61,846 nucleotides of DNA. It comes from a virus (taxonomy: Duplodnaviria; Caudoviricetes). Of the stretch, positions 1 to 61,846 are shown in pieces. The notes under the pieces were generated by a model, which was not told the DNA's origin, did not search any database, and was given only the letters and a program-made list of their open reading frames with translations. The translations under genes were made by a program, and so were the position numbers. How positions within the stretch are numbered: the stretch's first letter is position 1; each line of letters opens with the position of its first letter. The DNA is taken from the IMG/VR virus record IMGVR_UViG_3300030329_003801, positions 1 to 61,846 of that record, one strand, 5' to 3'.

Positions 1-2
1 AT

Positions 3-143
3 AAAAAAGTTGGAGAAGAAAAACAAAAAGTTAAATCAATAAAATATTCTGTATTATATATGAAAGCAATTAAAGCACTACAGGAAGCACAAACAAGAAT
101 TGAAACTTTAGAAACTAAAGTTAAAACATTGGAGGATGCATAA
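3..143 (+). CDS. C-terminal end of a tail fibre with peptidase S74 intramolecular chaperone (5' truncated by window)
   Basis: Frame 3 reads KSIKYSVLYMKAIKALQEAQTRIETLETKVKTLEDA*, the coiled-coil tail typical of S74 domains; stop overlaps next ATG (TAATG). Confidence 0.8.
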   Translation, partial: KKVGEEKQKVKSIKYSVLYMKAIKALQEAQTRIETLETKVKTLEDA

Positions 144-661
144 TGGCTAAAACAACAATAGCAACAGGTGGAATAGCAGACGCTGCAGTAACTAAAGCTA
201 AATCAACAGGTCTTAGCACACCAGCTTGGGATGCAAGAGCATCTGCAAATCAAACTGGTTTAACAAGTGGCGGTTGGACTAAAGTACAATTTGATACTGA
301 AATTTTTGATTCTGACTCTGCATACGATACAACTAATGATAAATTTGTTGTTCCTAGCGGGGAAGGTGGGAAGTACTTCGTTGTGGCTTCTGCTAAAATA
401 AATGATGCAGGCACAGCTACACTTCTAGGTACCGGCATGAGATTAACAGTTGGTGGAAGTAATGTAAAACAAGCTGTTAATTTTATGGTTAATGGTACAA
501 TGAATACTGAAGGAAAAACTGTTGCTGCAATTTTAAATTTATCCGCCGCTGACGAAGTAGAAGTTTATGCATATGCACAAGATAACGGTGGCAGTGCTTG
601 TAGTATTACTGGTGGTTCAGATTATGATACTTACTTTTCTGGGTTTAAATTAGGAGTATAA
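143..661 (+). CDS. Tail-associated C1q/TNF-like beta-sandwich protein
   Basis: TKVQFDTEIFDSDSAYD..KFVVPSGEGGKYFV..LNLSAADEVEVY..TYFSGFKL matches the C1q-like pattern; GGAGG RBS upstream. Confidence 0.7.
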   Translation: MAKTTIATGGIADAAVTKAKSTGLSTPAWDARASANQTGLTSGGWTKVQFDTEIFDSDSAYDTTNDKFVVPSGEGGKYFVVASAKINDAGTATLLGTGMRLTVGGSNVKQAVNFMVNGTMNTEGKTVAAILNLSAADEVEVYAYAQDNGGSACSITGGSDYDTYFSGFKLGV

Positions 662-976
662 ATGAGTATATCAAATAAAATAACATTATATTTAGGAAGA
701 ACACCAGACTTTTTATCAGAAGTAATTATACAGGATGATGGCTCTGGTCCCTATATTAAAGAATGGAATATATCTTCTGAAAAAGCTAAACCAACAGATT
801 CTCAACTTAATGCTTTTAATACAGAAGCCACTAAAATTGAAAATAATAATAAAGTTCGCAATACTCGTAAAACAGGTTATGGTGATATAGGTGAGCAGCT
901 TGATGAGATATACAAAGATATTGACGCTTGGAAAGCTCGTATTAAAAAAATTAAAGATGATAATCCAAAGGAGTAA
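662..976 (+). CDS. XkdW-like tail fibre accessory protein
   Basis: QDDGSGPYIKEWN..KPTDSQL and R..GYGDIGEQLD..W...IK...PK motifs; GGAG RBS. Confidence 0.65.
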   Translation: MSISNKITLYLGRTPDFLSEVIIQDDGSGPYIKEWNISSEKAKPTDSQLNAFNTEATKIENNNKVRNTRKTGYGDIGEQLDEIYKDIDAWKARIKKIKDDNPKE

Positions 977-979
977 AAT

Positions 980-2110
980 ATGGCACTAAGTAAAATAAGT
1001 AATGATATGTTCACAACTATATCAAGACCTAATTCAACCCCCTTGATTGTGAACGGCGACATGGCCGTGGCCCAGAGAAGTACCAGTGTTACTGGTAAAA
1101 CAAGTAATGGATTTTATACTTGTGATAGAATGGAGTTAAGTTTAAGTGGTCTTGGAACACATACAATAATACAAGAAGCATTAACAAGTGGAGCTGCTTT
1201 TAACGCTGGTTTTGCAAATGCTTGGAGAATAGATACAACAACAGCAGATAGTTCTCCGGGATCTGGTGATGAATTATTACTTCAATATCCTGTGGAAGGA
1301 CAAGATTTACAAGTATTTAAAAAAGGTACAGCAAGTGCTGAGAAATGGACATTAGCTTTTTGGGTTAAATGTAGTAACACAGGAACAGGACAAGTAAATT
1401 TAAGTGATATGGATAATACTAGACAATGTTCAGCTACTTATACAATTAGTTCAGCAGACACGTGGGAACATAAAGTATTAAATTTTGCAGCAGATACAAC
1501 TGGAGCTTTTGGTGATGATAATGGTGAAAGTTTACGAATAGAATGGTGGCTAGATAGTGGTTCAAATTATGAAGGTGGAGCTGCCCCTACAGCATGGGAA
1601 GCTACAGCTAATGGAGATAGAAATGCTTCTGGAAATTTAAATATTGGATCAGCTACTTCAAAAGATTGGGCAATTACGGGAATCCAGCTCGAGGTTGGAG
1701 AATTTAACAGTTCGACACTGCCCCCATTTCAACATGAAAGTTATCAAGAAAATTATGAACGTTGTTTAAGATATTATTATAAACTTGTACCTAGCACTGG
1801 ATTTAGATATGCTGGTTGGGGCCAAGTTGATAATGATGATGAAGTAATATTAGGGATCACTTGGTTTAAAACACATATGAGAGCAGCACCAAGTGCTTTA
1901 GAACAATCTGGTACTGCTAGTCATTATAAAGTTAGAGAAGCAACCACAGTCACTTGTGACGCCGTGCCTACATTTACTAATGCTGATACTTGGTATGCAG
2001 CAACTTCGTTTAAAAAAGATGGAATTACAAGCAGTAATGGTTTTGCACAAGGAGAACCACTGAAAGTTGGAATAGATGGCGGTTATTTAGCATGGAGTGC
2101 GGAGTTATAA
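980..2110 (+). CDS. Tail fibre / carbohydrate-binding receptor-binding protein
   Basis: LIVNGDMAVAQR..CDR, ITGIQLEVG..PFQHESY..ERCLRYY motifs common in marine phage fibre proteins. Confidence 0.7.
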   Translation: MALSKISNDMFTTISRPNSTPLIVNGDMAVAQRSTSVTGKTSNGFYTCDRMELSLSGLGTHTIIQEALTSGAAFNAGFANAWRIDTTTADSSPGSGDELLLQYPVEGQDLQVFKKGTASAEKWTLAFWVKCSNTGTGQVNLSDMDNTRQCSATYTISSADTWEHKVLNFAADTTGAFGDDNGESLRIEWWLDSGSNYEGGAAPTAWEATANGDRNASGNLNIGSATSKDWAITGIQLEVGEFNSSTLPPFQHESYQENYERCLRYYYKLVPSTGFRYAGWGQVDNDDEVILGITWFKTHMRAAPSALEQSGTASHYKVREATTVTCDAVPTFTNADTWYAATSFKKDGITSSNGFAQGEPLKVGIDGGYLAWSAEL

Positions 2111-2111
2111 A

Positions 2112-2270
2112 ATGGCAACTTTAAAATACGTATATATACAAACAAATTCAGACAATAAAAAAATTTACGCTAAGATTGACACTGACGGAAAATCTTATTC
2201 TTCATGTTCAGAAGATAATGAAGAATTTAAAAAATGGGTGGCAGACGGCGGAACCGTGGAAGGAGGATAG
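2112..2270 (+). CDS. Small tail fibre accessory protein (52 aa)
   Basis: MATLKYVYIQ...DNEEFKKWVADGGTVEGG*; GGAG RBS; fills gap between fibre genes. Confidence 0.65.
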   Translation: MATLKYVYIQTNSDNKKIYAKIDTDGKSYSSCSEDNEEFKKWVADGGTVEGG

Positions 2271-3548
2271 ATGGCATACGTAGGACAAGAAATTAAAGGA
2301 GGCACGTTTAGTGTACTAGATACAAGTGGAAACACTTATAATGGTTCTAATGTAACTTTTAATTTAGGTACTCATGTATCTTCACCGGCACAGCTCATAG
2401 TCTCACATGACGGCGTAATTCAAAAACCCGTAACAGATTATACTTTAGCTACAGGTGGAACACAAATTACATTTACAACTGCTCCTGCAAGTGGAGCATC
2501 AATATTTATAACAGAAATATCTGGTGCAGTAGGTGCACCAATGAACCGTGATATAAATGGTGATGAATTAATTTTAGATGCTGATGCAGATACAAGCATT
2601 ACAGCAGATACAGATGATCAGATAGATGTTAGAGTTGGTGGTACAGATCAAATTACAATCAAGGACGGAGCACTTTCTCCAGTGACAGATAATGACATTG
2701 ATTTAGGAACATCAAGTTTAGAATTTAAAGATGCATACTTTGATGGAACGGTGACAAGTGACGCAGGTTTATTTGATACACTTGGTGTTGGAACTGCTAG
2801 GGATTTAGGAACTTTACATGTTAGATCTGCCGATAGTGGAGGAGGTGCAAACACAAGTGCTGATGAATTAGTTGTTGAAGGAAGCGGTCATGCTGGAATG
2901 ACTATTTTAAGTGGCAATACTAATCAAGGTGGTATTTATTTTGGTGATGATGGTGATGATAATATTGGATATATAGTTTATAATCATAATGGTAATTCAA
3001 TGTCTTTTGCTGCCAATGCTTCTGAAATGATGCGTTTGACCAGTGATGGTGATTTAATTGTAGGTGGTACAGCATTAAATGCAGAAGGAGGATTAGCTGT
3101 AGAAGTTAATGCTTATAATGGAGCAACAAGATTAAGTTGGAATAGAGCATCAGGACAAAGCAGTAATACATCAGTAGTACAAGAATTTAGACACGCAACA
3201 AGTGTAGTTGGTAGTATTTCTCATACAAATTCTTCAACAACTTTTGCGACATCATCAGATTACAGATTAAAAGAAAATGTATCTTATACTTGGGATGCAA
3301 CCACAAGATTAAAACAATTAAAACCAGCAAGGTTTAATTTTAAAGTAGATAAAGATAAAGATGACGAGGTTACCAGAATTGTTGACGGATTTTTAGCACA
3401 TGAAGTATCAGGTGTAGTTCCAGAAGCAGTTGTAGGAGAAAAAGATGGAGCAGAAATGCAAGGAATTGACCAAGCTAAAATTGTTCCATTATTAGTTAAA
3501 ACTATTCAAGAACTTGAAATACGAATTAAAACATTAGAAGATGCTTAA
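2271..3548 (+). CDS. Tail fibre protein with C-terminal peptidase S74 chaperone
   Basis: N-terminal HDGVIQKPVTDYT..ITFTTAP module; SSDYRLKENV..LKPARF..GFLAHEV..VPEAV..LLVKTIQEL S74 motif. Confidence 0.85.
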   Translation: MAYVGQEIKGGTFSVLDTSGNTYNGSNVTFNLGTHVSSPAQLIVSHDGVIQKPVTDYTLATGGTQITFTTAPASGASIFITEISGAVGAPMNRDINGDELILDADADTSITADTDDQIDVRVGGTDQITIKDGALSPVTDNDIDLGTSSLEFKDAYFDGTVTSDAGLFDTLGVGTARDLGTLHVRSADSGGGANTSADELVVEGSGHAGMTILSGNTNQGGIYFGDDGDDNIGYIVYNHNGNSMSFAANASEMMRLTSDGDLIVGGTALNAEGGLAVEVNAYNGATRLSWNRASGQSSNTSVVQEFRHATSVVGSISHTNSSTTFATSSDYRLKENVSYTWDATTRLKQLKPARFNFKVDKDKDDEVTRIVDGFLAHEVSGVVPEAVVGEKDGAEMQGIDQAKIVPLLVKTIQELEIRIKTLEDA

Positions 3549-3560
3549 TGCTTCTAGGTC

Positions 3561-3704
3561 ATGGTTAAAAGAACAAGTACAAGAGACATTTATTTTACAT
3601 CAATTAAAAAAAGAACAAGTATAGGTAATTCTACTCGGAGCAAACCGAAAAACAAGCACAAGAGGAGGAATTGGAAAAAGTACAATAGACAAGGGAAAAA
3701 ATAA
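3561..3704 (+). CDS. Small basic protein (47 aa)
   Basis: MVKRTS...KKRTSIGNSTRSKPKNKHKRRNWKKYNRQGKK*; TAATG-coupled to next gene. Confidence 0.6.
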   Translation: MVKRTSTRDIYFTSIKKRTSIGNSTRSKPKNKHKRRNWKKYNRQGKK

Positions 3705-4483
3705 TGAAATTTATTACAAAAAATTTAATATTATTACTTATACTTATTACTATAGTAGTATTTTCTAAACCAATAGTAGCAGACTCAACGAATGACCAAA
3801 ATACACAAACGAATACTTCAGGCAGTAACACGAATATTACAGGTGGGTATCAATCGACTACTACCAACAATAACGATGGACAAACAAATACAACGACAAC
3901 AACATCTACCACCACTAATAGCACAACTGGGTCAGATATCCCCGTTAATTCTGCCAACAGCCCAAGTTTCTCTTCTATGTCTCAAGATGTGTGTAGCATG
4001 GGTGTTAGCGGCTCCCTTTCTACTCTCGGGGTTGGTATATCTGGTGGCAAGCACGTCAGGGACTTAAATTGTGAGAGAATAAAACTTTCAAAGGTACTGT
4101 ATGACTATGGTATGAAAGTTGCGGCTGTGTCAATTTTGTGTCAAGATGAGAGAGTTTTTGAAGCTATGCAAATGGCAGGAACTCCTTGTCCATTTGAAGG
4201 TAAGATTGGTAAGGAAGCATTAGACCAATGGAATAAATATGACATTGAGAGACCAGATTATGATTCTTATGTATCTAAATTAGAAAATCGTTCTCGTATA
4301 GATGAAGAATTAGCAGAGATTGTTAAACAAAAAGAATTAGAAAGAATAGCAGAAGAACAAAGAATTGCTGAAGAAAAAAGAATAGAAGAAGAAAGAATTG
4401 CTGAAGAACTAAGAATAGCAGAAGAAAAAAGATTATTACAAGAAGAAAAAGATAACAAACCTTCAATACAAGTACATGATTGA
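3704..4483 (+). CDS. Exported protein with Thr/Asn-rich region, Cys-containing domain and charged repeat tail
   Basis: N-terminal signal/TM segment; SQDVC..D.NCERIKLSK.L...GMKVAAVSILCQD.RVF.AM..AGTPCP; EExRIAEE repeats. Confidence 0.75.
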   Translation: MKFITKNLILLLILITIVVFSKPIVADSTNDQNTQTNTSGSNTNITGGYQSTTTNNNDGQTNTTTTTSTTTNSTTGSDIPVNSANSPSFSSMSQDVCSMGVSGSLSTLGVGISGGKHVRDLNCERIKLSKVLYDYGMKVAAVSILCQDERVFEAMQMAGTPCPFEGKIGKEALDQWNKYDIERPDYDSYVSKLENRSRIDEELAEIVKQKELERIAEEQRIAEEKRIEEERIAEELRIAEEKRLLQEEKDNKPSIQVHD

Positions 4484-4550
4484 GATAATTATAATAGCTT
4501 ATGCAGTTAGTATTACAGGTGGATTAATTATAATAGCTTTAGATTTGTAG
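4476..4550 (+). CDS. Single-TM micropeptide (24 aa)
   Basis: MIEIIIIAYAVSITGGLIIIALDL*; fills gap, overlaps upstream stop. Confidence 0.45.
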   Translation: MIEIIIIAYAVSITGGLIIIALDL

Positions 4551-4554
4551 TAAT

Positions 4555-4815
4555 ATGTGGAGATGGACAGCACTTGTTACATATTTAATTATATGTGTGT
4601 ATGACTTTGTTGTAGTGCCTGTATGGTATGGTTTAAATAGACCAAACATACAAATGTTTGTTGATATACTTAACACAGTTGAAGACCCATTAATACAATT
4701 AGAATTAATGAAAAAATTAACTGGTCAACACAATCCTTTTACCTTGATGGGTGGAGGATTATTTCATTTAGCCTTTGGTGCTTTATTAACAGGAACAGCG
4801 ATAAATAAAAAATGA
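4555..4815 (+). CDS. Two-TM membrane protein (holin-like)
   Basis: Two hydrophobic segments; WRW..YLIICVYDF.V.P..PFTL.GGGLFHLAFGALL. Confidence 0.6.
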   Translation: MWRWTALVTYLIICVYDFVVVPVWYGLNRPNIQMFVDILNTVEDPLIQLELMKKLTGQHNPFTLMGGGLFHLAFGALLTGTAINKK

Positions 4816-6728
4816 GATTAATAACTTTATTTATTTTACTTAGTTTTAGTCTTAATGCTGAAACAATAACAACAGGAAATTTACTTCCTAACTCTGGAGA
4901 TGGAGTAGATTGGGGTTCTAGTAGTACAGACCAAATTCATCCAGATTCTGGTTCTGGTTATGTAAGTAATGGTAGTACAATAAATGGATTTGATATTAAT
5001 TGTTCTACTTCTCAATCTAACTGTGGATATAAATATAGTGTAGGTGGTGACTTTGAAGTTACTGGAACAGCAACAGTAAGCGTAGACGATATAGCATTAA
5101 CAAATAATTCTATTAATCAATCTATGCTTGATAATGGGATAATATTAAATAGTTATGTTGATGTTGCAAACTGCGAAAGCACACAGGGTAATTGTGAATC
5201 TAAAGGTGGCAATAATGATTCTCATACAACAACTGTAAAATTAAAAAATTCTAGTGGAACTGTATTAAGTACAACAACACAAACAAGAACAGAAGTTACA
5301 GGATTTCACGGCAATTGTAATGGTTATCCTAATTCAAGTGCGTCTGGTGTAACAGCAGGATGTGGTCAATACAATGACAGAATTATTTATAATGATGTAG
5401 GAAGTAATAAAGTAGATTGGTCTTGGTCTGGTACAGATAGTAATTACACAAATCAATCTAGACAAGGCCCAAATTTATTAGGTGCATCTTTAACGATGAC
5501 CTATAATAATACAGAGTATGACCCTATTGATGACAGCACACAAGATGTTATTGATGACATTGATGATTCCATTGATGATGCTGTTGATGATATAATTTTT
5601 GAAGATGATTATACTTTTGATGATTCATGGTATGATGAGCAGTATACTTGGTATGAAGAAGATTACACTTGGGAAGATGATTTTTATTTTGAAGAAGAAT
5701 ATGATACATCTTTTGAAGAAGGAACTTCATTTGAAGAATTTGAAATGGAGGAGTTTGACGAAATAGCCTTTGAAGAATTCGAGATAGAAGAATTTGAAAT
5801 GGAAAATTTTGAAACTTTTGAAGAAATGCCTGTGATGGAAGAGGTATTTTTTGAGGAGGATTTCACTGAAACTCCAATAATGGAGGAAATATTTGAAGAA
5901 GAATTTGAAGAAGAATTTGCTGATTTTCTAGAAGAAACTGGCATGGAAGAAGAATTCATGGAATTTCTTGAGGAAGAAGGTATAACAGCAGAAGAGTTCT
6001 TTGAAGAAGTCATAGAAGAAAGTTTTGAGGAAGAGTCTGACTTTGTAGAACCTACAGAGGAGGCTTTAGATGAAGAAATTACTGACGATAATATGGAAGA
6101 GAATACAGAAGTCATGGCTGAAGAGTCAGAGACTGAAGAAAGCTCATTCGAGGTTGCTTCAAATGAGGAAGAAACAATGGAGGAGTCCCCAAGTAATGAC
6201 GGGGAACTAGAAGAAGACGATGGACAAGTATCAGAAGAACCTAATGAAGAAAGCGAACCCAATAGCGAAACTTCTGATGAGTCCGACATTTCATCAACAG
6301 ATGAAGATGAGCAAGAAGACGTACAACCGGAAGAAGATAAAGACATTAAAGGAGGAGACTTTAAAGGAAAAGTAGACATAGCAAAATTTGAGAAAAAACT
6401 AAAGAAAGACATAAAGAAATTAGTTCAACAAGTTAAGGCTAGCACTCAAAACTTATCTAAAGAAGATATATTCTTTAAAAGTAACAATAATTTAAACGCC
6501 TATCTCAAAACTGATTTTTATAAACCAAAAGATATCTATACAGAACAGAATTTGGATTTATTTAATCAGATAGATTTAGGCGTTTATGACAGAGATATTT
6601 ACACAACTGTAACTCTTGCCAGTTATGTAAATAATGACCCTGTTGAAAAACATAACAAAAAATTAAAAGAAATAAAAATAAAGAAACAACAATTATTGAT
6701 TGAATTGGAGGCATTGAGAAAAAAATGA
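4812..6728 (+). CDS. Exported protein with Cys-containing beta domain and very acidic low-complexity region
   Basis: Signal peptide (LNA/E); about 270 residues dominated by D/E; basic C-terminal coiled coil. Confidence 0.75.
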   Translation: MRLITLFILLSFSLNAETITTGNLLPNSGDGVDWGSSSTDQIHPDSGSGYVSNGSTINGFDINCSTSQSNCGYKYSVGGDFEVTGTATVSVDDIALTNNSINQSMLDNGIILNSYVDVANCESTQGNCESKGGNNDSHTTTVKLKNSSGTVLSTTTQTRTEVTGFHGNCNGYPNSSASGVTAGCGQYNDRIIYNDVGSNKVDWSWSGTDSNYTNQSRQGPNLLGASLTMTYNNTEYDPIDDSTQDVIDDIDDSIDDAVDDIIFEDDYTFDDSWYDEQYTWYEEDYTWEDDFYFEEEYDTSFEEGTSFEEFEMEEFDEIAFEEFEIEEFEMENFETFEEMPVMEEVFFEEDFTETPIMEEIFEEEFEEEFADFLEETGMEEEFMEFLEEEGITAEEFFEEVIEESFEEESDFVEPTEEALDEEITDDNMEENTEVMAEESETEESSFEVASNEEETMEESPSNDGELEEDDGQVSEEPNEESEPNSETSDESDISSTDEDEQEDVQPEEDKDIKGGDFKGKVDIAKFEKKLKKDIKKLVQQVKASTQNLSKEDIFFKSNNNLNAYLKTDFYKPKDIYTEQNLDLFNQIDLGVYDRDIYTTVTLASYVNNDPVEKHNKKLKEIKIKKQQLLIELEALRKK

Positions 6729-7192
6729 AAGTCATTGATAAATTATCTACTTACGCAGCCCTCGTTGGAGTGGTCAGTGCAATCGGAGGAGGATTCTACG
6801 CTTGGGGGGAGTTTAATAATCGTATTTCCGTTTTAGAAAATAAAGATTTTATTGTTAACGAAACTGTTAATCTTGACCCTGTTAATAAAAGAATATCTGA
6901 ATTAGAAGTTGATTTAATAGATAGAATAAAACAAGGAGACAAAGAAGTGGAAGCAAAAATTAAACCGCAAGATTTATCTGGTCTTCTTAAATCAATTCAA
7001 GAGGTTAGAGAGCAAGTAGCAGCTATTAGACCTCACCCTAGTTTAGACCCAATTTATAATTCAATTAAAGTAATTGAAGGTGTAATATCTGAAGTATCTA
7101 AACAAATTGCAATTGCATTAAAAGAAAATGAGCTTCAAGATATTCAAATTGAAGAAATTAAAGAATCTACAAGTAATCCTTTAGGTGGATAA
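6725..7192 (+). CDS. N-terminal TM, coiled-coil protein
   Basis: TM helix then heptad-like helices ending NPLGG; ATGA overlap. Confidence 0.7.
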   Translation: MKVIDKLSTYAALVGVVSAIGGGFYAWGEFNNRISVLENKDFIVNETVNLDPVNKRISELEVDLIDRIKQGDKEVEAKIKPQDLSGLLKSIQEVREQVAAIRPHPSLDPIYNSIKVIEGVISEVSKQIAIALKENELQDIQIEEIKESTSNPLGG

Positions 7193-7587
7193 TGAAAGTA
7201 TCTGAGCACACAAATGTACAGATGCCACTTAAGACGGTTGTTAGTCTTATTACACTGGTCGCTGTCGGAACGTGGGCATACTTCGGGATTATTGAAAGGC
7301 TAAATTCTGTTGAGACTCGTGTTACGCTATCTGAAGCTGACCTTACGAAGAATACAGAATTTCGTATAAGATGGCCAAGAGGAGAATTGGGCTCGCTCCC
7401 GGCAGATGCTCAGCAGGATTTATTAATCGAGTTTATGAGTTCTCAACTTGAGTCTATGTTAGAAGATATGGAGTCAATGATGAGCAATTCTGTAAATATA
7501 AAAAGAGCACAGCAGGATATAGAACGTCTAATTGGGGATGTAGAAAAGCTCAAGGATAAATTAAGGGAGTCCAATGGAAGTCATTAG
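7192..7587 (+). CDS. Membrane-anchored coiled-coil protein
   Basis: TM segment; NTEFRIRWPRGELGSLPAD.QQ motif; TAATG overlap. Confidence 0.7.
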   Translation: MKVSEHTNVQMPLKTVVSLITLVAVGTWAYFGIIERLNSVETRVTLSEADLTKNTEFRIRWPRGELGSLPADAQQDLLIEFMSSQLESMLEDMESMMSNSVNIKRAQQDIERLIGDVEKLKDKLRESNGSH

Positions 7588-7894
7588 CGTAATACTTATG
7601 TTTGTTTTCGGGAACATGAATGACCAAAATCATCAAATGACACAATATATTCCCATGCAATCATTATCATCATGCATGAAAGAAGTAAGATTATTAAAGA
7701 AGAAAAAAACAGATTACACAAAAGATGCTTTTTGTAGTCCGGGTATTGTAGAAATAAAAGATGGTGAAGTTATAGCTTTATATAATGAAATACCAGAAGG
7801 AGCTACAATGGTAAAAAAAAATATAAGTAAAGAAGCATTCGAAAGATGGACTTTAAAAGCTAAAGAAAAATGGAACAAGGATAAAAGTGATTAA
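7574..7894 (+). CDS. Small exported protein with two Cys
   Basis: Hydrophobic N-terminus, SLSSCMKE..FCSP; GGAG RBS. Confidence 0.65.
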   Translation: MEVISVILMFVFGNMNDQNHQMTQYIPMQSLSSCMKEVRLLKKKKTDYTKDAFCSPGIVEIKDGEVIALYNEIPEGATMVKKNISKEAFERWTLKAKEKWNKDKSD

Positions 7895-8126
7895 AATATG
7901 GTTTATGCTAATATTAGTATCTATACCCAACGCACCTTCAATTAAGTACAATGGATTTATATATCCAGATGAGGAAGAGTGCCAAGTAGCAAGATATGAA
8001 TTTTATGAGGCATATAATAATAAATCTACAAAATATAAATCAGTAACAGCAGTAGATGCGTACTGTATAGAATTTGAAAGTTTTCCAATACAAGGATTAA
8101 AAAGATTAAACGAGACAGGAGTATAA
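7887..8126 (+). CDS. Small exported protein with two Cys
   Basis: MIKIWFMLILVS..EEEC..AYC; overlaps upstream gene. Confidence 0.65.
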   Translation: MIKIWFMLILVSIPNAPSIKYNGFIYPDEEECQVARYEFYEAYNNKSTKYKSVTAVDAYCIEFESFPIQGLKRLNETGV

Positions 8127-8129
8127 AAA

Positions 8130-9188
8130 ATGGCATCAACGTACACGACAAGATTACGTCTAGAAAAGCAAGGTACAGGTGAAAATGCAAACACTTGGGG
8201 TGATAAAACTAACGATACCTTTGACCTTATTGATGAAGCTATCTATGGGTATGCTGCAAAGAGTGTTGCAGGTGGCTCTAATGTAACTTTAACAAATAGT
8301 AATGCAACAGCAGATGAATCACGTCAAAGTGTATTAGAATTTACTGGTACATTAACTGGTAATATTAATGTTTTATTACCAACAGTAGAATCAAAATATA
8401 TTGTTTATAATAATACAGCAGGTAGTTACACACTGACTGTAGCTACCACAGGAAATACAGGAACTGGAACGGCTGTTACTCAAGGCTCTCATGCTTTAAT
8501 GTATAGTAATGGAACTTTTGTAAAAGATGTATTTGCTCAAGGTATTAATAATCTTGTTTGTAAAGGAACTCTATCAGTTGCAGGTGCTGTTGAATTAGAT
8601 GGTGGCAATGTCACCATTAATGAAACCTCTGCTGATGTTGATTTTAGAGTTGAATCAAATGGTAATACACACGCTTTATTTGTTGATGGTGGAAACAATA
8701 GAGTTGGTATATTAAATGACAGCCCTTCAGTAGCATTAGATGTTACTGGTGCAGTCACTGCTTCTGGAACTGTAACAGGTAATTTATTTAGTGGTAGTGG
8801 TCAAGATATTACAAAAGTAATTCCAGCAGGTGGAATTATTATGGCTGGATTTGCTGCTGAACCTACAAAATCTGATGGCTCAACAAAAAGATATTTATTA
8901 TGTAATGGTCAAGCAGTTAGTAGATCAACATATGATTCTTTATTTTCTGCTATAAGTACAACTTTTGGTGCTGGTGATGGTTCTTCAACATTTAACGTAC
9001 CAGATATGTTAGGTCGTATGCCAATTGGTGCTGGAGCAGGTTCTGGATTAACATCTAGAACTCTTGGTGCTAAAGTTGGTGCAGAAAACTTAGCTAGTGG
9101 TAGTAATATATCTTCTGGAAGCAATTATAGTTATGCAATTACAAACCCTGCTACAGGAGTAAACTTCTTTATTGCAACAGAAGAATAA
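8130..9188 (+). CDS. Virion tail protein with phage tail collar domain
   Basis: MASTYT..LRLEKQGTGENANTWG N-terminus; YLLCNGQAVSRSTY..LF.AI.TTFG.GDGS.TFNVPD..GR collar motif. Confidence 0.85.
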   Translation: MASTYTTRLRLEKQGTGENANTWGDKTNDTFDLIDEAIYGYAAKSVAGGSNVTLTNSNATADESRQSVLEFTGTLTGNINVLLPTVESKYIVYNNTAGSYTLTVATTGNTGTGTAVTQGSHALMYSNGTFVKDVFAQGINNLVCKGTLSVAGAVELDGGNVTINETSADVDFRVESNGNTHALFVDGGNNRVGILNDSPSVALDVTGAVTASGTVTGNLFSGSGQDITKVIPAGGIIMAGFAAEPTKSDGSTKRYLLCNGQAVSRSTYDSLFSAISTTFGAGDGSSTFNVPDMLGRMPIGAGAGSGLTSRTLGAKVGAENLASGSNISSGSNYSYAITNPATGVNFFIATEE

Positions 9189-9190
9189 TT

Positions 9191-11026
9191 ATGCCAATTA
9201 ACAAAATTCAATTTCAACCGGGTTTTGATAAACAAAACACTGAAATTACAGCAAAAGGTAAATGGATTGATGGTGACAAAGCTCGTTTTCGTTATGGATT
9301 TCCAGAGAAAATGGGTGGATGGGAAAAAGTATCTACTACAACATTTATTGGTGTAGCAAGAAGTCAATTAGCTTGGAACTCACTAGATGGTACTGCTTAT
9401 GATGCTTTTGGTAGTAATAAGAAATTATACATTTATAATGAAGGTAATTTCTTTGATGCTACGCCAACTCGTTCATCTGCTGATATTACAAGTGTTTTTA
9501 CCACATCAAGTGGTTCATCTGTTTTTACAGTAACACATTCATCACATGGAGCTTCTGAAGGTGATTATGTCACTATATCAAGTACCAGTGCTACTATTGG
9601 TGGTGTTGCTGCTTCTACAGTTGATGGAGAATATGAAATAGCATCTGTACCAACAACTTCAACATATACGATAGATGTTGGAACAAATGCATCTTCTTCT
9701 GTTTCTACAACTGGAAACTGTTCAGTAGAATATGAGGTTACAGCAGGAAGAGATAAAGCATTATCTGGATATGGATGGGGTACTGGAACTTGGGATTCAT
9801 CAAATACTTGGGATACACCTAATACATCTGCTTCAGTAACTATTGCTTTAAGAAATTGGGCTTTAGATACTTGGGGTGAAGATTTAATTGCACTTGATAT
9901 TGATGGTGGAATTTATGCATGGGATACATCTGGAGGTGTATTAACAGCAAGTAATATAGCATCAGCTATATCTAATGCACCAACAAAAACAAAGTTTGCT
10001 ATTGTTTCCAACCCAGATAGACATTTAATTTGTATGGGAACAGAAACAACTATTGGAAGTACATCTACACAAGATCCAATGTTTATTCGTTGGTCTGATC
10101 AAGATGATTATACTTCTTGGACAGCAACAGCTACTAATTCAGCAGGTTCTCAAAGAATTACTGATGGAAGTGAAATTGTTACTGCTGTTCGTACAAGAGG
10201 TCAAATAATTATACTAACTGATACGTCAGCACATGGTATGTCATTTATTGGTGCACCATTTACTTTTGGTTTTCAACAGCTAGGTTCTAACTGTGGAGCT
10301 ATTAGTCCTCATTGTGCTATTGATGTAGGTGGTATAGTGTACTGGATGAGTAGTGATGCTTTTTATAGATTTGATGGTACTGTAAGAAAAATACCATGTA
10401 CAGTTGAGGATTTTGTATTTGACAACATCGAGCCAAAACAATATGCTCAAGTGTATGCAGGTTCTAATTCTGCATTTGGTGAAGTATGGTGGCTTTATTG
10501 CACAACAGCTTCTAACCAAAATGATAGATATGTAATTTTTAACTATCAAGAAAACTTATGGTATACTGGCTCTATAGATAGAAGTACATGGATTGATTCT
10601 GGAACTTATTCTTTGCCATATGCAACAAAATATGATGGTAGTGCTAATACAACAGTTTACTCCCATGAAAATGGATTTAATGATGATGGATCTACAATGA
10701 CATCTTATATTGAGAGTGGAGATTTTGATATAGGTGATGGAGATCAAATTATGTTTGTTAAAAAAGCAATACAAGATTTTAAAGGTCAAGTAGGTAATGT
10801 TAATATAAGTTTAAAATCACGATATTATCCAACTGACACGCAAACAACGAAAGGCCCATTTTATTTATCTACTTCTACACAGCGATTTAATCCTCGAACT
10901 AGAGGAAGACAAGTTGCTGTTCGAGTAGAGAGTAATGGATATGATGGAGTCAATAATGATGCAATATCAGAAAACTGGCGTTTAGGAACTCTTCGTTTTG
11001 AAATTCAACCAGATGGAATGAGATAA
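9191..11026 (+). CDS. Tail nozzle / DNA stabilisation protein (P22 gp10 / tubular protein B-like)
   Basis: 611-aa beta-rich protein; W.DGDK.RFR.G.PEK.GGW, IRWSDQ, WRLG..RF motifs; lies before the ejection genes. Confidence 0.65.
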   Translation: MPINKIQFQPGFDKQNTEITAKGKWIDGDKARFRYGFPEKMGGWEKVSTTTFIGVARSQLAWNSLDGTAYDAFGSNKKLYIYNEGNFFDATPTRSSADITSVFTTSSGSSVFTVTHSSHGASEGDYVTISSTSATIGGVAASTVDGEYEIASVPTTSTYTIDVGTNASSSVSTTGNCSVEYEVTAGRDKALSGYGWGTGTWDSSNTWDTPNTSASVTIALRNWALDTWGEDLIALDIDGGIYAWDTSGGVLTASNIASAISNAPTKTKFAIVSNPDRHLICMGTETTIGSTSTQDPMFIRWSDQDDYTSWTATATNSAGSQRITDGSEIVTAVRTRGQIIILTDTSAHGMSFIGAPFTFGFQQLGSNCGAISPHCAIDVGGIVYWMSSDAFYRFDGTVRKIPCTVEDFVFDNIEPKQYAQVYAGSNSAFGEVWWLYCTTASNQNDRYVIFNYQENLWYTGSIDRSTWIDSGTYSLPYATKYDGSANTTVYSHENGFNDDGSTMTSYIESGDFDIGDGDQIMFVKKAIQDFKGQVGNVNISLKSRYYPTDTQTTKGPFYLSTSTQRFNPRTRGRQVAVRVESNGYDGVNNDAISENWRLGTLRFEIQPDGMR

Positions 11027-11199
11027 TGAGTAAAATAACTAACGTAAGATTACCTTCACCTTCTATAGAATACAATGTTCAGCAAATGAGTGAATTAATT
11101 AGAGCAATTGAAACAGTTATTCTTACTCTTAATACAAGTTATTCAGCAGAAGAAAATAAACTTGTTATGGAGAGAATGGTATTTCTGTTTGGAGATTAG
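11026..11199 (+). CDS. Hypothetical virion protein (57 aa)
   Basis: MSKITNVRLPSPSIEYNVQQMSELIRAIE...*; TAATG overlap, abuts next ATG. Confidence 0.65.
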   Translation: MSKITNVRLPSPSIEYNVQQMSELIRAIETVILTLNTSYSAEENKLVMERMVFLFGD

Positions 11200-11571
11200 A
11201 TGGCAACAACAAATACATATACAAATGCAAAAGCTGTTTTAAGAGGTAATACAACTATTTATACAGCACCTTCAGCAGGTACATCTATTGTTAAATCAAT
11301 ACGAGTATCAAATACTGAAGAGAATACAGACAGAGACATAACATTAACAGTTACTGATGGTGATTCGGTAGTATATTATTTGGAAGTTAATAGAACTATA
11401 CAAAAAAAAAGTTCACAGGAACTTTTAGCGGCAGGAAATATGAAAACAGATTCAGCCGATTCTTCTGTTAGTTCTTCAACACCTATAATTTTAAAATCAT
11501 CAGAGGTTTTAAAAGCAACAACAACAGGAAGTGACATACACGTTATAGTATCAGTATTGGAGATGACATAA
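11200..11571 (+). CDS. Virion structural beta-sandwich protein
   Basis: TIYTAPS..TSIVKSI.VSN..IILKSSEVLK..VSVLEM pattern; GGAG RBS. Confidence 0.7.
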   Translation: MATTNTYTNAKAVLRGNTTIYTAPSAGTSIVKSIRVSNTEENTDRDITLTVTDGDSVVYYLEVNRTIQKKSSQELLAAGNMKTDSADSSVSSSTPIILKSSEVLKATTTGSDIHVIVSVLEMT

Positions 11572-12116
11572 TGGGAGGAATATTAGACATAATTAATGAT
11601 TTTATTAAATATCAACGTAAAGATCCAGAAGGATTTTTTGGTGGGCCTGATGGAATGGAATTTCATGTTGATGATCAAAATGTAATTCAATTTATAAAAA
11701 GAAGAGCTCAAACGGATGATGTAAATTCTAAAGAATATCGAGAAGAATTAATGAAGTTTATGGAAGAAACATCTTCAAAAAAAGTACAGTCCGAGCCAGA
11801 AGAACCAAAAGAAGAGTTAAACTGGAAAAATTATATTGGTGAGGATATAAGAGTAGGCGGGGGATCCGGAATTGGAAATATAGAAAGGGCTAACACAAAT
11901 ACACAATGGAAAATACCAAATATGAAATCTGGTGGAGGAATAGCTGGTATAGATACTGGTAAAGATAGTGTTCATGCATTATTACAGCCCGGAGAATATG
12001 TTTTCAATAGACCATCTATTCTTGGTTTAGGAGACGGAAGTATTGAAAAAGGATGGAAAGTTGCAGAAAATATAATGAAAAAAGCAGAAAGAAAAGCAGA
12101 TTCTCTTGGAGTATAG
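11571..12116 (+). CDS. Putative internal virion protein
   Basis: MKSGGGIAGIDTGKDSVHALLQPGEYVF motif (GG..G..D.VPA.L..GEFV type). Confidence 0.6.
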   Translation: MGGILDIINDFIKYQRKDPEGFFGGPDGMEFHVDDQNVIQFIKRRAQTDDVNSKEYREELMKFMEETSSKKVQSEPEEPKEELNWKNYIGEDIRVGGGSGIGNIERANTNTQWKIPNMKSGGGIAGIDTGKDSVHALLQPGEYVFNRPSILGLGDGSIEKGWKVAENIMKKAERKADSLGV

Positions 12117-12528
12117 AAAACCAATTTTAGAGGATTTGGCAGAAACTGTTAAGTTATTATTTAGGTTCAGGGAAGAATTTGGAAACTTATTCCCAGAAGC
12201 CGATTTAAATATGGTAGCACAAACAGTTGAACAACATAATAATTATGGATTTATTCATAATGCCTATAGTGATGGAAATCTTGTAGGTAGTATAGGAGCA
12301 ATACCATCACAGTGGTGGTTTTCTTCTGAGAAATTCATATCAGAAACATGGTTTTATGTATTACCCAAATACAGAAACTATAAAACAGCTAAGAAATTAT
12401 TGGCGGAATTAAAGAAATATGCTGGAAATAGGACAGTATTACTGCCTGTCAGCACAGGATTTGATAAGCCACAATTATACAAAAGGTTAAAATTTAAAAA
12501 TATGGGAAATATTTGGAGGTACAATTAA
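12106..12528 (+). CDS. GNAT-family acetyltransferase next to ejection genes
   Basis: LVGSIG..SETWFYVLPKYRN...AKKLL..LYKRLKFK GNAT motifs; TTG start. Confidence 0.75.
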   Translation: MEYRKPILEDLAETVKLLFRFREEFGNLFPEADLNMVAQTVEQHNNYGFIHNAYSDGNLVGSIGAIPSQWWFSSEKFISETWFYVLPKYRNYKTAKKLLAELKKYAGNRTVLLPVSTGFDKPQLYKRLKFKNMGNIWRYN

Positions 12529-13641
12529 ATGTGTTTTGGAGGTACAACATATCAGACAACACAAAAGTCTGAACTTCCACCGTGGTTGGAAGATGCTTAT
12601 AAGAGATTAACTCAACAAGCAGAAGCAGCAGGTGGTATTGGTGCTAAATATGTGCCATATGGAGGTGAACGGTTAGCTCCGTTTACTGCTCAACAACAGG
12701 CAGCAATGGCTGGAGCAACTCCTGTGTCAACATATTACGGGCAAGAAAGACAAGCGTATAAGCCGTATACAGATTATGCCGCACAGGCAACTATGCAGGC
12801 AGCAGCACCAACAACAGGTATGGTAGATCAATATATGAATCCTTACCAACAATCTGTTATTGATACGACTTTACAAGAACAACGAAGACGTTCTGATATA
12901 CAAGGACAAGCTATGAGAGATCAAGCTGTTAAGTCTGGTGCTTTTGGTGGGGCTAGACAAGGTGTTCAGGAATCAGAAAGACAACGTAATCTTGCAGACC
13001 TCCAAGCAAGAACCGAAGCACAATTAAGAGCACAAAATTATCAACAAGCTGTAGGACAAGCACAAGAACAACAAAGAAGACTTGCTGGTATGGGTCAGCA
13101 AATGGGTGGTTTAGGTGCACAAAGAATGCAATTAGGTGCGGCAGGAATTGGTGGAGTTCAAAGAGGACTACAAGGAATGCAACAAGCTGGTGCACAACAA
13201 CAGCAACAATTACAAAGAGGAATGGATATTGCTTATGGTGATTTTCTTAAACAACAACAATTCCCTTATTCTCAAGCAGCATTTACAGGAGGCATACTTG
13301 GTGGTTTACCATCACCTCAAATGGCAACTGTATATGGTCAACAACCCGGCCCAAGTCCTTTCCAACAAATAGGTGGAGCAGGATTAGCTGGATTAGGTAT
13401 GGCTGGTATGTTTGGCATGGGGCCTTTTGCAGGATCTGATATTAGATTAAAAACAGATATCAAACCAATTGGAAAATCCCCTTCAGGCGTAAATATCTAC
13501 TCATTCCAGTATAAGGATCAAGAAGGTACTTATGAAGGCGTAATGGCACATGAAGTTCCTTGGGCATCTGTAATGAATGATAACGGATACTATATTGTTG
13601 ATTATTCAAAAGTAGACGTAGAATTTAAGAAATTAAATTAG
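12529..13641 (+). CDS. Internal virion/ejection protein with C-terminal S74-like domain
   Basis: Q/A/G-rich helical body (YMNPYQQ.V, GAFGGARQ), hydrophobic Gly-rich segment, SDIRLKTDI..GVNIY.F.Y..GVMAHEV..VDYSK. Confidence 0.7.
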   Translation: MCFGGTTYQTTQKSELPPWLEDAYKRLTQQAEAAGGIGAKYVPYGGERLAPFTAQQQAAMAGATPVSTYYGQERQAYKPYTDYAAQATMQAAAPTTGMVDQYMNPYQQSVIDTTLQEQRRRSDIQGQAMRDQAVKSGAFGGARQGVQESERQRNLADLQARTEAQLRAQNYQQAVGQAQEQQRRLAGMGQQMGGLGAQRMQLGAAGIGGVQRGLQGMQQAGAQQQQQLQRGMDIAYGDFLKQQQFPYSQAAFTGGILGGLPSPQMATVYGQQPGPSPFQQIGGAGLAGLGMAGMFGMGPFAGSDIRLKTDIKPIGKSPSGVNIYSFQYKDQEGTYEGVMAHEVPWASVMNDNGYYIVDYSKVDVEFKKLN

Positions 13642-13649
13642 GAGATAAA

Positions 13650-15458
13650 ATGGCACCTGTATCAAATACAATTACATCTACTACATCAGCAACACAAGAT
13701 CTTGAAGTCTTTAAGAATTATCCAACAGAAAAAAATAATAATTTATTACAACAAAAGTATGGAAGCCAAGACGAATTTCTTAAACAAATTCAAGCTGAAG
13801 GATATGCGGAAGGATTTAAAGGACAAGAACTAAATCTTCCTGCAACGGAAATGTTGGACGAAGCTGCAATAAATAAATTTCTTTATCCATCAGGAATAAA
13901 TAATATTGATGATACGCATGTTATGTCTAAAGAACATTCTGATGAAATTATGAATCAATCAACATTAAAATCAATTGTTCCAGCAGTAACGACTGGAGGA
14001 GGTCAACAAAGAGCAATTGATAAAACAATGTTAATTAGACTTGATGATGGTCTTACATATTATCCACACGAAATGAGTGAAAGAGGATATAGTGATAGCC
14101 AAATAACAAAAGGTCTTAGACAGGGATTTTTAACTGACAATCCAGAAAATATGGAAGTTTTCAATAACTTTATGAATAATCAAGGTATAAGTTCTGTTGA
14201 AACTTCAAAACAAATACCACAAAATAAATTTGATTGGGAAGAAAGAAGTATAGGTATTCCTACAAAAAAAACAGAAAAAAAACCAAAAACTTTTTTAGGT
14301 TATGAATTAAAAGAACACGAACCTTATAAAAGAAAAATTGATCCAATCAAGCCATTTGTAGATTATTCAAACACTATTGAGAGAGATAGAGAACGACTTG
14401 CAGCTGTTGGAATGGATTCAGATATATTGATTCCTTTAATGGAAAAAGATTCTGGTGGTTATATGTCACAATGGGGATTACCGATTGTTAATCCAGATGG
14501 AAAAATGTGGTTCTATGATTCAGACAAGAAAGCAAAAATTCCTTTTACAGATCAAAATATATTAGCAGACCGAAGAGTTAAAGAGCTTCTTAAAAGAGAA
14601 GAAGTAATGAAACAAGCTGAGTTAAGTAATCCGGGTGATCAAAATGCTGCTGAAGTAGCATTAGATGATTATATTCTTAAACAAGAAAAGAATAAATTTA
14701 ATAAAAAAAATTACGTTGATGATGAAGGTTTACATCTTACACTTAATGTAGGACAGGAAGCCAAGACGGGTGAACCCGGTAGTGGAAGAGCTACAGATAC
14801 AGGCGGTCTTCTTGAAGTTCAAAGAAGAAAAATGGATCAGCTTATGAAAAAATCTGAAACAGGATTAAATAAAGAAGATAAAAAAGACTTAACAGATACT
14901 TTAAAAGGCCAAGGCGTTGATACTACAGGTATGAATGATAAAGCTCTATTAGCTGCAACTATTGGGTTTGGTATTATGGCATCTAAACGATCAGATATGT
15001 TAGGAGCTATTGGTGAAGGTGGACTTGCAGGATTAAAACTTGCTGCTGATATTAAAGATAAGCAAGGAGGAAAATCCTCTGATATTCAAATGATTACCGT
15101 TAAGAACGATGAAGGCGAAAATGTTATTGTTCGGTATAACAAGAAAAAAGGCACATACGAAGAAACGGGATTAAAATCTGGAGCAAGTACATCAAATAGC
15201 ACATTACAAAAAATACAAACATTATCAAAAATTGCTAATGTTCCAGAAGATGTAGTAGCAACTTTTATTTTAAATAGTTTAACAGAATCGAAAGGAAAAC
15301 CAAGAGAAGATCAAATTACAACAATGATGTCTATTCTTTCAAGAACAATTTCGGGAATGACCGAAGACCCTGAAAAGTTGAGAAATATAGCAGAAAAAAT
15401 TGTTGATGAAAATATGAAAAGTGGATCAAATTTTAAAGAATCAGATATAGGATTATAA
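13650..15458 (+). CDS. Putative internal virion/ejection protein
   Basis: 602 aa; ALLAATIGFGIMAS..LGAIGEGGLAGL segment; lies between ejection genes; GGAG RBS. Confidence 0.6.
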   Translation: MAPVSNTITSTTSATQDLEVFKNYPTEKNNNLLQQKYGSQDEFLKQIQAEGYAEGFKGQELNLPATEMLDEAAINKFLYPSGINNIDDTHVMSKEHSDEIMNQSTLKSIVPAVTTGGGQQRAIDKTMLIRLDDGLTYYPHEMSERGYSDSQITKGLRQGFLTDNPENMEVFNNFMNNQGISSVETSKQIPQNKFDWEERSIGIPTKKTEKKPKTFLGYELKEHEPYKRKIDPIKPFVDYSNTIERDRERLAAVGMDSDILIPLMEKDSGGYMSQWGLPIVNPDGKMWFYDSDKKAKIPFTDQNILADRRVKELLKREEVMKQAELSNPGDQNAAEVALDDYILKQEKNKFNKKNYVDDEGLHLTLNVGQEAKTGEPGSGRATDTGGLLEVQRRKMDQLMKKSETGLNKEDKKDLTDTLKGQGVDTTGMNDKALLAATIGFGIMASKRSDMLGAIGEGGLAGLKLAADIKDKQGGKSSDIQMITVKNDEGENVIVRYNKKKGTYEETGLKSGASTSNSTLQKIQTLSKIANVPEDVVATFILNSLTESKGKPREDQITTMMSILSRTISGMTEDPEKLRNIAEKIVDENMKSGSNFKESDIGL

Positions 15459-15461
15459 AAA

Positions 15462-18400
15462 ATGACACCCTTAGAGCAGCTAAGATCCAATAAGCCAGAT
15501 TTGTACGGCATAGCAGAATCCCAACTAACGGATATGCTATGGGATCAACTCGGCAAAGACAAATACGCAGACGAAAGTATATTCCGTGAATACTTGACGA
15601 CAGATACGGGACTGTTTGATAAGTCAAGATTAAAAACAATCACACCTACAATTGAATCAGAACAACAAGTCCTTCCAGAAGAGAAGGTAGACGAAGAGGT
15701 ATCACCATTTCGTCAAAAAGAATATTGGGTAGATGTTCTTCAGAATATAGCCCAACAAGCTGTTACAACAACTGGACTGACAATGCAGGGGATGTCTGGC
15801 CTTAAAGCATTTTCAGAATTACCAGAAGAAAAACAGAAACTTGTTTTTGCTGAAGATACGGCACTTTACAAAACTTTTAAAAAACTTGGTTTATTAAATG
15901 AGGATGACAAACTAGATCTTTCTTGGTTGCCATCGGAAGATCGTGAAATAGGATATTTAAGAGAAAAATCAACAGAAATATTAGCTAATCCTGATTCTTA
16001 TACTGATGATAGAATAGAATGGGCAAAAAATACACAACAATTTTTACAGGATAGAGAAGAAGCAAGAGTTGATATAAAGGACAGACCGTTATATAAAGCT
16101 GGTGAAAAAGTTCAAGAATGGGGTAAAGAAGCTATTCCTATTGACCGTGAAAAATGGTCACAAAATTATCTTGCTAATCTTTTATTAGATACAACAGGAG
16201 TAATTGGTTCAACGCTTCCGTTCATTGCAACAGGCATGGTTGGATCTTCAATTAGAGTTGGTGCGGTAACACTTGCTCTTCCAGCAACAATGTCTGTAGG
16301 TGCAGGAGAGGCTGTAGAAAGAGCTTATGATTATCAGGAGCAAGACGGAGTAAGAAACGAAGATGATATTGCCATTGCGGCTATTCTTGGTACAGTTCCG
16401 GGTGCTGTTGATTACATGCCTGTTGGAATATTATTAAATAGATTTAATCATTATAGACCGGAAGGTAAAAAATTTATAAGAAGATTTCTTGAAGCGGCTG
16501 TTTCTCAAGGATTGTGGGAAGGTACTACAGAGGAAGTTCAACAATTTCTGCAAAATATGATTGCTCAAGATTATAATGCTAATCAAAAACTTAGTGAAAA
16601 TCTTGGAAAACAATTCCTTCCAGCTTTTCTTGGTGGTGGAATTATGGGTGGTATTGGTATGTCAGGAAAGACTACCCCTACAGATCCAAAAGATGAAATT
16701 AAAGAAAAAGTAATTGACAAAGAAATAGGCGATAAACCAACAGAAGAACAAAAGGAAAAAGCTGATGAAGGCAGTCCTGATGAAGTAAAAAAAGATTTTT
16801 CTCCTGATGGATTTCCACCTGTTGGAGCAACAAACATTGATGTTAATGAAGCTGGTGTTGACATAGGAAACGGAAAAATTATTTCTTATGACCGTGATCC
16901 AGAAGATGATTCCATGCATGTTAAAATGGAGATGGAAGATGGGACAATTATTGATCGTCCTGTTGATGAAATTGACATGGTGTGGAATGATAGACCAGAT
17001 GTAGATCTTCCTGAAGGAGCACCTTTAACAAAAGCACAACAAGAACAGTATGATGCGGCTGAACCCGGAACGATTGTTACTATTACTAATGAAGATGGTC
17101 AAGTTGTTCAGTATATGGAAAAACCTGCTGTTGCTGAAGAAGAGGTAATACCAGATGAGGAAATAACAGAAGAACAGGCGGCACAAAGAGATAATCATCA
17201 ACAGGCAGATAGTTCTTTTTGGACAACTCTTTATACTATTCAGCAAAAATTAGGTGATGAGTCTGCTGAAAGATACTTTAATGAAGCTATAAAAAAAATG
17301 AAGTTTCCTCCTGTAGATAGGGAAACAGGGGAAAGACAAACTTGGGAAGATGTAAAGGATGATTTAAGAAAAAATCCAGACAAATATGCTGGTTATGGAG
17401 GCACAACTGTTGCTAATCAGGAATGGCTTAACATGCCTGTGGGAAATGCTCGAAGTTTTTTTAAAGCACATAAATGGATACACACGCAGGCTGGTGAGGA
17501 AATGCTTCCCATTCCGGAAACGGATGAGGAATTTTTCCAGCAACAAGAAGAAAAAAGAAAACCTAAAGAAGAAGTAGCATCAGTTGAAGAAGAGGTAACT
17601 CCTGTTGAAGAAGTAAAAGAACCAAAAACAAAAGTATTAACTGATAATATTAAAAAATTAGGTGACTGGAATAATGTATTTGAAGCTAATAAAGAAAATG
17701 AAGATGCAGTAAATCAATTAACAAATTTTAATCTTGAAGATTTAATAGAATATGAAAATAATGTTACTGTATTAAATCAAGCTAAAAATAAATTATATAA
17801 AACTAAAGCACTTGGCGATAATACTGTTGCAAAAAGCAATATTCAATTAGTTCAAAATAGAATAGCTGAACTAGAAGGTAGACCAGTAGAAGAAGTAACT
17901 CCTATTGTAAAACCTGTTGAAGAAAAGAAACCAAAAGAATTTATAGATGAAATATTATCTAGTAAAGAAACAGAAGAAAAAGTTGAGGAAAAAGTAGAAG
18001 ATAAAACAACTGGTGCAGAAGAATTAGCTGGAATGAATAATGAGCAAATTGGTTCTTTAATAGATGATATTGTTAGTGAAGTTGAAGTAGAAGAAAAAGC
18101 ACCAGTTGAAAAGAAAGTTGTAGAAGAAAAAGTTAAGGAAATAGTTGAAGAAGCAAAACCTACACAACAAATATCTGCTAAATATTTAAAATCAAAAGAA
18201 CCAATAAAATTAAAAAGTCAAAAAGCAAGAGGAGAGGAATTAGCGTCTGTTTTTTTAGATGCCGTTCCTTTAAATAAAAATGCAATAATTGAAGAATTAA
18301 AATCTATAGGTATTGATAAAGTATTAAATTTAAAACAAATTCAAGATAATATAAATAATATTAAAAAACAAGCATTAGATTTAAATATTATAAATGATAT

Positions 18401-21400
18401 AAATATTTCAAATGAAGAATTATTTGCTGAAATTATATTAAAAAATAATGCAGAGTCCATAAAAGCAAATAAAAGAAGAGTAGAAGAAGCTGAAAAAATA
18501 GGTATAACAAAAGAGGAATTGAAAAAAGAAAGTTTTGCTACTTTAGCAAAATTAGCAGATAATAATTATGTAAAGAATATACAATCAGATCAAGGAATTA
18601 CTGCTTTTTTAGTAAGATTTTTTAATAATGCTAAAGCATTAAGTTTAGGATACAAAAGAGGTAGTGGTGAAAGATTAGCAAATGATTTTGAAATGTTACT
18701 TTATCATGTTCCTTTTATTGATACTAAAAATTATCAAGAAGTTTTAGCAGTACAAAATTTAAGAGCAAATTACAAATTAAAAAATAATAAACAAATATTT
18801 AATGATTTAGTTAATAAAAAAATAACTGCATCAGATATAGTAAAACAAGTAGAAGCTCCTTCTGAAATTAAGGTAGAGGGATATACAAAACCTTTTAATA
18901 ATATAGGACAATGGAATAAAAGTGCAATTTCAAAATCAGATATTGTACATGATAAAACACCTACTGGTAAACCGAAAGGAAATGTAACTAACCGAAAAAA
19001 TGCTTATGAGACATTATTAGATCTTATTAATACAGATATATCTGTACTCATTAATAAAGAAAATAATGTTGGATTACTTAATGTAACAAAAGGCGTATTG
19101 GAGAAAAATGCATATATAAATTATTCTGAAACTGGTTTAAGTCAATATTTTATTGGATCTGAAGGTATCACTCCTAAAAATGTAAAATCAAATTTAGAAT
19201 CCGTTAATGATAGAATTGCAGAAATAAAAGGGGAAAAGAAACCTGTAGCAGAAGAAAAACCTAAAGTAGAATTTGTTCCTCTTAAAAATGCTAAACCGGA
19301 AGAGTATTTTGATTTGTTTGAAACAGATCCAAAAAAATACGATAAAAATATTCCTGAAATGTTTACGATTAATTATAATAAGAATGAATCTGTTAGGGAG
19401 GAATCATATACTGATCTAATTTTAATACCTGTTGATGATGCGTTGAAATTAATAAATACACCTAAAGCAGAATCTTTAGTTGAAGGAAGGGTTGATTCCA
19501 TAAAAAAAGATATAGTTTCTGGAAGAAAAATAACAAAACTTACTACTGCTTTGTATATGGGAATTGAATCTGAACATTTGAAAAAAGCAGGTGGAAATCT
19601 ACCGAATATAATTGAACCTGATTCATCCGGTTCTATGATTAGAGGTGGTTCTGAAGGAAGACATATTGTCCACGCATTTAAGGAATTAGGCATAGATAAA
19701 GTTCCATTTGTATTAACTGCCGATGGTAAACCCGGTGAGTTTAAATTTAGACATAAGAATAATTGGAGGCCAAATTATGTTATTGTTAATGAAACTCAAC
19801 CAACTTTTCCAGATAAAAAAGTTTCTACAAAAAATTGGATTTATTATTCTGATCTAGTAGAAGAAAAACCTAAAGTAGAACTCTTTAAAGAAAAAGAAGT
19901 TGTTTCTGAAAAGGGAGGTATTTGGAGAAGAAAAGGCCTATATTATGTAAACAGTGACTATAAAAATTGGAGAGTTCATAAGGTTGGTTTTACCCCTCTT
20001 AATCCTTGGCAGTTTGATTATCTTACCCCTGAAGGAAACTGGCAATTTATTGGAACTTATTCAAAGGTTGGAATATCACAAGGATGGATTGAAAGATTTG
20101 CTTTAGCATTTGAACAAGATCCCTCAAAGTTTCTAGGAAGTAGAATGGGAACTTTCCAAAACAAAAGTGGAGAAGGAACCAAAGAAAGAGAATTTACATT
20201 TGCTTTTAACACAAAATGGACTAAGGATCTTTTTGAAAAATTAAATCCAAAATTAAATAAGGAATTAGGTGATCAATTTCTTCCTAGTGGTAATAAGATA
20301 GGAGAATATTACATATATATTACGCCAAGAAAATACGAGGAAAGACCAGAACTTGATATAGCTACTCGTGATTTTTATAAAAGATTATATAAAGAAGATT
20401 GGGTTCAAGGAACGAATATTAAAGGTGAGTATGATATAATATTTACAAAAGAAAAACCTAAAGTAGAAACTCCTAAACCTATATTCTCTCTTTCTGGAAC
20501 TAAACCAGCAACTACGCCTGATAATTTAACAACGATAGATTATAAGACAGAAATTGTACCATTAAGTCAACTTATTACATCAGACAATAAAAATAAATTT
20601 CCTCAAGTATTACAGCCAAGGGAAAGAGATTCTAAGCCATCTGAAATGCAGGTGGAACTTATTGCTAAAAATCCAAAAGCAGACTGGCTTGGTGAAGAAA
20701 ATAGAACTGATCAAGGTGCTCCTATTGTTGGCCCAGATAATGTTGTTGAAAGTGGTAACGGTAGGGTAATGGGTTTAAGATTATCCTCCAAACAATTTCC
20801 TACAGAATTTCAAAAATATTTACAGGACATAGCAGTAGATATTGGAACAGATACAGTAGAACAAAAGAAAATTGCTGATACTTTAGAAAAGAAATTTAAC
20901 GAAGGAGATCCTTCTATTGTTGTAAGAAGAAGGGTAACTTCTTTTTCTGAACAAGAAAGAATTAAGTTTACACAAGATTCTAATTCATCAAGTCTTTTAA
21001 CTAAATCACCTGCTGAACAAGCTAGGATTGATGCCTCTAGAATGCCAGAGGGACTTATTGATTTGTATGAAGGTGGATTGGTAGCACTGGAAAAAAATCG
21101 TGAATTTGTAAGAGGATTCTATAATATTATTCCTAAAAATGAACAACGAGAAATATTAGATGATGCTGGTGATCTAACACAAAATGGAGTTAGAAGAATT
21201 GAAAATTCTTTAATTATAAGGGCTTTTGGAGATATTAGTTTATTTAACAGAATAGCAGAATCAACTACTCCAGAGGTTAAGGCATTAAGTGAATCATTCT
21301 TAATGGCAGCACCTAGATGGATTAAGTTAAGAGAAAGTGTAGAAAGTGGCGTAATACCTAAAGAATTTGATTTAACTTATCATGTTATTGATGCTGTTAA

Positions 21401-24400
21401 TCAAATAAGACAAGCAAGAAAAAAGAACATGCCTTTTTATTCTTTTTTAAATCAATATTCATTTCTGGATACAGGAGAAATACATCCTTATACAAAATTG
21501 TTGTCTACGGTATTTTATCGTGGTAAAGATTATAAGAATTTAGAAACTGCGGACAATATATCTAAAGTCCTATCCCAATACGCCGATAGTTCACGAAAAT
21601 TTGATGATCTTTTTTTAAACGAACAAACCCCTGCACAAATATTAGAGCGTTCAATATTGAATGTTAAAAAAGAAATTTTACCAATTACGGAGGAAGAATT
21701 AAATGGCTACAGAACAAAAGCAGAACAAGTTTCCCCAACAAGACCAGAATCCGATGCAGTATTTCTGGGCGAAAAAGGGGAAAGAAACATTGACTTTGGT
21801 AATGTCAGAGAAACAGGAGACTCTCTCCGAGCAGGAGTACCTGACGTTGCTGAAAGACCGAGTCCAGAACTTAGCAGAGAAGAGCAAGAACGTTTGGGAG
21901 AATCTTCAGAGCGTATTACCGAATCAGGAACTGGCCCTATTAACAGACTGGCAAGAGAGCAAGAGTCTAGGGAATCTGGGAGAAGACCTGATAACGCACA
22001 GCCTGAACAGTTGGATGAATTTACCTCTGGAGCTGAACGAGGTAAAGTTTCCGATACAAGTGAATCAAGACAACAATCTGAAAGAGATTTACAATACGAC
22101 CAACTTGCTAGAGTGGCTTCATCAAAGCTATCCCAAGTATTAGATAAAGTAACAATTAGAACAAAAGAAGGTTCTAGAAAACTTACTCCAATAGAAAAAG
22201 AAAATGTTATTGATGCTTTAACTTTATCAAGAGATTCTTATGTAGAAAAATTTACTGATGAAGGTTTAGGTGGCATTGTTGATATTAAAGGTAGAGTAAA
22301 CTTTACTGTACCTGATTTTGTTAAAAACTTTGAATTAACTGTTGAAGAATTATCATTACCTCCTGAATTAGCTAAAGTTAGAGATAATATTGTTAAAGAT
22401 TTTGCTCTTCCCTATGGGGTAGAAGAATTTGATAGATCTGAAAAAATAAAAGTTAGTAATTGGATTAATATATTTGATCAAAGACTTCCTGAAGATAATA
22501 ATTTTACTCGTGAATATTTAAACTCCAACATTGTTAATACAGCTATTAATAATAAATTTGGGAATCTTCCTAATCCAAGAAAATATTTTTTACAAAAATC
22601 AAATGATTCATTAAAGAATCTTATTAAAGCATTAAAAGAAATTTCAGAAGAATATAAAAGAAAACCTCCCGTTCCTCTTAGTGCAGATGTATCTCCTGAT
22701 GTTAAAAACAAAGATTATAAAAAAGCTAAACCTTTTTTTGAAAAATCTTGGGCTGATGCAAAAGATGCTGGTCTAGGAATAAATGAATGGTTAAGACAAA
22801 TAATAGCAGATCTAAAAAAAGCATTTGGAAAAGTTAAAGAACATCTTAATATAGCTTTATCACATTTAAAAAGATTTGCACAAAGTCTAAGACAAGGTTC
22901 TCTTACTAATACAACTAAAGAAGGAGAGCAAAGTAAATATCAATTAAAACATACGCCTATAAGTAAAGCTAAAAAAATGGAAACATTTACTCCTATTGAT
23001 TTAGATGGACATCTAAAAAAAGGAATGAATGATCTTAGAAAACGAAGAGGAGATATTGATAGATTTGTAACAACAGAGCTTGATTACAAAGATGAAAATG
23101 AAATGGTCAATAACCTTGGAGCTGAACAGGTTGAAGCTGTTGCTCTTGCAATTGATCAATTAGATAGTGGAAAAGGATTTGTTCTTGGTGATCAAACAGG
23201 TGTAGGAAAAGGTCGTGTAGTTGCAGCAATGCTACGATGGTCTAAATTAAGAGGAAAGAATGCAGTATTTGTAACGCAGAAACCTGCTTTATATGCTGAT
23301 ATGATTCGTGACTTAAATGATATTGGTGAAAATATTCAGGATATAAAAATACTTCCAACAAATAATGGTTTAAATATTGATGTTAGTGATGTACCAACAT
23401 TTGGGGAAATTGTCACACCAAGTAAAAAAGAACATGAACAAGAATTAGATAGATTAACAAAATTAGGTAATATGGAAGAATACGATTATGTATTTACTAC
23501 CTATGACCAAATGAATAGAATTGGTGGTAAAATAGATACTCGTCATCAATTCTTAGAAACAATTGCAGAAAATTCTATATTTATTCTTGATGAAAGTCAC
23601 ACAGGTGGAGGACAAGGAATAGGTAAGTTTTCTTCTGTTCCTTTTGATTCAGTTGGAATGACACGAGCTGATTTTCTAAGAGATTTGTTAAGAAGATCTC
23701 AAGGTGCTATGTATTCATCAGCAACATGGGCAAAGAATCCAAAGGTTATGGATTTATATTTAAATACCGATATTCAAGATTCTATTCCAGATGCAGAAGA
23801 GTTTATTGATACTATGATAAAAGGAGGTCTTCCTTTACAATCTGTTGTATCTAATATGTTAGCTGAAACTGGTCAATATAGAAGAGTGGAAAAAAGTTTT
23901 CAAGGTATAAGATTTAATACTGTTGAAATTAATATAGATAAAAAAGGTTTAACTGAAACAGCGAATAATCTTTCTTCTGTTTATCAAGACCTTGTTTCTT
24001 TAGATAGAAAAATTTCAGCTATTACCAGAGCATTAATAAATATTGATCCTGTATTACAAGAAGCAAGAAAAAAAGGGGCTAAAGTTCAAATAACACCAAG
24101 TAATTTTAAATCTCAAATGCATTATATTTCTGGACAGTTAATGACTGCTATGAAAATAAAAGAAGTAGGTGAGATGGCAATTAAAGAACACAAAGCTGGA
24201 AGAAAGCCAATGATTGTTTTATCAAGAACAATGGAGGCTTTTCTTACGCAATATGCTGCTGAAAATAATCTTAAATCAGGAGATGTCATTAACTTAACAT
24301 ACAATGATCTCTTACTTAAATATTTAAAACGATTAAAACAATTTAAAGTAAAAATAGAAAAGCAAAAAGTTGCAAGTATAGGAACACATCAAGCAAAAAT

Positions 24401-27400
24401 TGTTAATAGAGAACCTGTCTTTATATTAAACAATTCTTCTATAGAAAATATTGCAGAAAGTCTTGGTTATGGAGATATTATAGGAGAATTTAATGCATTA
24501 GAACAAAAAATAAAATCTTTAGATTTTAAAGATTTAAGTGTTAAACCTATAGATGATCTTATTGTTACTTTAGAAAATGCTGGGATAAAAGTTAGGGAAC
24601 TAACTGGTCGTGGTATGACTATTACTAAAGATAACAAATTAAAATCTAGAGCTAATAGCCCATCTGTTATTCGCAATGGTGTTAATGAATTTAATGCTGG
24701 AGAAGTAAATGCTCTTGTAATGAATAGAACAGCAGGAACAGGATTATCTATGCATTCTAGTGAATCATTTGCTGATCAAAAACAACGTCATATGATTGTC
24801 TTAGAAGCAGAACCTAATGTTACAGATTTTGTTCAAATTTTAGGTAGAATAAATAGAACTGGACAAGTTATTGTTCCTCAGTATTCATTGTTTAATACAA
24901 GTCATCCAGCTGAAAAAAGAATTGCGGCAATGCTGGAAAGAAAAATGGCATCTCTTAATGCTTCAACAAGTGGATCAATTAAAAATGATTATAGCGTTAA
25001 GGGTATTGTAGACTTTATGAATGCGGCTGGTGATAAAGCCGTAAGGGAATTTTTGCAATCTAATGCAAGTATGAGATCTTTGTTTACTAATTCAGATAAA
25101 GAATTAGAAGAAATAACAGGTATAGCTGATGCTGTAGCTCGTGGATTATTAATAATGGATCCAGCAACAGCTAATAAATTTTATGATTTTGTTTTAAAAA
25201 GATATACAGAAATTAAAGAAGAAGAAACAGGACTTGGTATTAATAAGAATAATATTATTATTATGCCAGATACTCAAGCTGTAACAACCGAACAACAAGA
25301 ATTACATGATGGATTATCTGATGGAAGCCCTTTTCAAAAGCCAGTATATCTTGATAATATTACTATGAAAAAAGTTGTTAAACCTTATACTGTAGCTCAA
25401 TTAAGAAAGAAAATTGAAGATGTTCTTGAAGGAAAAAATATTCAACAATTTTCAGCAAATGAAATTGCAGAAACAAGAAAAGTTTTTGAAGAAGCTATTA
25501 ATGAAGTAAAAACAAAATTTCAAACAGAGACTGAGGATATTGTAGATCCAAAGAAAAAAACTGAAAAAGAACATCGATCAGCAAAAGAAATAAAAAGATT
25601 AGAAACACTCTGGACTGCAATAGAATCACATATTGCTAAATATCCAATTGGTTCTACTATTCAAATAAGAGTTGGAAAAGAAGAAGAGTCTCCTGTTTAT
25701 GACGGAATGGTTATTAATAGAAAAAGAGATACTTCAAAGAATCCTGCAACATCAGGAGCAATACAAATAACACTTGCTTTGGCAAATGGAGAAACACAGC
25801 AAGTAACTGTTGCTCTTTCTCGTTTTATTAAGAATGATGGAACAAGCGGTGAGTCTATATTACGATCAGTTGAATCATCTAAAGTACAAGAATTATTTAC
25901 ATCAGGACAAAAAGAAACAACTGAAGAAAGACATCTTATAACAGGAAATCTTTTATTGGGATCAAGTTTAATTAAAGGTGGAAACTTTGTTAACATTCAG
26001 AAAAGAGTAGGTGATACAGCAGAATTTGATCAGGTGATTGGTATTCTTATGCCTAAAACATTTGATGTTAAAAAAGCTATTGAAAATATGCCTTTTAAAT
26101 TTGGTAGTGAAGAGGAAGTATATCAGTATTTTGTTGAAGCTGGAAAAAATGCTAAAGTTAAAAATTACAGAGGCGATATTGAAATATTTGCCGCTCCGTC
26201 TTTACCCAATGTAGCTTTCATAAGAGTTAAGAAAAGTGCAAAACTTATATTAGAAAATGAAGCTATAACAAATAGACTTCAAAATGGATGGAAGAAAATG
26301 ACTGGGGAATTTAGTCATGCAGGAAGAATTTCTCTCGTGGAAAATGCACCAAATAAAAGTAGCTTGTATGATGTTCTACAGCATATGCATGAACTAGGAA
26401 TTAAATTTCAAACAGTAACTAATCGTGAAGCTGCTCAAAGTGCAAAAGATAATGTTAGACCAAACAATGCTGGAGAAGGCGGTAGTGTTGGTGCAATGAA
26501 AACACCAAAAGATCTAATTGACTCTATAAAGGATGAAACAAATGTTAGCCGTAATTCCCTGTTCAAGAGAATAAGAAACAGTATGACTTCAATGGCACAA
26601 TCTGTCAATGAAAGATACAGTGCAAGAAAGAATCCTAGAGTTGGAGAAACAAGACAGTTTAATAGCAGAACTAATGAACATGCTGATAATATTATTATGC
26701 CAGAGGTTAATGATAGTATTAATATTAAAACAGGCATATTCCCAGCAATAACTACTGGTATGTTAAAAAAAATATTACCACCATTTGTTGTTGCTAAAAG
26801 ATTTGCAGATAAAACTATTTTTGATTTTGTTAGAAAAGCAATTGCAGCACAGGCAATGATAAGAAAAGTTGGATATAGATTAGAGGATGATTTTTTAAGT
26901 ATTAAAAGAAAATACAAGAAAGCAGATTTTAATAAAGTTGTTGATATATTGTGGTCTGGTGATTCAGCAGGAAGAATATTTACCGCCAAAGAATTAAAAG
27001 AAGGATTTACATTTACAAAAGAGGAAAAGGCAGAGTTAAAAAAACAAGGACACAGTGCAAAAGAAATAAACAGAGCTGAAAAAGAAAGTAAGTTTACTGA
27101 CGATGAAGTTGCAATGTACTTGGAAATGAGAAAACTATTTGAAAAAATAGGAAGGTATATTGATAAACATAACTTTAATATGGTTCCTTTCATAAGAAGA
27201 ATGAAAACACTTCGCAAGAAACAAATGGAATCACAGGTTAATCCAGAATTTCTTAATGATTTAAGAACATTGTTTGCAAGAAAGTTTTTATTGGAAAGAC
27301 AATTTAGAAATAACATTGGTAATCCAGAATTATTACGACAAGAACTTCAATCAATTGATGAACAAATATTATCTATTCCTTTAATAAAGTATAGTGATGC

Positions 27401-29933
27401 AGCATTTGAAAAATTTAATAGTTCTGTTGGTCAATATGTTTTAGAAGAAAGAAAATTAATGAGCATATCTGTTAGAAAAAAAGTTGGATATGTTCCTCAT
27501 ATATTCTTTGGATCATTTAGATTAAAAGTATTAAAAGGAATAGATAAAGAATCTGGTCAGGAAATTTGGGAAGATCTTATTGTTCCTGAAACATCGAAAG
27601 ATTTGGCTAAAAAATTAAAAGCACAAGGTAGATCAGAAAAACAAATACAAGATATTATTAATGATCTTGAATCAAGTAAGCATACTTTATTTTACAACAC
27701 AAAAGATGAAGCTCTCAAGGCAGCACAAAGATATGTAAAGGAAAATCCGACAGGTACTGTTAAGATTGCACCTGTTAATATAAATTATATGTTTGATGAC
27801 AGGACTGTGTTGAATGACAGGGAGTACAAAAACATTATGGAGGGAATTACTTCTTCTTTATCAGAAGAATTAAAACCTGAAGATGTTGCTGTTGTTGGTG
27901 AAAGAGCAAAAGAAACAATGAAAAGAAGAGGCAGACGAAGAATACCAACTTTTTCTATGAAAAGAAAAGGTATTCCGGGTTATGAAAAAAATCTTAATCA
28001 AGTTTTTAAAATGTTTGCGGCATCCGTTTCTCGTTATAGATATATGGATGAATTAAAATATGATCATGTTAATCTTATGGAAAGAAAAGGCTGGGGGGAA
28101 GTTAGTGAAATTACTGATCCTGATGGAAGAAAAATAGCTGAATGGCTTCAAACTTATTGGAAAGATTTAAATAATGAACAACAAGGAGGAGAACATACTG
28201 TAGATAGACTTTTGGATGAAATGCAAAAAACTTTTGCTGGTAATCCAAAACTATGGGCTACATTTGCAATTTCTTCACCTGTTGTTGCTCTTGGTTTGGG
28301 TTCTACTTTAGGTACAGCAGGACTTGCTGGTCTTGGTGGATACCTAATGTATAAAGCAATGAAGACGCAAAAATTTAAATCTCGTGCTGTAACAGGACAA
28401 ATGCTTTCAATTTCAGCTCATATGAAACTCGGTGCTTTCTTTAATATATCTTCAGCATTTGTTAACTTATCTCAGTTAGCCAATGTATATACAAAACATG
28501 GTGGAACAAATACAACAGTTGCACTTAGAAGAGCAACAGCAGCATTATTTAGAATGGCTAGAAGAGACTTTGAGACAATACTTAAAAATCCAGAAAAGTA
28601 TAGTACAGCAAAAGTTAATGCGGCAAGAGATGCATTAATGTTAAAAAAATATGCAGATGTAAAATCAGAATATTTTTATACTGATGAAAATCCTGATATA
28701 TTTGCAGAAAGAAGTAAGCTCGGAGAATTTTCAATGATGTGGTTTCAGACGGCTGAGACAATTAACCGTTCAGTTTCATTCTTTGCTGGATTTCATGAAT
28801 CAACAAAAGCAGGAAAAAATAGAAAACAATCTATAGAAGCAGGTAAAAAATCTATTCAAGAACAACAATTTAGTTATGATAATTCAGCAAAACCAGAGTT
28901 ATTAAGAAGCACTCTACTTCGTGTTCCACTTCAATTTAAAAACTGGATGATGCAACAAATCGCTTTTATGGGTGGTCTTAGAGGATGGGAATGGCCTCGT
29001 TTCTTAGCTCTTTATTTTTTACTAGCTGGTGCATTAGGAAATACATTCCTTGCTTTAGCAGATCATATACTTAGATTGTTTGGATTTTCTCCAATGCAAT
29101 ACATCAAAGAATGGTCTGTAGAAATGGCAGGTAAAGGAGAAACAGAAGCAATGGTTGGTCAAATGATTGCTCATGGATTGCCGTCAGTAGTGTCATCTAC
29201 GGGATGGGGGCCGGGAATAAATCTTTCATCAAGAGTTGGATTAGGAGATAAAGGTCTTCCAACAGAATTAAGAGATTTTCAAGGGCCACTTTTAAGTACT
29301 TTTCTTAATATGTATAAATTAAGTTCAGAAGGTGCATCCATTGGAGATCATATTGCAAACATTACACCAGCAGGTAAAGTATTTAAAGGTGTTGAAGCAA
29401 TGGCAGGAGGAATGCCTTTGGAATCTGTGTTTACAGATTTTCCAGAGTTTAGTCAGAATTTTATGGCTAATTGGCGTGATGAACAAGAAGCAACAGTTGT
29501 TGATGCTTATCGTAATAGAAATATTAAGATAGAAGGATTTAGTGACGGAGATCTTCTACGAATGATGTTAGGATTCCAGACAACAAAAGAAGCACAGATT
29601 TCGGATTTTGTTGGAGGAATAAAAAAACAAAATGAACTTCGTTCAGAGGAAATGAATTTTGTTAAAACAAAAATAAATAATGCCGTAAGAAAATATAAGA
29701 ATAATTCTGATAAACTTGGAAAAGAGTTACAAAAGATCATTGAAGAAGCAATGGAAGACGGTGTCAATATTACTTATCAAGGTATTAAGAGAATGATTAT
29801 TGATGCTCACCTTTCCCTGATGGACAGGGAGTTCAAAAATGCTCCTAAACATCAAAAGGAATGGATATTAAACAATATTCAGAACATGGAAAACCTGTAC
29901 GGTTCTGATGCAATAGGGAGTTATATAGACTAA
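15462..29933 (+). CDS. Giant polyvalent ejection protein (ParB-like + DdrB-like ParB + Strawberry-notch SF2 helicase)
   Basis: 4823 aa. EGRH..AFKELG..KVP (~aa1400); GAPIV..DNVVESGNGR (~aa1760); GFVLGDQTGVGKGR Walker A (~aa2575), FILDESH, SSATWAK, ELTGR, GTGLSMH, VQILGRINRTGQ; hydrophobic segments near both ends. Confidence 0.85.
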   Translation: MTPLEQLRSNKPDLYGIAESQLTDMLWDQLGKDKYADESIFREYLTTDTGLFDKSRLKTITPTIESEQQVLPEEKVDEEVSPFRQKEYWVDVLQNIAQQAVTTTGLTMQGMSGLKAFSELPEEKQKLVFAEDTALYKTFKKLGLLNEDDKLDLSWLPSEDREIGYLREKSTEILANPDSYTDDRIEWAKNTQQFLQDREEARVDIKDRPLYKAGEKVQEWGKEAIPIDREKWSQNYLANLLLDTTGVIGSTLPFIATGMVGSSIRVGAVTLALPATMSVGAGEAVERAYDYQEQDGVRNEDDIAIAAILGTVPGAVDYMPVGILLNRFNHYRPEGKKFIRRFLEAAVSQGLWEGTTEEVQQFLQNMIAQDYNANQKLSENLGKQFLPAFLGGGIMGGIGMSGKTTPTDPKDEIKEKVIDKEIGDKPTEEQKEKADEGSPDEVKKDFSPDGFPPVGATNIDVNEAGVDIGNGKIISYDRDPEDDSMHVKMEMEDGTIIDRPVDEIDMVWNDRPDVDLPEGAPLTKAQQEQYDAAEPGTIVTITNEDGQVVQYMEKPAVAEEEVIPDEEITEEQAAQRDNHQQADSSFWTTLYTIQQKLGDESAERYFNEAIKKMKFPPVDRETGERQTWEDVKDDLRKNPDKYAGYGGTTVANQEWLNMPVGNARSFFKAHKWIHTQAGEEMLPIPETDEEFFQQQEEKRKPKEEVASVEEEVTPVEEVKEPKTKVLTDNIKKLGDWNNVFEANKENEDAVNQLTNFNLEDLIEYENNVTVLNQAKNKLYKTKALGDNTVAKSNIQLVQNRIAELEGRPVEEVTPIVKPVEEKKPKEFIDEILSSKETEEKVEEKVEDKTTGAEELAGMNNEQIGSLIDDIVSEVEVEEKAPVEKKVVEEKVKEIVEEAKPTQQISAKYLKSKEPIKLKSQKARGEELASVFLDAVPLNKNAIIEELKSIGIDKVLNLKQIQDNINNIKKQALDLNIINDINISNEELFAEIILKNNAESIKANKRRVEEAEKIGITKEELKKESFATLAKLADNNYVKNIQSDQGITAFLVRFFNNAKALSLGYKRGSGERLANDFEMLLYHVPFIDTKNYQEVLAVQNLRANYKLKNNKQIFNDLVNKKITASDIVKQVEAPSEIKVEGYTKPFNNIGQWNKSAISKSDIVHDKTPTGKPKGNVTNRKNAYETLLDLINTDISVLINKENNVGLLNVTKGVLEKNAYINYSETGLSQYFIGSEGITPKNVKSNLESVNDRIAEIKGEKKPVAEEKPKVEFVPLKNAKPEEYFDLFETDPKKYDKNIPEMFTINYNKNESVREESYTDLILIPVDDALKLINTPKAESLVEGRVDSIKKDIVSGRKITKLTTALYMGIESEHLKKAGGNLPNIIEPDSSGSMIRGGSEGRHIVHAFKELGIDKVPFVLTADGKPGEFKFRHKNNWRPNYVIVNETQPTFPDKKVSTKNWIYYSDLVEEKPKVELFKEKEVVSEKGGIWRRKGLYYVNSDYKNWRVHKVGFTPLNPWQFDYLTPEGNWQFIGTYSKVGISQGWIERFALAFEQDPSKFLGSRMGTFQNKSGEGTKEREFTFAFNTKWTKDLFEKLNPKLNKELGDQFLPSGNKIGEYYIYITPRKYEERPELDIATRDFYKRLYKEDWVQGTNIKGEYDIIFTKEKPKVETPKPIFSLSGTKPATTPDNLTTIDYKTEIVPLSQLITSDNKNKFPQVLQPRERDSKPSEMQVELIAKNPKADWLGEENRTDQGAPIVGPDNVVESGNGRVMGLRLSSKQFPTEFQKYLQDIAVDIGTDTVEQKKIADTLEKKFNEGDPSIVVRRRVTSFSEQERIKFTQDSNSSSLLTKSPAEQARIDASRMPEGLIDLYEGGLVALEKNREFVRGFYNIIPKNEQREILDDAGDLTQNGVRRIENSLIIRAFGDISLFNRIAESTTPEVKALSESFLMAAPRWIKLRESVESGVIPKEFDLTYHVIDAVNQIRQARKKNMPFYSFLNQYSFLDTGEIHPYTKLLSTVFYRGKDYKNLETADNISKVLSQYADSSRKFDDLFLNEQTPAQILERSILNVKKEILPITEEELNGYRTKAEQVSPTRPESDAVFLGEKGERNIDFGNVRETGDSLRAGVPDVAERPSPELSREEQERLGESSERITESGTGPINRLAREQESRESGRRPDNAQPEQLDEFTSGAERGKVSDTSESRQQSERDLQYDQLARVASSKLSQVLDKVTIRTKEGSRKLTPIEKENVIDALTLSRDSYVEKFTDEGLGGIVDIKGRVNFTVPDFVKNFELTVEELSLPPELAKVRDNIVKDFALPYGVEEFDRSEKIKVSNWINIFDQRLPEDNNFTREYLNSNIVNTAINNKFGNLPNPRKYFLQKSNDSLKNLIKALKEISEEYKRKPPVPLSADVSPDVKNKDYKKAKPFFEKSWADAKDAGLGINEWLRQIIADLKKAFGKVKEHLNIALSHLKRFAQSLRQGSLTNTTKEGEQSKYQLKHTPISKAKKMETFTPIDLDGHLKKGMNDLRKRRGDIDRFVTTELDYKDENEMVNNLGAEQVEAVALAIDQLDSGKGFVLGDQTGVGKGRVVAAMLRWSKLRGKNAVFVTQKPALYADMIRDLNDIGENIQDIKILPTNNGLNIDVSDVPTFGEIVTPSKKEHEQELDRLTKLGNMEEYDYVFTTYDQMNRIGGKIDTRHQFLETIAENSIFILDESHTGGGQGIGKFSSVPFDSVGMTRADFLRDLLRRSQGAMYSSATWAKNPKVMDLYLNTDIQDSIPDAEEFIDTMIKGGLPLQSVVSNMLAETGQYRRVEKSFQGIRFNTVEINIDKKGLTETANNLSSVYQDLVSLDRKISAITRALINIDPVLQEARKKGAKVQITPSNFKSQMHYISGQLMTAMKIKEVGEMAIKEHKAGRKPMIVLSRTMEAFLTQYAAENNLKSGDVINLTYNDLLLKYLKRLKQFKVKIEKQKVASIGTHQAKIVNREPVFILNNSSIENIAESLGYGDIIGEFNALEQKIKSLDFKDLSVKPIDDLIVTLENAGIKVRELTGRGMTITKDNKLKSRANSPSVIRNGVNEFNAGEVNALVMNRTAGTGLSMHSSESFADQKQRHMIVLEAEPNVTDFVQILGRINRTGQVIVPQYSLFNTSHPAEKRIAAMLERKMASLNASTSGSIKNDYSVKGIVDFMNAAGDKAVREFLQSNASMRSLFTNSDKELEEITGIADAVARGLLIMDPATANKFYDFVLKRYTEIKEEETGLGINKNNIIIMPDTQAVTTEQQELHDGLSDGSPFQKPVYLDNITMKKVVKPYTVAQLRKKIEDVLEGKNIQQFSANEIAETRKVFEEAINEVKTKFQTETEDIVDPKKKTEKEHRSAKEIKRLETLWTAIESHIAKYPIGSTIQIRVGKEEESPVYDGMVINRKRDTSKNPATSGAIQITLALANGETQQVTVALSRFIKNDGTSGESILRSVESSKVQELFTSGQKETTEERHLITGNLLLGSSLIKGGNFVNIQKRVGDTAEFDQVIGILMPKTFDVKKAIENMPFKFGSEEEVYQYFVEAGKNAKVKNYRGDIEIFAAPSLPNVAFIRVKKSAKLILENEAITNRLQNGWKKMTGEFSHAGRISLVENAPNKSSLYDVLQHMHELGIKFQTVTNREAAQSAKDNVRPNNAGEGGSVGAMKTPKDLIDSIKDETNVSRNSLFKRIRNSMTSMAQSVNERYSARKNPRVGETRQFNSRTNEHADNIIMPEVNDSINIKTGIFPAITTGMLKKILPPFVVAKRFADKTIFDFVRKAIAAQAMIRKVGYRLEDDFLSIKRKYKKADFNKVVDILWSGDSAGRIFTAKELKEGFTFTKEEKAELKKQGHSAKEINRAEKESKFTDDEVAMYLEMRKLFEKIGRYIDKHNFNMVPFIRRMKTLRKKQMESQVNPEFLNDLRTLFARKFLLERQFRNNIGNPELLRQELQSIDEQILSIPLIKYSDAAFEKFNSSVGQYVLEERKLMSISVRKKVGYVPHIFFGSFRLKVLKGIDKESGQEIWEDLIVPETSKDLAKKLKAQGRSEKQIQDIINDLESSKHTLFYNTKDEALKAAQRYVKENPTGTVKIAPVNINYMFDDRTVLNDREYKNIMEGITSSLSEELKPEDVAVVGERAKETMKRRGRRRIPTFSMKRKGIPGYEKNLNQVFKMFAASVSRYRYMDELKYDHVNLMERKGWGEVSEITDPDGRKIAEWLQTYWKDLNNEQQGGEHTVDRLLDEMQKTFAGNPKLWATFAISSPVVALGLGSTLGTAGLAGLGGYLMYKAMKTQKFKSRAVTGQMLSISAHMKLGAFFNISSAFVNLSQLANVYTKHGGTNTTVALRRATAALFRMARRDFETILKNPEKYSTAKVNAARDALMLKKYADVKSEYFYTDENPDIFAERSKLGEFSMMWFQTAETINRSVSFFAGFHESTKAGKNRKQSIEAGKKSIQEQQFSYDNSAKPELLRSTLLRVPLQFKNWMMQQIAFMGGLRGWEWPRFLALYFLLAGALGNTFLALADHILRLFGFSPMQYIKEWSVEMAGKGETEAMVGQMIAHGLPSVVSSTGWGPGINLSSRVGLGDKGLPTELRDFQGPLLSTFLNMYKLSSEGASIGDHIANITPAGKVFKGVEAMAGGMPLESVFTDFPEFSQNFMANWRDEQEATVVDAYRNRNIKIEGFSDGDLLRMMLGFQTTKEAQISDFVGGIKKQNELRSEEMNFVKTKINNAVRKYKNNSDKLGKELQKIIEEAMEDGVNITYQGIKRMIIDAHLSLMDREFKNAPKHQKEWILNNIQNMENLYGSDAIGSYID
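19250..20468 (+). repeat. Three direct repeats (A)GAAGAAAAACCTAAAGTAGAA-type inside giant gene
   Basis: Identical 22-mer at 19250-19271 and 19859-19880; 20-nt core AAGAAAAACCTAAAGTAGAA at 20449-20468; all encode EKPKVE. Confidence 0.9.
21703..22143 (+). CDS. Nested +1-frame gene inside giant ORF (146 aa, unknown function)
   Basis: GGAGG at 21689-21693, 9 nt before ATG; open for 146 codons; host frame here is a disordered R/E/S/G linker with raised GC. Confidence 0.6.
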   Translation: MATEQKQNKFPQQDQNPMQYFWAKKGKETLTLVMSEKQETLSEQEYLTLLKDRVQNLAEKSKNVWENLQSVLPNQELALLTDWQESKSLGNLGEDLITHSLNSWMNLPLELNEVKFPIQVNQDNNLKEIYNTTNLLEWLHQSYPKY

Positions 29934-30127
29934 TGGCTGACTGGGAAAAAGAGATTGCGGAGCTTAAAACTGATGTCCGTTATATTAGAGAAGATATAGG
30001 AATTATGCAAAAACAGATAAGAGATCTCAATAAAACCAGTCATATGGGTGTTGGTGGATTAAAAGTTTTCCTTTTAATTGGCGGAATTCTGGGAGCTATT
30101 TGGACTTTTATGAAAATAACAGATTAA
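29933..30127 (+). CDS. Coiled-coil + C-terminal TM protein (holin/XhlA-like)
   Basis: Heptad N-terminus, TM GLKVFLLIGGILGAIWTF; TAATG overlap. Confidence 0.65.
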   Translation: MADWEKEIAELKTDVRYIREDIGIMQKQIRDLNKTSHMGVGGLKVFLLIGGILGAIWTFMKITD

Positions 30128-30181
30128 CTCTTGACAACTACATGTAGTAGAACATATGTAGAACACAAACAATATATAGAT

Positions 30182-30889
30182 ATGAAATCATACAAGAAAA
30201 TTTTTGTGATTTCAGATTTGCATGCACCATACTCGCACCCCGATAGTCTGGAGTTCATAAGCAAAATTAATAAGAAATACTCTCCCGATTGTGTAGTAAA
30301 TATGGGAGATGAGCTGGATTTTTCAGCATCAAGTTATCACGAATCATCTACAGAATTATATAATCCTTCTAAAGAGTTAGAAGAAGGTAGAAAAATACTA
30401 AAAAAGCTGGAAAAAATGTTTCCTTCCATGCATTTATTACATTCTAATCATGGCAGTATGGCTTTTAGAAAAGCAAATACAGCAGGATTAGCACAAAGTT
30501 TATTAAAACCTTATCACGAAATGATAGGAGTTAGTAATAAATGGACATGGCATGATACCCTAACATTAAATACACCAATGGGTAATGTATATTTTGTTCA
30601 CCAGCAATCATCAAATGTTTTACAGGTTTGTGCTGCAGTATCCATGAATGTGGTTCAAGCACACTACCATACGAAAGCGGTCATAAATTACATAAGTAGC
30701 CCAGAGAAATTAATGTGGGCAATGAATGTAGGATGTATGATTGATAAGAATCATCTCGCTTTTAAATATAGCAGGGTCATAGTCAAAAGACCGATATTAT
30801 CCTGTGCAGTTATTACAAATGGAATACCACAATTAGTACCTATGGTTTTAAAAAGAAATGGTAGATGGGACAAAAAAGTTCATCTATGA
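30182..30889 (+). CDS. Calcineurin-like metallophosphoesterase
   Basis: VISDLHAP, NMGDELD, SNH, AHYH motifs; the track's TTG start at 30131 looks more like a TTGACA -35 box. Confidence 0.8.
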   Translation: MKSYKKIFVISDLHAPYSHPDSLEFISKINKKYSPDCVVNMGDELDFSASSYHESSTELYNPSKELEEGRKILKKLEKMFPSMHLLHSNHGSMAFRKANTAGLAQSLLKPYHEMIGVSNKWTWHDTLTLNTPMGNVYFVHQQSSNVLQVCAAVSMNVVQAHYHTKAVINYISSPEKLMWAMNVGCMIDKNHLAFKYSRVIVKRPILSCAVITNGIPQLVPMVLKRNGRWDKKVHL

Positions 30890-31176
30890 AACAGAATGCC
30901 AAATACGATTTAAGACTAGGTTGGGTTATGAAAGAAGAAAAAAAAATAGACTTGGTTAATCATCCTCCTCATTACAAATATGGTAATATGGAGATATTAG
31001 ACATCATTAAAGAAAAATCAAAGAATACACATATGAACCATTATGAGTTTGGCATATGGGGTCAAATGATCCAATATCTTTTTAGGTTTGATTTAAAAGG
31101 AAGTTGGATAACAGATTTAAAAAAAGCAAGATTTTATCTAGATGCCCTTATCAGAGAAGAAGAAAATAAAAAATAA
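30865..31176 (+). CDS. DUF3310 family (T7 gp1.7-like nucleotide kinase)
   Basis: DLVNHPPHY..EILDII..QYLFR..KG...DLKKARFYL; true start may be downstream. Confidence 0.8.
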   Translation: MGQKSSSMKQNAKYDLRLGWVMKEEKKIDLVNHPPHYKYGNMEILDIIKEKSKNTHMNHYEFGIWGQMIQYLFRFDLKGSWITDLKKARFYLDALIREEENKK

Positions 31177-31330
31177 TACTGATGTTTCTGGTTGGGATGA
31201 ACTAGTTCAAAATCTTAACGCAAGATTAAAATTAGAAAAAGTGAAAGTGAAAGTTAATAAAAATGGAAATAAGTCAAGACGTAGAATACATGGCAAGAAC
31301 CCTGTGGGGCGAAGCCAGAGGAGAAGGTAA
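31142..31330 (+). CDS. Hypothetical protein
   Basis: Only ORF covering the 31176-31263 gap; overlaps both neighbours. Confidence 0.35.
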   Translation: MPLSEKKKIKNNTDVSGWDELVQNLNARLKLEKVKVKVNKNGNKSRRRIHGKNPVGRSQRRR

Positions 31331-31667
31331 AGATGGACAGATTGCTGTCGGTCATGTTATTAAAAATAGAGCAGAAAAGAAAACATGGTATGGTAAAACT
31401 ATAATGGATGTTTGTCTTAAAAAGTGGCAATTCTCTTGTTGGAATGAAAATGATCCCAACAGAGAAAAGATACTTGCTCTGTCTTTAGATGACTTGCAAG
31501 ATCAAATAGAGATTGCAGCAGGTGTAATTAGTGGTCAGTACATCGATACTACAGAAGGAAGTACACACTATTATGCCAATTCAATGCCGAAACCACCTAA
31601 GTGGGCTGTCGGCAAAGAACCAGTAATGGTGATGGGTAATCATTATTTTTTTAATAATATTGAATAG
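31263..31667 (+). CDS. Cell wall hydrolase, SleB/Hydrolase_2 family (endolysin candidate)
   Basis: MARTLWGEARGE..GQIAVG.VI.NR..QFSCWN..G.THYYA..P.WA..GNHYF. Confidence 0.9.
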   Translation: MEISQDVEYMARTLWGEARGEGKDGQIAVGHVIKNRAEKKTWYGKTIMDVCLKKWQFSCWNENDPNREKILALSLDDLQDQIEIAAGVISGQYIDTTEGSTHYYANSMPKPPKWAVGKEPVMVMGNHYFFNNIE

Positions 31668-31675
31668 GAGGTAAT

Positions 31676-31813
31676 ATGAAACTCATTAAAGATTTGTGGG
31701 CACACTTAAAAGAATGGTCAGATTGGTCTATGAAAGATTGGATCAAGGCTGGTATTGTTTGTGTTGTTGTTTTATTTGTCATTTACAAAATGACAGGTGG
31801 AGGAGCAGCGTAG
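31676..31813 (+). CDS. Small membrane protein (45 aa)
   Basis: MKLIKDLWAHLKEWSDWSMKDWIKAGIVCVVVLFVIYKMTGGGAA*; AGGAGG RBS. Confidence 0.7.
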   Translation: MKLIKDLWAHLKEWSDWSMKDWIKAGIVCVVVLFVIYKMTGGGAA

Positions 31814-31816
31814 CCC

Positions 31817-32209
31817 ATGTTAAATTTATTAATTAAACCCTTGCTCGGCGTTGCCGGGCAAGCGGTATCTGGCTTCGTAGAAACAAAGAAAGCGAAAGCT
31901 CAATTGAAACTTACGGAAGTTCAAGCAGCAACTAAGTTAAAACAAGACCAAATAGCCGGTAAAATTTCTTGGGAAGCATCAGCCGTAGACCAAATGAAAG
32001 GGTCGTGGAAAGATGAGCTAATTTTAATTTGTCTTTTGGCTCCAGCGACACTCGTATTTTTTCCCGGAATGACAGAACATATTGAAAAAGGGTTTGTAGC
32101 CCTGCAGTCACTCCCGGATTATTATAAACACCTTTTATATATTGCGTGCTCAGCAAGCTTTGGCATCAAGGCCGGAAAAGGTGCAATGGGATTGATTAAG
32201 AAAAAATGA
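31817..32209 (+). CDS. Holin-like 3TM protein
   Basis: SWKDE followed by TM segments, GF.AL..LP.YY..L..A.SASFGIK. Confidence 0.65.
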   Translation: MLNLLIKPLLGVAGQAVSGFVETKKAKAQLKLTEVQAATKLKQDQIAGKISWEASAVDQMKGSWKDELILICLLAPATLVFFPGMTEHIEKGFVALQSLPDYYKHLLYIACSASFGIKAGKGAMGLIKKK

Positions 32210-32433
32210 TTACACCACAAAGATTAACAGCGTGGAGAATATTTCCACGTTTATTAATTACACTCTATGGGTTTTCTTTTTACAGAACAACTGAATGGTT
32301 TATGGCTCTACCAGACCCAACGAATGCACAATCAGCTTTTGTATCTGTTATTGTAGGTGCAGGTGCTGCATGGTTTGGTTTATATGTAGGAGGTACTAGG
32401 AATACTAAAGTTGAAAACAAAGAAACAAATTAG
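32206..32433 (+). CDS. Two-TM holin-like protein
   Basis: WRIFPRLL..WFMALPDPT.AQSAFVS.IVGA..AWFGLY. Confidence 0.65.
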   Translation: MITPQRLTAWRIFPRLLITLYGFSFYRTTEWFMALPDPTNAQSAFVSVIVGAGAAWFGLYVGGTRNTKVENKETN

Positions 32434-32446
32434 AACGGAGTAAAAA

Positions 32447-32692
32447 ATGTCACCTGTATTTGTAGAAATGATTTACATGTTGCCTGAACACAGTCAGCTT
32501 GTTCAAGTAATGATGTTTAAAATAAATGATGAAGCACCTGAGTTTCGCAAATCACAGGAATTTGTTGACAATTTAAAGTCTTCTATTCATGGTAAAATAC
32601 TTAACTATAGAATAATAACACAAGAGAATTTTGAAAATCAAAGTTATAAAGATTTGTTTGAAGAGGATTTAGAAAAAATTACTGTTCATTAA
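32447..32692 (+). CDS. Hypothetical protein
   Basis: GGAG RBS; resembles Usg-like peptides (IY.LP.H..L.Q.F......P.F...F..I.G.I). Confidence 0.6.
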   Translation: MSPVFVEMIYMLPEHSQLVQVMMFKINDEAPEFRKSQEFVDNLKSSIHGKILNYRIITQENFENQSYKDLFEEDLEKITVH

Positions 32693-32697
32693 TAGAT

Positions 32698-32871
32698 ATG
32701 GCTAAAAAGAAAAAAGAAAAAGTTAAGGAAGAAAAATATTATTCTCAGTGGTATTGGGGGCGAGACTGGTTAAACAATAAAGTTAAAAATTGGTACTATG
32801 GGCCTAGATTAGATTGGATGTATCTTAGAAATAAAAATAAAGAAAAAGATGCTAAAAAGAATACACGTTAA
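32698..32871 (+). CDS. Small Trp/Tyr-rich hypothetical protein (57 aa)
   Basis: MAKKKKEKVKEEKYYSQWYWGRDWLNNKVKNWYYGPRLDWMY...*. Confidence 0.55.
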   Translation: MAKKKKEKVKEEKYYSQWYWGRDWLNNKVKNWYYGPRLDWMYLRNKNKEKDAKKNTR

Positions 32872-33115
32872 TCAACATAATATAAGGTACAATAAAAAAC
32901 ATGGAACAAATAAACCTGTTATTACTGTTAAAACTTCAAAGTCAAATGATTACGGACACGAAGTTAACATCAAAGGTGAAAGTAGGGTAATTTATAGTCC
33001 TGATAAGCCACTATCGTGTGGAGCAAAGGTTTGGATTGAAACTAAAGCAGAAGTCAAAGTTGTTAACAAAGAGAATAGAAAAGAAAAAACACTCGGTCAT
33101 ATCTCTTTGGGATAA
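32849..33115 (+). CDS. Conserved phage hypothetical protein
   Basis: IHVNQH.IR.N.K.G...PVITVK..Y.HEV.I.G.S...YSPDKPLSCGA.VWIET. Confidence 0.7.
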   Translation: MLKRIHVNQHNIRYNKKHGTNKPVITVKTSKSNDYGHEVNIKGESRVIYSPDKPLSCGAKVWIETKAEVKVVNKENRKEKTLGHISLG

Positions 33116-33338
33116 AACATCTAAATTAGCACAAGATGAAGGAAAAATTCCTGTCGTAGCTTTGTGCCAAAAACATCGCAAGGGATTTTGGATTGTTGTA
33201 AAAGATAATGATCTAAATAAATTGCATCAAATAATGGAGAAAGATAATGCCAAAAGTTGGAAAGAAAAAGTTTCCATATACGAAGAAGGGAAAGAAAGAA
33301 GCCAAGAAGTATGCGAAAAAAAAGAAAAAGAAAGTTAA
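33018..33338 (+). CDS. Hypothetical protein, possibly C-terminal part of a resolvase-like nuclease
   Basis: KKHSVISLWD..A..EGKIPVVALCQK.RKGFWIVV; start uncertain. Confidence 0.45.
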   Translation: MEQRFGLKLKQKSKLLTKRIEKKKHSVISLWDKTSKLAQDEGKIPVVALCQKHRKGFWIVVKDNDLNKLHQIMEKDNAKSWKEKVSIYEEGKERSQEVCEKKEKES

Positions 33339-33357
33339 AAGTAAAAAAGGATACTAA
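33247..33357 (+). CDS. Lys-rich micropeptide (36 aa)
   Basis: MPKVGKKKFPYTKKGKKEAKKYAKKKKKKVKSKKGY*; GGAG RBS. Confidence 0.7.
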   Translation: MPKVGKKKFPYTKKGKKEAKKYAKKKKKKVKSKKGY

Positions 33358-33521
33358 TGTCAAGAAGAAGAAAACCGTCAAGGGCTTCATCTAGAAGAAG
33401 AGTTAAAGTGGAAGAAGGAAAAGCTATGCGTACACCTTTGTCTTCAAGAAAGATTAGTGACATTGTTAAAGATATTAAGAAACTTAAAAAGAAAAAGAAA
33501 AAGAAAAGAGGGAAAAAATAA
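33357..33521 (+). CDS. Arg/Lys-rich small protein (54 aa)
   Basis: MSRRRKPSRASSRRR...KKKKKKKRGKK*; TAATG overlaps at both ends. Confidence 0.65.
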   Translation: MSRRRKPSRASSRRRVKVEEGKAMRTPLSSRKISDIVKDIKKLKKKKKKKRGKK

Positions 33522-35023
33522 TGAAAAACTATCTAGGAAAAACAGAGCAAGTTAAAGCACCACGCAATTGGAAGTCATCTCCTGATTCACCAGAGACACA
33601 ACTTGCCTATGTAACACAACAAGAAATAGACATGCTCGTAAAAGCAAATATTCATGGGTCTATGCAAGGTAAACCTAACATAGGGCCAAAAGGTATTATT
33701 AGTTTAGATGGCACAGGTGGTTCTATTACAACAAAAAAGAAAACGACAACAAAAAAGAAAACGACAACAGCAGGAACTGGTGGTGGATGGGGTTATTTTG
33801 ATAGTTTAGCTGGTGCTTCTAATCCAAATAATTCAGAAAAAAAACGAAAAGAATTGGAACAACGAGCCAACTCTATTGCTAATAGTCAGGGCTGGGATAC
33901 AGGTAAAGATAGTGCACATCAACAAGCAGTTAATAATGCACAAACAATTTATGGTGGTGGAACAACAGAAAAAGGTTTTAAATGGGGAACTACTACGGGT
34001 GATGGAGATGATGGAACTGCTGATGATGGTGAAACTGTTGTAACTGAAGATAAAATAGAAAATTACAATATTCCCGGAGTTGGAGATGTAAGTAAAAGAT
34101 TATATAATCTTTATCAAACATTGGTTAAAGCATATGGTCAAGCTAAAGCCAAACAAATTATTCAATTAGGAAAAACTGAAGACGATTGGGCTGATAAAAA
34201 TCTTGAAACTCTAACAGAAAAAATTTCTAAAGGAGGTCTTGAAGATTTTAGTCTTCTAGGATTGGCTTCGAATGTATTAAAAAAAGCACCATATGAAAAT
34301 GAATTTCTTGGTTCAGCAGGAGCGGCAAATATACTTAATAAGTTAGAATCAATAACTGATCCAGAAGAAAAACAAGAATATGTTAATAGAATAATTTCAG
34401 CTAATAAAGGTGCTGAACAAATGTTTGGCCCAGATCTTAAAAAAGGTATTACCCCAGACCAATTTGAAAAAATTTTGGTTCAATCAAATCAGGGTAACAA
34501 AAATTTTGACAAGAATTATTACAAAACAAAAGAAGATTACTGGACTATTAATCCACCTCGTACTCGAGGTGATTTAGAACAAGCGGCAGCAGACGGAGTT
34601 ACATGGATACCGGGATTTGGCCCTGTTGAAAGACCAGATCGTGGTGGTAATCAACAAGGTGGTGGTGGTGGTGGTAGTGGTAGTGGTGTTGGTGATCCTA
34701 CTGATTCTACTGATCCTACTGATCCGGGTAGTGGAATGATGCCATCTGGTACATATCTTGCAACACAATTTAATAAAAATCTAGGTCTTACAGGAATAGA
34801 TCCATATCAAAATCAACTATATACGGGTGGGCCAGAACAAAATTATATTGCTGGTGGATATTGGAATCCAAGTGAAAATAAGTTTCTTAGCTCTCCTTGG
34901 GGAACTCAAGACCTCTGGCAAGGAGCAATGCCTATGCAAGAAGGTGGGCCAGTAAGAGCTCCATCATCAAAAGTTACAAATGGTGGTGGTGGATTATTTA
35001 ACTTTAAGGCATATGGATTCTAA
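33521..35023 (+). CDS. Putative internal virion protein, Gly-rich
   Basis: N-terminal P..W.SSPD.P.T.LAYVT..E..ML....GP.GI.SL domain; internal tandem repeats; C-terminal MQEGGPV. Confidence 0.7.
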   Translation: MKNYLGKTEQVKAPRNWKSSPDSPETQLAYVTQQEIDMLVKANIHGSMQGKPNIGPKGIISLDGTGGSITTKKKTTTKKKTTTAGTGGGWGYFDSLAGASNPNNSEKKRKELEQRANSIANSQGWDTGKDSAHQQAVNNAQTIYGGGTTEKGFKWGTTTGDGDDGTADDGETVVTEDKIENYNIPGVGDVSKRLYNLYQTLVKAYGQAKAKQIIQLGKTEDDWADKNLETLTEKISKGGLEDFSLLGLASNVLKKAPYENEFLGSAGAANILNKLESITDPEEKQEYVNRIISANKGAEQMFGPDLKKGITPDQFEKILVQSNQGNKNFDKNYYKTKEDYWTINPPRTRGDLEQAAADGVTWIPGFGPVERPDRGGNQQGGGGGGSGSGVGDPTDSTDPTDPGSGMMPSGTYLATQFNKNLGLTGIDPYQNQLYTGGPEQNYIAGGYWNPSENKFLSSPWGTQDLWQGAMPMQEGGPVRAPSSKVTNGGGGLFNFKAYGF

Positions 35024-35127
35024 TGGCTATTACAAGATCAAGTATTCCAACCTTAATAAAAAGAAAACCGAGTGGTAAAGAAAAGAAAAGAAAAAAGAAA
35101 AGAAAAAAGCGTACCCGAAAAAGTTAA
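35023..35127 (+). CDS. Basic micropeptide (34 aa)
   Basis: MAITRSSIPTLIKRKPSGKEKKRKKKRKKRTRKS*; TAATG overlap. Confidence 0.55.
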   Translation: MAITRSSIPTLIKRKPSGKEKKRKKKRKKRTRKS

Positions 35128-35443
35128 AATCGGATATCAAGATGTTCTTATTGAGTGGTCATCGGCTAGTTTTTCTAGGCCGTCTGATTCCTATGGAGAA
35201 TATGACCATCGTAAAAATACTATTTCCATTCAGGACGAACTTTCTAATTTGGATGAAGCAAATACATTACTCCATGAAATACTACATGGAATTGTGTACA
35301 TTAATTCTTTAACTGTTGGAGGGCAGCCATTAGATAAAGAAGATAAAGAAGAGATTGTCATTAACCAAATAACCAATGGTTTAATGCAAGTATTTAGGGA
35401 TAACAAATGGTTATTAGATTTCTTAAAGGAGAAAATCAAATGA
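35072..35443 (+). CDS. HExxH zincin-like metallopeptidase domain protein
   Basis: YGEYD..KNTISI..NTLLHEILHGI..EE.V.N.I.NGL.QVFRDN. Confidence 0.7.
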   Translation: MVKKRKEKRKEKSVPEKVKIGYQDVLIEWSSASFSRPSDSYGEYDHRKNTISIQDELSNLDEANTLLHEILHGIVYINSLTVGGQPLDKEDKEEIVINQITNGLMQVFRDNKWLLDFLKEKIK

Positions 35444-35574
35444 GAAAAATATCGGAGGAACAACTCCAACAAATAATTAGTTATCTTTCTAAACAACCTT
35501 ACATGGAAGTTTTTAGATTAATGCAAATGTTACTTAATCTACCTAAGGAAGAAACAAAAAATACTAAACAATAG
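35440..35574 (+). CDS. Small hypothetical protein (44 aa)
   Basis: MRKISEEQLQQIISYLSKQPYMEVFRLMQMLLNLPKE...*; AAGGAG RBS, ATGA overlap. Confidence 0.7.
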   Translation: MRKISEEQLQQIISYLSKQPYMEVFRLMQMLLNLPKEETKNTKQ

Positions 35575-35607
35575 ATCGTCACCTTTGTGGTGGCGGTCTT
35601 TTTTTTT
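35574..35607 (+). terminator. Intrinsic terminator ending the rightward late operon
   Basis: GATCGTCACC-TTTGT-GGTGGCGGTC stem followed by T9. Confidence 0.8.
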
Positions 35608-35686
35608 GGCTAAACACGAGTTTGGTTGGAAAGCTCTAAACCCAAATTTAAAATCAAAAGAGAGCTGGGGCGGTAGGCGGGAAAAC

Positions 35687-35719
35687 AAAAGGGGCGTATT
35701 TTGCGGTACGCCCCTTTTT
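35687..35719. terminator. Bidirectional intrinsic terminator
   Basis: AAAAGGGGCGTA-loop-TACGCCCCTTTT between convergent operons. Confidence 0.8.
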
Positions 35720-35854
35720 ACAAGGAAATATAAACGACAGGCAATTCAATAATGAAACAAATAATAGTGGAAAGAAAGCAAGCCCATAAAAGCCACCACC
35801 ATTATTCTACATTATCGTTTCCCAATGGAGATCATTACCCAAGACCTCCTACCA

Positions 35855-36097
35855 TCATGGCTTCTGGGCAACTGGTAATTCATTTATCGGTATAATATGT
35901 AAATTAGTTCCTTTCCAGTTTTCTTTTGGAAATTTACTGGCAAAATCTTTTGTTACAAGATACTTATCTGGCCAAACTCTATTTCCATGTTGATCTTTAT
36001 AAGTGATTGATACAAGCAAATCTTCTTTCAATCTATAATCTGCTATGCCAATGCTACGATTGTACCAAATTGGCTTTGATATGTTGTATTCTCTCAT
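35855..36097 (-). CDS. Hypothetical protein
   Basis: I.KPIW..RSIGIA.YR..I.ITYKD..G.R.WP..Y; AAGG RBS. Confidence 0.7.
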   Translation of the reverse strand: MREYNISKPIWYNRSIGIADYRLKEDLLVSITYKDQHGNRVWPDKYLVTKDFASKFPKENWKGTNLHIIPINELPVAQKP

Positions 36098-36221
36098 TTT
36101 TTACCTTTCTTTTGAAATGATTTCATAAAAAAACTCTCTAATTTAGCTCTCAGAACAAAAAAGTAGAGTCCCTTATACGATTGGTCATGTCCTATACAAA
36201 ACCTACTGTATCAATCATTTT

Positions 36222-36803
36222 TCAATGTTTATCCTCGTATCCTTTAGCATTAGGGTTAGAATAGTAATCTTTTCTAACCGAACTCAAAAAATCCTCATTA
36301 CTAGTCTCTTTTTTTATATTTTCTCTATTAGCATCAATTTCAGTCCTCTCACTTGCAGAAGTAATGTTCTTACTAACATCTTTTGCATCGGTAAAAACAA
36401 CAGGGTTAGCTGGTTTGGTAGGTGGAGCATTACTCGTCTCTTCTTTTCTTAATCTATCCTGTTCTTCTTCTGCTTTTCTTTCCTTATTCCTATGTCCATT
36501 TGTTATTAACTCATAAAAATCTTTATTGGTTAATTGAATGTGTTGTTTATCATCATAAACAATAACCCAAGTTCTTATGTGACTACCAGATGTTGTCGTT
36601 AAATCCCACTTCTTAAAAGAATGAACATTTTTTGTTGGTGATGTACCTGCTGTTAAGTATTCAAGCATTTGAATCTTTCCAAGAATTCTTTCATCTCCAT
36701 TATGATTAAAGTGTAAAGTCCACAACACATCTTCGTTAATGTTTGTTTCTGGATTTATTCCTCCATCACTAATTTGATCTATATTTACAATCGTTTTACT
36801 CAT
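36222..36803 (-). CDS. Hypothetical protein
   Basis: 193-aa ORF in operon, overlaps upstream gene. Confidence 0.7.
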   Translation of the reverse strand: MSKTIVNIDQISDGGINPETNINEDVLWTLHFNHNGDERILGKIQMLEYLTAGTSPTKNVHSFKKWDLTTTSGSHIRTWVIVYDDKQHIQLTNKDFYELITNGHRNKERKAEEEQDRLRKEETSNAPPTKPANPVVFTDAKDVSKNITSASERTEIDANRENIKKETSNEDFLSSVRKDYYSNPNAKGYEDKH

Positions 36804-37083
36804 ACAAGTTCCTTATTTCTTCTTTAATTTTTTTACAGTCGGCAAAATCTTTTTCACCAAGACTTTTTCTGTAGTAATCTACCGAAGGTCTTTTTCGATT
36901 AACAATTTTTGCTATTTCTTCCTGTTTTAAATTTGTTAATTCAATCAAGAGAAGAACAATTTTCTTTCGTAAATTAACTTCTTCTTTATTTCTTCTTTCT
37001 TTAGATGTAACAACCCATCTAGGAACATTAAAACGAGAACAACAATACTCTAAAACAATTTCTGGATCTAAAGGTCTGTTCAT
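36796..37083 (-). CDS. DnaA domain IV-like (Bac_DnaA_C) HTH protein
   Basis: I...C..FNV....TSK.R.....R.....L..ELT.L...EIA....R...SV.Y. Confidence 0.65.
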   Translation of the reverse strand: MNRPLDPEIVLEYCCSRFNVPRWVVTSKERRNKEEVNLRKKIVLLLIELTNLKQEEIAKIVNRKRPSVDYYRKSLGEKDFADCKKIKEEIRNLYE

Positions 37084-37175
37084 AACAAAACTGATAAAAA
37101 AGCTAGAGCAGGAGTAACTAAAACAAAAATTATAATTGAGATCATTATCATATATGTAATTAAATCTATATTCAT
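37080..37175 (-). CDS. Single-TM micropeptide (31 aa)
   Basis: MNIDLITYMIMISIIIFVLVTPALAFLSVLL*; overlaps stop/start of both neighbours. Confidence 0.6.
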   Translation of the reverse strand: MNIDLITYMIMISIIIFVLVTPALAFLSVLL

Positions 37176-37399
37176 TAGTTTAACCTTTCTTTTATATCGT
37201 TATATGCTCCTCTTAAATGATCTTCTGCTTTATTAAAAAGAAACAAAACACCTTGTGGGCCACTTTCCTCTATTCTTAATCTGGATTCATCCCAATATTT
37301 TTGTTTAAAAGAAATAGTTTTTTTATCATCATCAATAGTTGCTTTACCTTCTTTTACTATATTAACAATAGTGTTAATAAATTTTTCTCTTCCTGACAT
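37175..37399 (-). CDS. Hypothetical protein
   Basis: AAGGAG RBS, in operon. Confidence 0.7.
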   Translation of the reverse strand: MSGREKFINTIVNIVKEGKATIDDDKKTISFKQKYWDESRLRIEESGPQGVLFLFNKAEDHLRGAYNDIKERLN

Positions 37400-37412
37400 T
37401 TCTACTCCTTTT

Positions 37413-37808
37413 CTACAGTTGACCTGATAACTGCATTTCCGTTCTTAAATTTGCTCCTTTTGAGCGAAGTAATTGTATCCAATTACAAAATGAATCATAG
37501 TCTATTTTTGCCTTCAAATATTCTTTTCTAGCAGGACTAAGTTGATCTTTAATAAATGTTGTGCTGTACTCTTGACTTGCATTAGCTCTTATCTCGCTTT
37601 CTCCTACTCCTTTTCCCCCATCCAGAAATTCCGTAGATTTTCCGTCTCTCGTTGGTTTCTTTAAGTCTATTAGATCCTCGTATTTTGACTGTGCTTCTAT
37701 GAGAACGTACCCTAGTTCTCTTTGTCGGTGAATTATCTTGTTGGGATCGAATTGTAATATCTCCCAATCCTCCTTTATGGGCATTCCAATATCTTTTTGC
37801 TCTGCCAT
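37413..37808 (-). CDS. Helical recombination-associated protein (UvsY-like fold possible)
   Basis: AAGGAGG RBS; E.RA.AS.EY..A..EY..AK...W..L.RS..AN.R.E pattern. Confidence 0.65.
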   Translation of the reverse strand: MAEQKDIGMPIKEDWEILQFDPNKIIHRQRELGYVLIEAQSKYEDLIDLKKPTRDGKSTEFLDGGKGVGESEIRANASQEYSTTFIKDQLSPARKEYLKAKIDYDSFCNWIQLLRSKGANLRTEMQLSGQL

Positions 37809-38049
37809 AGGGATCTACCTCCTTGTTAATTTCCCAGAATTTTTTTTCAGTAATTCTGTGCAACTCTGAGTGATGAAAAACACAGAGTGGCACAGTAAAT
37901 TGATCACCCACCTTGAGCGACATCGCTTGTGGTTGTGATAGCGTAAGATGATGTGCTTGGACATCACTTCTTCCACAAATGAGACATGGCTGTTCAGAAA
38001 TTCTTCGTAAGTGTTGTTCTGATCTGTATCTCGGTTCATCACTTCTCAA
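37582..38049 (-). CDS. DUF968/Ref-like HNH-fold nuclease
   Basis: RSEQHL..I..QPCLICG...QAHHL..KVGDQFTVPLC..HH.ELH; C-terminal ~65 aa overlaps next gene. Confidence 0.75.
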   Translation of the reverse strand: MRSDEPRYRSEQHLRRISEQPCLICGRSDVQAHHLTLSQPQAMSLKVGDQFTVPLCVFHHSELHRITEKKFWEINKEVDPYGRAKRYWNAHKGGLGDITIRSQQDNSPTKRTRVRSHRSTVKIRGSNRLKETNERRKIYGISGWGKRSRRKRDKS

Positions 38050-38294
38050 AATGGAATATCTGGTTCTTCTTCTGAAGATCTATTACTATTAAAACCAGAA
38101 GTTTTTTCTTGAGGTGTTGTAATTTTAAGAGAAACCATAGGAGAGCCATCCTTTGTTTTTCCACCCCACAACGCACCATTGTAAACACCAGCAGGAATAG
38201 TCTGCTCTATCGTAATTTTATTATTTGTATAGCTAGGGTGCTTTTCATCCTTTTTATAATCGTTTTTAAATAGATTTATTTTAACTTCAACCAT
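38046..38294 (-). CDS. Single-stranded DNA-binding protein-like
   Basis: LFKN..K...KHP.Y..W...TK.G...SLKI; acidic C-terminal EEEPDIPF tail. Confidence 0.7.
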   Translation of the reverse strand: MVEVKINLFKNDYKKDEKHPSYTNNKITIEQTIPAGVYNGALWGGKTKDGSPMVSLKITTPQEKTSGFNSNRSSEEEPDIPF

Positions 38295-39021
38295 CTACTG
38301 TTTTCCTCCATGCTCTGACATTATTCTCAACATCTTTTCTGAACCTTTCAGATAATCCATTGACAAAATTTACATTATCTTTGACGAGTTTGTCAATATC
38401 GTCATTTGATTTTAATTTTCTTAATTCTGATAGAAAATTATTAACTTTTTCAACTTCTGATCCTCCGTTTTCTTGACCTCCAACCACTTTAAGATTAGTA
38501 TTTTTCTTACTATTTGATTGAAATTTTAAAGTATCATCAAAATTGTGTGCAGGTAAACCATCTGCATCTGGAGAAGCAACCATATCTTTATCTTCTCCTG
38601 TCGGTATCATAAACAATCCTCTTAAAAACTGTTTTAAAGCATAGGATTGTGCTGTGCCGTAGGCTTGAGCTCCACGAGGATCAACTCGTATTGTTCTTCG
38701 TAGTGGGTGTGCCCACATCTTGCCAGATTTGTGGACAAGAATAAAATTAAAGACAATAATCAATGATTTATTATCAACTTTCTCATCAATCTCATCCATC
38801 ATTATAGTTAGTCCAGCTTCAGCCAATACCTTACCATAAACTTCTAGGAAATCATCAATACCTGCAAAGTTATAGTTTGCAAATTCATTTCGATTTCCTT
38901 TATAAAGTTTAACTGCCCCACTTGATACCTCATTGAGAGCATTAGCAATCTCTGGTGGCATGGGTGGAAGAGAGGGTAAGATACTGTTCTCTGGAACTTG
39001 GACATATTTAATATCGTTCAT
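38287..39021 (-). CDS. erf: ERF family single-strand annealing recombinase
   Basis: N.FANYNFA.IDD..LVHKSG..AQAYG.A.SYALKQFLRGLF.IPTGED..D.D; start at TAATG overlap with GGAGG RBS. Confidence 0.85.
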   Translation of the reverse strand: MNDIKYVQVPENSILPSLPPMPPEIANALNEVSSGAVKLYKGNRNEFANYNFAGIDDFLEVYGKVLAEAGLTIMMDEIDEKVDNKSLIIVFNFILVHKSGKMWAHPLRRTIRVDPRGAQAYGTAQSYALKQFLRGLFMIPTGEDKDMVASPDADGLPAHNFDDTLKFQSNSKKNTNLKVVGGQENGGSEVEKVNNFLSELRKLKSNDDIDKLVKDNVNFVNGLSERFRKDVENNVRAWRKTVDG

Positions 39022-39911
39022 TAGAACCTCCATATCTTTCTTCTTGCATTAAGTTTTTCTTTATTTTTCCAAGTCCAATCATCTGGATTTGGTGGATGCA
39101 TCTCAGCAACTTCTTGCCAAGTTTGACACCTAGAAAGTGTTGTTTTCAGCGAAGAAATAACTGAATACAATCTTTCTTTCCAATCTTCGTCTGGATTTTC
39201 TTCCATATATTCTCGAATTGAAAACTTATTTGTATCAGCAGAATAGGTTACTTTTTTTGTTTTCCTATCTGTTGATTTTCTTGATAAAATTTGATGAAAT
39301 TCAACATCACCTTTTTCCTTATTGTAATCTTGTCCATAATAATAAAACATTCCTTGCAACCAATAACCAAAATTCATTTCAGACGATTGTTTTTTCGGAA
39401 CTTTAATATCTACTGTTAAAGGAAATCTATCTTTCTCAAATTCATAATCGGTATAACCAATCATGTCTGGTAGATCTTCATCACCAAATAATTCAGATAG
39501 ACTAATAATAACTTTCTTTTGTGTACCTTTATAGTTTCCAGATTTTTGAACAACATCAATTACCTTATCTACCATTGGTCGAAGTGTTTTTCTTTTTTCT
39601 TTTTCCTCATCTGATTGAGGAAGAATATCACCATTCTCATCTTTTTTTTCTACTGCCCCATCAAATAATGCTTCTGCATAATTATAAACTGTGTCTGGAT
39701 TATTAGGTCTTTGTTCAGCAAAAAGAGTACCAGAACTCTCAATAACATTACCCCCAATCATAGCTATATTGGGAGAAAAGCTACATTTAAAACCATAAGT
39801 CATTAACCAATCAGAATTATAACAAAGGTAAGAATTCAAGTGGGCAGGTGATAAATGGTGAATACCAAATCTTTTCCATACTAATGGATCTCTAAATTTT
39901 GTGTCTATCAT
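39021..39911 (-). CDS. PD-(D/E)XK family exonuclease
   Basis: HLSPAHLN, IGYTDY..TVDIK..Q..FY motif order; adjacent to ERF. Confidence 0.7.
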   Translation of the reverse strand: MIDTKFRDPLVWKRFGIHHLSPAHLNSYLCYNSDWLMTYGFKCSFSPNIAMIGGNVIESSGTLFAEQRPNNPDTVYNYAEALFDGAVEKKDENGDILPQSDEEKEKRKTLRPMVDKVIDVVQKSGNYKGTQKKVIISLSELFGDEDLPDMIGYTDYEFEKDRFPLTVDIKVPKKQSSEMNFGYWLQGMFYYYGQDYNKEKGDVEFHQILSRKSTDRKTKKVTYSADTNKFSIREYMEENPDEDWKERLYSVISSLKTTLSRCQTWQEVAEMHPPNPDDWTWKNKEKLNARRKIWRF

Positions 39912-40093
39912 GGTAATTTCTCCTCCGATATAAGAGTTGCATTTTCATAATCTTTTTCCTCAACATAAAGATCATTATAAGTGATTTCATAACCACCTTC
40001 TTTAACTAAAATTTTTTCTGCTTCTTTCTTTGTATGTGCTTCAATCTCATAAACTAATTCTGCACTTACACTAAATGTATATCTATTTTTCAC
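39908..40093 (-). CDS. DpnD/PcfM-like small protein
   Basis: Y.F.V.....YEIEA.T..EA pattern; GGAGG RBS, GTG start. Confidence 0.6.
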   Translation of the reverse strand: MKNRYTFSVSAELVYEIEAHTKKEAEKILVKEGGYEITYNDLYVEEKDYENATLISEEKLP

Positions 40094-40251
40094 GAATACC
40101 TCCTTCTACAATTAGGACACAAACGATGAAATTTGTGTTCACTTAAAAATTCATTATTGCAAATTTCAAAATTCATACACTTCTTCATTTCTTTTTTATG
40201 CTTGTTATCAGCTTTTGGTTTTGAATTGTTATAATAATCTGGTTTTTCCAT
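40090..40251 (-). CDS. Small zinc-finger protein (53 aa)
   Basis: KKCMNFEICNNEFLSEHKFHRLCPNCRRR; stop overlaps next GTG. Confidence 0.65.
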   Translation of the reverse strand: MEKPDYYNNSKPKADNKHKKEMKKCMNFEICNNEFLSEHKFHRLCPNCRRRYS

Positions 40252-40578
40252 TTTTAATTCTTTCTTCATGGGTAGTTTTATCTGCCTACGATTTCTCGCA
40301 CTTCAATGGCACTACCCAAGCCAGTTAAATTTCTGTAATTTGAAGGTAGAGCATCAAGCAGGATGTAAAGAAAACTAAAGACCTTCCTGTCAAAATCTTT
40401 TTCACATTTTCTCACTACTCTACCTCCAGTATCAAGGGATGAGAACAAAAAACGAATAAGGGAATATACAAACAATTAGGATATATCCGTCTTGTTGCCA
40501 TTGTATATAATTTTTTCATTTTTATTCTCATATACCCATATAATGACTTTTTTGACATTATCAACACTTTTTTTTAAT

Positions 40579-40607
40579 TTGACAAAACTTTTTTTACACA
40601 TTAAAGA
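40579..40607 (+). promoter_or_regulatory. Sigma70-type promoter for replication operon
   Basis: TTGACA-N17-TAAAGA. Confidence 0.6.
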
Positions 40608-40610
40608 ATA

Positions 40611-40798
40611 TATATTAACTTGGTTGACTATTATGAAAAGTCTTGTCTGGTAATCGTGAGAGTCCTAGTGCTGAATCGAAAGACCACTTTGATTTGAGAG
40701 TTCGAGGACATAAAGACACTACAGGATATGGGTCAATAATTAAGTTCCTGTCTCGATGAATTGACATCGTGAGTATAAAACACACCCAAGTTAATATA
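40611..40798 (+). ncRNA. Structured 5' leader / candidate ncRNA
   Basis: 13-bp terminal inverted repeat TATATTAACTTGG/CCAAGTTAATATA enclosing several internal stems. Confidence 0.55.
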
Positions 40799-40810
40799 AA
40801 GGGAGTATAA

Positions 40811-41701
40811 ATGGGAGATGGAAAAAAGAAAATAATTTTTGTGAAGTGGTTTCCAGACGATTACATTACAGGGTGTGAACTCTTAACTTGGCAAACTGAA
40901 CTCGTTTACTCAAGAATAATACAAAGAATTTATAATACTAGAAACAACCTATATGACGAAGAAAATACTTGGAATATACTTATCCAAAAGATAGAAAAAT
41001 ATGCAGATATAGAGAAAATAAAGGAAGAATTACTAAAAAAAGACAAGATTTATTTAGAAGATGATAAGATAAAAAATCAGGGGTGTGATAAATACCTTAA
41101 AGAAGCTCTAGATTATTTAGAAGATCAAAGAAAAAAAGGTAAAAAAGGGGCAGATAAAAGATGGGGTGATGGCACAGCCAATGGCACAGCTAATGGCACA
41201 GCTATAGCCAACCATAAACCACAAGCCACAAACCATAAACCATTAAATTATAAAACTATAATGGAGACATGGAACAGGATAGTCCCCACCTCTCATATTC
41301 AACAAATGAATGATACAAGAAAGAAATTGTTTCAATCTAGGTTTAAACCTTTCTTTAAAGAAAGTTATGAGGAATGGGAGAAATTTTTAAATAGAATATC
41401 CAAGATTAGTTTCTTATGGGGAAGTAATGATAGACAATGGAAAGCAGACTTTAACTGGGTTTTAAATGAAAACAATCTTCTCAAAATATTAGAGGGAAAG
41501 TATGAAACTGAAACAAAAAATACTTCTACATTTTCATCTGATAGACATTATGATTCAAGGTTAAAAATGTTTAGCGAGGGTAAAGTAACTAATTTTATGA
41601 AGGTTTTTGCTAATCAACATGAGGGTGAAGTAAGAGAAATGGTACAAAAAGGTGATTTAACTAAAGAAAGAGCAACAGAATTGGGGATAAAAATTGGCTA
41701 A
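40811..41701 (+). CDS. Phage replication initiator (DUF1376/YdaU-like N-terminus, O-like C-terminus)
   Basis: FVKWFPDDYITG..L....VY.RII; GKKGADKRW; internal iterons; WKADFNWVL...N..KILEGKY; GGGAG RBS. Confidence 0.8.
   Translation: MGDGKKKIIFVKWFPDDYITGCELLTWQTELVYSRIIQRIYNTRNNLYDEENTWNILIQKIEKYADIEKIKEELLKKDKIYLEDDKIKNQGCDKYLKEALDYLEDQRKKGKKGADKRWGDGTANGTANGTAIANHKPQATNHKPLNYKTIMETWNRIVPTSHIQQMNDTRKKLFQSRFKPFFKESYEEWEKFLNRISKISFLWGSNDRQWKADFNWVLNENNLLKILEGKYETETKNTSTFSSDRHYDSRLKMFSEGKVTNFMKVFANQHEGEVREMVQKGDLTKERATELGIKIG
41169..41245 (+). repeat. Iterons, probable replication origin
   Basis: 3 x 12-mer ATGGCACAGCYA (41169-41204) then 5 x 7-mer RCCAYWA (41211-41245). Confidence 0.75.
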
Positions 41702-42218
41702 AAGAGGAAGACCTAAAAAAGAACCTGTTGTAAGGGATAAAGGGACACCAGAACTGATTATGCACAAAACAATGCTAGTTGGTGATGGAGATTCCACACT
41801 AACGACTACTGCTATTGATATTCATTTAGCGAGAAAACTTATATCAGTAGATCAACACACAGCAGGAAGAAGATTTTCTCACCTACACTATGTAGAATTT
41901 GGCAAAGTTTATAGTCAAAGTAGCATGGGGAAGATATTATCTGGTCAATCACAAAGTAGGGAAATATTGGGAAATCCAAGCAGATTTGAGGAGTTTATTC
42001 ATAAGTATTATGATGGGGCAAGATTGTACTTATACACACATGGTGGCATAAATGTGTTAAGAACAGCACTAAGTATCATTTGCTATGATAAAAGACCTAA
42101 TTATCTTAAAAATATCTATGAGCCAATGGACGATATTATACTTGCTGAAGTGAGAAAAAGTTTAACTTTATTAAAAAAATTTTTTAATGAGCCAGTTAAG
42201 AAAATCATTGGAAAATAG
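41694..42218 (+). CDS. Hypothetical regulator (late activator/antiterminator position)
   Basis: AT-hook KRGRPK, D.GTPEL, LIS.DQ..AG.RF; directly after replication gene. Confidence 0.6.
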   Translation: MAKRGRPKKEPVVRDKGTPELIMHKTMLVGDGDSTLTTTAIDIHLARKLISVDQHTAGRRFSHLHYVEFGKVYSQSSMGKILSGQSQSREILGNPSRFEEFIHKYYDGARLYLYTHGGINVLRTALSIICYDKRPNYLKNIYEPMDDIILAEVRKSLTLLKKFFNEPVKKIIGK

Positions 42219-42227
42219 CGATTTTCC

Positions 42228-42256
42228 TTGACAAATTGAAATTTTTTCTTTAAAAT
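42228..42256 (+). promoter_or_regulatory. Near-consensus sigma70 promoter with no downstream ORF
   Basis: TTGACA-N17-TAAAAT. Confidence 0.7.
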
Positions 42257-42349
42257 TACACTTATAATTGTAAAATGGGTTAAGTATGTCAAGAGTTATT
42301 TAAAATAATCTTGAATAAATATTTTTACATAAAAAAAACACAGTAAAAC

Positions 42350-42373
42350 AGCCGATAATATCGGCTTTTTTTT
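42350..42373 (+). terminator. Intrinsic terminator
   Basis: AGCCGAT-AAT-ATCGGCT followed by T-run. Confidence 0.75.
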
Positions 42374-42893
42374 ATTCTAATTGCATAAAATTTACTTGCA
42401 ACTTTTTAACAATTTTCTTAACTTTTTCTTCGTACAAAGGGTCTTCTGCATAATTGTAAAGTTTATCAACTAACTTATCAACATTTATTTCATTCATAAC
42501 ATACTGTGTAAAAAGAGTATCTTTAAATTCCTCGTAGTTAATATCTGTTGTTAGTAGTTCCATATAGTGTTCAACTGATTCACATTTTGTCTTATACGAC
42601 CTCAATTTCTTTTTATTACCATCTAAAGAAGTAATATAATCTTCTCCCTCCAAAGCAATAATACCAAATAGGTTATTTGCCTCCTTATAAAATCTGGAAG
42701 TTCCATATCCTGTTTCCTGTATAGCTTGAGCTATCACCAGAACAAGTGGTATTCGCAAGGGTGGATCAATAATAGCATTATATTCAATCGCACATTGTTT
42801 TACTTCTTCAATAAATGAATGTTGGTACATAAAATCATAATCAATTTGTGGCTGATTACACAAAAGAAATAATGTTGCACATAAATGTTTCAT
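42372..42893 (-). CDS. Glucosaminidase GH73 (Bax/FlgJ-like)
   Basis: LVIAQAIQETGYGTSRF..EANNLFGI..Y...C.SV..Y..YAEDP.Y..KV. Confidence 0.85.
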   Translation of the reverse strand: MKHLCATLFLLCNQPQIDYDFMYQHSFIEEVKQCAIEYNAIIDPPLRIPLVLVIAQAIQETGYGTSRFYKEANNLFGIIALEGEDYITSLDGNKKKLRSYKTKCESVEHYMELLTTDINYEEFKDTLFTQYVMNEINVDKLVDKLYNYAEDPLYEEKVKKIVKKLQVNFMQLE

Positions 42894-43042
42894 TTAGTTT
42901 CTTTCTTGTTATCATTAATTTCTTTCTCGGCTGATTTTACACAATCATCTTGATAAGTTTGCCATAAATTTTCTGTTTCTATACAGATCATAATATATCT
43001 ACGAGCAAGTTCATCAATTTTTTTACCAATATCATCATTCAT
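42890..43042 (-). CDS. Small hypothetical protein (50 aa)
   Basis: MNDDIGKKIDELARRYIMICIETENLWQTYQDDCVKSAEKE...*; overlaps both neighbours. Confidence 0.6.
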   Translation of the reverse strand: MNDDIGKKIDELARRYIMICIETENLWQTYQDDCVKSAEKEINDNKKETK

Positions 43043-43532
43043 TAAATATTTTTTTTAGTTTTAAGTAATCTTTTCTGGGAATAATAAATCGCAAATCACT
43101 ATTAACTTCAGTAATATCAAAACCCTCCCTATCTTCTAAAAAAACTTCTAATTCACACCAAAATTCATTTTTCTCTTTGTATTGTTTTCTGACTTCTAAA
43201 TTACCACACCAATTCTCGTACATAGTATCTTGTGCTTCTTCCAAAAAACTTTCACCAGAGAGTGCTACATAGTAATCACCTTTTTGATAGAAATAATCAT
43301 CTTTATCAAAAGTTTTTAATATTGTTATGTCCTCAAACTTGTTGATATTGTATGTTGCCCATTTAGAATAGTTTACTTCAAATGCATAAAAAGGTTTATA
43401 CTTTTCTGATTTAACTAAAAGTAATCTTCTTTCAGTAGCAGACCACTTGTAAGGAGTTAAATAAACACCCTTTACATTCATTTTTGTTTTACCATCAAGA
43501 GTAAGTCCTGTGTATATATCTGTTTCAATCAT
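43035..43532 (-). CDS. Hypothetical protein
   Basis: Start placed at ATGA overlap (MIETD) with GAGG RBS. Confidence 0.7.
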   Translation of the reverse strand: MIETDIYTGLTLDGKTKMNVKGVYLTPYKWSATERRLLLVKSEKYKPFYAFEVNYSKWATYNINKFEDITILKTFDKDDYFYQKGDYYVALSGESFLEEAQDTMYENWCGNLEVRKQYKEKNEFWCELEVFLEDREGFDITEVNSDLRFIIPRKDYLKLKKIFNE

Positions 43533-43780
43533 TGTATTTGCCTCAACCATGCATTAGGGATCTTATCCAATTTCCTTTTTTGCAATAAACATAAGGCAAC
43601 AGGATTAGGAATAATAGTCATACCATTTTTATAGTTATAAACTTGTCGCCAAGTTAAACCAAGATATGTTGCTGTATCTAGAACATTACCTTTGAACATT
43701 TCACCAACCAATTCATCAAATTGTTCAGAAGTCATTTTCTTTTTTCTTTTAACAAAAGTTTCTAATTCAATTCTTTTCAC
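43529..43780 (-). CDS. HTH (Cro/XRE-like) DNA-binding protein
   Basis: MT.EQF..TATYLGLTWRQVYNYKNG...IP.PVAL; GGAGG RBS. Confidence 0.7.
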   Translation of the reverse strand: MKRIELETFVKRKKKMTSEQFDELVGEMFKGNVLDTATYLGLTWRQVYNYKNGMTIIPNPVALCLLQKRKLDKIPNAWLRQIQ

Positions 43781-43950
43781 CTAACCTCCTCTATTTCACA
43801 AAATTGATAATCTATAAATTTTTCTCGGTGTACTTGGTCATCACTATAACCTTGTTCATCAAAAATCTTTATAGCTTCTTTTTCTGTTTTAGCTTTAACA
43901 TCAATTTCTTTACCATAATGTTCAGCAATTAAAATTCTATAAGTTTTCAT
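43777..43950 (-). CDS. DpnD/PcfM-like small protein (57 aa)
   Basis: MKTYRILIAEHYGKEIDVKAKTEKEAIKIF...*; overlaps both neighbours. Confidence 0.65.
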   Translation of the reverse strand: MKTYRILIAEHYGKEIDVKAKTEKEAIKIFDEQGYSDDQVHREKFIDYQFCEIEEVR

Positions 43951-44183
43951 TATGCCCTACCACTTTCTTTATCCACATAAATATCAGCTTCAAGATCTAT
44001 CTTTTCTAAAAGTATGTGACTAGGTATATCATTTCTATTAATAAAAATATGATCCTTTTCTTTATTTAATGCATTAGTTTCATAAAGATATTCAATCATT
44101 TTTGTTAATGTAAATGTTGTTAATTTTTTTTTGTCTTTGTTATAAAAATATAAAAGCAAATCTTTTTTATTAGTTCCTACCAT
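43950..44183 (-). CDS. Hypothetical protein
   Basis: GGAGG RBS, operon context. Confidence 0.65.
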   Translation of the reverse strand: MVGTNKKDLLLYFYNKDKKKLTTFTLTKMIEYLYETNALNKEKDHIFINRNDIPSHILLEKIDLEADIYVDKESGRA

Positions 44184-44418
44184 TTTTTTCCTCCTTTTTT
44201 TTTTGAAAGTTCTTTAATGCACCATCAGATAAATGACTAATTATTTTTCCAAAGTGCATAACAGCAGAACGAAGTGAAGATGAATTTAAAAAATCAAGCA
44301 TAGAAAGTTCAACTATTTTTTCTATGTCCTCCCTTGATAGTTCCTCACCCTCACTTAATTTCTGCCCAATCACCAATGATTGTGTGTGAAATTTATCAAA
44401 TTCCTTATCAAATTCCAT
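44170..44418 (-). CDS. Hypothetical protein
   Basis: Operon context, GAGGAG upstream. Confidence 0.65.
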   Translation of the reverse strand: MEFDKEFDKFHTQSLVIGQKLSEGEELSREDIEKIVELSMLDFLNSSSLRSAVMHFGKIISHLSDGALKNFQKKKEEKNGRN

Positions 44419-44419
44419 A

Positions 44420-44869
44420 TTAATTTATTGATAACTCCTCTATTTTTTCAATTTGATTTGCTGATAAAGGAAGCAAAGTGCTATCTTTATCTATTGAACG
44501 ACCAATAAACATTTTAAACTCTATTTCATGAATAGTGTTTTTACAATCTTGGTCTTTACTGATACCAGCTCTCGCTGTTTCAATTTTCTCAATTTTAAAA
44601 AAACGAAAACTATTCTTGTCTGGATCGCAAAGAGTATTCATAAGTCTAAATATTCTTTTTTGTGCATGTTCATAAAGTTTAACAACATCACCAACCTTAA
44701 TTGTTTTATCAATAAGATTGCTTTGTTCATGTTTTTTTATATCTTCTGGTAAACATTCTAAAACTTCTCTAACCATTTCTTTATTTGGTTGAAAGAAAGT
44801 AGTTGTTGTGCCATCTTTTTCTTTTTTTTCTTTAAGAACTTTAACTGATGGTTTATTTTTATTTTTCAT
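44420..44869 (-). CDS. Hypothetical protein
   Basis: AAGGAG RBS, promoter-like site upstream. Confidence 0.7.
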   Translation of the reverse strand: MKNKNKPSVKVLKEKKEKDGTTTTFFQPNKEMVREVLECLPEDIKKHEQSNLIDKTIKVGDVVKLYEHAQKRIFRLMNTLCDPDKNSFRFFKIEKIETARAGISKDQDCKNTIHEIEFKMFIGRSIDKDSTLLPLSANQIEKIEELSIN

Positions 44870-44940
44870 TTTTTACTCCTTGTTAATTATAAAAGAGTAA
44901 ATCATAGTATTGAAATGATTGCAAGAACATTTTTAACTAA

Positions 44941-45165
44941 TTATTTTTCCCTTTCTTTTGCTTCTTCATCTGTAATAATTTCATAATCCCACATAAACAT
45001 CTCGCATATTTCATCAAGTGGCATAGTTTTTAAAGTTTCTTTATCTTCTTCATTATCCATGTCAGTTTCATGTATATCAATTAATGCAGTTCTTAAATCT
45101 TCTTTATCTTCATAAACTTGATAATTCCAACTTCCTTGTAAATCTATTCTTAATACTTTACTCAT
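44941..45165 (-). CDS. Hypothetical acidic protein
   Basis: GAGG upstream; operon context. Confidence 0.65.
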   Translation of the reverse strand: MSKVLRIDLQGSWNYQVYEDKEDLRTALIDIHETDMDNEEDKETLKTMPLDEICEMFMWDYEIITDEEAKEREK

Positions 45166-45191
45166 TATTTCATTTTTTCCTCTCGAATATT

Positions 45192-45217
45192 ATGGGGACG
45201 ACTTATTTCGTCCCCAT
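45192..45217. other. Intergenic GC-rich hairpin without U-tract
   Basis: ATGGGGACGA-loop-TCGTCCCCAT; possible stability/processing element. Confidence 0.55.
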
Positions 45218-45226
45218 TAGGAGTAA

Positions 45227-45727
45227 TTAATTTATAACACTTTCTTTTAATACTGATTGCAAACTTTTAGAAATAGGAACGACTTTTTTATCTAATTCCT
45301 TTTTCTCTTGTATTCTTTCGTTCTCAACATCTTTATAGACATTGTTGGTAATATCTCGAAGAACACCAGATACACAATTATTAACAAATTTCTTTCTGGT
45401 TAATCTTTCTGCATTAGTCCAAAGTCCTACATGGTTTTGTAAATCTTTAATTGTAATACGATAAGGTTTCACAACTCCTTTATCATCTCTCATCATTAAA
45501 GAAGTATTATATAGTTTTTCGACTAATCTCATTCTGATTAACCATTCATCAATATTGCTTTCTGTTATTTCACTTAATCCAACAATCATTGTTTCATAGA
45601 CTAAGTGCTTGGTAATTGGTTGTATATCGAAAACTTTACTACCTTTCTTGTTTTCAACAGGGACATAGTAATCATCTGGGTTTCTTTTAAATCCCATAAT
45701 ATTTCTGATACTCCATCTTAAAGCCAT
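45227..45727 (-). CDS. Hypothetical protein
   Basis: GGAGG RBS; MAL.W..I..T..L..TM.VGL.EITE.N..E...R..HVGL.TN. Confidence 0.7.
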   Translation of the reverse strand: MALRWSIRNIMGFKRNPDDYYVPVENKKGSKVFDIQPITKHLVYETMIVGLSEITESNIDEWLIRMRLVEKLYNTSLMMRDDKGVVKPYRITIKDLQNHVGLWTNAERLTRKKFVNNCVSGVLRDITNNVYKDVENERIQEKKELDKKVVPISKSLQSVLKESVIN

Positions 45728-45729
45728 TT

Positions 45730-46041
45730 TTACTCACCTCCTTCAAATTTAATAGTTTGAACTGCTGTATCTCTATCAGCAAGATATCGATAACTTTCAT
45801 CATGTTCAGATACCATTTCTACATCAAAATTATTTTCTAATGCTTCTAAAATAAAACTATCATCATTTCTACCATATCTAAAAACATCAATTACATTGTT
45901 GTCTTTATCGGTTGCAAAATGAAGATAATTTTTACCATCAAAAAATAATTTATAATTATTTCTAAAAATAACATCAAATTCTTTAAGTTTTTTAATGTCA
46001 TTTAATGGTATTTTTGCAGTTGGTCTATAATATGTGGACAT
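45730..46041 (-). CDS. Hypothetical protein
   Basis: Start MSTYYRP at TAATG overlap with GGAGG RBS. Confidence 0.7.
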   Translation of the reverse strand: MSTYYRPTAKIPLNDIKKLKEFDVIFRNNYKLFFDGKNYLHFATDKDNNVIDVFRYGRNDDSFILEALENNFDVEMVSEHDESYRYLADRDTAVQTIKFEGGE

Positions 46042-46301
46042 TACACACCTCCTTTCCAATTTGGTAAATTCATATATTCTTTCATATCCATATCTAAATA
46101 ACCATTATCACCCTCGTTGTCAGATAACTGCACTCTTGCTCTAATTTCAGTATCATTATGAGGTAAAGCAAAAGTAATAGGATAGAAAAAACTAGTATTA
46201 AGTTTATCCAAATTATCTGGTTTAAATGTTCTATTCCTATTTGCTTTAATAGATTTGTTATTTATTTTTATTAATTCTTCTTTGGTAAAATATTTTGGCA
46301 T
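46041..46301 (-). CDS. Hypothetical protein
   Basis: Start MPKYF with GGAG RBS. Confidence 0.65.
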   Translation of the reverse strand: MPKYFTKEELIKINNKSIKANRNRTFKPDNLDKLNTSFFYPITFALPHNDTEIRARVQLSDNEGDNGYLDMDMKEYMNLPNWKGGV

Positions 46302-46341
46302 TTTTAAATCTCCATTTCCTAATGCTGTTTTAATAACTAAT

Positions 46342-46839
46342 TCACACACTTCTTTTTACAATCTCATTAAAAAGTTTTGAATAATATTCATTTTCATCCA
46401 TATCAATAATAACAGAAACTATTCTATCATCTTCGTTCTTAATGGCATAGACGGGATAACAACCATCCCCATAGCCACTAGAAAAAGCAACACCAACTTC
46501 TGCACCATGTTCATTAATCATCTCGCCACCACCTTTTTCAGATTTTGTGAGCATACATGCTCCTTGATAAGAGTATTCTTTGCTATGAGCTTCTGGGTGT
46601 GGCAGTTCAATAAAAATACCATCTTTAATTAATTCATTCATAGTTTTATTATATTCGGAAATAATTTCATCATATTGACTAAAGTCTTTTCCATACTGCA
46701 ACTCTTTACCAGAAGCAGTATGTCTGTATCGTCTAACATCTCTATAATCATCATTTTTAAATGAAGAAACATAACATGGATCAGTAATCATTAATTGACC
46801 ACTATCCACTCCAACACTACCTATATAAACTTTTTCCAT
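46342..46839 (-). CDS. DUF4241-like protein
   Basis: IG.VGVDSGQLMITDPCY..GVAFSSGYGDG.YPVY..RIVSV.ID; start MEKV with AAGGAG RBS. Confidence 0.7.
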   Translation of the reverse strand: MEKVYIGSVGVDSGQLMITDPCYVSSFKNDDYRDVRRYRHTASGKELQYGKDFSQYDEIISEYNKTMNELIKDGIFIELPHPEAHSKEYSYQGACMLTKSEKGGGEMINEHGAEVGVAFSSGYGDGCYPVYAIKNEDDRIVSVIIDMDENEYYSKLFNEIVKRSV

Positions 46840-46905
46840 TTTTAACTCCTTTGTTGAAAGTTTATTCATATCTTTTTTTTGCATAGATTTGAAATAATTG
46901 CAACA

Positions 46906-47244
46906 TTATTCAATTTTTTCTAATACTTCTTTGTCTTTTCCCTCTAAAGCAATAAGTATTTCTCTTAATTTATCTTCTTTTTCCTTTGTAAAACAATGCA
47001 CTCTATCAAACATAGGAAAACCATTAACACTCTTTGGTAGTTCATGTTTTTCCCCATAATAACAAAAGAAAAAAGTATGTTCTTTTTTAACACACCCAAA
47101 AGCTATTGGTAAAAAAATCATTCTTAAATTATCTGCCCATCTTTGAGGATTTTCATCATAACATTCCCAAGAGGTAAAAACACAGTTAGCCCTATAATCT
47201 AGAGCTAACTTTTTGATTTCTTTTAGTTCTTTATCTGTTATCAA
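46906..47244 (-). CDS. Hypothetical protein
   Basis: VFTSW..MIFLPI.FG..P.SVNG.P.F motif; GAGG RBS. Confidence 0.7.
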   Translation of the reverse strand: MITDKELKEIKKLALDYRANCVFTSWECYDENPQRWADNLRMIFLPIAFGCVKKEHTFFFCYYGEKHELPKSVNGFPMFDRVHCFTKEKEDKLREILIALEGKDKEVLEKIE

Positions 47245-47543
47245 TTTAACCCTACCTCTTTCATAATTTGGGGAAATAGTTTAACAAATTGTTCATCTTG
47301 CTTTTTACCAGAATGAATTAATTTGGCATATTCACGAACACTTATTTGTATTTCATCAATCAAATAATTGATATGATCGTCAATATTTTCTGGTGGCATG
47401 ATAAATATATCTCTATCTGCTTTCTTACACCAAGCATCTAGGACTTGTTCTAATTTGGATAATAAAAACTGTTTTTGATCTTTTCCTTTAAAAGAAGAAG
47501 CAAACAATTTTAAATCCTCTTTGGTTACATCTGGTTTAATCAT
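47241..47543 (-). CDS. Hypothetical protein, probably leaderless
   Basis: No SD; ATG about 6 nt after TATATA -10 box. Confidence 0.65.
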   Translation of the reverse strand: MIKPDVTKEDLKLFASSFKGKDQKQFLLSKLEQVLDAWCKKADRDIFIMPPENIDDHINYLIDEIQISVREYAKLIHSGKKQDEQFVKLFPQIMKEVGLN

Positions 47544-47645
47544 ATATATATATATGGTACTTTTTGAAAAAATTTCAATAGTTTATTTTGACTTTTTTTA
47601 CTTTTTATACTAATGATTAATAAACCATTAAAAAAGGAGTATAAA

Positions 47646-47789
47646 ATGGCTAATAAAGAAAAACCAAGTAGACCAATGTTCACCAAATGGAGAAAAAACA
47701 AAGGTCAGTTTGCAAGAAAGGATTATCACAAGGAACTTCCTAAAAAAATAGCTGAATATCTTGGAAGAAAAGAGGTAAGTCATGGATAA
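47646..47789 (+). CDS. Small basic protein (47 aa)
   Basis: AAGGAG RBS; TTGACT-N17-TAATGA upstream; MANKEKPSRPMFTKWRK... Confidence 0.65.
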   Translation: MANKEKPSRPMFTKWRKNKGQFARKDYHKELPKKIAEYLGRKEVSHG

Positions 47790-47955
47790 TAGGAAAATTA
47801 AAAAGAAATCAAAGGCACAAAGGGAAAGAGAAAAAGCCGAATTAATCCAAGAGCTAGGGTATGATCCAGATCGTGATCCAATGCAGGATTATTGGGATCA
47901 TGAAAGCGACAAGATCGCTATTCACCAAGAATTTCACGATAACGAAACATCATAA
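47782..47955 (+). CDS. Small hypothetical protein (57 aa)
   Basis: GAGG RBS; MDNRKIKKK...ELGYDPDRDPMQDYWDHE... Confidence 0.6.
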   Translation: MDNRKIKKKSKAQREREKAELIQELGYDPDRDPMQDYWDHESDKIAIHQEFHDNETS

Positions 47956-47978
47956 AAAAAGGGGGGAAATTCCCCCCT
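47954..47978 (-). terminator. Intrinsic terminator between convergent genes
   Basis: A7-GGGGGG-AAATT-CCCCCC; U-tract on minus strand. Confidence 0.75.
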
Positions 47979-48002
47979 AATTCATAATATTATATAATTC
48001 AT

Positions 48003-48218
48003 TTATTCGTCTGGCTCGAACTCCTCTCCATAGTCAGCTACTTTCTGCCTATATTCTGTGGTATCATCTTTAAATATACAAGGATCATATTCGTTTTTTC
48101 TATCCTCAATACATTCATCACAAACATAACCACAAGAAATGCCCATTTTATCATAAAGAATAAAAGGAATATTATCTTTCCTACAATTAGGACATTCATC
48201 AAGTATTCTATCAAACAT
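48003..48218 (-). CDS. Small zinc-binding protein
   Basis: CPNC..YD..GI.CGYVCDEC..YDP.IF. Confidence 0.7.
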   Translation of the reverse strand: MFDRILDECPNCRKDNIPFILYDKMGISCGYVCDECIEDRKNEYDPCIFKDDTTEYRQKVADYGEEFEPDE

Positions 48219-48220
48219 AT

Positions 48221-48589
48221 TTACCTGTCCCTGTTTATTTTAATATTATCTTTACTGACATTGAGGCAAACAACATATAAATACCAAACATCAATATCAT
48301 AGGGAAACATTCTGGTTTTACAGCAGTTAAAATGATAACCTTTTTTATCAAATTCTTCCTTGTAATAATCTCCCATATGATTGTCAGTAAAATAATCTTC
48401 TATATTCTTACATAACCAAAATGTTTCACAACTTTGATTTTTACCATTAAAGGCAATCATATTGGGGTTATTTTGTTCAATGGGAATAATCCTGTCACAT
48501 TCTTTGACATAATCAAATTCTTGCTTGATTTGTTCCCATTCTTTATCAGTAAAACTTCTTTTCTGGTGTATATAGTTTGTATATCCCAT
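48221..48589 (-). CDS. Conserved phage hypothetical protein
   Basis: MGYTNY..W..I.FNG..CETF..FNCCKT..PYD..V; AAGGAG RBS. Confidence 0.75.
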   Translation of the reverse strand: MGYTNYIHQKRSFTDKEWEQIKQEFDYVKECDRIIPIEQNNPNMIAFNGKNQSCETFWLCKNIEDYFTDNHMGDYYKEEFDKKGYHFNCCKTRMFPYDIDVWYLYVVCLNVSKDNIKINRDR

Positions 48590-48615
48590 TTTTATTATAT
48601 CTCCTTTTTAAAGTT

Positions 48616-48641
48616 AAAAAGGGGAATAATTAAATTCCCCT
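48616..48641 (-). terminator. Hairpin with short U-tract (terminator/attenuator)
   Basis: A5-GGGGAAT-loop-ATTCCCC. Confidence 0.55.
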
Positions 48642-48649
48642 AGTTTTAG

Positions 48650-48736
48650 TTATATTAATAAATTAACTGCTAGAATAATTATAATACTAATTAAAAGAAC
48701 AGAAACAATAAAAGTAAATTTTCTTATAAAGTTCAT
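48650..48736 (-). CDS. Single-TM micropeptide (28 aa)
   Basis: MNFIRKFTFIVSVLLISIIIILAVNLLI*; AAGGAG RBS, ATGA overlap. Confidence 0.6.
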   Translation of the reverse strand: MNFIRKFTFIVSVLLISIIIILAVNLLI

Positions 48737-48939
48737 TTTGCTTTTACTCCTTTTTCTAGTTCTTTCAGCTTGGTAATAATCTCACTAGCGTCAAGCTTAT
48801 TTAGTGGTAGTGTTATATCAACATCATTCTTAAAATGTGGAAAGTTTGAAACAATAGAATTAATCAACCAAAGCTGTTTAGAACTAGCTGATTGATCCTT
48901 TGCTTGATCTCTCCATTTATCACTTATTTCAAAAGCCAT
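48733..48939 (-). CDS. Small helical protein
   Basis: AS.KQL..I..L.K.DAS.II..L motif; AGGAG RBS. Confidence 0.7.
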   Translation of the reverse strand: MAFEISDKWRDQAKDQSASSKQLWLINSIVSNFPHFKNDVDITLPLNKLDASEIITKLKELEKGVKAK

Positions 48940-48943
48940 TTTT

Positions 48944-49141
48944 TTATACTCCTAGTTTTTCAATTTCAATATTTTCATCATGAAAATAATGTCTGGTTAT
49001 ATACTCACATTGTGAAATTAATTTCACTAAATGCTTCTTTTGTTCTTTTTCAAGATCAGAAGAAATGATTTGAAGTCCCTTACTATCAAAATCTTCTATA
49101 ACTTTTTCAAGATCTTCGGTAAGATTTTCAAAGTAAAACAT
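48944..49141 (-). CDS. Hypothetical protein
   Basis: AAGGAG RBS and upstream promoter. Confidence 0.65.
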   Translation of the reverse strand: MFYFENLTEDLEKVIEDFDSKGLQIISSDLEKEQKKHLVKLISQCEYITRHYFHDENIEIEKLGV

Positions 49142-49249
49142 ATTTTTATTACTCCTTTGTTAAATGGTTTAATTTCTTTTATATTATGTTTGCAAATATT
49201 ACAAACATATATTAATAATAAATTATTAATTAAATATAGGAGTTATTAT

Positions 49250-49627
49250 ATGAATGAATTACATATATTAAACAAAGATGAAGCAAGAGCCGAAAAGGTG
49301 GCAATGCTTAACGATCAATTAAGATCAAAAATAGGTCAAGGTCTACCTGTTGGAAATAATGATTTTGTCATAACTCAAGGTATCTGGGATTGTTTCAATG
49401 ATGATGAAATGACAACCTTATTCCACAATATTAAAACTTTTGACGATTTCAGCGAGGACAACGATCCACACAAAGAGAGAGACTTTGGATCACTCACAGC
49501 AAAAGGAAGAAAAATATTCTGGAAGATAGACTATTACGATAATAACCTTGAATATCATAGCCCAGATAATACAGATCCAACACAAACAAGACGAGTTATG
49601 ACAGTTATGCTGTCTGACGAGTATTAA
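49250..49627 (+). CDS. DUF3768 family protein
   Basis: LND.LR..TQG..FDDFSEDNDPH.ERDFG..FWKIDYYD..SPD.TDP..TRRV.TVML.DEY; start at MNELH with AGGAG RBS. Confidence 0.85.
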   Translation: MNELHILNKDEARAEKVAMLNDQLRSKIGQGLPVGNNDFVITQGIWDCFNDDEMTTLFHNIKTFDDFSEDNDPHKERDFGSLTAKGRKIFWKIDYYDNNLEYHSPDNTDPTQTRRVMTVMLSDEY

Positions 49628-49633
49628 ACCAAT

Positions 49634-49661
49634 AAAAAAAGGGGAGTAAAAAACTCCCCTT
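49634..49661. terminator. Terminator between convergent genes
   Basis: A7-GGGGAGT-loop-ACTCCCCTT. Confidence 0.75.
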
Positions 49662-49683
49662 ATTTAATCATATAATAATTAAA

Positions 49684-49866
49684 CTATTTAACCATAGCTA
49701 GAAAATCTTTCTTCGCTTTTTGAACTTCTTCATTACTCATCAACATCAATCTTCTAATGGCTTCAATTCGTTGATCTTCAGTTAAATAGGGTTTCATTAA
49801 TCCAAACAAGTATTTGTGTAATGAACTTCTAAACAGATCAATTTTTACTTTCTTTGTTTTATTCAT
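49684..49866 (-). CDS. Hypothetical protein, probably leaderless
   Basis: TTGTAA-N17-TAAAGA ends 7 nt before ATG; no SD. Confidence 0.6.
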   Translation of the reverse strand: MNKTKKVKIDLFRSSLHKYLFGLMKPYLTEDQRIEAIRRLMLMSNEEVQKAKKDFLAMVK

Positions 49867-49941
49867 GATTAGATCTTTAAAGGAAGTTTGAAAAGATTAC
49901 AAGATAATTAATAATAATAATTAATAGGATAAAGTATTGAT

Positions 49942-50466
49942 ATGACTAGAAAAACAGCAATAACACCAGAACAAGCTTTGGCTCAATATATTCAAATGGG
50001 ACAAAGCAGGACATTGAATAGATTGCACAAAATTCTGAATAAAGCAGTATCGTACGATAGTCTACGAAGGTGGTGTCATCAAGGTAATTGGGTTGAAAAG
50101 GCTAAAGCTACAGATCGCAAAACTACTGAAATAATGACCGAAAAACACGCTATAGAACTGGCTGAAAGAACATTTAACGAGATAGACGAGCTTAAGGGCA
50201 TTAATAAGCAGTTATTGTTCAAGGTGTCAAAAGAGTTAGAAAAGATTAATTATGATCTAAAGGCAGAACAAATAAAGTCATTAGGAGATCTTGCCTTATC
50301 TGTGTCCAAGCAGATCCAACTGCTGTCTGGTGGTGTTGACTCAAGACATGAAGCTATTAACATAGAGAGCTTAAATAAAAACGAATTACAAACAATGATC
50401 CAAACATTAACTCATGAGCTAGGGCTTGATCTTGGTGGTGTCAGTAATGACAAGAAAGTGAATTGA
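49942..50466 (+). CDS. terS: Terminase small subunit
   Basis: N-terminal HTH (Y..MG..R.L...L.RW....WV.KA), helical body, upstream of TerL. Confidence 0.65.
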   Translation: MTRKTAITPEQALAQYIQMGQSRTLNRLHKILNKAVSYDSLRRWCHQGNWVEKAKATDRKTTEIMTEKHAIELAERTFNEIDELKGINKQLLFKVSKELEKINYDLKAEQIKSLGDLALSVSKQIQLLSGGVDSRHEAINIESLNKNELQTMIQTLTHELGLDLGGVSNDKKVN

Positions 50467-50615
50467 TTAGATTGAAAAGAAAAAGAAAAGCTGGATTAAA
50501 TAGAGTCCCAGCAAGGCAAAAACAATAAGTCAGACCCCACCCACCCACTTTTTCATTGATCATAACATCCATATAGGCCATCTCAAAATATTTTAATACA
50601 TATATAGATATACCC

Positions 50616-50645
50616 CTTGACTTTTTATTTCAATAGGTCTATATT
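50616..50645 (+). promoter_or_regulatory. Promoter for hsp20 (sigma70- and RpoH-compatible)
   Basis: TTGACT-N17-TATATT; also reads CTTGAC-N16-TCTATAT. Confidence 0.6.
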
Positions 50646-50665
50646 TTTATATATATTTTTCCAGT

Positions 50666-50740
50666 TTGCACCAATGTGGTGTAATAACCCGTGCCATTCA
50701 GGACGGGATTTTTAACTTGCTACGACAGGAGTAACAAATG
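50666..50740 (+). promoter_or_regulatory. ROSE-like RNA thermometer
   Basis: Two upstream hairpins, then CUUGCU-acgac-AGGAG with bulged G pairing to the SD of a small heat-shock gene. Confidence 0.7.
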
Positions 50741-51154
50741 AACGAGCTAATGACGTTGTCAAACCGCTTGACCCCAAGCCTATTCAGGCAAATGGTAATC
50801 GGTTTTGATGATTTTTTCAACGACATCCACAACGTGGACAAAACATACCCACCCTATAATATCAAAAAGACAGGGGAAGACATCTATACGCTGGAAATGG
50901 CGATAGCTGGATTTAAAAAATCCGATATCAAAGTAAACGTAGAGAATAATATCCTCAAGATTACAGGGGAACAAAAGAAGAACGACAATGACTATATCCA
51001 TAAAGGTATGGCAACTCGTAACTTCATAAGGTCTTTTTCTCTGGCTCGACACATAGAGGTCGAGGAAGCGAAGATGGAGGACGGTCTTTTAAAAATAAAG
51101 ATCATTCGCAATCTTCCAAAAGAGCTAAGACCAAAGGAAATTAAAATCGTATAA
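50738..51154 (+). CDS. hsp20: Small heat shock protein (IbpA/Hsp20)
   Basis: IGFD..YPPYNI..E.AIAGF..YIHKG.A.R.F.RSF.LA..A..EDGLL.I. Confidence 0.95.
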   Translation: MNELMTLSNRLTPSLFRQMVIGFDDFFNDIHNVDKTYPPYNIKKTGEDIYTLEMAIAGFKKSDIKVNVENNILKITGEQKKNDNDYIHKGMATRNFIRSFSLARHIEVEEAKMEDGLLKIKIIRNLPKELRPKEIKIV

Positions 51155-52632
51155 TGGAGCAAGTCCAGATTAATAAATCCGAAAAATTTATCGCCTTACA
51201 AAAGGCGATAAAGCGTTTAGGAGATCTGGAACAAACCCAAAAGGCACATGATTCTTTACTGGAATATGCTAAAGTTCAAATGCCCGGCTATATGTCGCCA
51301 AGCCATATAAAGCTCTTAGCATCAAAGCTAGAAGCCGTAGAAAGAGGAGAGATTAAACGACTAGCTATATTCATGCCCCCAAGGCACGGAAAAAGCCAGT
51401 TGACATCGCAATTCTTTCCATCATGGTTTATCGGCAGAAATCCATCGAAGTATATTATCGCAACAACATACTCACAGGATTTAGCAGACGATTTTGGTCG
51501 ATCAGTAAGAAACCAAATCTTAGATGACAATTTTAAGAAAACTTTTCCAGAATGTATCTTGTCAAAGGATTCAACATCTGTTAAAAGGTTTCATACTGAC
51601 TTAGGAGGTGTGTACTACGCTGTTGGTGCAGGGGGTGCAATAACGGGTAGAGGTGCACACCTTCTTTTAATTGATGATCCTATCAAGGGACGGGAAGAAG
51701 CAGACTCCGATGCAATGAGAGAAAATCTCATCAACTGGTATAAGTCAACAGCCTATTCACGTTTACAACCCGGAGGATCAATTATTCTTATCCAGACACG
51801 TTGGCATGAGGATGATCTTGCAGGATGGATTCTAAAAGAAACAAAACATGAACCGTGGGAGGTCATAGAGTTTCCAGCCGTATTGGACGATAAAGCAGCC
51901 AAGATTCTAAAAAGAAAAAAAGGCGAAGCATTATGGCCCGAAGCATACGGAATGGACAGATTAGAGGAAATACAAAAGACTGCAGGAAGCCGTGAATGGA
52001 ATGCTTTGTATATGCAGCGACCTGCTGCTGAAGAAGGAAATATTATTAAGCGGTGGTGGTGGAAACAATGGGAGCACAATGAACCACCAGAATGTCAGTA
52101 TATATTACAATCATGGGATACAGCCTATACCACAAATGATAAAAGCGATTATTCCGCTTGTACCACTTGGGGTATATTTGAGGATAAGCAAAAAATAACA
52201 AATGCTGTTCTTATTTCAGCACAAAGAGATAGATGGGCATTTCCTGATTTAAAATCAAAAGCTGTAGAGTTCTATAATACTTATCAGCCTGATGTTATTC
52301 TAGTGGAAGCAAAAGCATCGGGATGGTCACTCATACAGGAATTACAAAGAGCAGGGTTGCCGATTACACCGTACAACCCGAAGAAGATGGATAAAAGAGC
52401 AAGAGCTCATGCCGTCACACCCATATTTGAAGCAGGGCGTGTTTGGTTTCCAAAAGGAAAATGGTGGGCAGAAGATGTTATTAATCAATGTGCACAGTTT
52501 CCAACATCAAACTACGATGACTTTGTAGATTCAACTACACAGGCATTACTAAGATTAAGACAAGGATTTTTTGTAACACACCCACAGGATGTTCCGTTTG
52601 AACCATCTAAACCAAGTGGAAGTTATTGGTGA
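51154..52632 (+). CDS. terL: Terminase large subunit
   Basis: MPPRHGKS Walker A, ITGRGA.LLLIDDP Walker B, QTRWHEDDL, SWDTA, E.KASG, DDFVD RNase H motifs. Confidence 0.95.
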   Translation: MEQVQINKSEKFIALQKAIKRLGDLEQTQKAHDSLLEYAKVQMPGYMSPSHIKLLASKLEAVERGEIKRLAIFMPPRHGKSQLTSQFFPSWFIGRNPSKYIIATTYSQDLADDFGRSVRNQILDDNFKKTFPECILSKDSTSVKRFHTDLGGVYYAVGAGGAITGRGAHLLLIDDPIKGREEADSDAMRENLINWYKSTAYSRLQPGGSIILIQTRWHEDDLAGWILKETKHEPWEVIEFPAVLDDKAAKILKRKKGEALWPEAYGMDRLEEIQKTAGSREWNALYMQRPAAEEGNIIKRWWWKQWEHNEPPECQYILQSWDTAYTTNDKSDYSACTTWGIFEDKQKITNAVLISAQRDRWAFPDLKSKAVEFYNTYQPDVILVEAKASGWSLIQELQRAGLPITPYNPKKMDKRARAHAVTPIFEAGRVWFPKGKWWAEDVINQCAQFPTSNYDDFVDSTTQALLRLRQGFFVTHPQDVPFEPSKPSGSYW

Positions 52633-52644
52633 TAGGAGTAAATA

Positions 52645-52713
52645 ATGGCTAATAAACAATATCAATGGTTTTTAACAAAAAGAAAAAGAATTAAAAAGAA
52701 AAAGAAAAAATAA
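52645..52713 (+). CDS. Lys-rich micropeptide (22 aa) coupled to portal gene
   Basis: AGGAG RBS; MANKQYQWFLTKRKRIKKKKKK*; TAATG overlap with portal start. Confidence 0.55.
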   Translation: MANKQYQWFLTKRKRIKKKKKK

Positions 52714-55190
52714 TGGCTAGAGAAAAAACATCAGAATTTAATCAAATGGTTTCTCGTGAATCTGTCGATGTACAGATGCCTGACGAGAAAGAACCAGAAA
52801 TTAGAAAAACAAAACATAATGATAATCTTGCAGAAAAGATTGATGATGATTTGTTAGATGATTTAGCAAGTGATTTAATTGATAAATATGAATCGGATAA
52901 AAGAAGCAGAAGCGATTGGGAAGAAACTATTAGAAAAGGTATTGAACTTTTAGGATTAAAACTAGAAGAAACAACAAAACCATTTCCGGGTGCTTGTGCA
53001 GCACATCATCCTTTAATGGTAGAAGCTGCTGTTCAATTTCAATCACAAGCAATTAAAGAATTATTCCCAGCTAATGGGCCTGTACAAACAAAAGTTTTAG
53101 GAGATTATACAGAAGAAAAAGTAAAACAAGCATACCGTGTTAAAGAATTTATGAATTATCAAATTACGGATAAGATGGAAGAATTCTTTGATGACTTAGA
53201 TCAAATGCTTTTTTATCTTCCAATAGTTGGTTCATGCTTTAAAAAGATTTATTATGATGAAACATTAAAAAGACCGGTAGCACGATTTATTCCTGTAGAA
53301 GATTTTGTTATATCTTATGATACACCAGACCTTCGTACATCAGGACGATATACGCATGTTATTCGTATAGAAGAAAATGAATTATTAAAAAGACAAGTTA
53401 CAGGATTTTATGCTGAAATGGATATGGAAGAAGATCCTGATCCAAGTGCAAACAAAGGCGATATTGCAGAAAAGTTAGAACAAGTTCAAGGAAGAAGCAG
53501 AGACATTGGAAGTAAAGATAGAATATATACTTTACTTGAAATGCATATTGATATGGATTTTGATGACTTCAGAGATGAAGATGGTATAGCTGTTCCTTAC
53601 ATTATTACAATTTGTCTTGATACAAAAAGAATTTTATCAATTAGAAGAAATTACAATGAAGAAGATGATACAAAAAAACGCATACAACATTTTGTTCATT
53701 ATAAATTCTTACCGGGATTTGGGTTTTATGGTTTAGGATATGTTCACCTCCTAGGCAACTTGCAAAAATCAGCAACAACTGTTCTACGTTCTATTATTGA
53801 TGCTGGTCAGTTTGCTAATCTTCCTGCTGGATTTAAAGCAAGAGGAATGCGAATTGAAGGAGGCGATCAACCAATAGGATTTGGTGAATTTAAAGATGTT
53901 GAAGGATACGGAGATGATATTAAAAAATCTGTTGTTCCTTTACCATTTAAAGAACCATCACAAGTTTTAACTCAATTATTGGGTTCAATGACGGATGAAG
54001 GAAGAAGACTTGCTGCTATTACTGATCTTCAAACAGGAGATGGTAATACACAAGCTCCTGTAGGCACAACTGTTGCTTTATTGGAGCAAGGTACAAAAGT
54101 TATGTCTTCTATCCATAAACGATTGCACAATTCACAAAAAGAAGAATTAAAAGTATTATCAAGAATTAATTCTGAATCACTTCCTGATTATTATCCTTAT
54201 GATGTATCAGGTGTAAGTCGTTTTGTTTTCAAAAAAGATTTTGACGGAAGAGTGGATGTTCTTCCTGTTTCTGATCCAAATATTTTTTCTACAGCACAAA
54301 GAGTTATTTTGGCACAAACACAATTACAAATGGCACAATCTGCACCGCAAATACATGATTTGCGTGAAGCATACAAAAGAATGTATGATGCATTAAATGT
54401 TCCTAATGTAGAAGATATTTTAATGCCAGAAATGGGTGATAAGCCAAAAGATCCAGCAACAGAAAATTATGCAATGTTACAGACACGACCTGTTAAGGCG
54501 TATCCGTGGCAAGACCATGAAGCACATGTGGCTGTGCATCAGGCATTTATGATGGATCCATCAAATGTTCCACCATCACAAAATCCACAGCAACAACAAC
54601 AAATGCAAATGGCAATGCAACAAATGATTACTGCTCATATTGCAGAACATAAAGCTCATTTATACAGACAAATGATTGAGCAGGAAAGTGGAGCTGAACT
54701 TCCAACACCGCCAGAATATACTCGTGAAAATATGGCGAAGGATGATGGATATGAATCTCTTGATCCTGATGTAGAAAATCAAGTGGCTAGAGCTCAAGCC
54801 CAAGCCTCTCAAATTATTTCACAAAGAAATCAAGCGTTGATACAAGCACAACAAAATCAACAAATGAATCAAGATCCTCGTATTCAAATTATGAAGGAAG
54901 ATTTAAGACTTAGAGAACAAGAACAAATGGCGAACGTTCAAAATGATCAACAACGAAATATTCTTAAAGCAGAGGAAATTCGTTTAAAAGAATCAGAGCA
55001 ACGCAATCAGGATGAAATTGATATTATGAAAATTAATACTGATAAAGAAATTGCAATGCAAAAAATGGCTGTTGATTCTAGTACAAAAACAAGAGCTATG
55101 CGTTCACAAGAAGTACGAGATGCCTCAAGGGCAAAATCAAATGAACGAATAGCGAACAAAAGGGAGAAAACCGATGGGAAAGAAAAATAA
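52713..55190 (+). CDS. Portal protein (P22-like, long C-terminal barrel)
   Basis: 825 aa after TerL; HP.M.EAAVQFQ..ELFPA.GPV, GSCFKKIYYD, PGFGFYGLG, PVGTT.ALLE; Q-rich coiled coil. Confidence 0.85.
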   Translation: MAREKTSEFNQMVSRESVDVQMPDEKEPEIRKTKHNDNLAEKIDDDLLDDLASDLIDKYESDKRSRSDWEETIRKGIELLGLKLEETTKPFPGACAAHHPLMVEAAVQFQSQAIKELFPANGPVQTKVLGDYTEEKVKQAYRVKEFMNYQITDKMEEFFDDLDQMLFYLPIVGSCFKKIYYDETLKRPVARFIPVEDFVISYDTPDLRTSGRYTHVIRIEENELLKRQVTGFYAEMDMEEDPDPSANKGDIAEKLEQVQGRSRDIGSKDRIYTLLEMHIDMDFDDFRDEDGIAVPYIITICLDTKRILSIRRNYNEEDDTKKRIQHFVHYKFLPGFGFYGLGYVHLLGNLQKSATTVLRSIIDAGQFANLPAGFKARGMRIEGGDQPIGFGEFKDVEGYGDDIKKSVVPLPFKEPSQVLTQLLGSMTDEGRRLAAITDLQTGDGNTQAPVGTTVALLEQGTKVMSSIHKRLHNSQKEELKVLSRINSESLPDYYPYDVSGVSRFVFKKDFDGRVDVLPVSDPNIFSTAQRVILAQTQLQMAQSAPQIHDLREAYKRMYDALNVPNVEDILMPEMGDKPKDPATENYAMLQTRPVKAYPWQDHEAHVAVHQAFMMDPSNVPPSQNPQQQQQMQMAMQQMITAHIAEHKAHLYRQMIEQESGAELPTPPEYTRENMAKDDGYESLDPDVENQVARAQAQASQIISQRNQALIQAQQNQQMNQDPRIQIMKEDLRLREQEQMANVQNDQQRNILKAEEIRLKESEQRNQDEIDIMKINTDKEIAMQKMAVDSSTKTRAMRSQEVRDASRAKSNERIANKREKTDGKEK

Positions 55191-55419
55191 AGAAAAAACA
55201 GAAATTAATAAAGAACTTTGGATGATGAATGATAAAATTTATGAAACAGATCTTGATATTATGAAAAATATGGAAATAACTCCAGAACAAGCAATGATGG
55301 GTGGAGGTAAAGTAATGCGTTATTTTCATGGCGGAGGAGTTTTACCTTTGGATAATAAACATCAAGGACAATATGATATTCAAGTAAAAAAAATAAAAGG
55401 AAAAGGTAAAGTCCTATAG
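55174..55419 (+). CDS. Hypothetical head-associated protein
   Basis: GGGAG RBS; MMGGGKV and FHGGGV motifs. Confidence 0.6.
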   Translation: MGKKNKEKTEINKELWMMNDKIYETDLDIMKNMEITPEQAMMGGGKVMRYFHGGGVLPLDNKHQGQYDIQVKKIKGKGKVL

Positions 55420-55613
55420 TGGATGTAGTTAAATTTATAAAGTTTTTAAAAACAAAAGTAGAGAGGGAACGAGAGTTGATATCAGATTCTCTTGTTGATG
55501 GTCGTATTCCAAAAGAAGATTACGAAAAAACTGTTGGCAAGGCTTCTGGTTTAAAAATGTGTTTGGATTTAATAAGGGAAAGTTCAAAAAATTTAGAGGA
55601 TAATAATGAGTGA
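55419..55613 (+). CDS. Hypothetical protein
   Basis: L.DG...EDY...VG...GL pattern; usual position before phage GroES. Confidence 0.65.
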   Translation: MDVVKFIKFLKTKVERERELISDSLVDGRIPKEDYEKTVGKASGLKMCLDLIRESSKNLEDNNE

Positions 55614-55962
55614 ATTTTCGTTAGTTGAAAAAGAATTAAAAGATAAAAAACATCCTGTGGCTGTTGGTCACAGAATTTTAGTAAAAACATTAGATGTCGC
55701 AGACAGAACGAATAAAGGAATTTATTTGCCCGGAAAAGCTGTTGAAGATCATCGTGCTGTTGCATCCATTGGAAAAATAATCCAAATGGGTGAAGATGCA
55801 TATAACAGAGATGATATGTCAAAGCCTTGGGCAAAAATAGGAGATTACGTTATGTTCGGAAAATATGCTGGACACCGTTTTAAATATGGTGATGCAGAAT
55901 TACGAATAATGAACGATGACGAGATTCTGGCATTTGTGCCAGATGTTAAAAGTGTAAGTTAA
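55606..55962 (+). CDS. groES: Co-chaperonin GroES
   Basis: GHRILVK..T.KGIYLP..G.II.MG..AY..W.K.GD.V.F.KYAG..R.MNDDEILA. Confidence 0.9.
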   Translation: MSEFSLVEKELKDKKHPVAVGHRILVKTLDVADRTNKGIYLPGKAVEDHRAVASIGKIIQMGEDAYNRDDMSKPWAKIGDYVMFGKYAGHRFKYGDAELRIMNDDEILAFVPDVKSVS

Positions 55963-56015
55963 CTGCACTTTTTTTTAACCGTAGCAATAGCTACGCAATC
56001 TTTGGAGAAAAACCA

Positions 56016-56981
56016 ATGCATGTAGTACACGATATAGAGGGTAAAGGCAAAAAACCTCAACGTGTAGTTGATGACGGAAAGGAAGAAAAACTAGAGCCGT
56101 TAAAGGCAGAAGTTCTAGAAGATCTAGACGAACAAAAAAATCTTCCAAAAAACGAAAATCAACAACACGAAAATATTTCTGAAATAGAATCGCAAGAGGA
56201 AGAAGAAGAAATAATTGCCCAATCTGACAGCGAAGAGGATGATATTCCTCAAACTGAAAGGAAGAAAAAGAAGAAAACATATCAAGATCGTATCAATGAG
56301 CTTGTTAAAAGAGCAAATGATGCTGAACGAGAAAGAAATAAGTTGTATACTGTTAATCAGTCTTTGACTGATGAAATGCAGAAAATGCAACCTGATTTTC
56401 AAAAAGCTCGTGAGGATTTGTATGAATCCAAGAAAAAATCAGCAGAAGATGCTTTATCAGTAGCTCGTTCTGATCATAAGACTGCTTATGAAAGTGGTGA
56501 TTCAGATAAACTTCTCGAAGTTTCTGAAAAAATTGCTGATTTAAAGTATGAACTTAAAAATCTTGAGTCTTCTTCTAATAAACCGATTAAACAAAGCGTA
56601 AGTGAAAAAACAAGTGATGCGGTATCGAACACACCAAAACCACAAGTTGATCCGAAGGCTTTGAGGTGGTCACAAGAAAATACTTGGTTCGGAAAAGATG
56701 TAGCCATGACGGGTGCAGCTTATGGTATTGATAACCAGTTGAAGAACGAAGGATATGATCCTACCTCAGATGCTTATTATGCTGAGATTGATCGCAGAAT
56801 GAGAGATGCTTTTCCTAGCAATTTTGCAGAGGATGAGCCAAGACAAGTTGTAGCTGGTGTAAACCGAGCAACTCGTTCATCCACATCTAAGAGAGTTCGT
56901 CTTTCTGAAGGTCAAATCGCAATGGCCAAAAGATTAGGTGTGCCAAACAATGAATATGCGAAGTTTGTAAAGGAGCAATAA
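56016..56981 (+). CDS. Capsid scaffolding protein
   Basis: Acidic coiled coil; DPKA..W..EN.WFG.D..MT; VRLS..Q..MAKRLGVP..EYAK. Confidence 0.7.
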   Translation: MHVVHDIEGKGKKPQRVVDDGKEEKLEPLKAEVLEDLDEQKNLPKNENQQHENISEIESQEEEEEIIAQSDSEEDDIPQTERKKKKKTYQDRINELVKRANDAERERNKLYTVNQSLTDEMQKMQPDFQKAREDLYESKKKSAEDALSVARSDHKTAYESGDSDKLLEVSEKIADLKYELKNLESSSNKPIKQSVSEKTSDAVSNTPKPQVDPKALRWSQENTWFGKDVAMTGAAYGIDNQLKNEGYDPTSDAYYAEIDRRMRDAFPSNFAEDEPRQVVAGVNRATRSSTSKRVRLSEGQIAMAKRLGVPNNEYAKFVKEQ

Positions 56982-56982
56982 A

Positions 56983-57444
56983 ATGGTTGCAAAAAAAACT
57001 AAACAAACATCTCGTTCCCATACGGAACGCAAAAAAACTTATGTACCTCCTAGTAGTCTGGATGCACCTAAACCCCACTCTGATGATGTTAAATACAGAT
57101 GGATAAGGGTTCAAGCCGCTGGAGAGGACGATCCACGAAACATAGCTAAACGGAGACGTGAAGGTTATGAATTTGTTCGTGCTGAAGAGCATCCAGATGA
57201 AACCTATGCCGTACATGAAAGCGGAAAATTTGCTGGAGTTATTGGTAGTGGTGATGTCGTTTTAGCTAAGATTCCTAAAGACCTCGTTGATTCAAGAAAT
57301 GAATGGGTAAATACTCGTACAAAAAATCAGCAAAGGGCTGTAGATGAAAATCTTTTAAGAGAACAACATCCTTCAATGCCTATAAACCAACAAAGATCTT
57401 CCGATGTATCACATGGGCGTAAAAGCCCTCAGTTTGATGAATAG
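56983..57444 (+). CDS. Conserved head-module protein
   Basis: PPSSLDAP..YRWIR..D..N...R.EGYE.V..G..G.VLAKIP. Confidence 0.7.
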   Translation: MVAKKTKQTSRSHTERKKTYVPPSSLDAPKPHSDDVKYRWIRVQAAGEDDPRNIAKRRREGYEFVRAEEHPDETYAVHESGKFAGVIGSGDVVLAKIPKDLVDSRNEWVNTRTKNQQRAVDENLLREQHPSMPINQQRSSDVSHGRKSPQFDE

Positions 57445-57497
57445 CATGAGGCTACTTTCATAATACGGTTAAATTTTATCCTAAATAGGAGAATTAA

Positions 57498-58085
57498 ATG
57501 GCAAATGTTGACGCACCTAATGGTGCTAAACCGGTACGTCATTTGACAGGTGGACAAATCAGAGCTAGAGAATGGAAAATAGCTTCTGGTAGTTCAACTA
57601 GTATTTTCACTGGAGATTTCGTTAAGTTACTTAGCACTGGTTACATTGATGTAGCTGCTGCTGGTAATAGACTTCTTGGTGTTTTTGCTGGTTGTAAGTA
57701 CACTGCATCAGATGGCACACCAAAATTCGCAAAATATTGGCCTGCTAGTACTGCTACCTTGGGATCTGCTGATGTAACAGCTTACGTCTACGATGATCCG
57801 CAAATTATTTTTGCGATTCAAGGAGACGGAACTGATGCATTCACACAAGTAGGAAACCTTGCTAATATCTTAGCTACTGCTGGATCAACCACTACTGGTC
57901 AATCCAAAATGGAGCTTGACACAAGTGATATTGGTACTGGGCCTGCTAACCTTAGAATTCTTGGTATCACTGATGATCCAAAAAATTCTTGGGGTGCGAA
58001 CACTGAACAGGAAGTCGTAATCGTTGAACACGAGTTAAACGTACACACTGTTCGTGGCGATGCAGATGGAACTCCGGGAGTATAA
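57498..58085 (+). CDS. Head decoration / minor capsid protein
   Basis: AGGAG RBS; IFTGD.V..GVF.GC.Y..VYDDP; directly before MCP. Confidence 0.65.
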   Translation: MANVDAPNGAKPVRHLTGGQIRAREWKIASGSSTSIFTGDFVKLLSTGYIDVAAAGNRLLGVFAGCKYTASDGTPKFAKYWPASTATLGSADVTAYVYDDPQIIFAIQGDGTDAFTQVGNLANILATAGSTTTGQSKMELDTSDIGTGPANLRILGITDDPKNSWGANTEQEVVIVEHELNVHTVRGDADGTPGV

Positions 58086-58088
58086 TAT

Positions 58089-59000
58089 ATGGCTATATCA
58101 CGTTCACAACTGGCAAAAGAGCTAGAACCGGGATTACACGCCCTTTTTGGCTTAGAATACAGTCGTTGGGAACAAGAACACGCACAAATCTTTCAATCAG
58201 AGAATTCTTCAAGAGCTTTTGAAGAAGAAACTTTGCTTACTGGGTTTAAAGGTGCAGTTGCAAAAGCAGAAGGAAGTGCTGTAAGTTATGACACTTCATC
58301 TGAACTATGGACTGCTCGTTATACTCACGATACTATCGCATTGGCGTTTTCAATCACTGAAGAAGCGGTTGAAGATAATCTTTACGATACGCTATCAAAA
58401 AGATATACTGCGGCTCTTGCTCGTTCAATGGCTTATACTAAGCAGGTTAAAGGTGCTAATGTCCTTAATAATGGATTCAGTTCAAGTTATCCGGGTGGCG
58501 ATGCGAAAGCATTACTTACTACTGATCACCCTTCACTTGAAGCTGGAGATTTAGCTAACGAACCATCAACTGCGGCTGATTTATCTGAATCATCCCTAGA
58601 AGCTGCTTGTATTGCTATAGGCGGTTTTGTTGATGACAGAAATATTCCTGCGGCAGTTCAACCTAGAAAATTGGTTATTCCAAAAGATTCTGCTTTTATA
58701 GCACAAAGAATCTTGAAAAGTGACCTTAGAGTTGGTACTGCTGACAATGATATCAATGCATTAAGATCAATGAATATATTCCCAGAAGGTTATACTGTGA
58801 ATCACTATTTAACTGATACTGATGCTTGGTTCATTCTCACAGATCTTATTGGTTCTGGACTTAAAATGTTCCAGAGAAGACCATTAAAGACTGCAATGGA
58901 ACCTGACTTTGAAACAGGAAATATGCGTTTCAAGGCTTCTGAAAGATATTCTTTCGGATGGTCTGACTGGAGAGCTGTTTACGGCTCACCGGGTGCGTAA
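58089..59000 (+). CDS. Major capsid protein (HK97 fold, Mu gpT-like)
   Basis: MAISRSQLAKELEPGL.ALFGLEY, S.RAFEEE, RYTH.TIAL.FSITEEA.EDNLY, ERYSFGWSDWR..YGSPGA. Confidence 0.9.
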   Translation: MAISRSQLAKELEPGLHALFGLEYSRWEQEHAQIFQSENSSRAFEEETLLTGFKGAVAKAEGSAVSYDTSSELWTARYTHDTIALAFSITEEAVEDNLYDTLSKRYTAALARSMAYTKQVKGANVLNNGFSSSYPGGDAKALLTTDHPSLEAGDLANEPSTAADLSESSLEAACIAIGGFVDDRNIPAAVQPRKLVIPKDSAFIAQRILKSDLRVGTADNDINALRSMNIFPEGYTVNHYLTDTDAWFILTDLIGSGLKMFQRRPLKTAMEPDFETGNMRFKASERYSFGWSDWRAVYGSPGA

Positions 59001-59010
59001 TAAAGTACGA

Positions 59011-59039
59011 ATAGGAGGGGGAAATTTTCCCCCTCTTAT
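59011..59039 (+). terminator. Hairpin/terminator after capsid gene
   Basis: ATAGGAGGGGGAA-loop-TTCCCCCTCTTAT; weak U-tract. Confidence 0.6.
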
Positions 59040-59046
59040 CTTAATA

Positions 59047-59118
59047 CTAGGATTAATCAATTATACCAACTGACCTAGCAGACAATCGTAGAAGCGATGG
59101 TATAATTTAACTACGGAG
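59047..59118 (+). ncRNA. Candidate double-pseudoknot cis-regulatory RNA
   Basis: CTAGG/CCTAG, AATTATACCA/TGGTATAATT, CTG/CAG, CGTAG/CTACG interleaved; last strand touches the GGAG SD. Confidence 0.6.
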
Positions 59119-59125
59119 AATTAAA

Positions 59126-59743
59126 ATGGCTAATACAACTTTTAGTGGTGCAGTCAGATCAGAAGCTGGTTTTAAAGTAATTAACAAAGCCGCTACTACT
59201 GGTGCAATCACAGAAACAGGAGTTAGCATTAACTCAACTGGACAACTAGTTTCATTAGGAAATAGAAAAATACAAACTTTTGCAGGAACTCTAGCATCAA
59301 CAAATGCTGCAACTACAGCATACGGTGATGGTGATGTTCTTGTGGAATTGGGAACTCTGAATACAGACCACCCAGACGATTTAGTAACAGCTACTCAATT
59401 TTTTATTCATAAAGCATTGATTGGTATTACAACTGTTTCAGGCCCAACTCTTGTTGGCGGTTTATCTTTAAGTGCTACAAGTGGTACAGCAACTAACTCT
59501 GCTGTTTCATCTGGAACAGAAATTGTTGGAGCAGGTGTTGCATCTTTTAACCCAAGAATCTCAGCAACAGATTCAGTAACTGAAATTGATATTGATTTTG
59601 ATGCAGCAGGATGTCATATATTTCATCCAAATATTAAATGTGCTATTGCAAGCAAATACTTATATGCGTTTGCTACTACAGCAGTTAATGCTGATGCAAC
59701 GGCAGGTAGATTTACGGTAGAACTGGAATATTCAGTATATTAA
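59126..59743 (+). CDS. Virion structural protein
   Basis: MANTTFSG.VRS..GF N-terminus; beta-rich; ends G.FTVELEY. Confidence 0.7.
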   Translation: MANTTFSGAVRSEAGFKVINKAATTGAITETGVSINSTGQLVSLGNRKIQTFAGTLASTNAATTAYGDGDVLVELGTLNTDHPDDLVTATQFFIHKALIGITTVSGPTLVGGLSLSATSGTATNSAVSSGTEIVGAGVASFNPRISATDSVTEIDIDFDAAGCHIFHPNIKCAIASKYLYAFATTAVNADATAGRFTVELEYSVY

Positions 59744-59750
59744 CAACAAC

Positions 59751-59780
59751 GGCTAGGGTGTAACAGCCCTAGCTTTTTTT
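59751..59780 (+). terminator. Intrinsic terminator
   Basis: GCTAGGGT-GTAACA-GCCCTAGC then T7. Confidence 0.8.
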
Positions 59781-59792
59781 ATAGGAGGAAAA

Positions 59793-60215
59793 ATGGCAGA
59801 CGCAGTTACAAGTCAAACAATATTTGACGCTGTTGGATCGAAACACGCCATAATGAAATTTACTAACATTTCTGATGGTACTGGTGAAAGTTCGGTTGAA
59901 AAAGTTGATGTTGCATCTTTAGCAAAAGGAAGAGATGGAACATCTTGTTCAAAAGTTGACATAGAAAAAATATGGTATGATATCGGTGGAATGAGAGTAG
60001 CTTTAGAATGGAATGCATCAAGTAATGTTGTAGCATTAGTTCTAGGTGGCAGTGCAGCAGCAGGGAATGTTTCAGGACACTTAAACTTTTCAGAATTTGG
60101 TGGAATTAAAAACACTGAAGCATCTGGATACGATGGTGATATTGACTTAACAACTCATGGACATACTAACCACGATCATTATACAATTATAATGAAATTA
60201 AAGAAAACATACTAG
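59793..60215 (+). CDS. Virion structural protein
   Basis: MADAVTSQTI.D..KFTNISDGTGES.V.KVDV..FGG..N..GDI..TT; AGGAGG RBS. Confidence 0.75.
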   Translation: MADAVTSQTIFDAVGSKHAIMKFTNISDGTGESSVEKVDVASLAKGRDGTSCSKVDIEKIWYDIGGMRVALEWNASSNVVALVLGGSAAAGNVSGHLNFSEFGGIKNTEASGYDGDIDLTTHGHTNHDHYTIIMKLKKTY

Positions 60216-60223
60216 GATAAAAT

Positions 60224-60904
60224 ATGGCTGTTTCAGGAACTACATCTTGGACTTTGCAAGTTGATGAAATAATCGATGAGGCATTAGAACGTATTGGTGG
60301 TAATCCACAAACGGGAAATGAACAAAAAAGTGCAAGAAGATCTTTAAATTTAATTTGTAAAGATTGGATTAACAGGGGTATTCTGTTATGGGCTGTAGAA
60401 GAAAAATCACAGACTTTAACGAGTGGAACAGCAAGTTATACTTTAGATAGTGATACTATTGATATTCTTGATGCTGTTGTAAGAGAAACAGACGGATCAG
60501 ACACAACAGATCAATCAATAGTAAGAATTAGTCGTGAAGATTATTTGGAAGTTCCTAATAAAACAGATAAAGCAAAACCATCTCAATGGTTTTTAGATAG
60601 ACAAAGAGATGCTCCTGTTTTATATTTGTATCCTACTCCTGATGATTCAACCGATGCTTTTGTTTATAGAAGAAGAAGAAAAATTCAGGATATAGATGCT
60701 TCTTATCAAGATGTAGATGTACCAGATAGATATTTTCCTGCTTTGATTAGCGGATTATCTTATTATATGAGTCAAAAAAGACCACAAATTGATGTTAATA
60801 GAAGACAAGAATTAAAACTTCAATATGAGGAAGAATTTGAAAGAGCAATAACAGAAGATAGGGAGAGAGTAGATGTCAGAATTATACCAGAATTTGGATA
60901 CTAA
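60224..60904 (+). CDS. Head-tail adaptor (P22 gp4 / tubular protein A-like)
   Basis: II.EA.ER.G..ARRSLN....W.NRG..LW..P.K....P..LYLYPTPD..LK..YEEEF.RA. Confidence 0.7.
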   Translation: MAVSGTTSWTLQVDEIIDEALERIGGNPQTGNEQKSARRSLNLICKDWINRGILLWAVEEKSQTLTSGTASYTLDSDTIDILDAVVRETDGSDTTDQSIVRISREDYLEVPNKTDKAKPSQWFLDRQRDAPVLYLYPTPDDSTDAFVYRRRRKIQDIDASYQDVDVPDRYFPALISGLSYYMSQKRPQIDVNRRQELKLQYEEEFERAITEDRERVDVRIIPEFGY

Positions 60905-61052
60905 TATTTGTAAAATATGTGGTCATTCTTGTCATTGTAGTGATGAAGAATCATGTTGCGGTGAACAATGTGAGTGTAAAAATTGTGATTGTAAAAAAGA
61001 AGAAAAAAAAACAATTGAATTTGAACCAGATTTTAATATAACGGTACATTAA
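60873..61052 (+). CDS. Cys-rich metallothionein-like protein (59 aa)
   Basis: GGGAG RBS; CKICGHSCHCSDEESCCGEQCECKNCDC has 10 Cys and 2 His in 28 residues. Confidence 0.6.
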   Translation: MSELYQNLDTNICKICGHSCHCSDEESCCGEQCECKNCDCKKEEKKTIEFEPDFNITVH

Positions 61053-61053
61053 T

Positions 61054-61437
61054 ATGGGTTATGCAAGAGGAAAATATGCTATGGCTATTTCAGATAGAAG
61101 TGGTATGGCTTTTCCATATACAGAAATGGTTAAGGAATGGAATGGATCATTTGTTCATCAATCAGAATTTGAAACAAAGCATCCTCAATTAGACCCAAAA
61201 AAACATGTTGCAGATAATGAAGCATTAAAAAATGCAAGACCAGAAGTAACTGAATATCCTTCTGCACAAATTCAAAATGGATATATTAATAATTTACATA
61301 AAACATTAGGTCATACAACTAAAACATTTGAGGGAACTTTTGGACAAGGATCAGCACAAGATGATAATGCATCACCATTGGCAACAGCTTTAACAATATC
61401 AGCAAATCTAGGATCAGAATCTGTCTCAACCTCATAG
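61054..61437 (+). CDS. Conserved phage protein
   Basis: YARGKYA.AISDRSG.AFPY.EMVKEWNG..VH.SEFE.KHPQL..D.EAL..ARP. Confidence 0.75.
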   Translation: MGYARGKYAMAISDRSGMAFPYTEMVKEWNGSFVHQSEFETKHPQLDPKKHVADNEALKNARPEVTEYPSAQIQNGYINNLHKTLGHTTKTFEGTFGQGSAQDDNASPLATALTISANLGSESVSTS

Positions 61438-61846
61438 TATAAATTTATTTGTAGGAACACCAGCTTATGGTGGATGGTTATGTGAAGATTACTTCCATTC
61501 CATGTTAGAATTGCAAACTTTTTGTAGACAAGAAGAAATTCCAGTTCGTATACAAACATTAGGAATGGAATCTTTAGTTACAAGAGCAAGAAATACTTTA
61601 GTAGCAAATTTTTTAGATGATGAAAAAGCTACTCATTTATTGTTTGTTGATGCTGATATAGGATTTAATCCTCAAATTGTCAAAAGAATGTTAGATTTTA
61701 ATCATGAGGTAGTTTGTGCACCATATCCAATGAAATTAATTAATTGGAGTGCTATCCCACAGCTAGTTAAAGACGATTTAGACTACAAAACATTAAGTTT
61801 ACCTTATGTGTTAAATTTTGAAGACAAAGATAACGTAGAAGTTAAA
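61421..61846 (+). CDS. GT-A fold glycosyltransferase-like protein (3' truncated; non-AUG start)
   Basis: LFVGTPAYGG..ESLVTRARN.LV..FL..THLLFVDADI.F..YP.K, DxD motif; open to window end. Confidence 0.75.
   Translation, partial: MSQPHSINLFVGTPAYGGWLCEDYFHSMLELQTFCRQEEIPVRIQTLGMESLVTRARNTLVANFLDDEKATHLLFVDADIGFNPQIVKRMLDFNHEVVCAPYPMKLINWSAIPQLVKDDLDYKTLSLPYVLNFEDKDNVEVK

Follow-up and report, generated by a model that had tools for sequence, protein, structure and literature searches.

Analysis of a 61.8-kb phage contig (61,846 nucleotides, an entire one-contig assembly, hereafter the window) revealed a giant ORF, P0001, which runs on the + strand from an ATG start at position 15462 to position 29933 without internal stop. 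It codes for 4823 amino acids and occupies 14472 of the 61846 bases; this share of 23.4% agrees with the figure of about 23% in an initial annotation of the same DNA. We lean somewhat towards the view that the giant is the largest internal-virion (ejection) protein of a marine-type podovirus with an HTVC023P-like backbone, a protein in which a delivery chassis is combined with cargo. As read from the sequence, the chassis is made of an N-terminal module and a helical C-terminal module of ~940 aa, the latter common to hundreds of giant phage proteins, and the cargo consists of a DdrB-type ParB domain and a Strawberry-notch (Sno)-type putative dsDNA translocase, with no methylase. Packaging of the giant in the virion and its ejection are probable, and an anti-defence function as its main role is an evenly balanced proposition. 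Architecture, homologies, cysteine avoidance and synteny are directly established for the giant, and its entry with the DNA appears plausible because of total cysteine avoidance, a C-terminal module also found in giant virion-module proteins of cultured podoviruses, synteny and the peptidoglycan hydrolase domains of its relatives. The segments of the giant and two upstream ORFs are the following.

12529..13641, +: 370-aa ORF matching phrog_4287, 'DNA ejection protein' (E 1e-36)
13650..15458, +: 602-aa ORF, candidate middle ejection protein, with 0 Cys and a conserved Gly-rich hydrophobic C-terminal segment
15462..17021, + (aa 1-520): conserved N-terminal module with Gly-rich hydrophobic segments (homologue alignment, hydropathy)
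17022..20474, + (aa 521-1671): variable K/E-rich linker with repeat-like units
19416..19715, + (aa 1319-1418): candidate second ParB/Srx-like signature, seen by eye; ESM Atlas lead only
20475..21491, + (aa 1672-2010): DdrB-like ParB domain and helical extension (Pfam PF18763, P1 DdrB match)
21492..23081, +: probably disordered polar stretch (aa ~2084-2249) and pre-helicase block (aa 2102-2540)
23082..25421, + (aa 2541-3320): Sno-type SF2 ATPase and putative translocase (AAA_34, Helicase_C_4, motifs)
25422..27101, + (aa 3321-3880): post-helicase blocks without family assignment
27102..29930, + (aa 3881-4823): helical C-terminal 'chassis' module (profile searches, AF2)

The C-terminal module was detected at the C-terminus of 435 cluster representatives (E<=1e-3; 81 of them at E<=1e-30), its C2 block ending <=250 aa from the protein end in 143 of 144 cases, and no Pfam family matched it. 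A conserved delivery chassis, present in these 435 clusters and not covered by a Pfam model, can now be told apart from its variable cargo. Within the module, aa 4274-4295 and 4514-4542 are hydrophobic, and the motif RVPLQFKNW at aa 4487-4495 is invariant. Its AF2 model (pLDDT 80.5) has a soluble-looking helical fold, for which Foldseek returned 50 matches at E<=1e-3 in BFVD, including proteins of roseophages CRP-5 (7e-8) and CRP-4 (5e-6) called 'Internal virion protein D' by annotation only. Solved structures show no resemblance to the module: against PDB the best Foldseek match had an E of 0.086, and a wide VIA-align search gave a best Z of 7.4 with generic helices, confined to model residues 1-130 or ~840-934. 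The A2 profile finds the module in Pseudoalteromonas phage vB_PalP_Y7 (E 1e-36) and in gp01 of Klebsiella phage LASTA (E 5e-39). The same profile found it in none of four TerL relatives (HTVC023P, 023Pt_psg01, DSL-LC04 and MW202426), the Y7 control being positive, and the module is therefore not a core gene of the backbone. The N-ends of relatives bear peptidoglycan hydrolase domains of the SLT and M15 types, and LPD1, LPD3, InPase and ART-PolyVal also occur in relatives.

The N-terminal module is 33-45% identical across all six close homologues of the giant (3618-4469 aa), and its hydrophobic segments lie at aa 237-402 (nt 16170-16667). Its N2 block is found near the N-terminus of 22 of the 157 collected proteins, and aa 336-410 match positions 499-583 of the 4647 of phrog_10089 (E 1.9e-5). 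An ESM Atlas search with the module led to hypothetical proteins of viruses; of two clusters, one had LPD22 in 12% and the other LPD14 in 66% of its members, which we treat as leads only. Hydrophobic peaks, defined as 19-aa Kyte-Doolittle windows >=1.0, amount to six at aa 237-402, four at aa 4274-4542 and three in the ~3870 aa between. The segments are weak, a single window reaching 1.89, and the total of 13 is lower than the mean of 23.5 in composition shuffles, so that the hydrophobic signal resides in clustering at both ends and in block conservation; it is in this sense that the hydrophobic ends noticed in the initial annotation hold. Among the segments between the modules, the postH1 block is present in 24 and the helicase block in 33 of the 157 collected proteins, and postH1 comes directly behind the helicase wherever both were mapped.

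No cysteine is found among the 4823 residues of the giant, where ~31 would be expected from the 33 other window ORFs of >=150 aa (64 in 10037 residues, 0.64%), and out-of-frame TGY codons are frequent in its gene (64 and 283). All six close homologues are likewise free of cysteine, as are 109 of 150 family representatives, the whole set of which contains 126 cysteines in 314,902 residues (0.04%); in two exceptions the cysteine is located inside, or <=7 residues from, an intein-like insertion. Suppression of cysteine has been described for ejection operons, the homologues of DEV gp71 having 0.00075% against 0.865% proteome-wide (PMC11445570). Both gp15 and gp16 of T7 have none. Cysteine may be excluded because the chain would exit the tail largely unfolded and cross the periplasm.

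The late operon on the + strand, tightly packed and also encoding fibre, collar and virion proteins, has the giant as its last large gene. The giant had been described as the last gene of the ejection cluster: its terminal position stands, and 'ejection cluster' is best taken as a presumptive label, since it draws on one PHROG name (that of the 370-aa ORF) together with synteny and cysteine depletion. The 370-aa ORF also contains a Peptidase_S74 (fibre-type chaperone) domain and is 37% identical to gp81 of HTVC023P, a phage that matches 13 of 30 window ORFs. On the HTVC023P backbone the slot of the giant is taken by gp83 (868 aa, 0 Cys), which closes a run of cysteine-free gp79, gp81 and gp82, the intervening gp80 having 4 Cys; profiles from the giant's family detected no helicase in gp83. 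Matching via size and synteny is usual for the class of the largest ejection proteins (PMC8954989). The 602-aa ORF gave no family match and an unusable AF2 model (pLDDT 47.1), and a complex prediction joining aa 1-520 of the giant to the C-terminal half of the 602-aa protein (score 0.22, mark 0.32) gives no verdict either way.

In the cargo region, ddrB-ParB (PF18763) was recovered above the curated Pfam cut-off at aa 1690-1802 (nt 20529-20867, E 1.9e-22), and the giant's ParB is 29% identical to aa 45-300 of P1 DdrB (E 4e-28). Its LQPRER, GAPIV and VESGNGR (aa 1762-1768) correspond to the QPR(D/E)R, GAP(I/V) and VESGNGR signatures held in common with DdrB, and the catalytic motifs are intact. 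The family name of PF18763 refers to the polyvalent class, and the context of the giant is late/virion. Present in only three of the seven members of the close family (P0001-3), ParB appears as an accessory within the giant's clade. The possible second ParB/Srx-like signature at aa 1319-1418 had an ESM Atlas score of 0.87, with ParB_N in 26% of one cluster, and gave nothing in searches of PDB, PHROGs and Pfam; the surrounding residues, aa ~1290-1670, are matched by none of the six homologues.

The helicase was identified by two Pfam families, AAA_34 at aa 2550-2828 (E 1.4e-19; 70.6 bits, cut-off 27) and Helicase_C_4 at aa 3031-3204 (E 1.2e-19; 71.5 bits, cut-off 30.5). Walker A (aa 2577-2585), DESH (aa 2709-2713), motif III (aa 2752-2757) and motif VI (aa 3125-3135) are intact, the residues of motifs I, II, III and VI being mostly invariant in a seven-sequence family alignment, and the region is 28% identical to gp3 of Bacteroides phage BS-TP4. 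The initial annotation had recognised from motifs an ESGNGR ParB domain and a Strawberry-notch SF2 set and had proposed a search for ddrB-ParB, AAA_34 and Helicase_C_4; all three families were recovered, and both domains are confirmed, as is the lack of a methyltransferase motif noted there. The motif [DNS]PP[YFW] is absent anywhere in the giant, a Pfam scan of 15 overlapping 600-aa tiles returned no methylase family at E<=1 (DarB and Y7 do score when tested likewise), and a profile of the relatives' NPPF region had no match in the giant. From Pfam negatives, Sno-type giants might have been thought generally methylase-free, which proved wrong: an NPPF methylase motif is carried by 23 of 32 Sno-helicase relatives, in a region upstream of the helicase (~290-560 aa before it), and a Pfam negative is for this reason a weak test for this methylase. 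Absence of the NPPF methylase and a ParB that is only accessory are specific to the giant's clade. The helicase is kept in this methylase-less clade and must therefore have a role of its own; it is also kept, motifs intact, in the four of seven close homologues without ParB. A helicase retained without methylase and with an optional ParB argues for translocation, not methylation, as the core activity.

With disparate domains (ddrB-ParB and AAA_34/Helicase_C_4) in one 4823-aa chain, the giant is a genuine polyvalent protein, as the initial annotation had called it. Like the proteins described by Iyer et al. 2017 (PMC5512222), it combines unrelated enzymatic domains and has a DdrB-like ParB adjoining virion genes; these authors report a Sno-like SWI2/SNF2 ATPase 'in a few instances' and propose co-injection with the DNA. 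In contrast to their methylase-helicase dyad, which is the rule, the dyad is broken in the giant. The main text of that paper contains no 'cysteine', 'gp16' or 'tape measure' and uses 'membrane' and 'hydrophobic' for other matters, and it therefore appears silent, in its main text, on the hydrophobic C-terminal module and on cysteine avoidance.

RefSeq phages already contain giants of the LASTA/Y7 type, under the names 'DarB-like antirestriction' or 'PLxRFG domain' proteins (PHROG families 11358 and 10089), and the giant's kind is therefore known. They take up about a fifth to a quarter of ~60-kb podovirus genomes, as here, and family member P0093 matches 22 phage records, of which 21 measure 57.4-63.8 kb. 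LASTA gp01 (4433 aa, 0 Cys) shares the C-terminal module; no large gene of the virion module comes after it, and those before it have the annotations 'internal virion protein' and 'virion structural protein'. Unlike the giant, LASTA gp01 carries the methylase motif NPPF as well as a DEAH motif. PLARFG is found at aa 3750 of LASTA gp01; the literal motif is absent from the giant and from all 150 representatives, and among the literature mentioning 'PLxRFG' no title was devoted to the domain. The Y7 giant (4675 aa, 0 Cys) has the C-terminal module, a DdrB-type ParB and the same position at the end of the virion module, but carries an Eco57I-type methylase, a ResIII/Helicase_C helicase and an ADP-ribosyltransferase; apart from the giant, 0 of 30 window ORFs have a counterpart in Y7, which was not mentioned in the literature searched. 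LASTA and Y7 are cultured carriers of the giant's chassis and make it experimentally accessible.

Other large phage proteins offer further comparisons. Gp69 of Burkholderia phage JC1, a DarB-like protein of the Bcep22 type, has 4515 aa and 0 Cys, covers 22.1% of a 61.2-kb podovirus genome and lies at the end of the virion module, behind small virion proteins; 51 unique peptides of it were reported by mass spectrometry of CsCl-purified virions (PMC9144972). Among the members of phrog_10089, to which both ends of the giant show weak matches, gp69 ranks first. In contrast to the giant, its C-end is of another kind (phrog_14770, phrog_616, phrog_10691) and it matches PHROGs annotated 'DNA methyltransferase'; giant-derived profiles showed no similarity to it, hhalign scores being equal to those of shuffles. 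The virion RNA polymerases N4 gp50 and DEV gp71 are also giant (~3400-3500 aa), cysteine-free third ejection proteins, described as having membrane-associating segments on the N-terminal side and enzymatic beads which, once refolded in the cytoplasm, work on the DNA as it comes in. They differ in operon order and in their RNA polymerase, which is not found in the giant, and the likeness is one of description. Gp16 of T7 (internal virion protein D) is the largest core/ejection protein, with 0 Cys and an annotated SLT domain like that of the giant's relatives. Homology to gp16 was rejected as unsupported: hhalign gave a probability of 0.5%, and the score of 0.8 from a profile of 149 sequences was within what shuffled controls reached (111 of 200 reported, top 1.4), with only a short, non-significant QFK-type motif aligned.

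If the giant is an ejection protein, a few copies would be packed into the head and, at infection, the largely unfolded chain would pass out via the tail and across the periplasm. The end modules may then settle at or within the inner membrane and form part of the ejectosome, while the cargo would regain its fold on the cytoplasmic side. There the ATPase could run along the incoming phage dsDNA, displacing or blocking host nucleases, and the ParB domain could bind or nick DNA; the expected outcome would be an in-cis protection independent of methylation. Should the chassis be a general protein-injection device, it would offer a natural scaffold for studying the passage of a half-megadalton chain through a phage tail. 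Giant polyvalent proteins account for at least a fifth of the coding capacity in many ~60-kb podoviruses.

Transcription drives genome entry in T7 and N4. An unlikely alternative makes the giant a genome-import motor, in which a Sno translocase, tethered to the membrane through the two end modules, would pull the phage dsDNA in using ATP, anti-defence being secondary. SF2 helicases are indeed the most constant cargo, Pfam helicase domains being detected in 10 of 11 giants scanned, and the intact motifs in the absence of methylase, and in homologues devoid of ParB, point the same way. Two published observations also fit: the giant ejected protein of N4 stays membrane-anchored while its enzymatic part acts on the entering DNA (PMC13434306), and SWI2/SNF2 ATPases move along dsDNA without separating its strands (PMC5512222). 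Against a motor stands HTVC023P, the nearest relative by backbone, which has in the same slot only its 868-aa protein, where the profiles detected no helicase, so that on this backbone import needs no such motor; C-module proteins of 790-1700 aa that lack a helicase are also numerous. A broader proposal, to which we give the same low level of expectation, is that the ~940-aa C-terminal module and the hydrophobic N-terminal module form an unrecognised, widespread ejectosome device by which short-tailed phages would send interchangeable enzymatic cargo through their tails; in the methylase-less clade of the giant, the Sno ATPase tethered by it at the inner membrane would be an ATP motor that reels the genome in and sweeps off host nucleases. 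Were the ATPase-motor reading true, genomes would have a third route into the cell, in addition to entry driven by transcription as in T7 and N4.

The initial annotation, citing the Dar proteins of P1, had seen in the giant a single-chain, methylase-free system that would enter with the DNA and shield or translocate it. A strict Dar-type reading, in-cis protection against type I restriction as by P1 DarB/DdrB but in one fused chain, is doubtful. P1 DdrB and DarB are head proteins and DarB acts in cis (PMC5512222), the giant's ParB is homologous to DdrB, and relatives of the giant are annotated 'DarB-like antirestriction'; for the podovirus giants, however, that label is an annotation by similarity, and P1 DdrB itself is annotated 'unknown protein function'. 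The methylase is absent, and the helicase belongs to another SF2 subfamily: P1 DarB joins N6_Mtase/Eco57I to a SNF2/ResIII helicase (SNF2-rel_dom, ResIII, Helicase_C), whereas that of the giant is of the Sno type. DarB had no tblastn match in the window at E<=1 and none from the giant's helicase profile. Counterparts of DarA, DdrA, Hdf and Ulx are missing in the window as well (in tblastn Ulx, Hdf and DarA reached at best E 0.27-0.76 and DdrA had no hit), and the giant is without any HExxH, unlike P1 DdrB with its zincin-like HExxH at aa 872. P1 is a myovirus with separate Dar proteins containing some cysteine (DarB 9, DdrB 2), against 0 in the giant. A reading of the giant as the Dar system in one chain is not supported, and homology within the P1 Dar system is limited to the ParB domain of DdrB.

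It is improbable that the giant is a non-ejected, late cytoplasmic or structural protein (a scaffold, a capsid-size or core element, or a host-takeover enzyme). The resemblance of the C-module model to a soluble helical fold and the weakness of the hydrophobic segments would suit such a protein, but a purely cytoplasmic role leaves the family-wide exclusion of cysteine unexplained, as it does the peptidoglycan hydrolase domains of relatives, and the analogue JC1 gp69 is present in virions (PMC9144972). That an assembly or frame error joined several genes into one ORF, as its unusual length might suggest, has a negligible probability, considering that P0002 is 82% identical over unbroken aa 1672-4823, five more full-length homologues occur on other contigs, the identical upstream 602-aa protein is recorded from 13 contigs and same-sized genes are present in cultured phages.

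Megablast of the giant gene against phage records gave no match, and tblastn gave nothing for aa 1-1646 or for aa 3447-4823. A search for related loci with the giant protein alone returned just two short fragments (~90% identical), and the family profile A1 gave only two weak, irrelevant rows against PDB sequences. Between 11 and 31 kb, neither predicted promoters (75, against 85.3 +/- 9.3 by chance) nor terminators (12, against 7.8 +/- 2.7) were above chance. Three tandem repeats, all of them trivial, were found.

The giant gene (15462-29933, + strand) starts with ATG and encodes 4823 residues, thus occupying 23.4% of the contig, where the initial annotation had estimated about 23% of the window. 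Pfam places three domains in the protein above curated cut-offs, and these are the families, at the coordinates, which that annotation had proposed from the sequence alone. The VESGNGR signature, Walker A, DESH, motif III and motif VI were all found, and a seven-member family alignment shows no variation at most positions of the four helicase motifs. The gene is real: the homologue P0002 matches the giant without interruption over aa 1672-4823 (82% identity), and five further full-length homologues were found on other contigs. Comparison with these six homologues, combined with profiles mapped locally onto 157 stored proteins, allowed us to define its parts.

Parts of the giant protein (+ strand)
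aa 1-520: conserved N-terminal module (hydrophobic, Gly-rich segments: aa 237-402)
aa 521-1671: variable linker rich in K and E
aa 1672-2010: DdrB-type ParB, in only three of seven family members (Pfam ddrB-ParB, aa 1690-1802, E 1.9e-22)
aa ~2084-2249: polar stretch, then a pre-helicase block
aa 2541-3320: Strawberry-notch-type (Sno) ATPase, followed by post-helicase blocks (Pfam AAA_34, aa 2550-2828, E 1.4e-19; Helicase_C_4, aa 3031-3204, E 1.2e-19)
aa 3881-4823: conserved C-terminal module

Pfam matches are absent from about 85% of its length, even in 600-aa tiles at E<=1, and aa ~1290-1670 have no counterpart in any of the six homologues. Within this unmatched stretch, aa 1319-1418 (window 19416-19715) carry a putative second ParB/Srx-like signature, a weak Atlas lead only, in which a hydrophobic strand motif is followed by a G-x-x-R-containing helix and a 'KVPFVL'-type strand; a link of this segment to ParB was tried and failed. 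A 293-aa ATG-initiated ORF antisense within the giant gene (26435-27316, - strand) is probably a shadow frame of strongly strand-biased coding sequence.

The C-terminal module is the constant part of the family. An exhaustive HMMER search with aa 3650-4823 as query retrieved 435 cluster representatives at E<=1e-3, of which 159 also pass E<=1e-10 and 81 pass E<=1e-30, with lengths from ~170 to 5856 aa, and the C2 block ends at most 250 residues from the protein end in 143 of 144 cases. The cargo differs among the 11 giants scanned with Pfam and includes SLT, Peptidase_M15, InPase, LPD1, LPD3, ART-PolyVal and a Zeta-toxin-type kinase, as well as ddrB-ParB, Sno or SNF2 helicases, methylases and an intein. 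No Pfam family covers the module in 40 shorter members, 36 of which are without any Pfam hit. An AlphaFold2 model from a 36-sequence alignment is confident and mostly helical (pLDDT 80.5, pTM 0.67); no counterpart emerged among solved structures, and a search of predicted viral structures gave 50 matches (E<=1e-3). The matches comprise C-terminal parts of phage giants that bear the names 'large polyvalent protein-associated domain', 'DNA methylase' or 'chromatin remodeling ATPase', as well as ~1400-1500-aa proteins from cultured podoviruses, such as the 'Internal virion protein D' that roseophages CRP-4 and CRP-5 encode. Links of the giant to T7 gp16 and of its C-terminal module to a PDB fold were tried and failed. 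The delineation of this very widespread chassis, with no Pfam model and no solved structure, is a new, if modest, result.

The giant itself belongs to a known and already annotated protein class. Giant-length PHROG profiles ending in the C-terminal module are phrog_11358 (31 of 36 alignment members), phrog_10089 'DarB-like antirestriction' (28 of 36), 22591, 37402 and 30335, and the N-terminal module of the giant touches phrog_10089 near its N-end (E 1.9e-5). Two cultured phages also carry the module: Pseudoalteromonas podophage vB_PalP_Y7 in its 'DarB-like antirestriction protein' of 4675 aa (E 1e-36), and Klebsiella phage LASTA in gp01 (4433 aa, E 5e-39), the final gene in a run annotated 'internal virion' and 'virion structural'. 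The distant family member P0093 matches 22 phage records, which carry the core of the C-terminal module and whose annotations read 'DarB-like antirestriction', 'DNA methylase' or 'PLxRFG domain'. The genomes form a narrow size class that spends ~13-14 kb on one gene: 21 of these 22 records measure 57.4-63.8 kb, the window 61.8 kb and Burkholderia phage JC1 61.2 kb.

An analogue is encoded by Bcep22-like Burkholderia podoviruses: JC1 gp69, of 4515 aa, takes up 22.1% of the genome and yielded 51 unique peptides from purified virions (PMC9144972). Its C-end (gene at 12124-25671 of the JC1 record) corresponds to phrog_14770, phrog_616 and phrog_10691, unlike the C-terminal module of the giant (27102-29930), and the profiles built here do not detect it; on these sequence grounds, 'DarB-like' giants have at least two mutually unalignable C-terminal modules, the JC1 type and that of our giant, Y7 and LASTA (phrog_11358). 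As phrog_14770 also matches the helicase of our giant, cargo and chassis recombine. Y7 and the window have only the giant in common (0 of 30 ORFs otherwise) and the module is absent from the four TerL relatives tested, so the giant is exchanged between backbones.

The window, a complete assembly in one contig (61,846 bp; 27-39% G+C) with neither tRNA genes nor a terminal repeat, is a podovirus-type genome with genes for TerL, portal, major capsid protein, a T7-type fibre N-terminus, tail collar, Erf and a DnaD-like loader; sheath, tube and tape-measure protein were not found in it. The + strand ORFs touch or overlap from ~6.7 kb to ~31 kb, and the giant is the last large gene of this block, as had been noted of its cluster. 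It is preceded by ORFs of 370 aa and 602 aa.

Other features of the window
143-661 (+): fibre-type protein with a C1q-like domain (E 3.8e-5)
2271-3548 (+): another fibre-type protein, with a T7 tail-fibre N-terminal match (E 3.2e-5, just under the Pfam cut-off) and S74 chaperone domain
12529-13641 (+): 370-aa ORF, full-length match to phrog_4287 'DNA ejection protein' (E 1e-36)
30131-30889 (+): metallophosphoesterase (phrog_221, E 7e-58), ~200 bp 3' of the giant, past a 64-aa ORF
33521-35023 (+): cysteine-free 500-aa ORF without family match

Several receptor-binding proteins seem to be encoded. The 370-aa product also has a Peptidase_S74 intramolecular-chaperone domain (aa 303-343), typical of fibres and spikes, and its PHROG label may be wrong. 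The 602-aa product has no family match; its model (pLDDT 47) gave no usable fold, and complex prediction involving the giant gave no verdict.

Pelagiphage HTVC023P matches 13 of 30 window ORFs, with identities of 60% for the major capsid protein, 43% for portal, 41% for TerL, 39-46% for a 611-aa virion protein and 37% between the 370-aa ORF and gp81. Its structural block closes with the cysteine-free gp79, gp81, gp82 and gp83 (868 aa), gp80 in between having four cysteines; the four form a candidate ejection cassette, unannotated in the record. The giant occupies the slot of gp83 (7992-10598 of that record), to which it has no detectable similarity.

The giant is itself devoid of cysteine, against ~31 predicted from the other 33 ORFs of at least 150 aa (64 in 10,037 residues), and the triplets TGT and TGC occur often when its gene is read in either of the other frames. 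None occurs in the six homologues, the Y7 giant, LASTA gp01 or JC1 gp69; across the family, 109 of 150 representatives have none and the total is 126 in 314,902 residues (0.04%). Cysteine suppression in ejection proteins has been described before: for the ejection operon of Schitoviridae, the DEV study gives a content of 0.00075% for homologues of the giant gp71 versus 0.865% overall, and ties the difference to passage through the periplasm (PMC11445570). T7 gp15 and gp16 also lack cysteine. We take this avoidance as the strongest sign, at the level of sequence, that the giant is ejected.

The initial annotation had seen no methyltransferase motif in the giant, and none emerged here. Among 32 stored giants of at least 2000 aa with a Sno-type block, 23 have an NPPF motif, situated ~290-560 aa upstream of the mapped helicase in at least 21. 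The nine without it are our giant, its six homologues, and P0013 and P0065, whose stored sequences start only at the helicase and so give no view of the region before it. A profile of the NPPF region found nothing in the giant or five homologues and only non-significant matches (iE >= 1.5) in P0003; its reach is limited, as it weakly touches the DarB methylase region (iE 0.012) and misses the Y7 and JC1 methylases. Pfam is silent on the NPPF regions of six such giants scanned, so its negative alone is weak evidence. C5-methylase catalysis needs cysteine, and is thus excluded in a clade that has none at all. P1 DarB scores N6_Mtase/Eco57I and SNF2/ResIII/Helicase_C, and the Y7 giant Eco57I and ResIII/Helicase_C, whereas our giant scores none of these, its helicase being of the Sno subtype, which occurs 'in a few instances' (Iyer et al., PMC5512222). 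No HExxH was found in it. The Sno-helicase clade without methylase and the optional ParB are further new, if modest, results.

The catalytic motifs of the giant are intact, and these, with its architecture, homologies, cysteine avoidance and synteny, are the observations at hand. What the initial annotation saw is accurate, and a 'polyvalent, injected' protein is a reasonable reading. On the model proposed for N4 gp50 (PMC13434306), the giant would be packaged in the virion and pass tail and periplasm unfolded, its two hydrophobic end modules would lodge at the inner membrane, and the cargo would refold in the cytoplasm. We favour a translocase that would then act on entering DNA independently of methylation, removing host nucleases from it or obstructing them, with ParB in an accessory role of binding or nicking DNA, because the helicase persists without methylase and ParB is optional. 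The main rival, in which the same translocase serves as an import motor, is weakened by HTVC023P, which manages with an 868-aa protein in this slot. The giant is not a single-chain Dar system: DarA, DdrA, Hdf, Ulx and DarB of phage P1 have no counterpart in the window, and only the ParB part of DdrB (aa 45-300) is homologous to the giant (29% identity, E 4e-28; common signatures LQPR(D/E)R, GAP(I/V) and VESGNGR).

In two other family members, P0066 and P0075, a ~300-aa insertion interrupts the helicase block, with a match to the Pfam intein family in P0066 (E 1.5e-7, below the curated cut-off). It holds four of five and five of six cysteines, respectively, the leftover ones lying 3 and 7 residues before it; should the insertion be an intein, splicing would restore proteins free of cysteine.

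Follow-up and report, generated by a model that had tools for sequence, protein, structure and literature searches.

A probable protein-coding gene nested in the +1 frame of a giant polyvalent-protein gene of uncultured tailed phages

The giant gene and its surroundings

The window, i.e. the whole stretch of 61,846 nt that was analysed (positions 1 to 61,846 of the IMG/VR virus record IMGVR_UViG_3300030329_003801; Duplodnaviria, Caudoviricetes), carries a very long gene for a phage polyvalent protein, here called the host gene, within which a second open reading frame (ORF) is located in the +1 frame (Table 1). Pfam searches with the 4823-aa host protein returned ddrB-ParB, AAA_34 and Helicase_C_4. 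The genes flanking the giant gene matched PHROG families of tail fibre, virion structural and DNA-ejection proteins; the giant gene is part of a virion/ejection-protein module. Its product shows the features by which polyvalent proteins are recognised, namely giant size, several domains, conflict-related domains and a setting among virion genes, and its homologues carry LPD, InPase, ART-PolyVal, RadC and PLxRFG domains or annotations. TerL of the window phage is at most 45% identical to that of any cultured phage.

The part of the host protein that is read through the nested ORF is a linker, which as host frame is also rich in Gly, Ser, Arg and Asp, and a blastp comparison of the host protein with that of the distant relative L008 found no similarity across it. 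An earlier note on this DNA had placed the ORF between the ParB and helicase domains. The helicase half of that description holds beyond the window, with the Strawberry-notch helicase as the sole constant neighbour of the nested ORF in L008 and in all 16 of 16 further host ORFs scanned. The ParB domain beside it is not kept in relatives, where the upstream domains vary, and its adjacency is incidental.

Table 1. Features of the giant gene and of the ORF nested in it (window coordinates).
Feature	Positions	Strand	Basis or remark
Host gene, phage polyvalent protein, 4823 aa	15462..29933	+	ORF list, translation
ddrB-like ParB domain of host protein, aa 1690-1802	20529..20867	+	Pfam PF18763, E=1.9e-22
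Shine-Dalgarno GGAGG, 9 nt before nested ATG	21689..21693	+	Host codons ACG-GAG-GAA
TAA, +1-frame stop directly before nested ATG	21700..21702	+	Sequence
Host-frame linker, aa 2081-2228, read through nested gene	21702..22145	+	R/E/S/G-rich, few hydrophobic residues
Probable nested gene, 146 codons + TAG, +1 frame of host	21703..22143	+	Product P0002
Strawberry-notch-type helicase module	23109..25073	+	AAA_34 aa 2550-2828; Helicase_C_4 aa 3031-3204 (Pfam)

Start signals of the nested ORF

The Shine-Dalgarno sequence is built from host codons that are uncommon in this gene, as had been recognised earlier: ACG accounts for 21 of 272 Thr codons and GAG for 58 of 441 Glu codons. GGAGG precedes many genes of the window phage, and the motif is common in the window, with 54 copies on the plus strand. 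The site and its spacing of 9 nt are identical in the relatives L002 and L004, and in L008 a TGA stop directly precedes a GTG start, with AGGAGG 6 nt upstream. The stop directly before the start is not universal, since the P0086 lineage reads through at this point. Among 41 family loci, the nested start codon (ATG or GTG) was present in all 41 and a Shine-Dalgarno-like core in 37, compared with 2-10 of 41 in eleven shifted control windows, at a spacing of 6-9 nt across the family. No excess of promoter-like sites was found upstream of the nested ATG, and the same applied to terminator-like sites. An RNA library with 9% of the sampled words gave two contigs of 151 nt each (21985-22135 and 22218-22368), which are silent on starts and on translation, and a second sequencing run gave short partial pieces over the region.

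Probability of the open frame by chance

When synonymous codons were resampled across the whole host gene, +1 ORFs that reached 146 codons or more arose in 1 of 2000 trials, and when synonymous codons were permuted locally, the +1 frame was free of stops in 0.3% of 20000 trials (0.003). Chance as the origin of the long nested ORF is excluded in the window. Other same-strand alternative frames of the host gene are far shorter; the earlier note gave 66 for the longest, and the next longest measure 69 codons stop-to-stop. With the host protein kept fixed, the open +1 frame was also rare in L008 (0/5000), L065 (0.0002), L027 (0.01) and L033 (0.016); at loci with a GC content above 0.46 it was individually non-significant (P 0.09-0.28). 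Within the overlap, GC3 was 0.25 versus 0.118 expected from the amino acids, and T made up 20% versus 28%. A control +1 ORF of 67 codons in the same gene (20566..20769) is broken in L004.

The reverse test was performed as well, and the host frame stayed free of stops in 0 of 5000 trials in which the nested gene was resampled. The host frame is therefore actively kept open and not merely degraded, so that of the earlier picture of a host frame degrading over this span the R/E/S/G-rich linker stands and the mere degradation does not.

An antisense frame at 21707..22237 is also open in the window. Its interruption in both L002 and L008 led to its rejection as a gene.

Conservation in relatives and codon-position signature

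In relatives whose host proteins are 81% and 60% identical, the start, the stop, the length and the Shine-Dalgarno site of the nested ORF are unchanged, with the identical ATG, stop and 146 codons in L002/L003 and in L004-L006. The distant L007/L008 likewise have the gene nested in the +1 frame, with 36% identity of the nested protein. Stops in the +1 frame of close homologues, which had been named beforehand as one of the observations that would speak against a gene, were absent, the frame being open in every homologue examined.

Differences by codon position were counted in windows of 49 codons between the window phage and L002 and between the window phage and L004. In all flank windows that aligned well, host position 3 showed 9-27 differences (versus L002) and 16-30 differences (versus L004); within the overlap the counts dropped to 2/5/1 and 11/4/5, respectively. 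There, the most variable position was host position 1 (nested position 3), and the ordinary pattern resumes just past the nested stop. Only 6 pairs among all pairs of the 41 unique loci fell into the 4-30% divergence band. In the L031-L023 clade the differences were 12/11/27 by nested position versus 16/9/50 by host position in the helicase flank, and in the L039-L040 clade 19/19/29 versus 27/15/79; the helicase-flank figure for L002-L004 was left out since the flank coordinates are inapplicable to those loci, and the comparison in 49-codon windows provides the flank control for this pair. The signature of a variable nested position 3 and a frozen host wobble position is thus present in three independent clades. 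Accepted changes per site were about twice as frequent where they alter the host protein only (0.17-0.32) as where they alter the nested protein only (0.06-0.16). Nucleotide divergence between the window phage and L002 was 0.05-0.08 in the overlap versus 0.11-0.29 in the flanks. According to these substitution patterns, the nested frame is under purifying selection.

The two frames were also compared with each other. Raw BLOSUM medians were 59 for the host and 44 for the nested frame, and the nested frame scored higher in only 137 of 435 pairs. The raw scores favour the host frame because it is of low complexity, and after shuffle correction the ranking is reversed, with z values of 19.6 (nested) and 3.9 (host) for the window phage versus L008 and a higher nested z in 314 of 435 pairs, which are not phylogenetically independent. 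Corrected for composition, the nested frame is thus conserved better than the host frame, and selection acts mainly on the nested frame while the host frame is held stop-free.

Distribution of the family

With an iterated profile, matches were obtained at 43 of 78 loci from more distant phages, with GC contents from 0.30 to 0.70, always in the +1 frame and just upstream of the Strawberry-notch helicase module. When 6396 ORFs from all six frames of 90 loci were searched, 55 matches were obtained at E<=1e-3; every one lay upstream of the helicase in the +1 frame of the host, and other frames or strands gave none. A +1 ORF in the corresponding position is present at eleven further loci with giant genes, of which 9 were unrecognised by the profile and two (L016 and L029) gave borderline matches (E=0.008). 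The 24 stand-alone helicase genes are without the nested ORF, which is thus dispensable for the helicase core. Free-standing copies of the nested gene were found neither in the 90 loci nor in cultured phages.

In public protein sets the family is represented by 10 clusters with a handful of calls from short contigs, and a profile search of 1.84 billion proteins returned 8 matches. Scans of viral_contigs with the host segment of the window and with the A4 subgroup, and of genome_contigs with A3, detected no relatives. Likewise, no match was obtained in cultured phages by DNA and protein searches with the region and two family members, or by tblastn of two family members against 50,697 phage records. 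That a hidden gene recurs in one fixed position in dozens of phages of distant relationship argues for a real family that standard gene finders have missed, and the nested gene of the window belongs to this unannotated family, which is common to many uncultured phages.

The predicted nested protein

P0002 has 146 aa and about 17 kDa and is acidic (pI 4.95; family range 4.3-5.7). It contains no cysteine, and its N-terminus is polar and not signal-like; the first ~18 residues are weakly conserved and predicted to be disordered. An AF2 model from a 14-sequence alignment reached a pLDDT of 83.8 and a pTM of 0.79, compared with a pLDDT of 41 from 6 close sequences only, and the predicted fold is a short beta-hairpin followed by a helical bundle. 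Foldseek searches of PDB and BFVD gave no structural match (best E>1, TM <0.25), ESM Atlas gave no usable match for P0002 or for the L025 member, and no homology of P0002 or the family was found in Pfam, PHROGs, NCBIfam, PADLOC or PDB sequences. Co-folding of P0002 with host residues 2364-3210 gave a score of 0.00, which weighs neither for nor against binding.

Evaluation of alternative explanations

It is concluded with a probability of about 0.88 that the nested ORF is a genuine, translated protein-coding gene embedded in the giant polyvalent gene. The earlier proposal of a genuine nested gene that has a ribosome binding site of its own is upheld to this extent by the conservation of the ORF, its start and its Shine-Dalgarno site and by the signs of purifying selection on the nested frame. 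The segment would then be dual-coding, with the host frame forming a low-complexity linker between variable upstream modules and the Strawberry-notch helicase module, and the +1 frame giving a small acidic protein, predicted to be folded. The conserved signals suggest that initiation would be internal and independent, at the Shine-Dalgarno site and ATG/GTG on the late mRNA of the giant protein. With the same late mRNA serving both, the small and the giant protein would appear together in time and place.

A long ORF without a gene might be produced by composition, because +1 stops require Leu, Ile, Val or Met codons in the host frame and a T-poor, hydrophobic-poor linker is short of NTA and NTG codons; the open antisense frame and the individually non-significant frames of GC-rich relatives fit such an artefact. 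It is given next to no weight, as it is rejected by the resampling with the host protein fixed and leaves unexplained the nested-frame periodicity together with the freezing of host wobble sites, the protein-level conservation from 30 to 70% GC, the conserved start signals and the confident predicted fold, and as the control +1 ORF and the antisense frame are broken in L004 and L002, respectively. An equally negligible probability is assigned to a nucleotide-level element, i.e. an RNA structure or a signal for recombination or packaging, that constrains synonymous sites. The lower divergence of the overlap would agree with it, but the constraint has a three-base periodicity in the nested frame, amino-acid similarity persists across the same GC range, and promoter- and terminator-like sites are not in excess. 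The +1 segment might also be reached by programmed ribosomal frameshifting, which would yield a truncated N-terminal isoform with an alternative C-terminal domain, as in lambda G/GT. Shine-Dalgarno-like sequences can stimulate frameshifting, and the weak conservation and predicted disorder of the first nested residues would suit a segment that is entered by a shift. A frameshift product of the G/GT type was nevertheless rejected and is regarded as very improbable, since a +1 stop directly precedes the conserved start in the window clade and L008, the ATG/GTG is conserved with a Shine-Dalgarno site at 6-9 nt spacing, and of 31 loci just 2 have an XXXYYYZ heptamer close to the start and 2 close to the end.

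As to function, it is tentatively proposed, at somewhat less than even odds and by analogy, that the small protein may be a dedicated partner of the giant virion protein, acting either as a chaperone in assembly or packaging or by regulating the part that contains the helicase. The logic of such a partner would be like that of small accessory proteins that help to load giant anti-restriction proteins into capsids. A rather unlikely reading is that the nested gene is real and its product acts alone on the host cell as an anti-defence or takeover factor, e.g. an acidic mimic or inhibitor, without physical link to the giant protein, the gene being merely lodged in a permissive disordered linker. 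The acidity of the whole family, the tolerance of linkers for overprinting, the stand-alone helicases without the nested gene and the role of polyvalent proteins as counter-defence arsenals in the available part of PMC5512222 agree with a lone effector, but the gene is fixed beside the helicase module while all other domains vary, and free-standing copies were not found in the loci or cultured phages searched. Still less probable, and clearly unlikely, is that the small gene is the older, primary frame and the linker the overprint, with the small protein as an obligate cis-encoded chaperone or packaging adaptor. Giant Strawberry-notch polyvalent proteins would then have been assembled by reading through a pre-existing small gene, and without the small protein the ejected giant protein could not be loaded or would not be kept inactive. 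If so, phage counter-defence weapons of this class would possess, in the small protein, a subunit that is universal but hidden.

Comparison with known systems

In phage lambda, Rz1 is fully embedded in the +1 frame of Rz; it has its own start signals, both genes share a late mRNA and the products are paired. Rz1 is a secreted lipoprotein. The likeness to the present case lies in a complete phage gene with its own start signals that is located out of frame inside another gene; the difference is that the nested gene described here sits in the linker of a polyvalent protein and not in a lysis gene. P0002 was rejected as an o-spanin of the Rz1 type based on its lack of cysteine, its polar N-terminus and a host that is not a lysis gene.

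Overprinted genes of small viruses include B, K and E of phiX174 and the cases reviewed in PMC8227390. The present case is like them in that two proteins are encoded per stretch, one frame constrains the synonymous sites of the other and one frame is compositionally biased. It differs in that low complexity is found in the long host frame, the nested frame being better conserved and predicted to be folded, and in that it spans 30 to 70% GC in large tailed-phage genomes with no obvious size pressure.

Phage P1 has small accessory proteins, notably Ulx (17 kDa), that are listed in PMC9024508 as aiding the localization of DarB, the 250-kDa helicase-containing protein of the Dar system. Ulx resembles P0002 in having 146 aa too and in being encoded beside a giant, capsid-packaged, helicase-bearing counter-defence protein, and the Ulx/DarB pairing serves as the model for the proposed partner function. 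The Ulx gene is separate and non-overlapping, in which it differs from the nested gene, and homology between the P0002 family and Ulx was rejected (hhalign probability 0.8%, E 0.074).

PMC5512222 deals with the polyvalent proteins that phages and conjugative elements encode. The host gene of the window, with a ddrB-ParB domain and a Strawberry-notch SWI2/SNF2 ATPase among virion genes, resembles this class as presented in the accessible text. An embedded gene is not described in that portion of the paper, where overlaps and frameshifts are not mentioned, 'nested' is used only for a hairpin fold and 'reading frame' refers to neighbouring small ORFs. A prior description of the nested gene was not found in full texts of open-access papers and bioRxiv.

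Significance

Gene finders discard ORFs that are embedded in longer genes. The locus is an unusually clear case, from bacterial viruses, of what appears to be long-lived dual coding, from 30 to 70% GC. It would reverse the usual picture of an overprinted protein as young and disordered, the nested frame being the more conserved one and predicted to be folded, and it may serve as a natural test bed for two proteins sharing one sequence. To the polyvalent proteins, multi-enzyme phage proteins that are injected, the nested gene would add an unrecognised component that is tied to the helicase module.

Position and statistics of the embedded open reading frame

The giant gene of the window lies after the genes for the ejection proteins, and with this location and the ParB and helicase domains tabulated below it fits the polyvalent proteins described as a class of phage proteins in PMC5512222. 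The virion genes within the window encode head, portal, terminase, tail-fibre and DNA-ejection proteins, and among cultured phages no large terminase is more than 45% identical to the one encoded here. Nested in the giant gene is an open reading frame (ORF) for a protein termed P0002, whose ATG is abutted on its 5′ side by a TAA in the same frame. The GGAGG upstream of this ATG is a motif that precedes many genes of this phage, yet is also frequent within genes (54 copies on the + strand).

Coordinates of the giant gene, its domains and the embedded ORF
Feature	Position	Strand	Description
Giant host gene	15462..29933	+	4823 aa
ddrB-like ParB domain	host aa 1690-1802		Pfam
Strawberry-notch-type helicase	host aa 2550-2828 (AAA_34); host aa 3031-3204 (Helicase_C_4)		Pfam
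GGAGG	21689-21693		9 nt 5′ of the nested ATG
Embedded ORF	21703..22143	+	+1 frame of host gene, 146 codons

Since +1 stops come solely from host NTA/NTG codons, a linker with few hydrophobic residues tends toward an open +1 frame, and synonymous codons were therefore resampled with the host protein fixed. Of 2000 gene-wide trials, one gave a +1 ORF of 146 codons or more, and the region was free of stops in 0.3% of 20000 trials in which synonymous codons were permuted within the region alone. The GC3 of the region is 0.25 (0.118 expected), and its Leu codons are CTG, TTG, CTC and CTT instead of the usual TTA. In related loci, the +1 frame stayed open after host-codon resampling in 0/5000 trials for L008 and in fractions of 0.0002 (L065), 0.01 (L027) and 0.016 (L033), rising to 0.09-0.28 where the GC content of the locus exceeded 0.46. 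After the reciprocal resampling of nested codons the host frame was open in 0/5000 trials in the window, L008, L027 and L065, and in a fraction of 0.0002 in L033. Both frames are held open. The earlier note's description of the 146-codon frame and of the GGAGG 9 nt before its start was thus correct, and the ORF does far exceed the other same-strand alternative frames of the gene, the longest of which has 69 codons, not 66 as noted there.

Three antisense frames were also observed. The first, 21707..22237 (−), spans the nested segment with 176 codons and is open in L004; it was rejected as a gene and regarded as a by-product of the dual-coding composition because it is broken in L002 and L008. 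The second, 26435..27346 (−), inside the giant gene, has 303 codons (293 aa from its ATG) and is unremarkable, as 3.5% of 400 synonymous-resampling trials gave an antisense ORF of that length. The third, 5684..6412 (−; 242 aa), lies within a 638-aa gene (4812..6728).

Conservation and selection in close relatives

Apart from L001, which is identical to the window, two relatives were available as DNA (L002/L003 and L004-L006), with host proteins 82% and 59% identical across the queried region. Stops in the +1 frame of close homologues, which would have spoken against a gene, were absent: all five loci retain the ORF with the same ATG, stop, 146 codons, GGAGG and preceding stop. A control +1 ORF (20566..20769, 67 codons) has three stops in L004.

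Differences from L002 and L004 were tallied per 49-codon window along the codon alignment. In all well-aligned flanking windows host position 3 was the most variable, with 9-27 differences versus L002 and 16-30 versus L004. In the three overlap windows these dropped to 2, 5 and 1 (L002) and 11, 4 and 5 (L004), and host position 1, the third position of the nested codons, varied most; the usual pattern was restored in the first window 3′ of the nested stop. Acceptance per available site was 0.17-0.32 for changes that affect the host protein alone and 0.06-0.16 for those that affect the nested protein alone. The frame-specific substitution check called for earlier thus found the host wobble position constrained in the overlap and nested position 3 the freest.

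For other clades, only six pairs fell into the usable band of 4-30% divergence; the flank of the pair L002-L004 was invalid, and the 49-codon-window counts serve instead.

Differences by codon position 1/2/3 in the overlap (nested frame) and in the adjoining helicase (host frame)
Pair of loci	Overlap	Flank
L031-L023	12/11/27	16/9/50
L023-L030	11/11/26	16/8/48
L031-L030	3/4/11	7/1/19
L039-L040	19/19/29	27/15/79
L047-L040	18/19/32	26/13/75

Upstream of about 20500 the host-gene segment is nearly unalignable in L002 and L004. The giant protein is homologous to the L008 host protein at aa 2-514, aa 721-893 and over the C-terminal 1900 aa, and aa 893-2364 (about 18140..22553, ParB included) are without a blastp counterpart there. 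Judged from these alignments, the giant gene is a mosaic whose middle part can be swapped.

The wider family

Sequence and profile searches retrieved gene calls on short contigs, 25-39% identical to P0002 and with the same motifs. The viral contigs L007/L008 carry a homologue of 146 codons, 36% identical, which is likewise nested +1 within a giant ORF. Its GTG start codon immediately follows a TGA and is preceded at 6 nt by AGGAGG, and the overlapping host frame is an E/R/S/G/T-rich linker as in the window. Over the overlap, blastp found no similarity between the host proteins of the window and L008, and the shuffle-corrected local alignment score (z) was 19.6 for the nested and 3.9 for the host frame. 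Raw alignment scores are higher for the host frame because it is of low complexity (19% Gly and 12% hydrophobic residues, versus 32% hydrophobic in the nested frame). After shuffle correction, the nested frame had the higher z in 314 of the 435 pairs, and z≥5 was reached by 132 pairs in the nested and 16 in the host frame, the pairs not being independent.

In a six-frame search of 6396 ORFs (minimum 50 aa) from 90 loci, including 80 viral loci fetched by the related helicase, a first family-profile pass gave 10 additional weak matches, all of them +1 to the host gene and immediately 5′ of the helicase. The iterated profile converged at 55 matches (E≤1e-3), with none in other frames or on the other strand of this set. 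The proposal of a real gene-in-gene is borne out by this restriction to the +1 frame, the conserved ORF, start and Shine-Dalgarno (SD) motif, and the codon-position pattern.

Among the 78 loci L013-L090, 43 had a profile match, and in 24 the helicase gene stands alone, encodes about 1020 aa and has neither embedded ORF nor match (Strawberry-notch; L044, L058-L063, L066, L068, L069, L073-L082, L084-L087). The other 11 combine a giant host ORF with a same-place +1 ORF of 114-156 codons that was unmatched at E≤1e-3 and may be a strongly diverged family member or belong to a second family of embedded ORFs. These are L016 and L029 (borderline, E=0.008) and L035, L042, L050, L051, L053, L055, L056, L057 and L090 (E>10), with the ORF at about 3480-4020 in most; open-frame P values were 0.018 (L042), 0.087 (L055) and 0.23 (L090). 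The database proteins P0085 and P0088, each with halves from the linker and nested frames of one locus, are probably products of assembly indels, and P0080 ends in an unrelated C-terminal tail, which we take to resemble adaptor-derived sequence.

Translation signals and the nested protein

A start codon is present at the family start site in 41/41 unique loci. An SD core spaced 3-12 nt from it measures 4 nt or more in 37 of these loci and 5 nt or more in 20, compared with 2-10 and 0-4 of 41, respectively, in eleven control windows shifted within the same frame. With slippery heptamers scarce (2/31 loci near the start, 2/31 near the end) and no promoter-like excess found upstream of the nested start, the nested protein would most likely be made by internal initiation on the late mRNA.

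The family proteins are acidic (pI 4.3-5.7). AF2 reached a pLDDT of 41 with six close sequences, and of 83.8 (pTM 0.79) with 14 diverse members, and in the latter model a disordered N-terminus is followed by a small beta-hairpin and helices. Foldseek found no structural match in PDB or BFVD, and sequence comparisons gave none in Pfam, PHROGs, NCBIfam or PADLOC, no profile match among PDB sequences and nothing similar in the ESM Atlas.

Embedded genes are known in phages, for example Rz1 and those of phiX174. In contrast to these, the present family is conserved across phages of 30 to 70% GC, conservation is stronger in the embedded frame, whose product is predicted to fold, and the host sequence is a linker of an injected giant protein. 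No description of the embedded gene was found in full-text searches of open-access papers and bioRxiv or by term search in the polyvalent-protein paper (PMC5512222).

Neighbourhood and possible function

The earlier placement between ParB and helicase domains holds for the helicase: in a Pfam scan of 16 further host ORFs, AAA_34/Helicase_C_4 directly followed the embedded ORF in all 16. The ParB adjacency is incidental, as upstream domains vary (2′-5′ RNA ligase-like, LPD5/LPD1, InPase, distant ddrB-ParB) and the L008 host protein has no Pfam match to ParB; downstream domains vary as well (LPD39, ART-PolyVal, RadC). Because it is absent at stand-alone helicases, the embedded gene goes with the fused giant form and not with helicase chemistry as such.

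An independent anti-defence role of the embedded protein is nearly as likely as the working model set out below. For phage P1 (L091), PMC9024508 lists Ulx and other small proteins as helpers in localising the 250-kDa DarB into the head. Ulx has 146 aa like P0002, and ulx (6996..7436 of L091) lies directly beside darB, the giant helicase gene, but Ulx and the embedded family are not homologous (hhalign probability 0.8%). By this analogy, and with a probability of roughly 35 to 40%, the embedded protein may serve the giant protein as a dedicated partner, which would act in its assembly, packaging or regulation.
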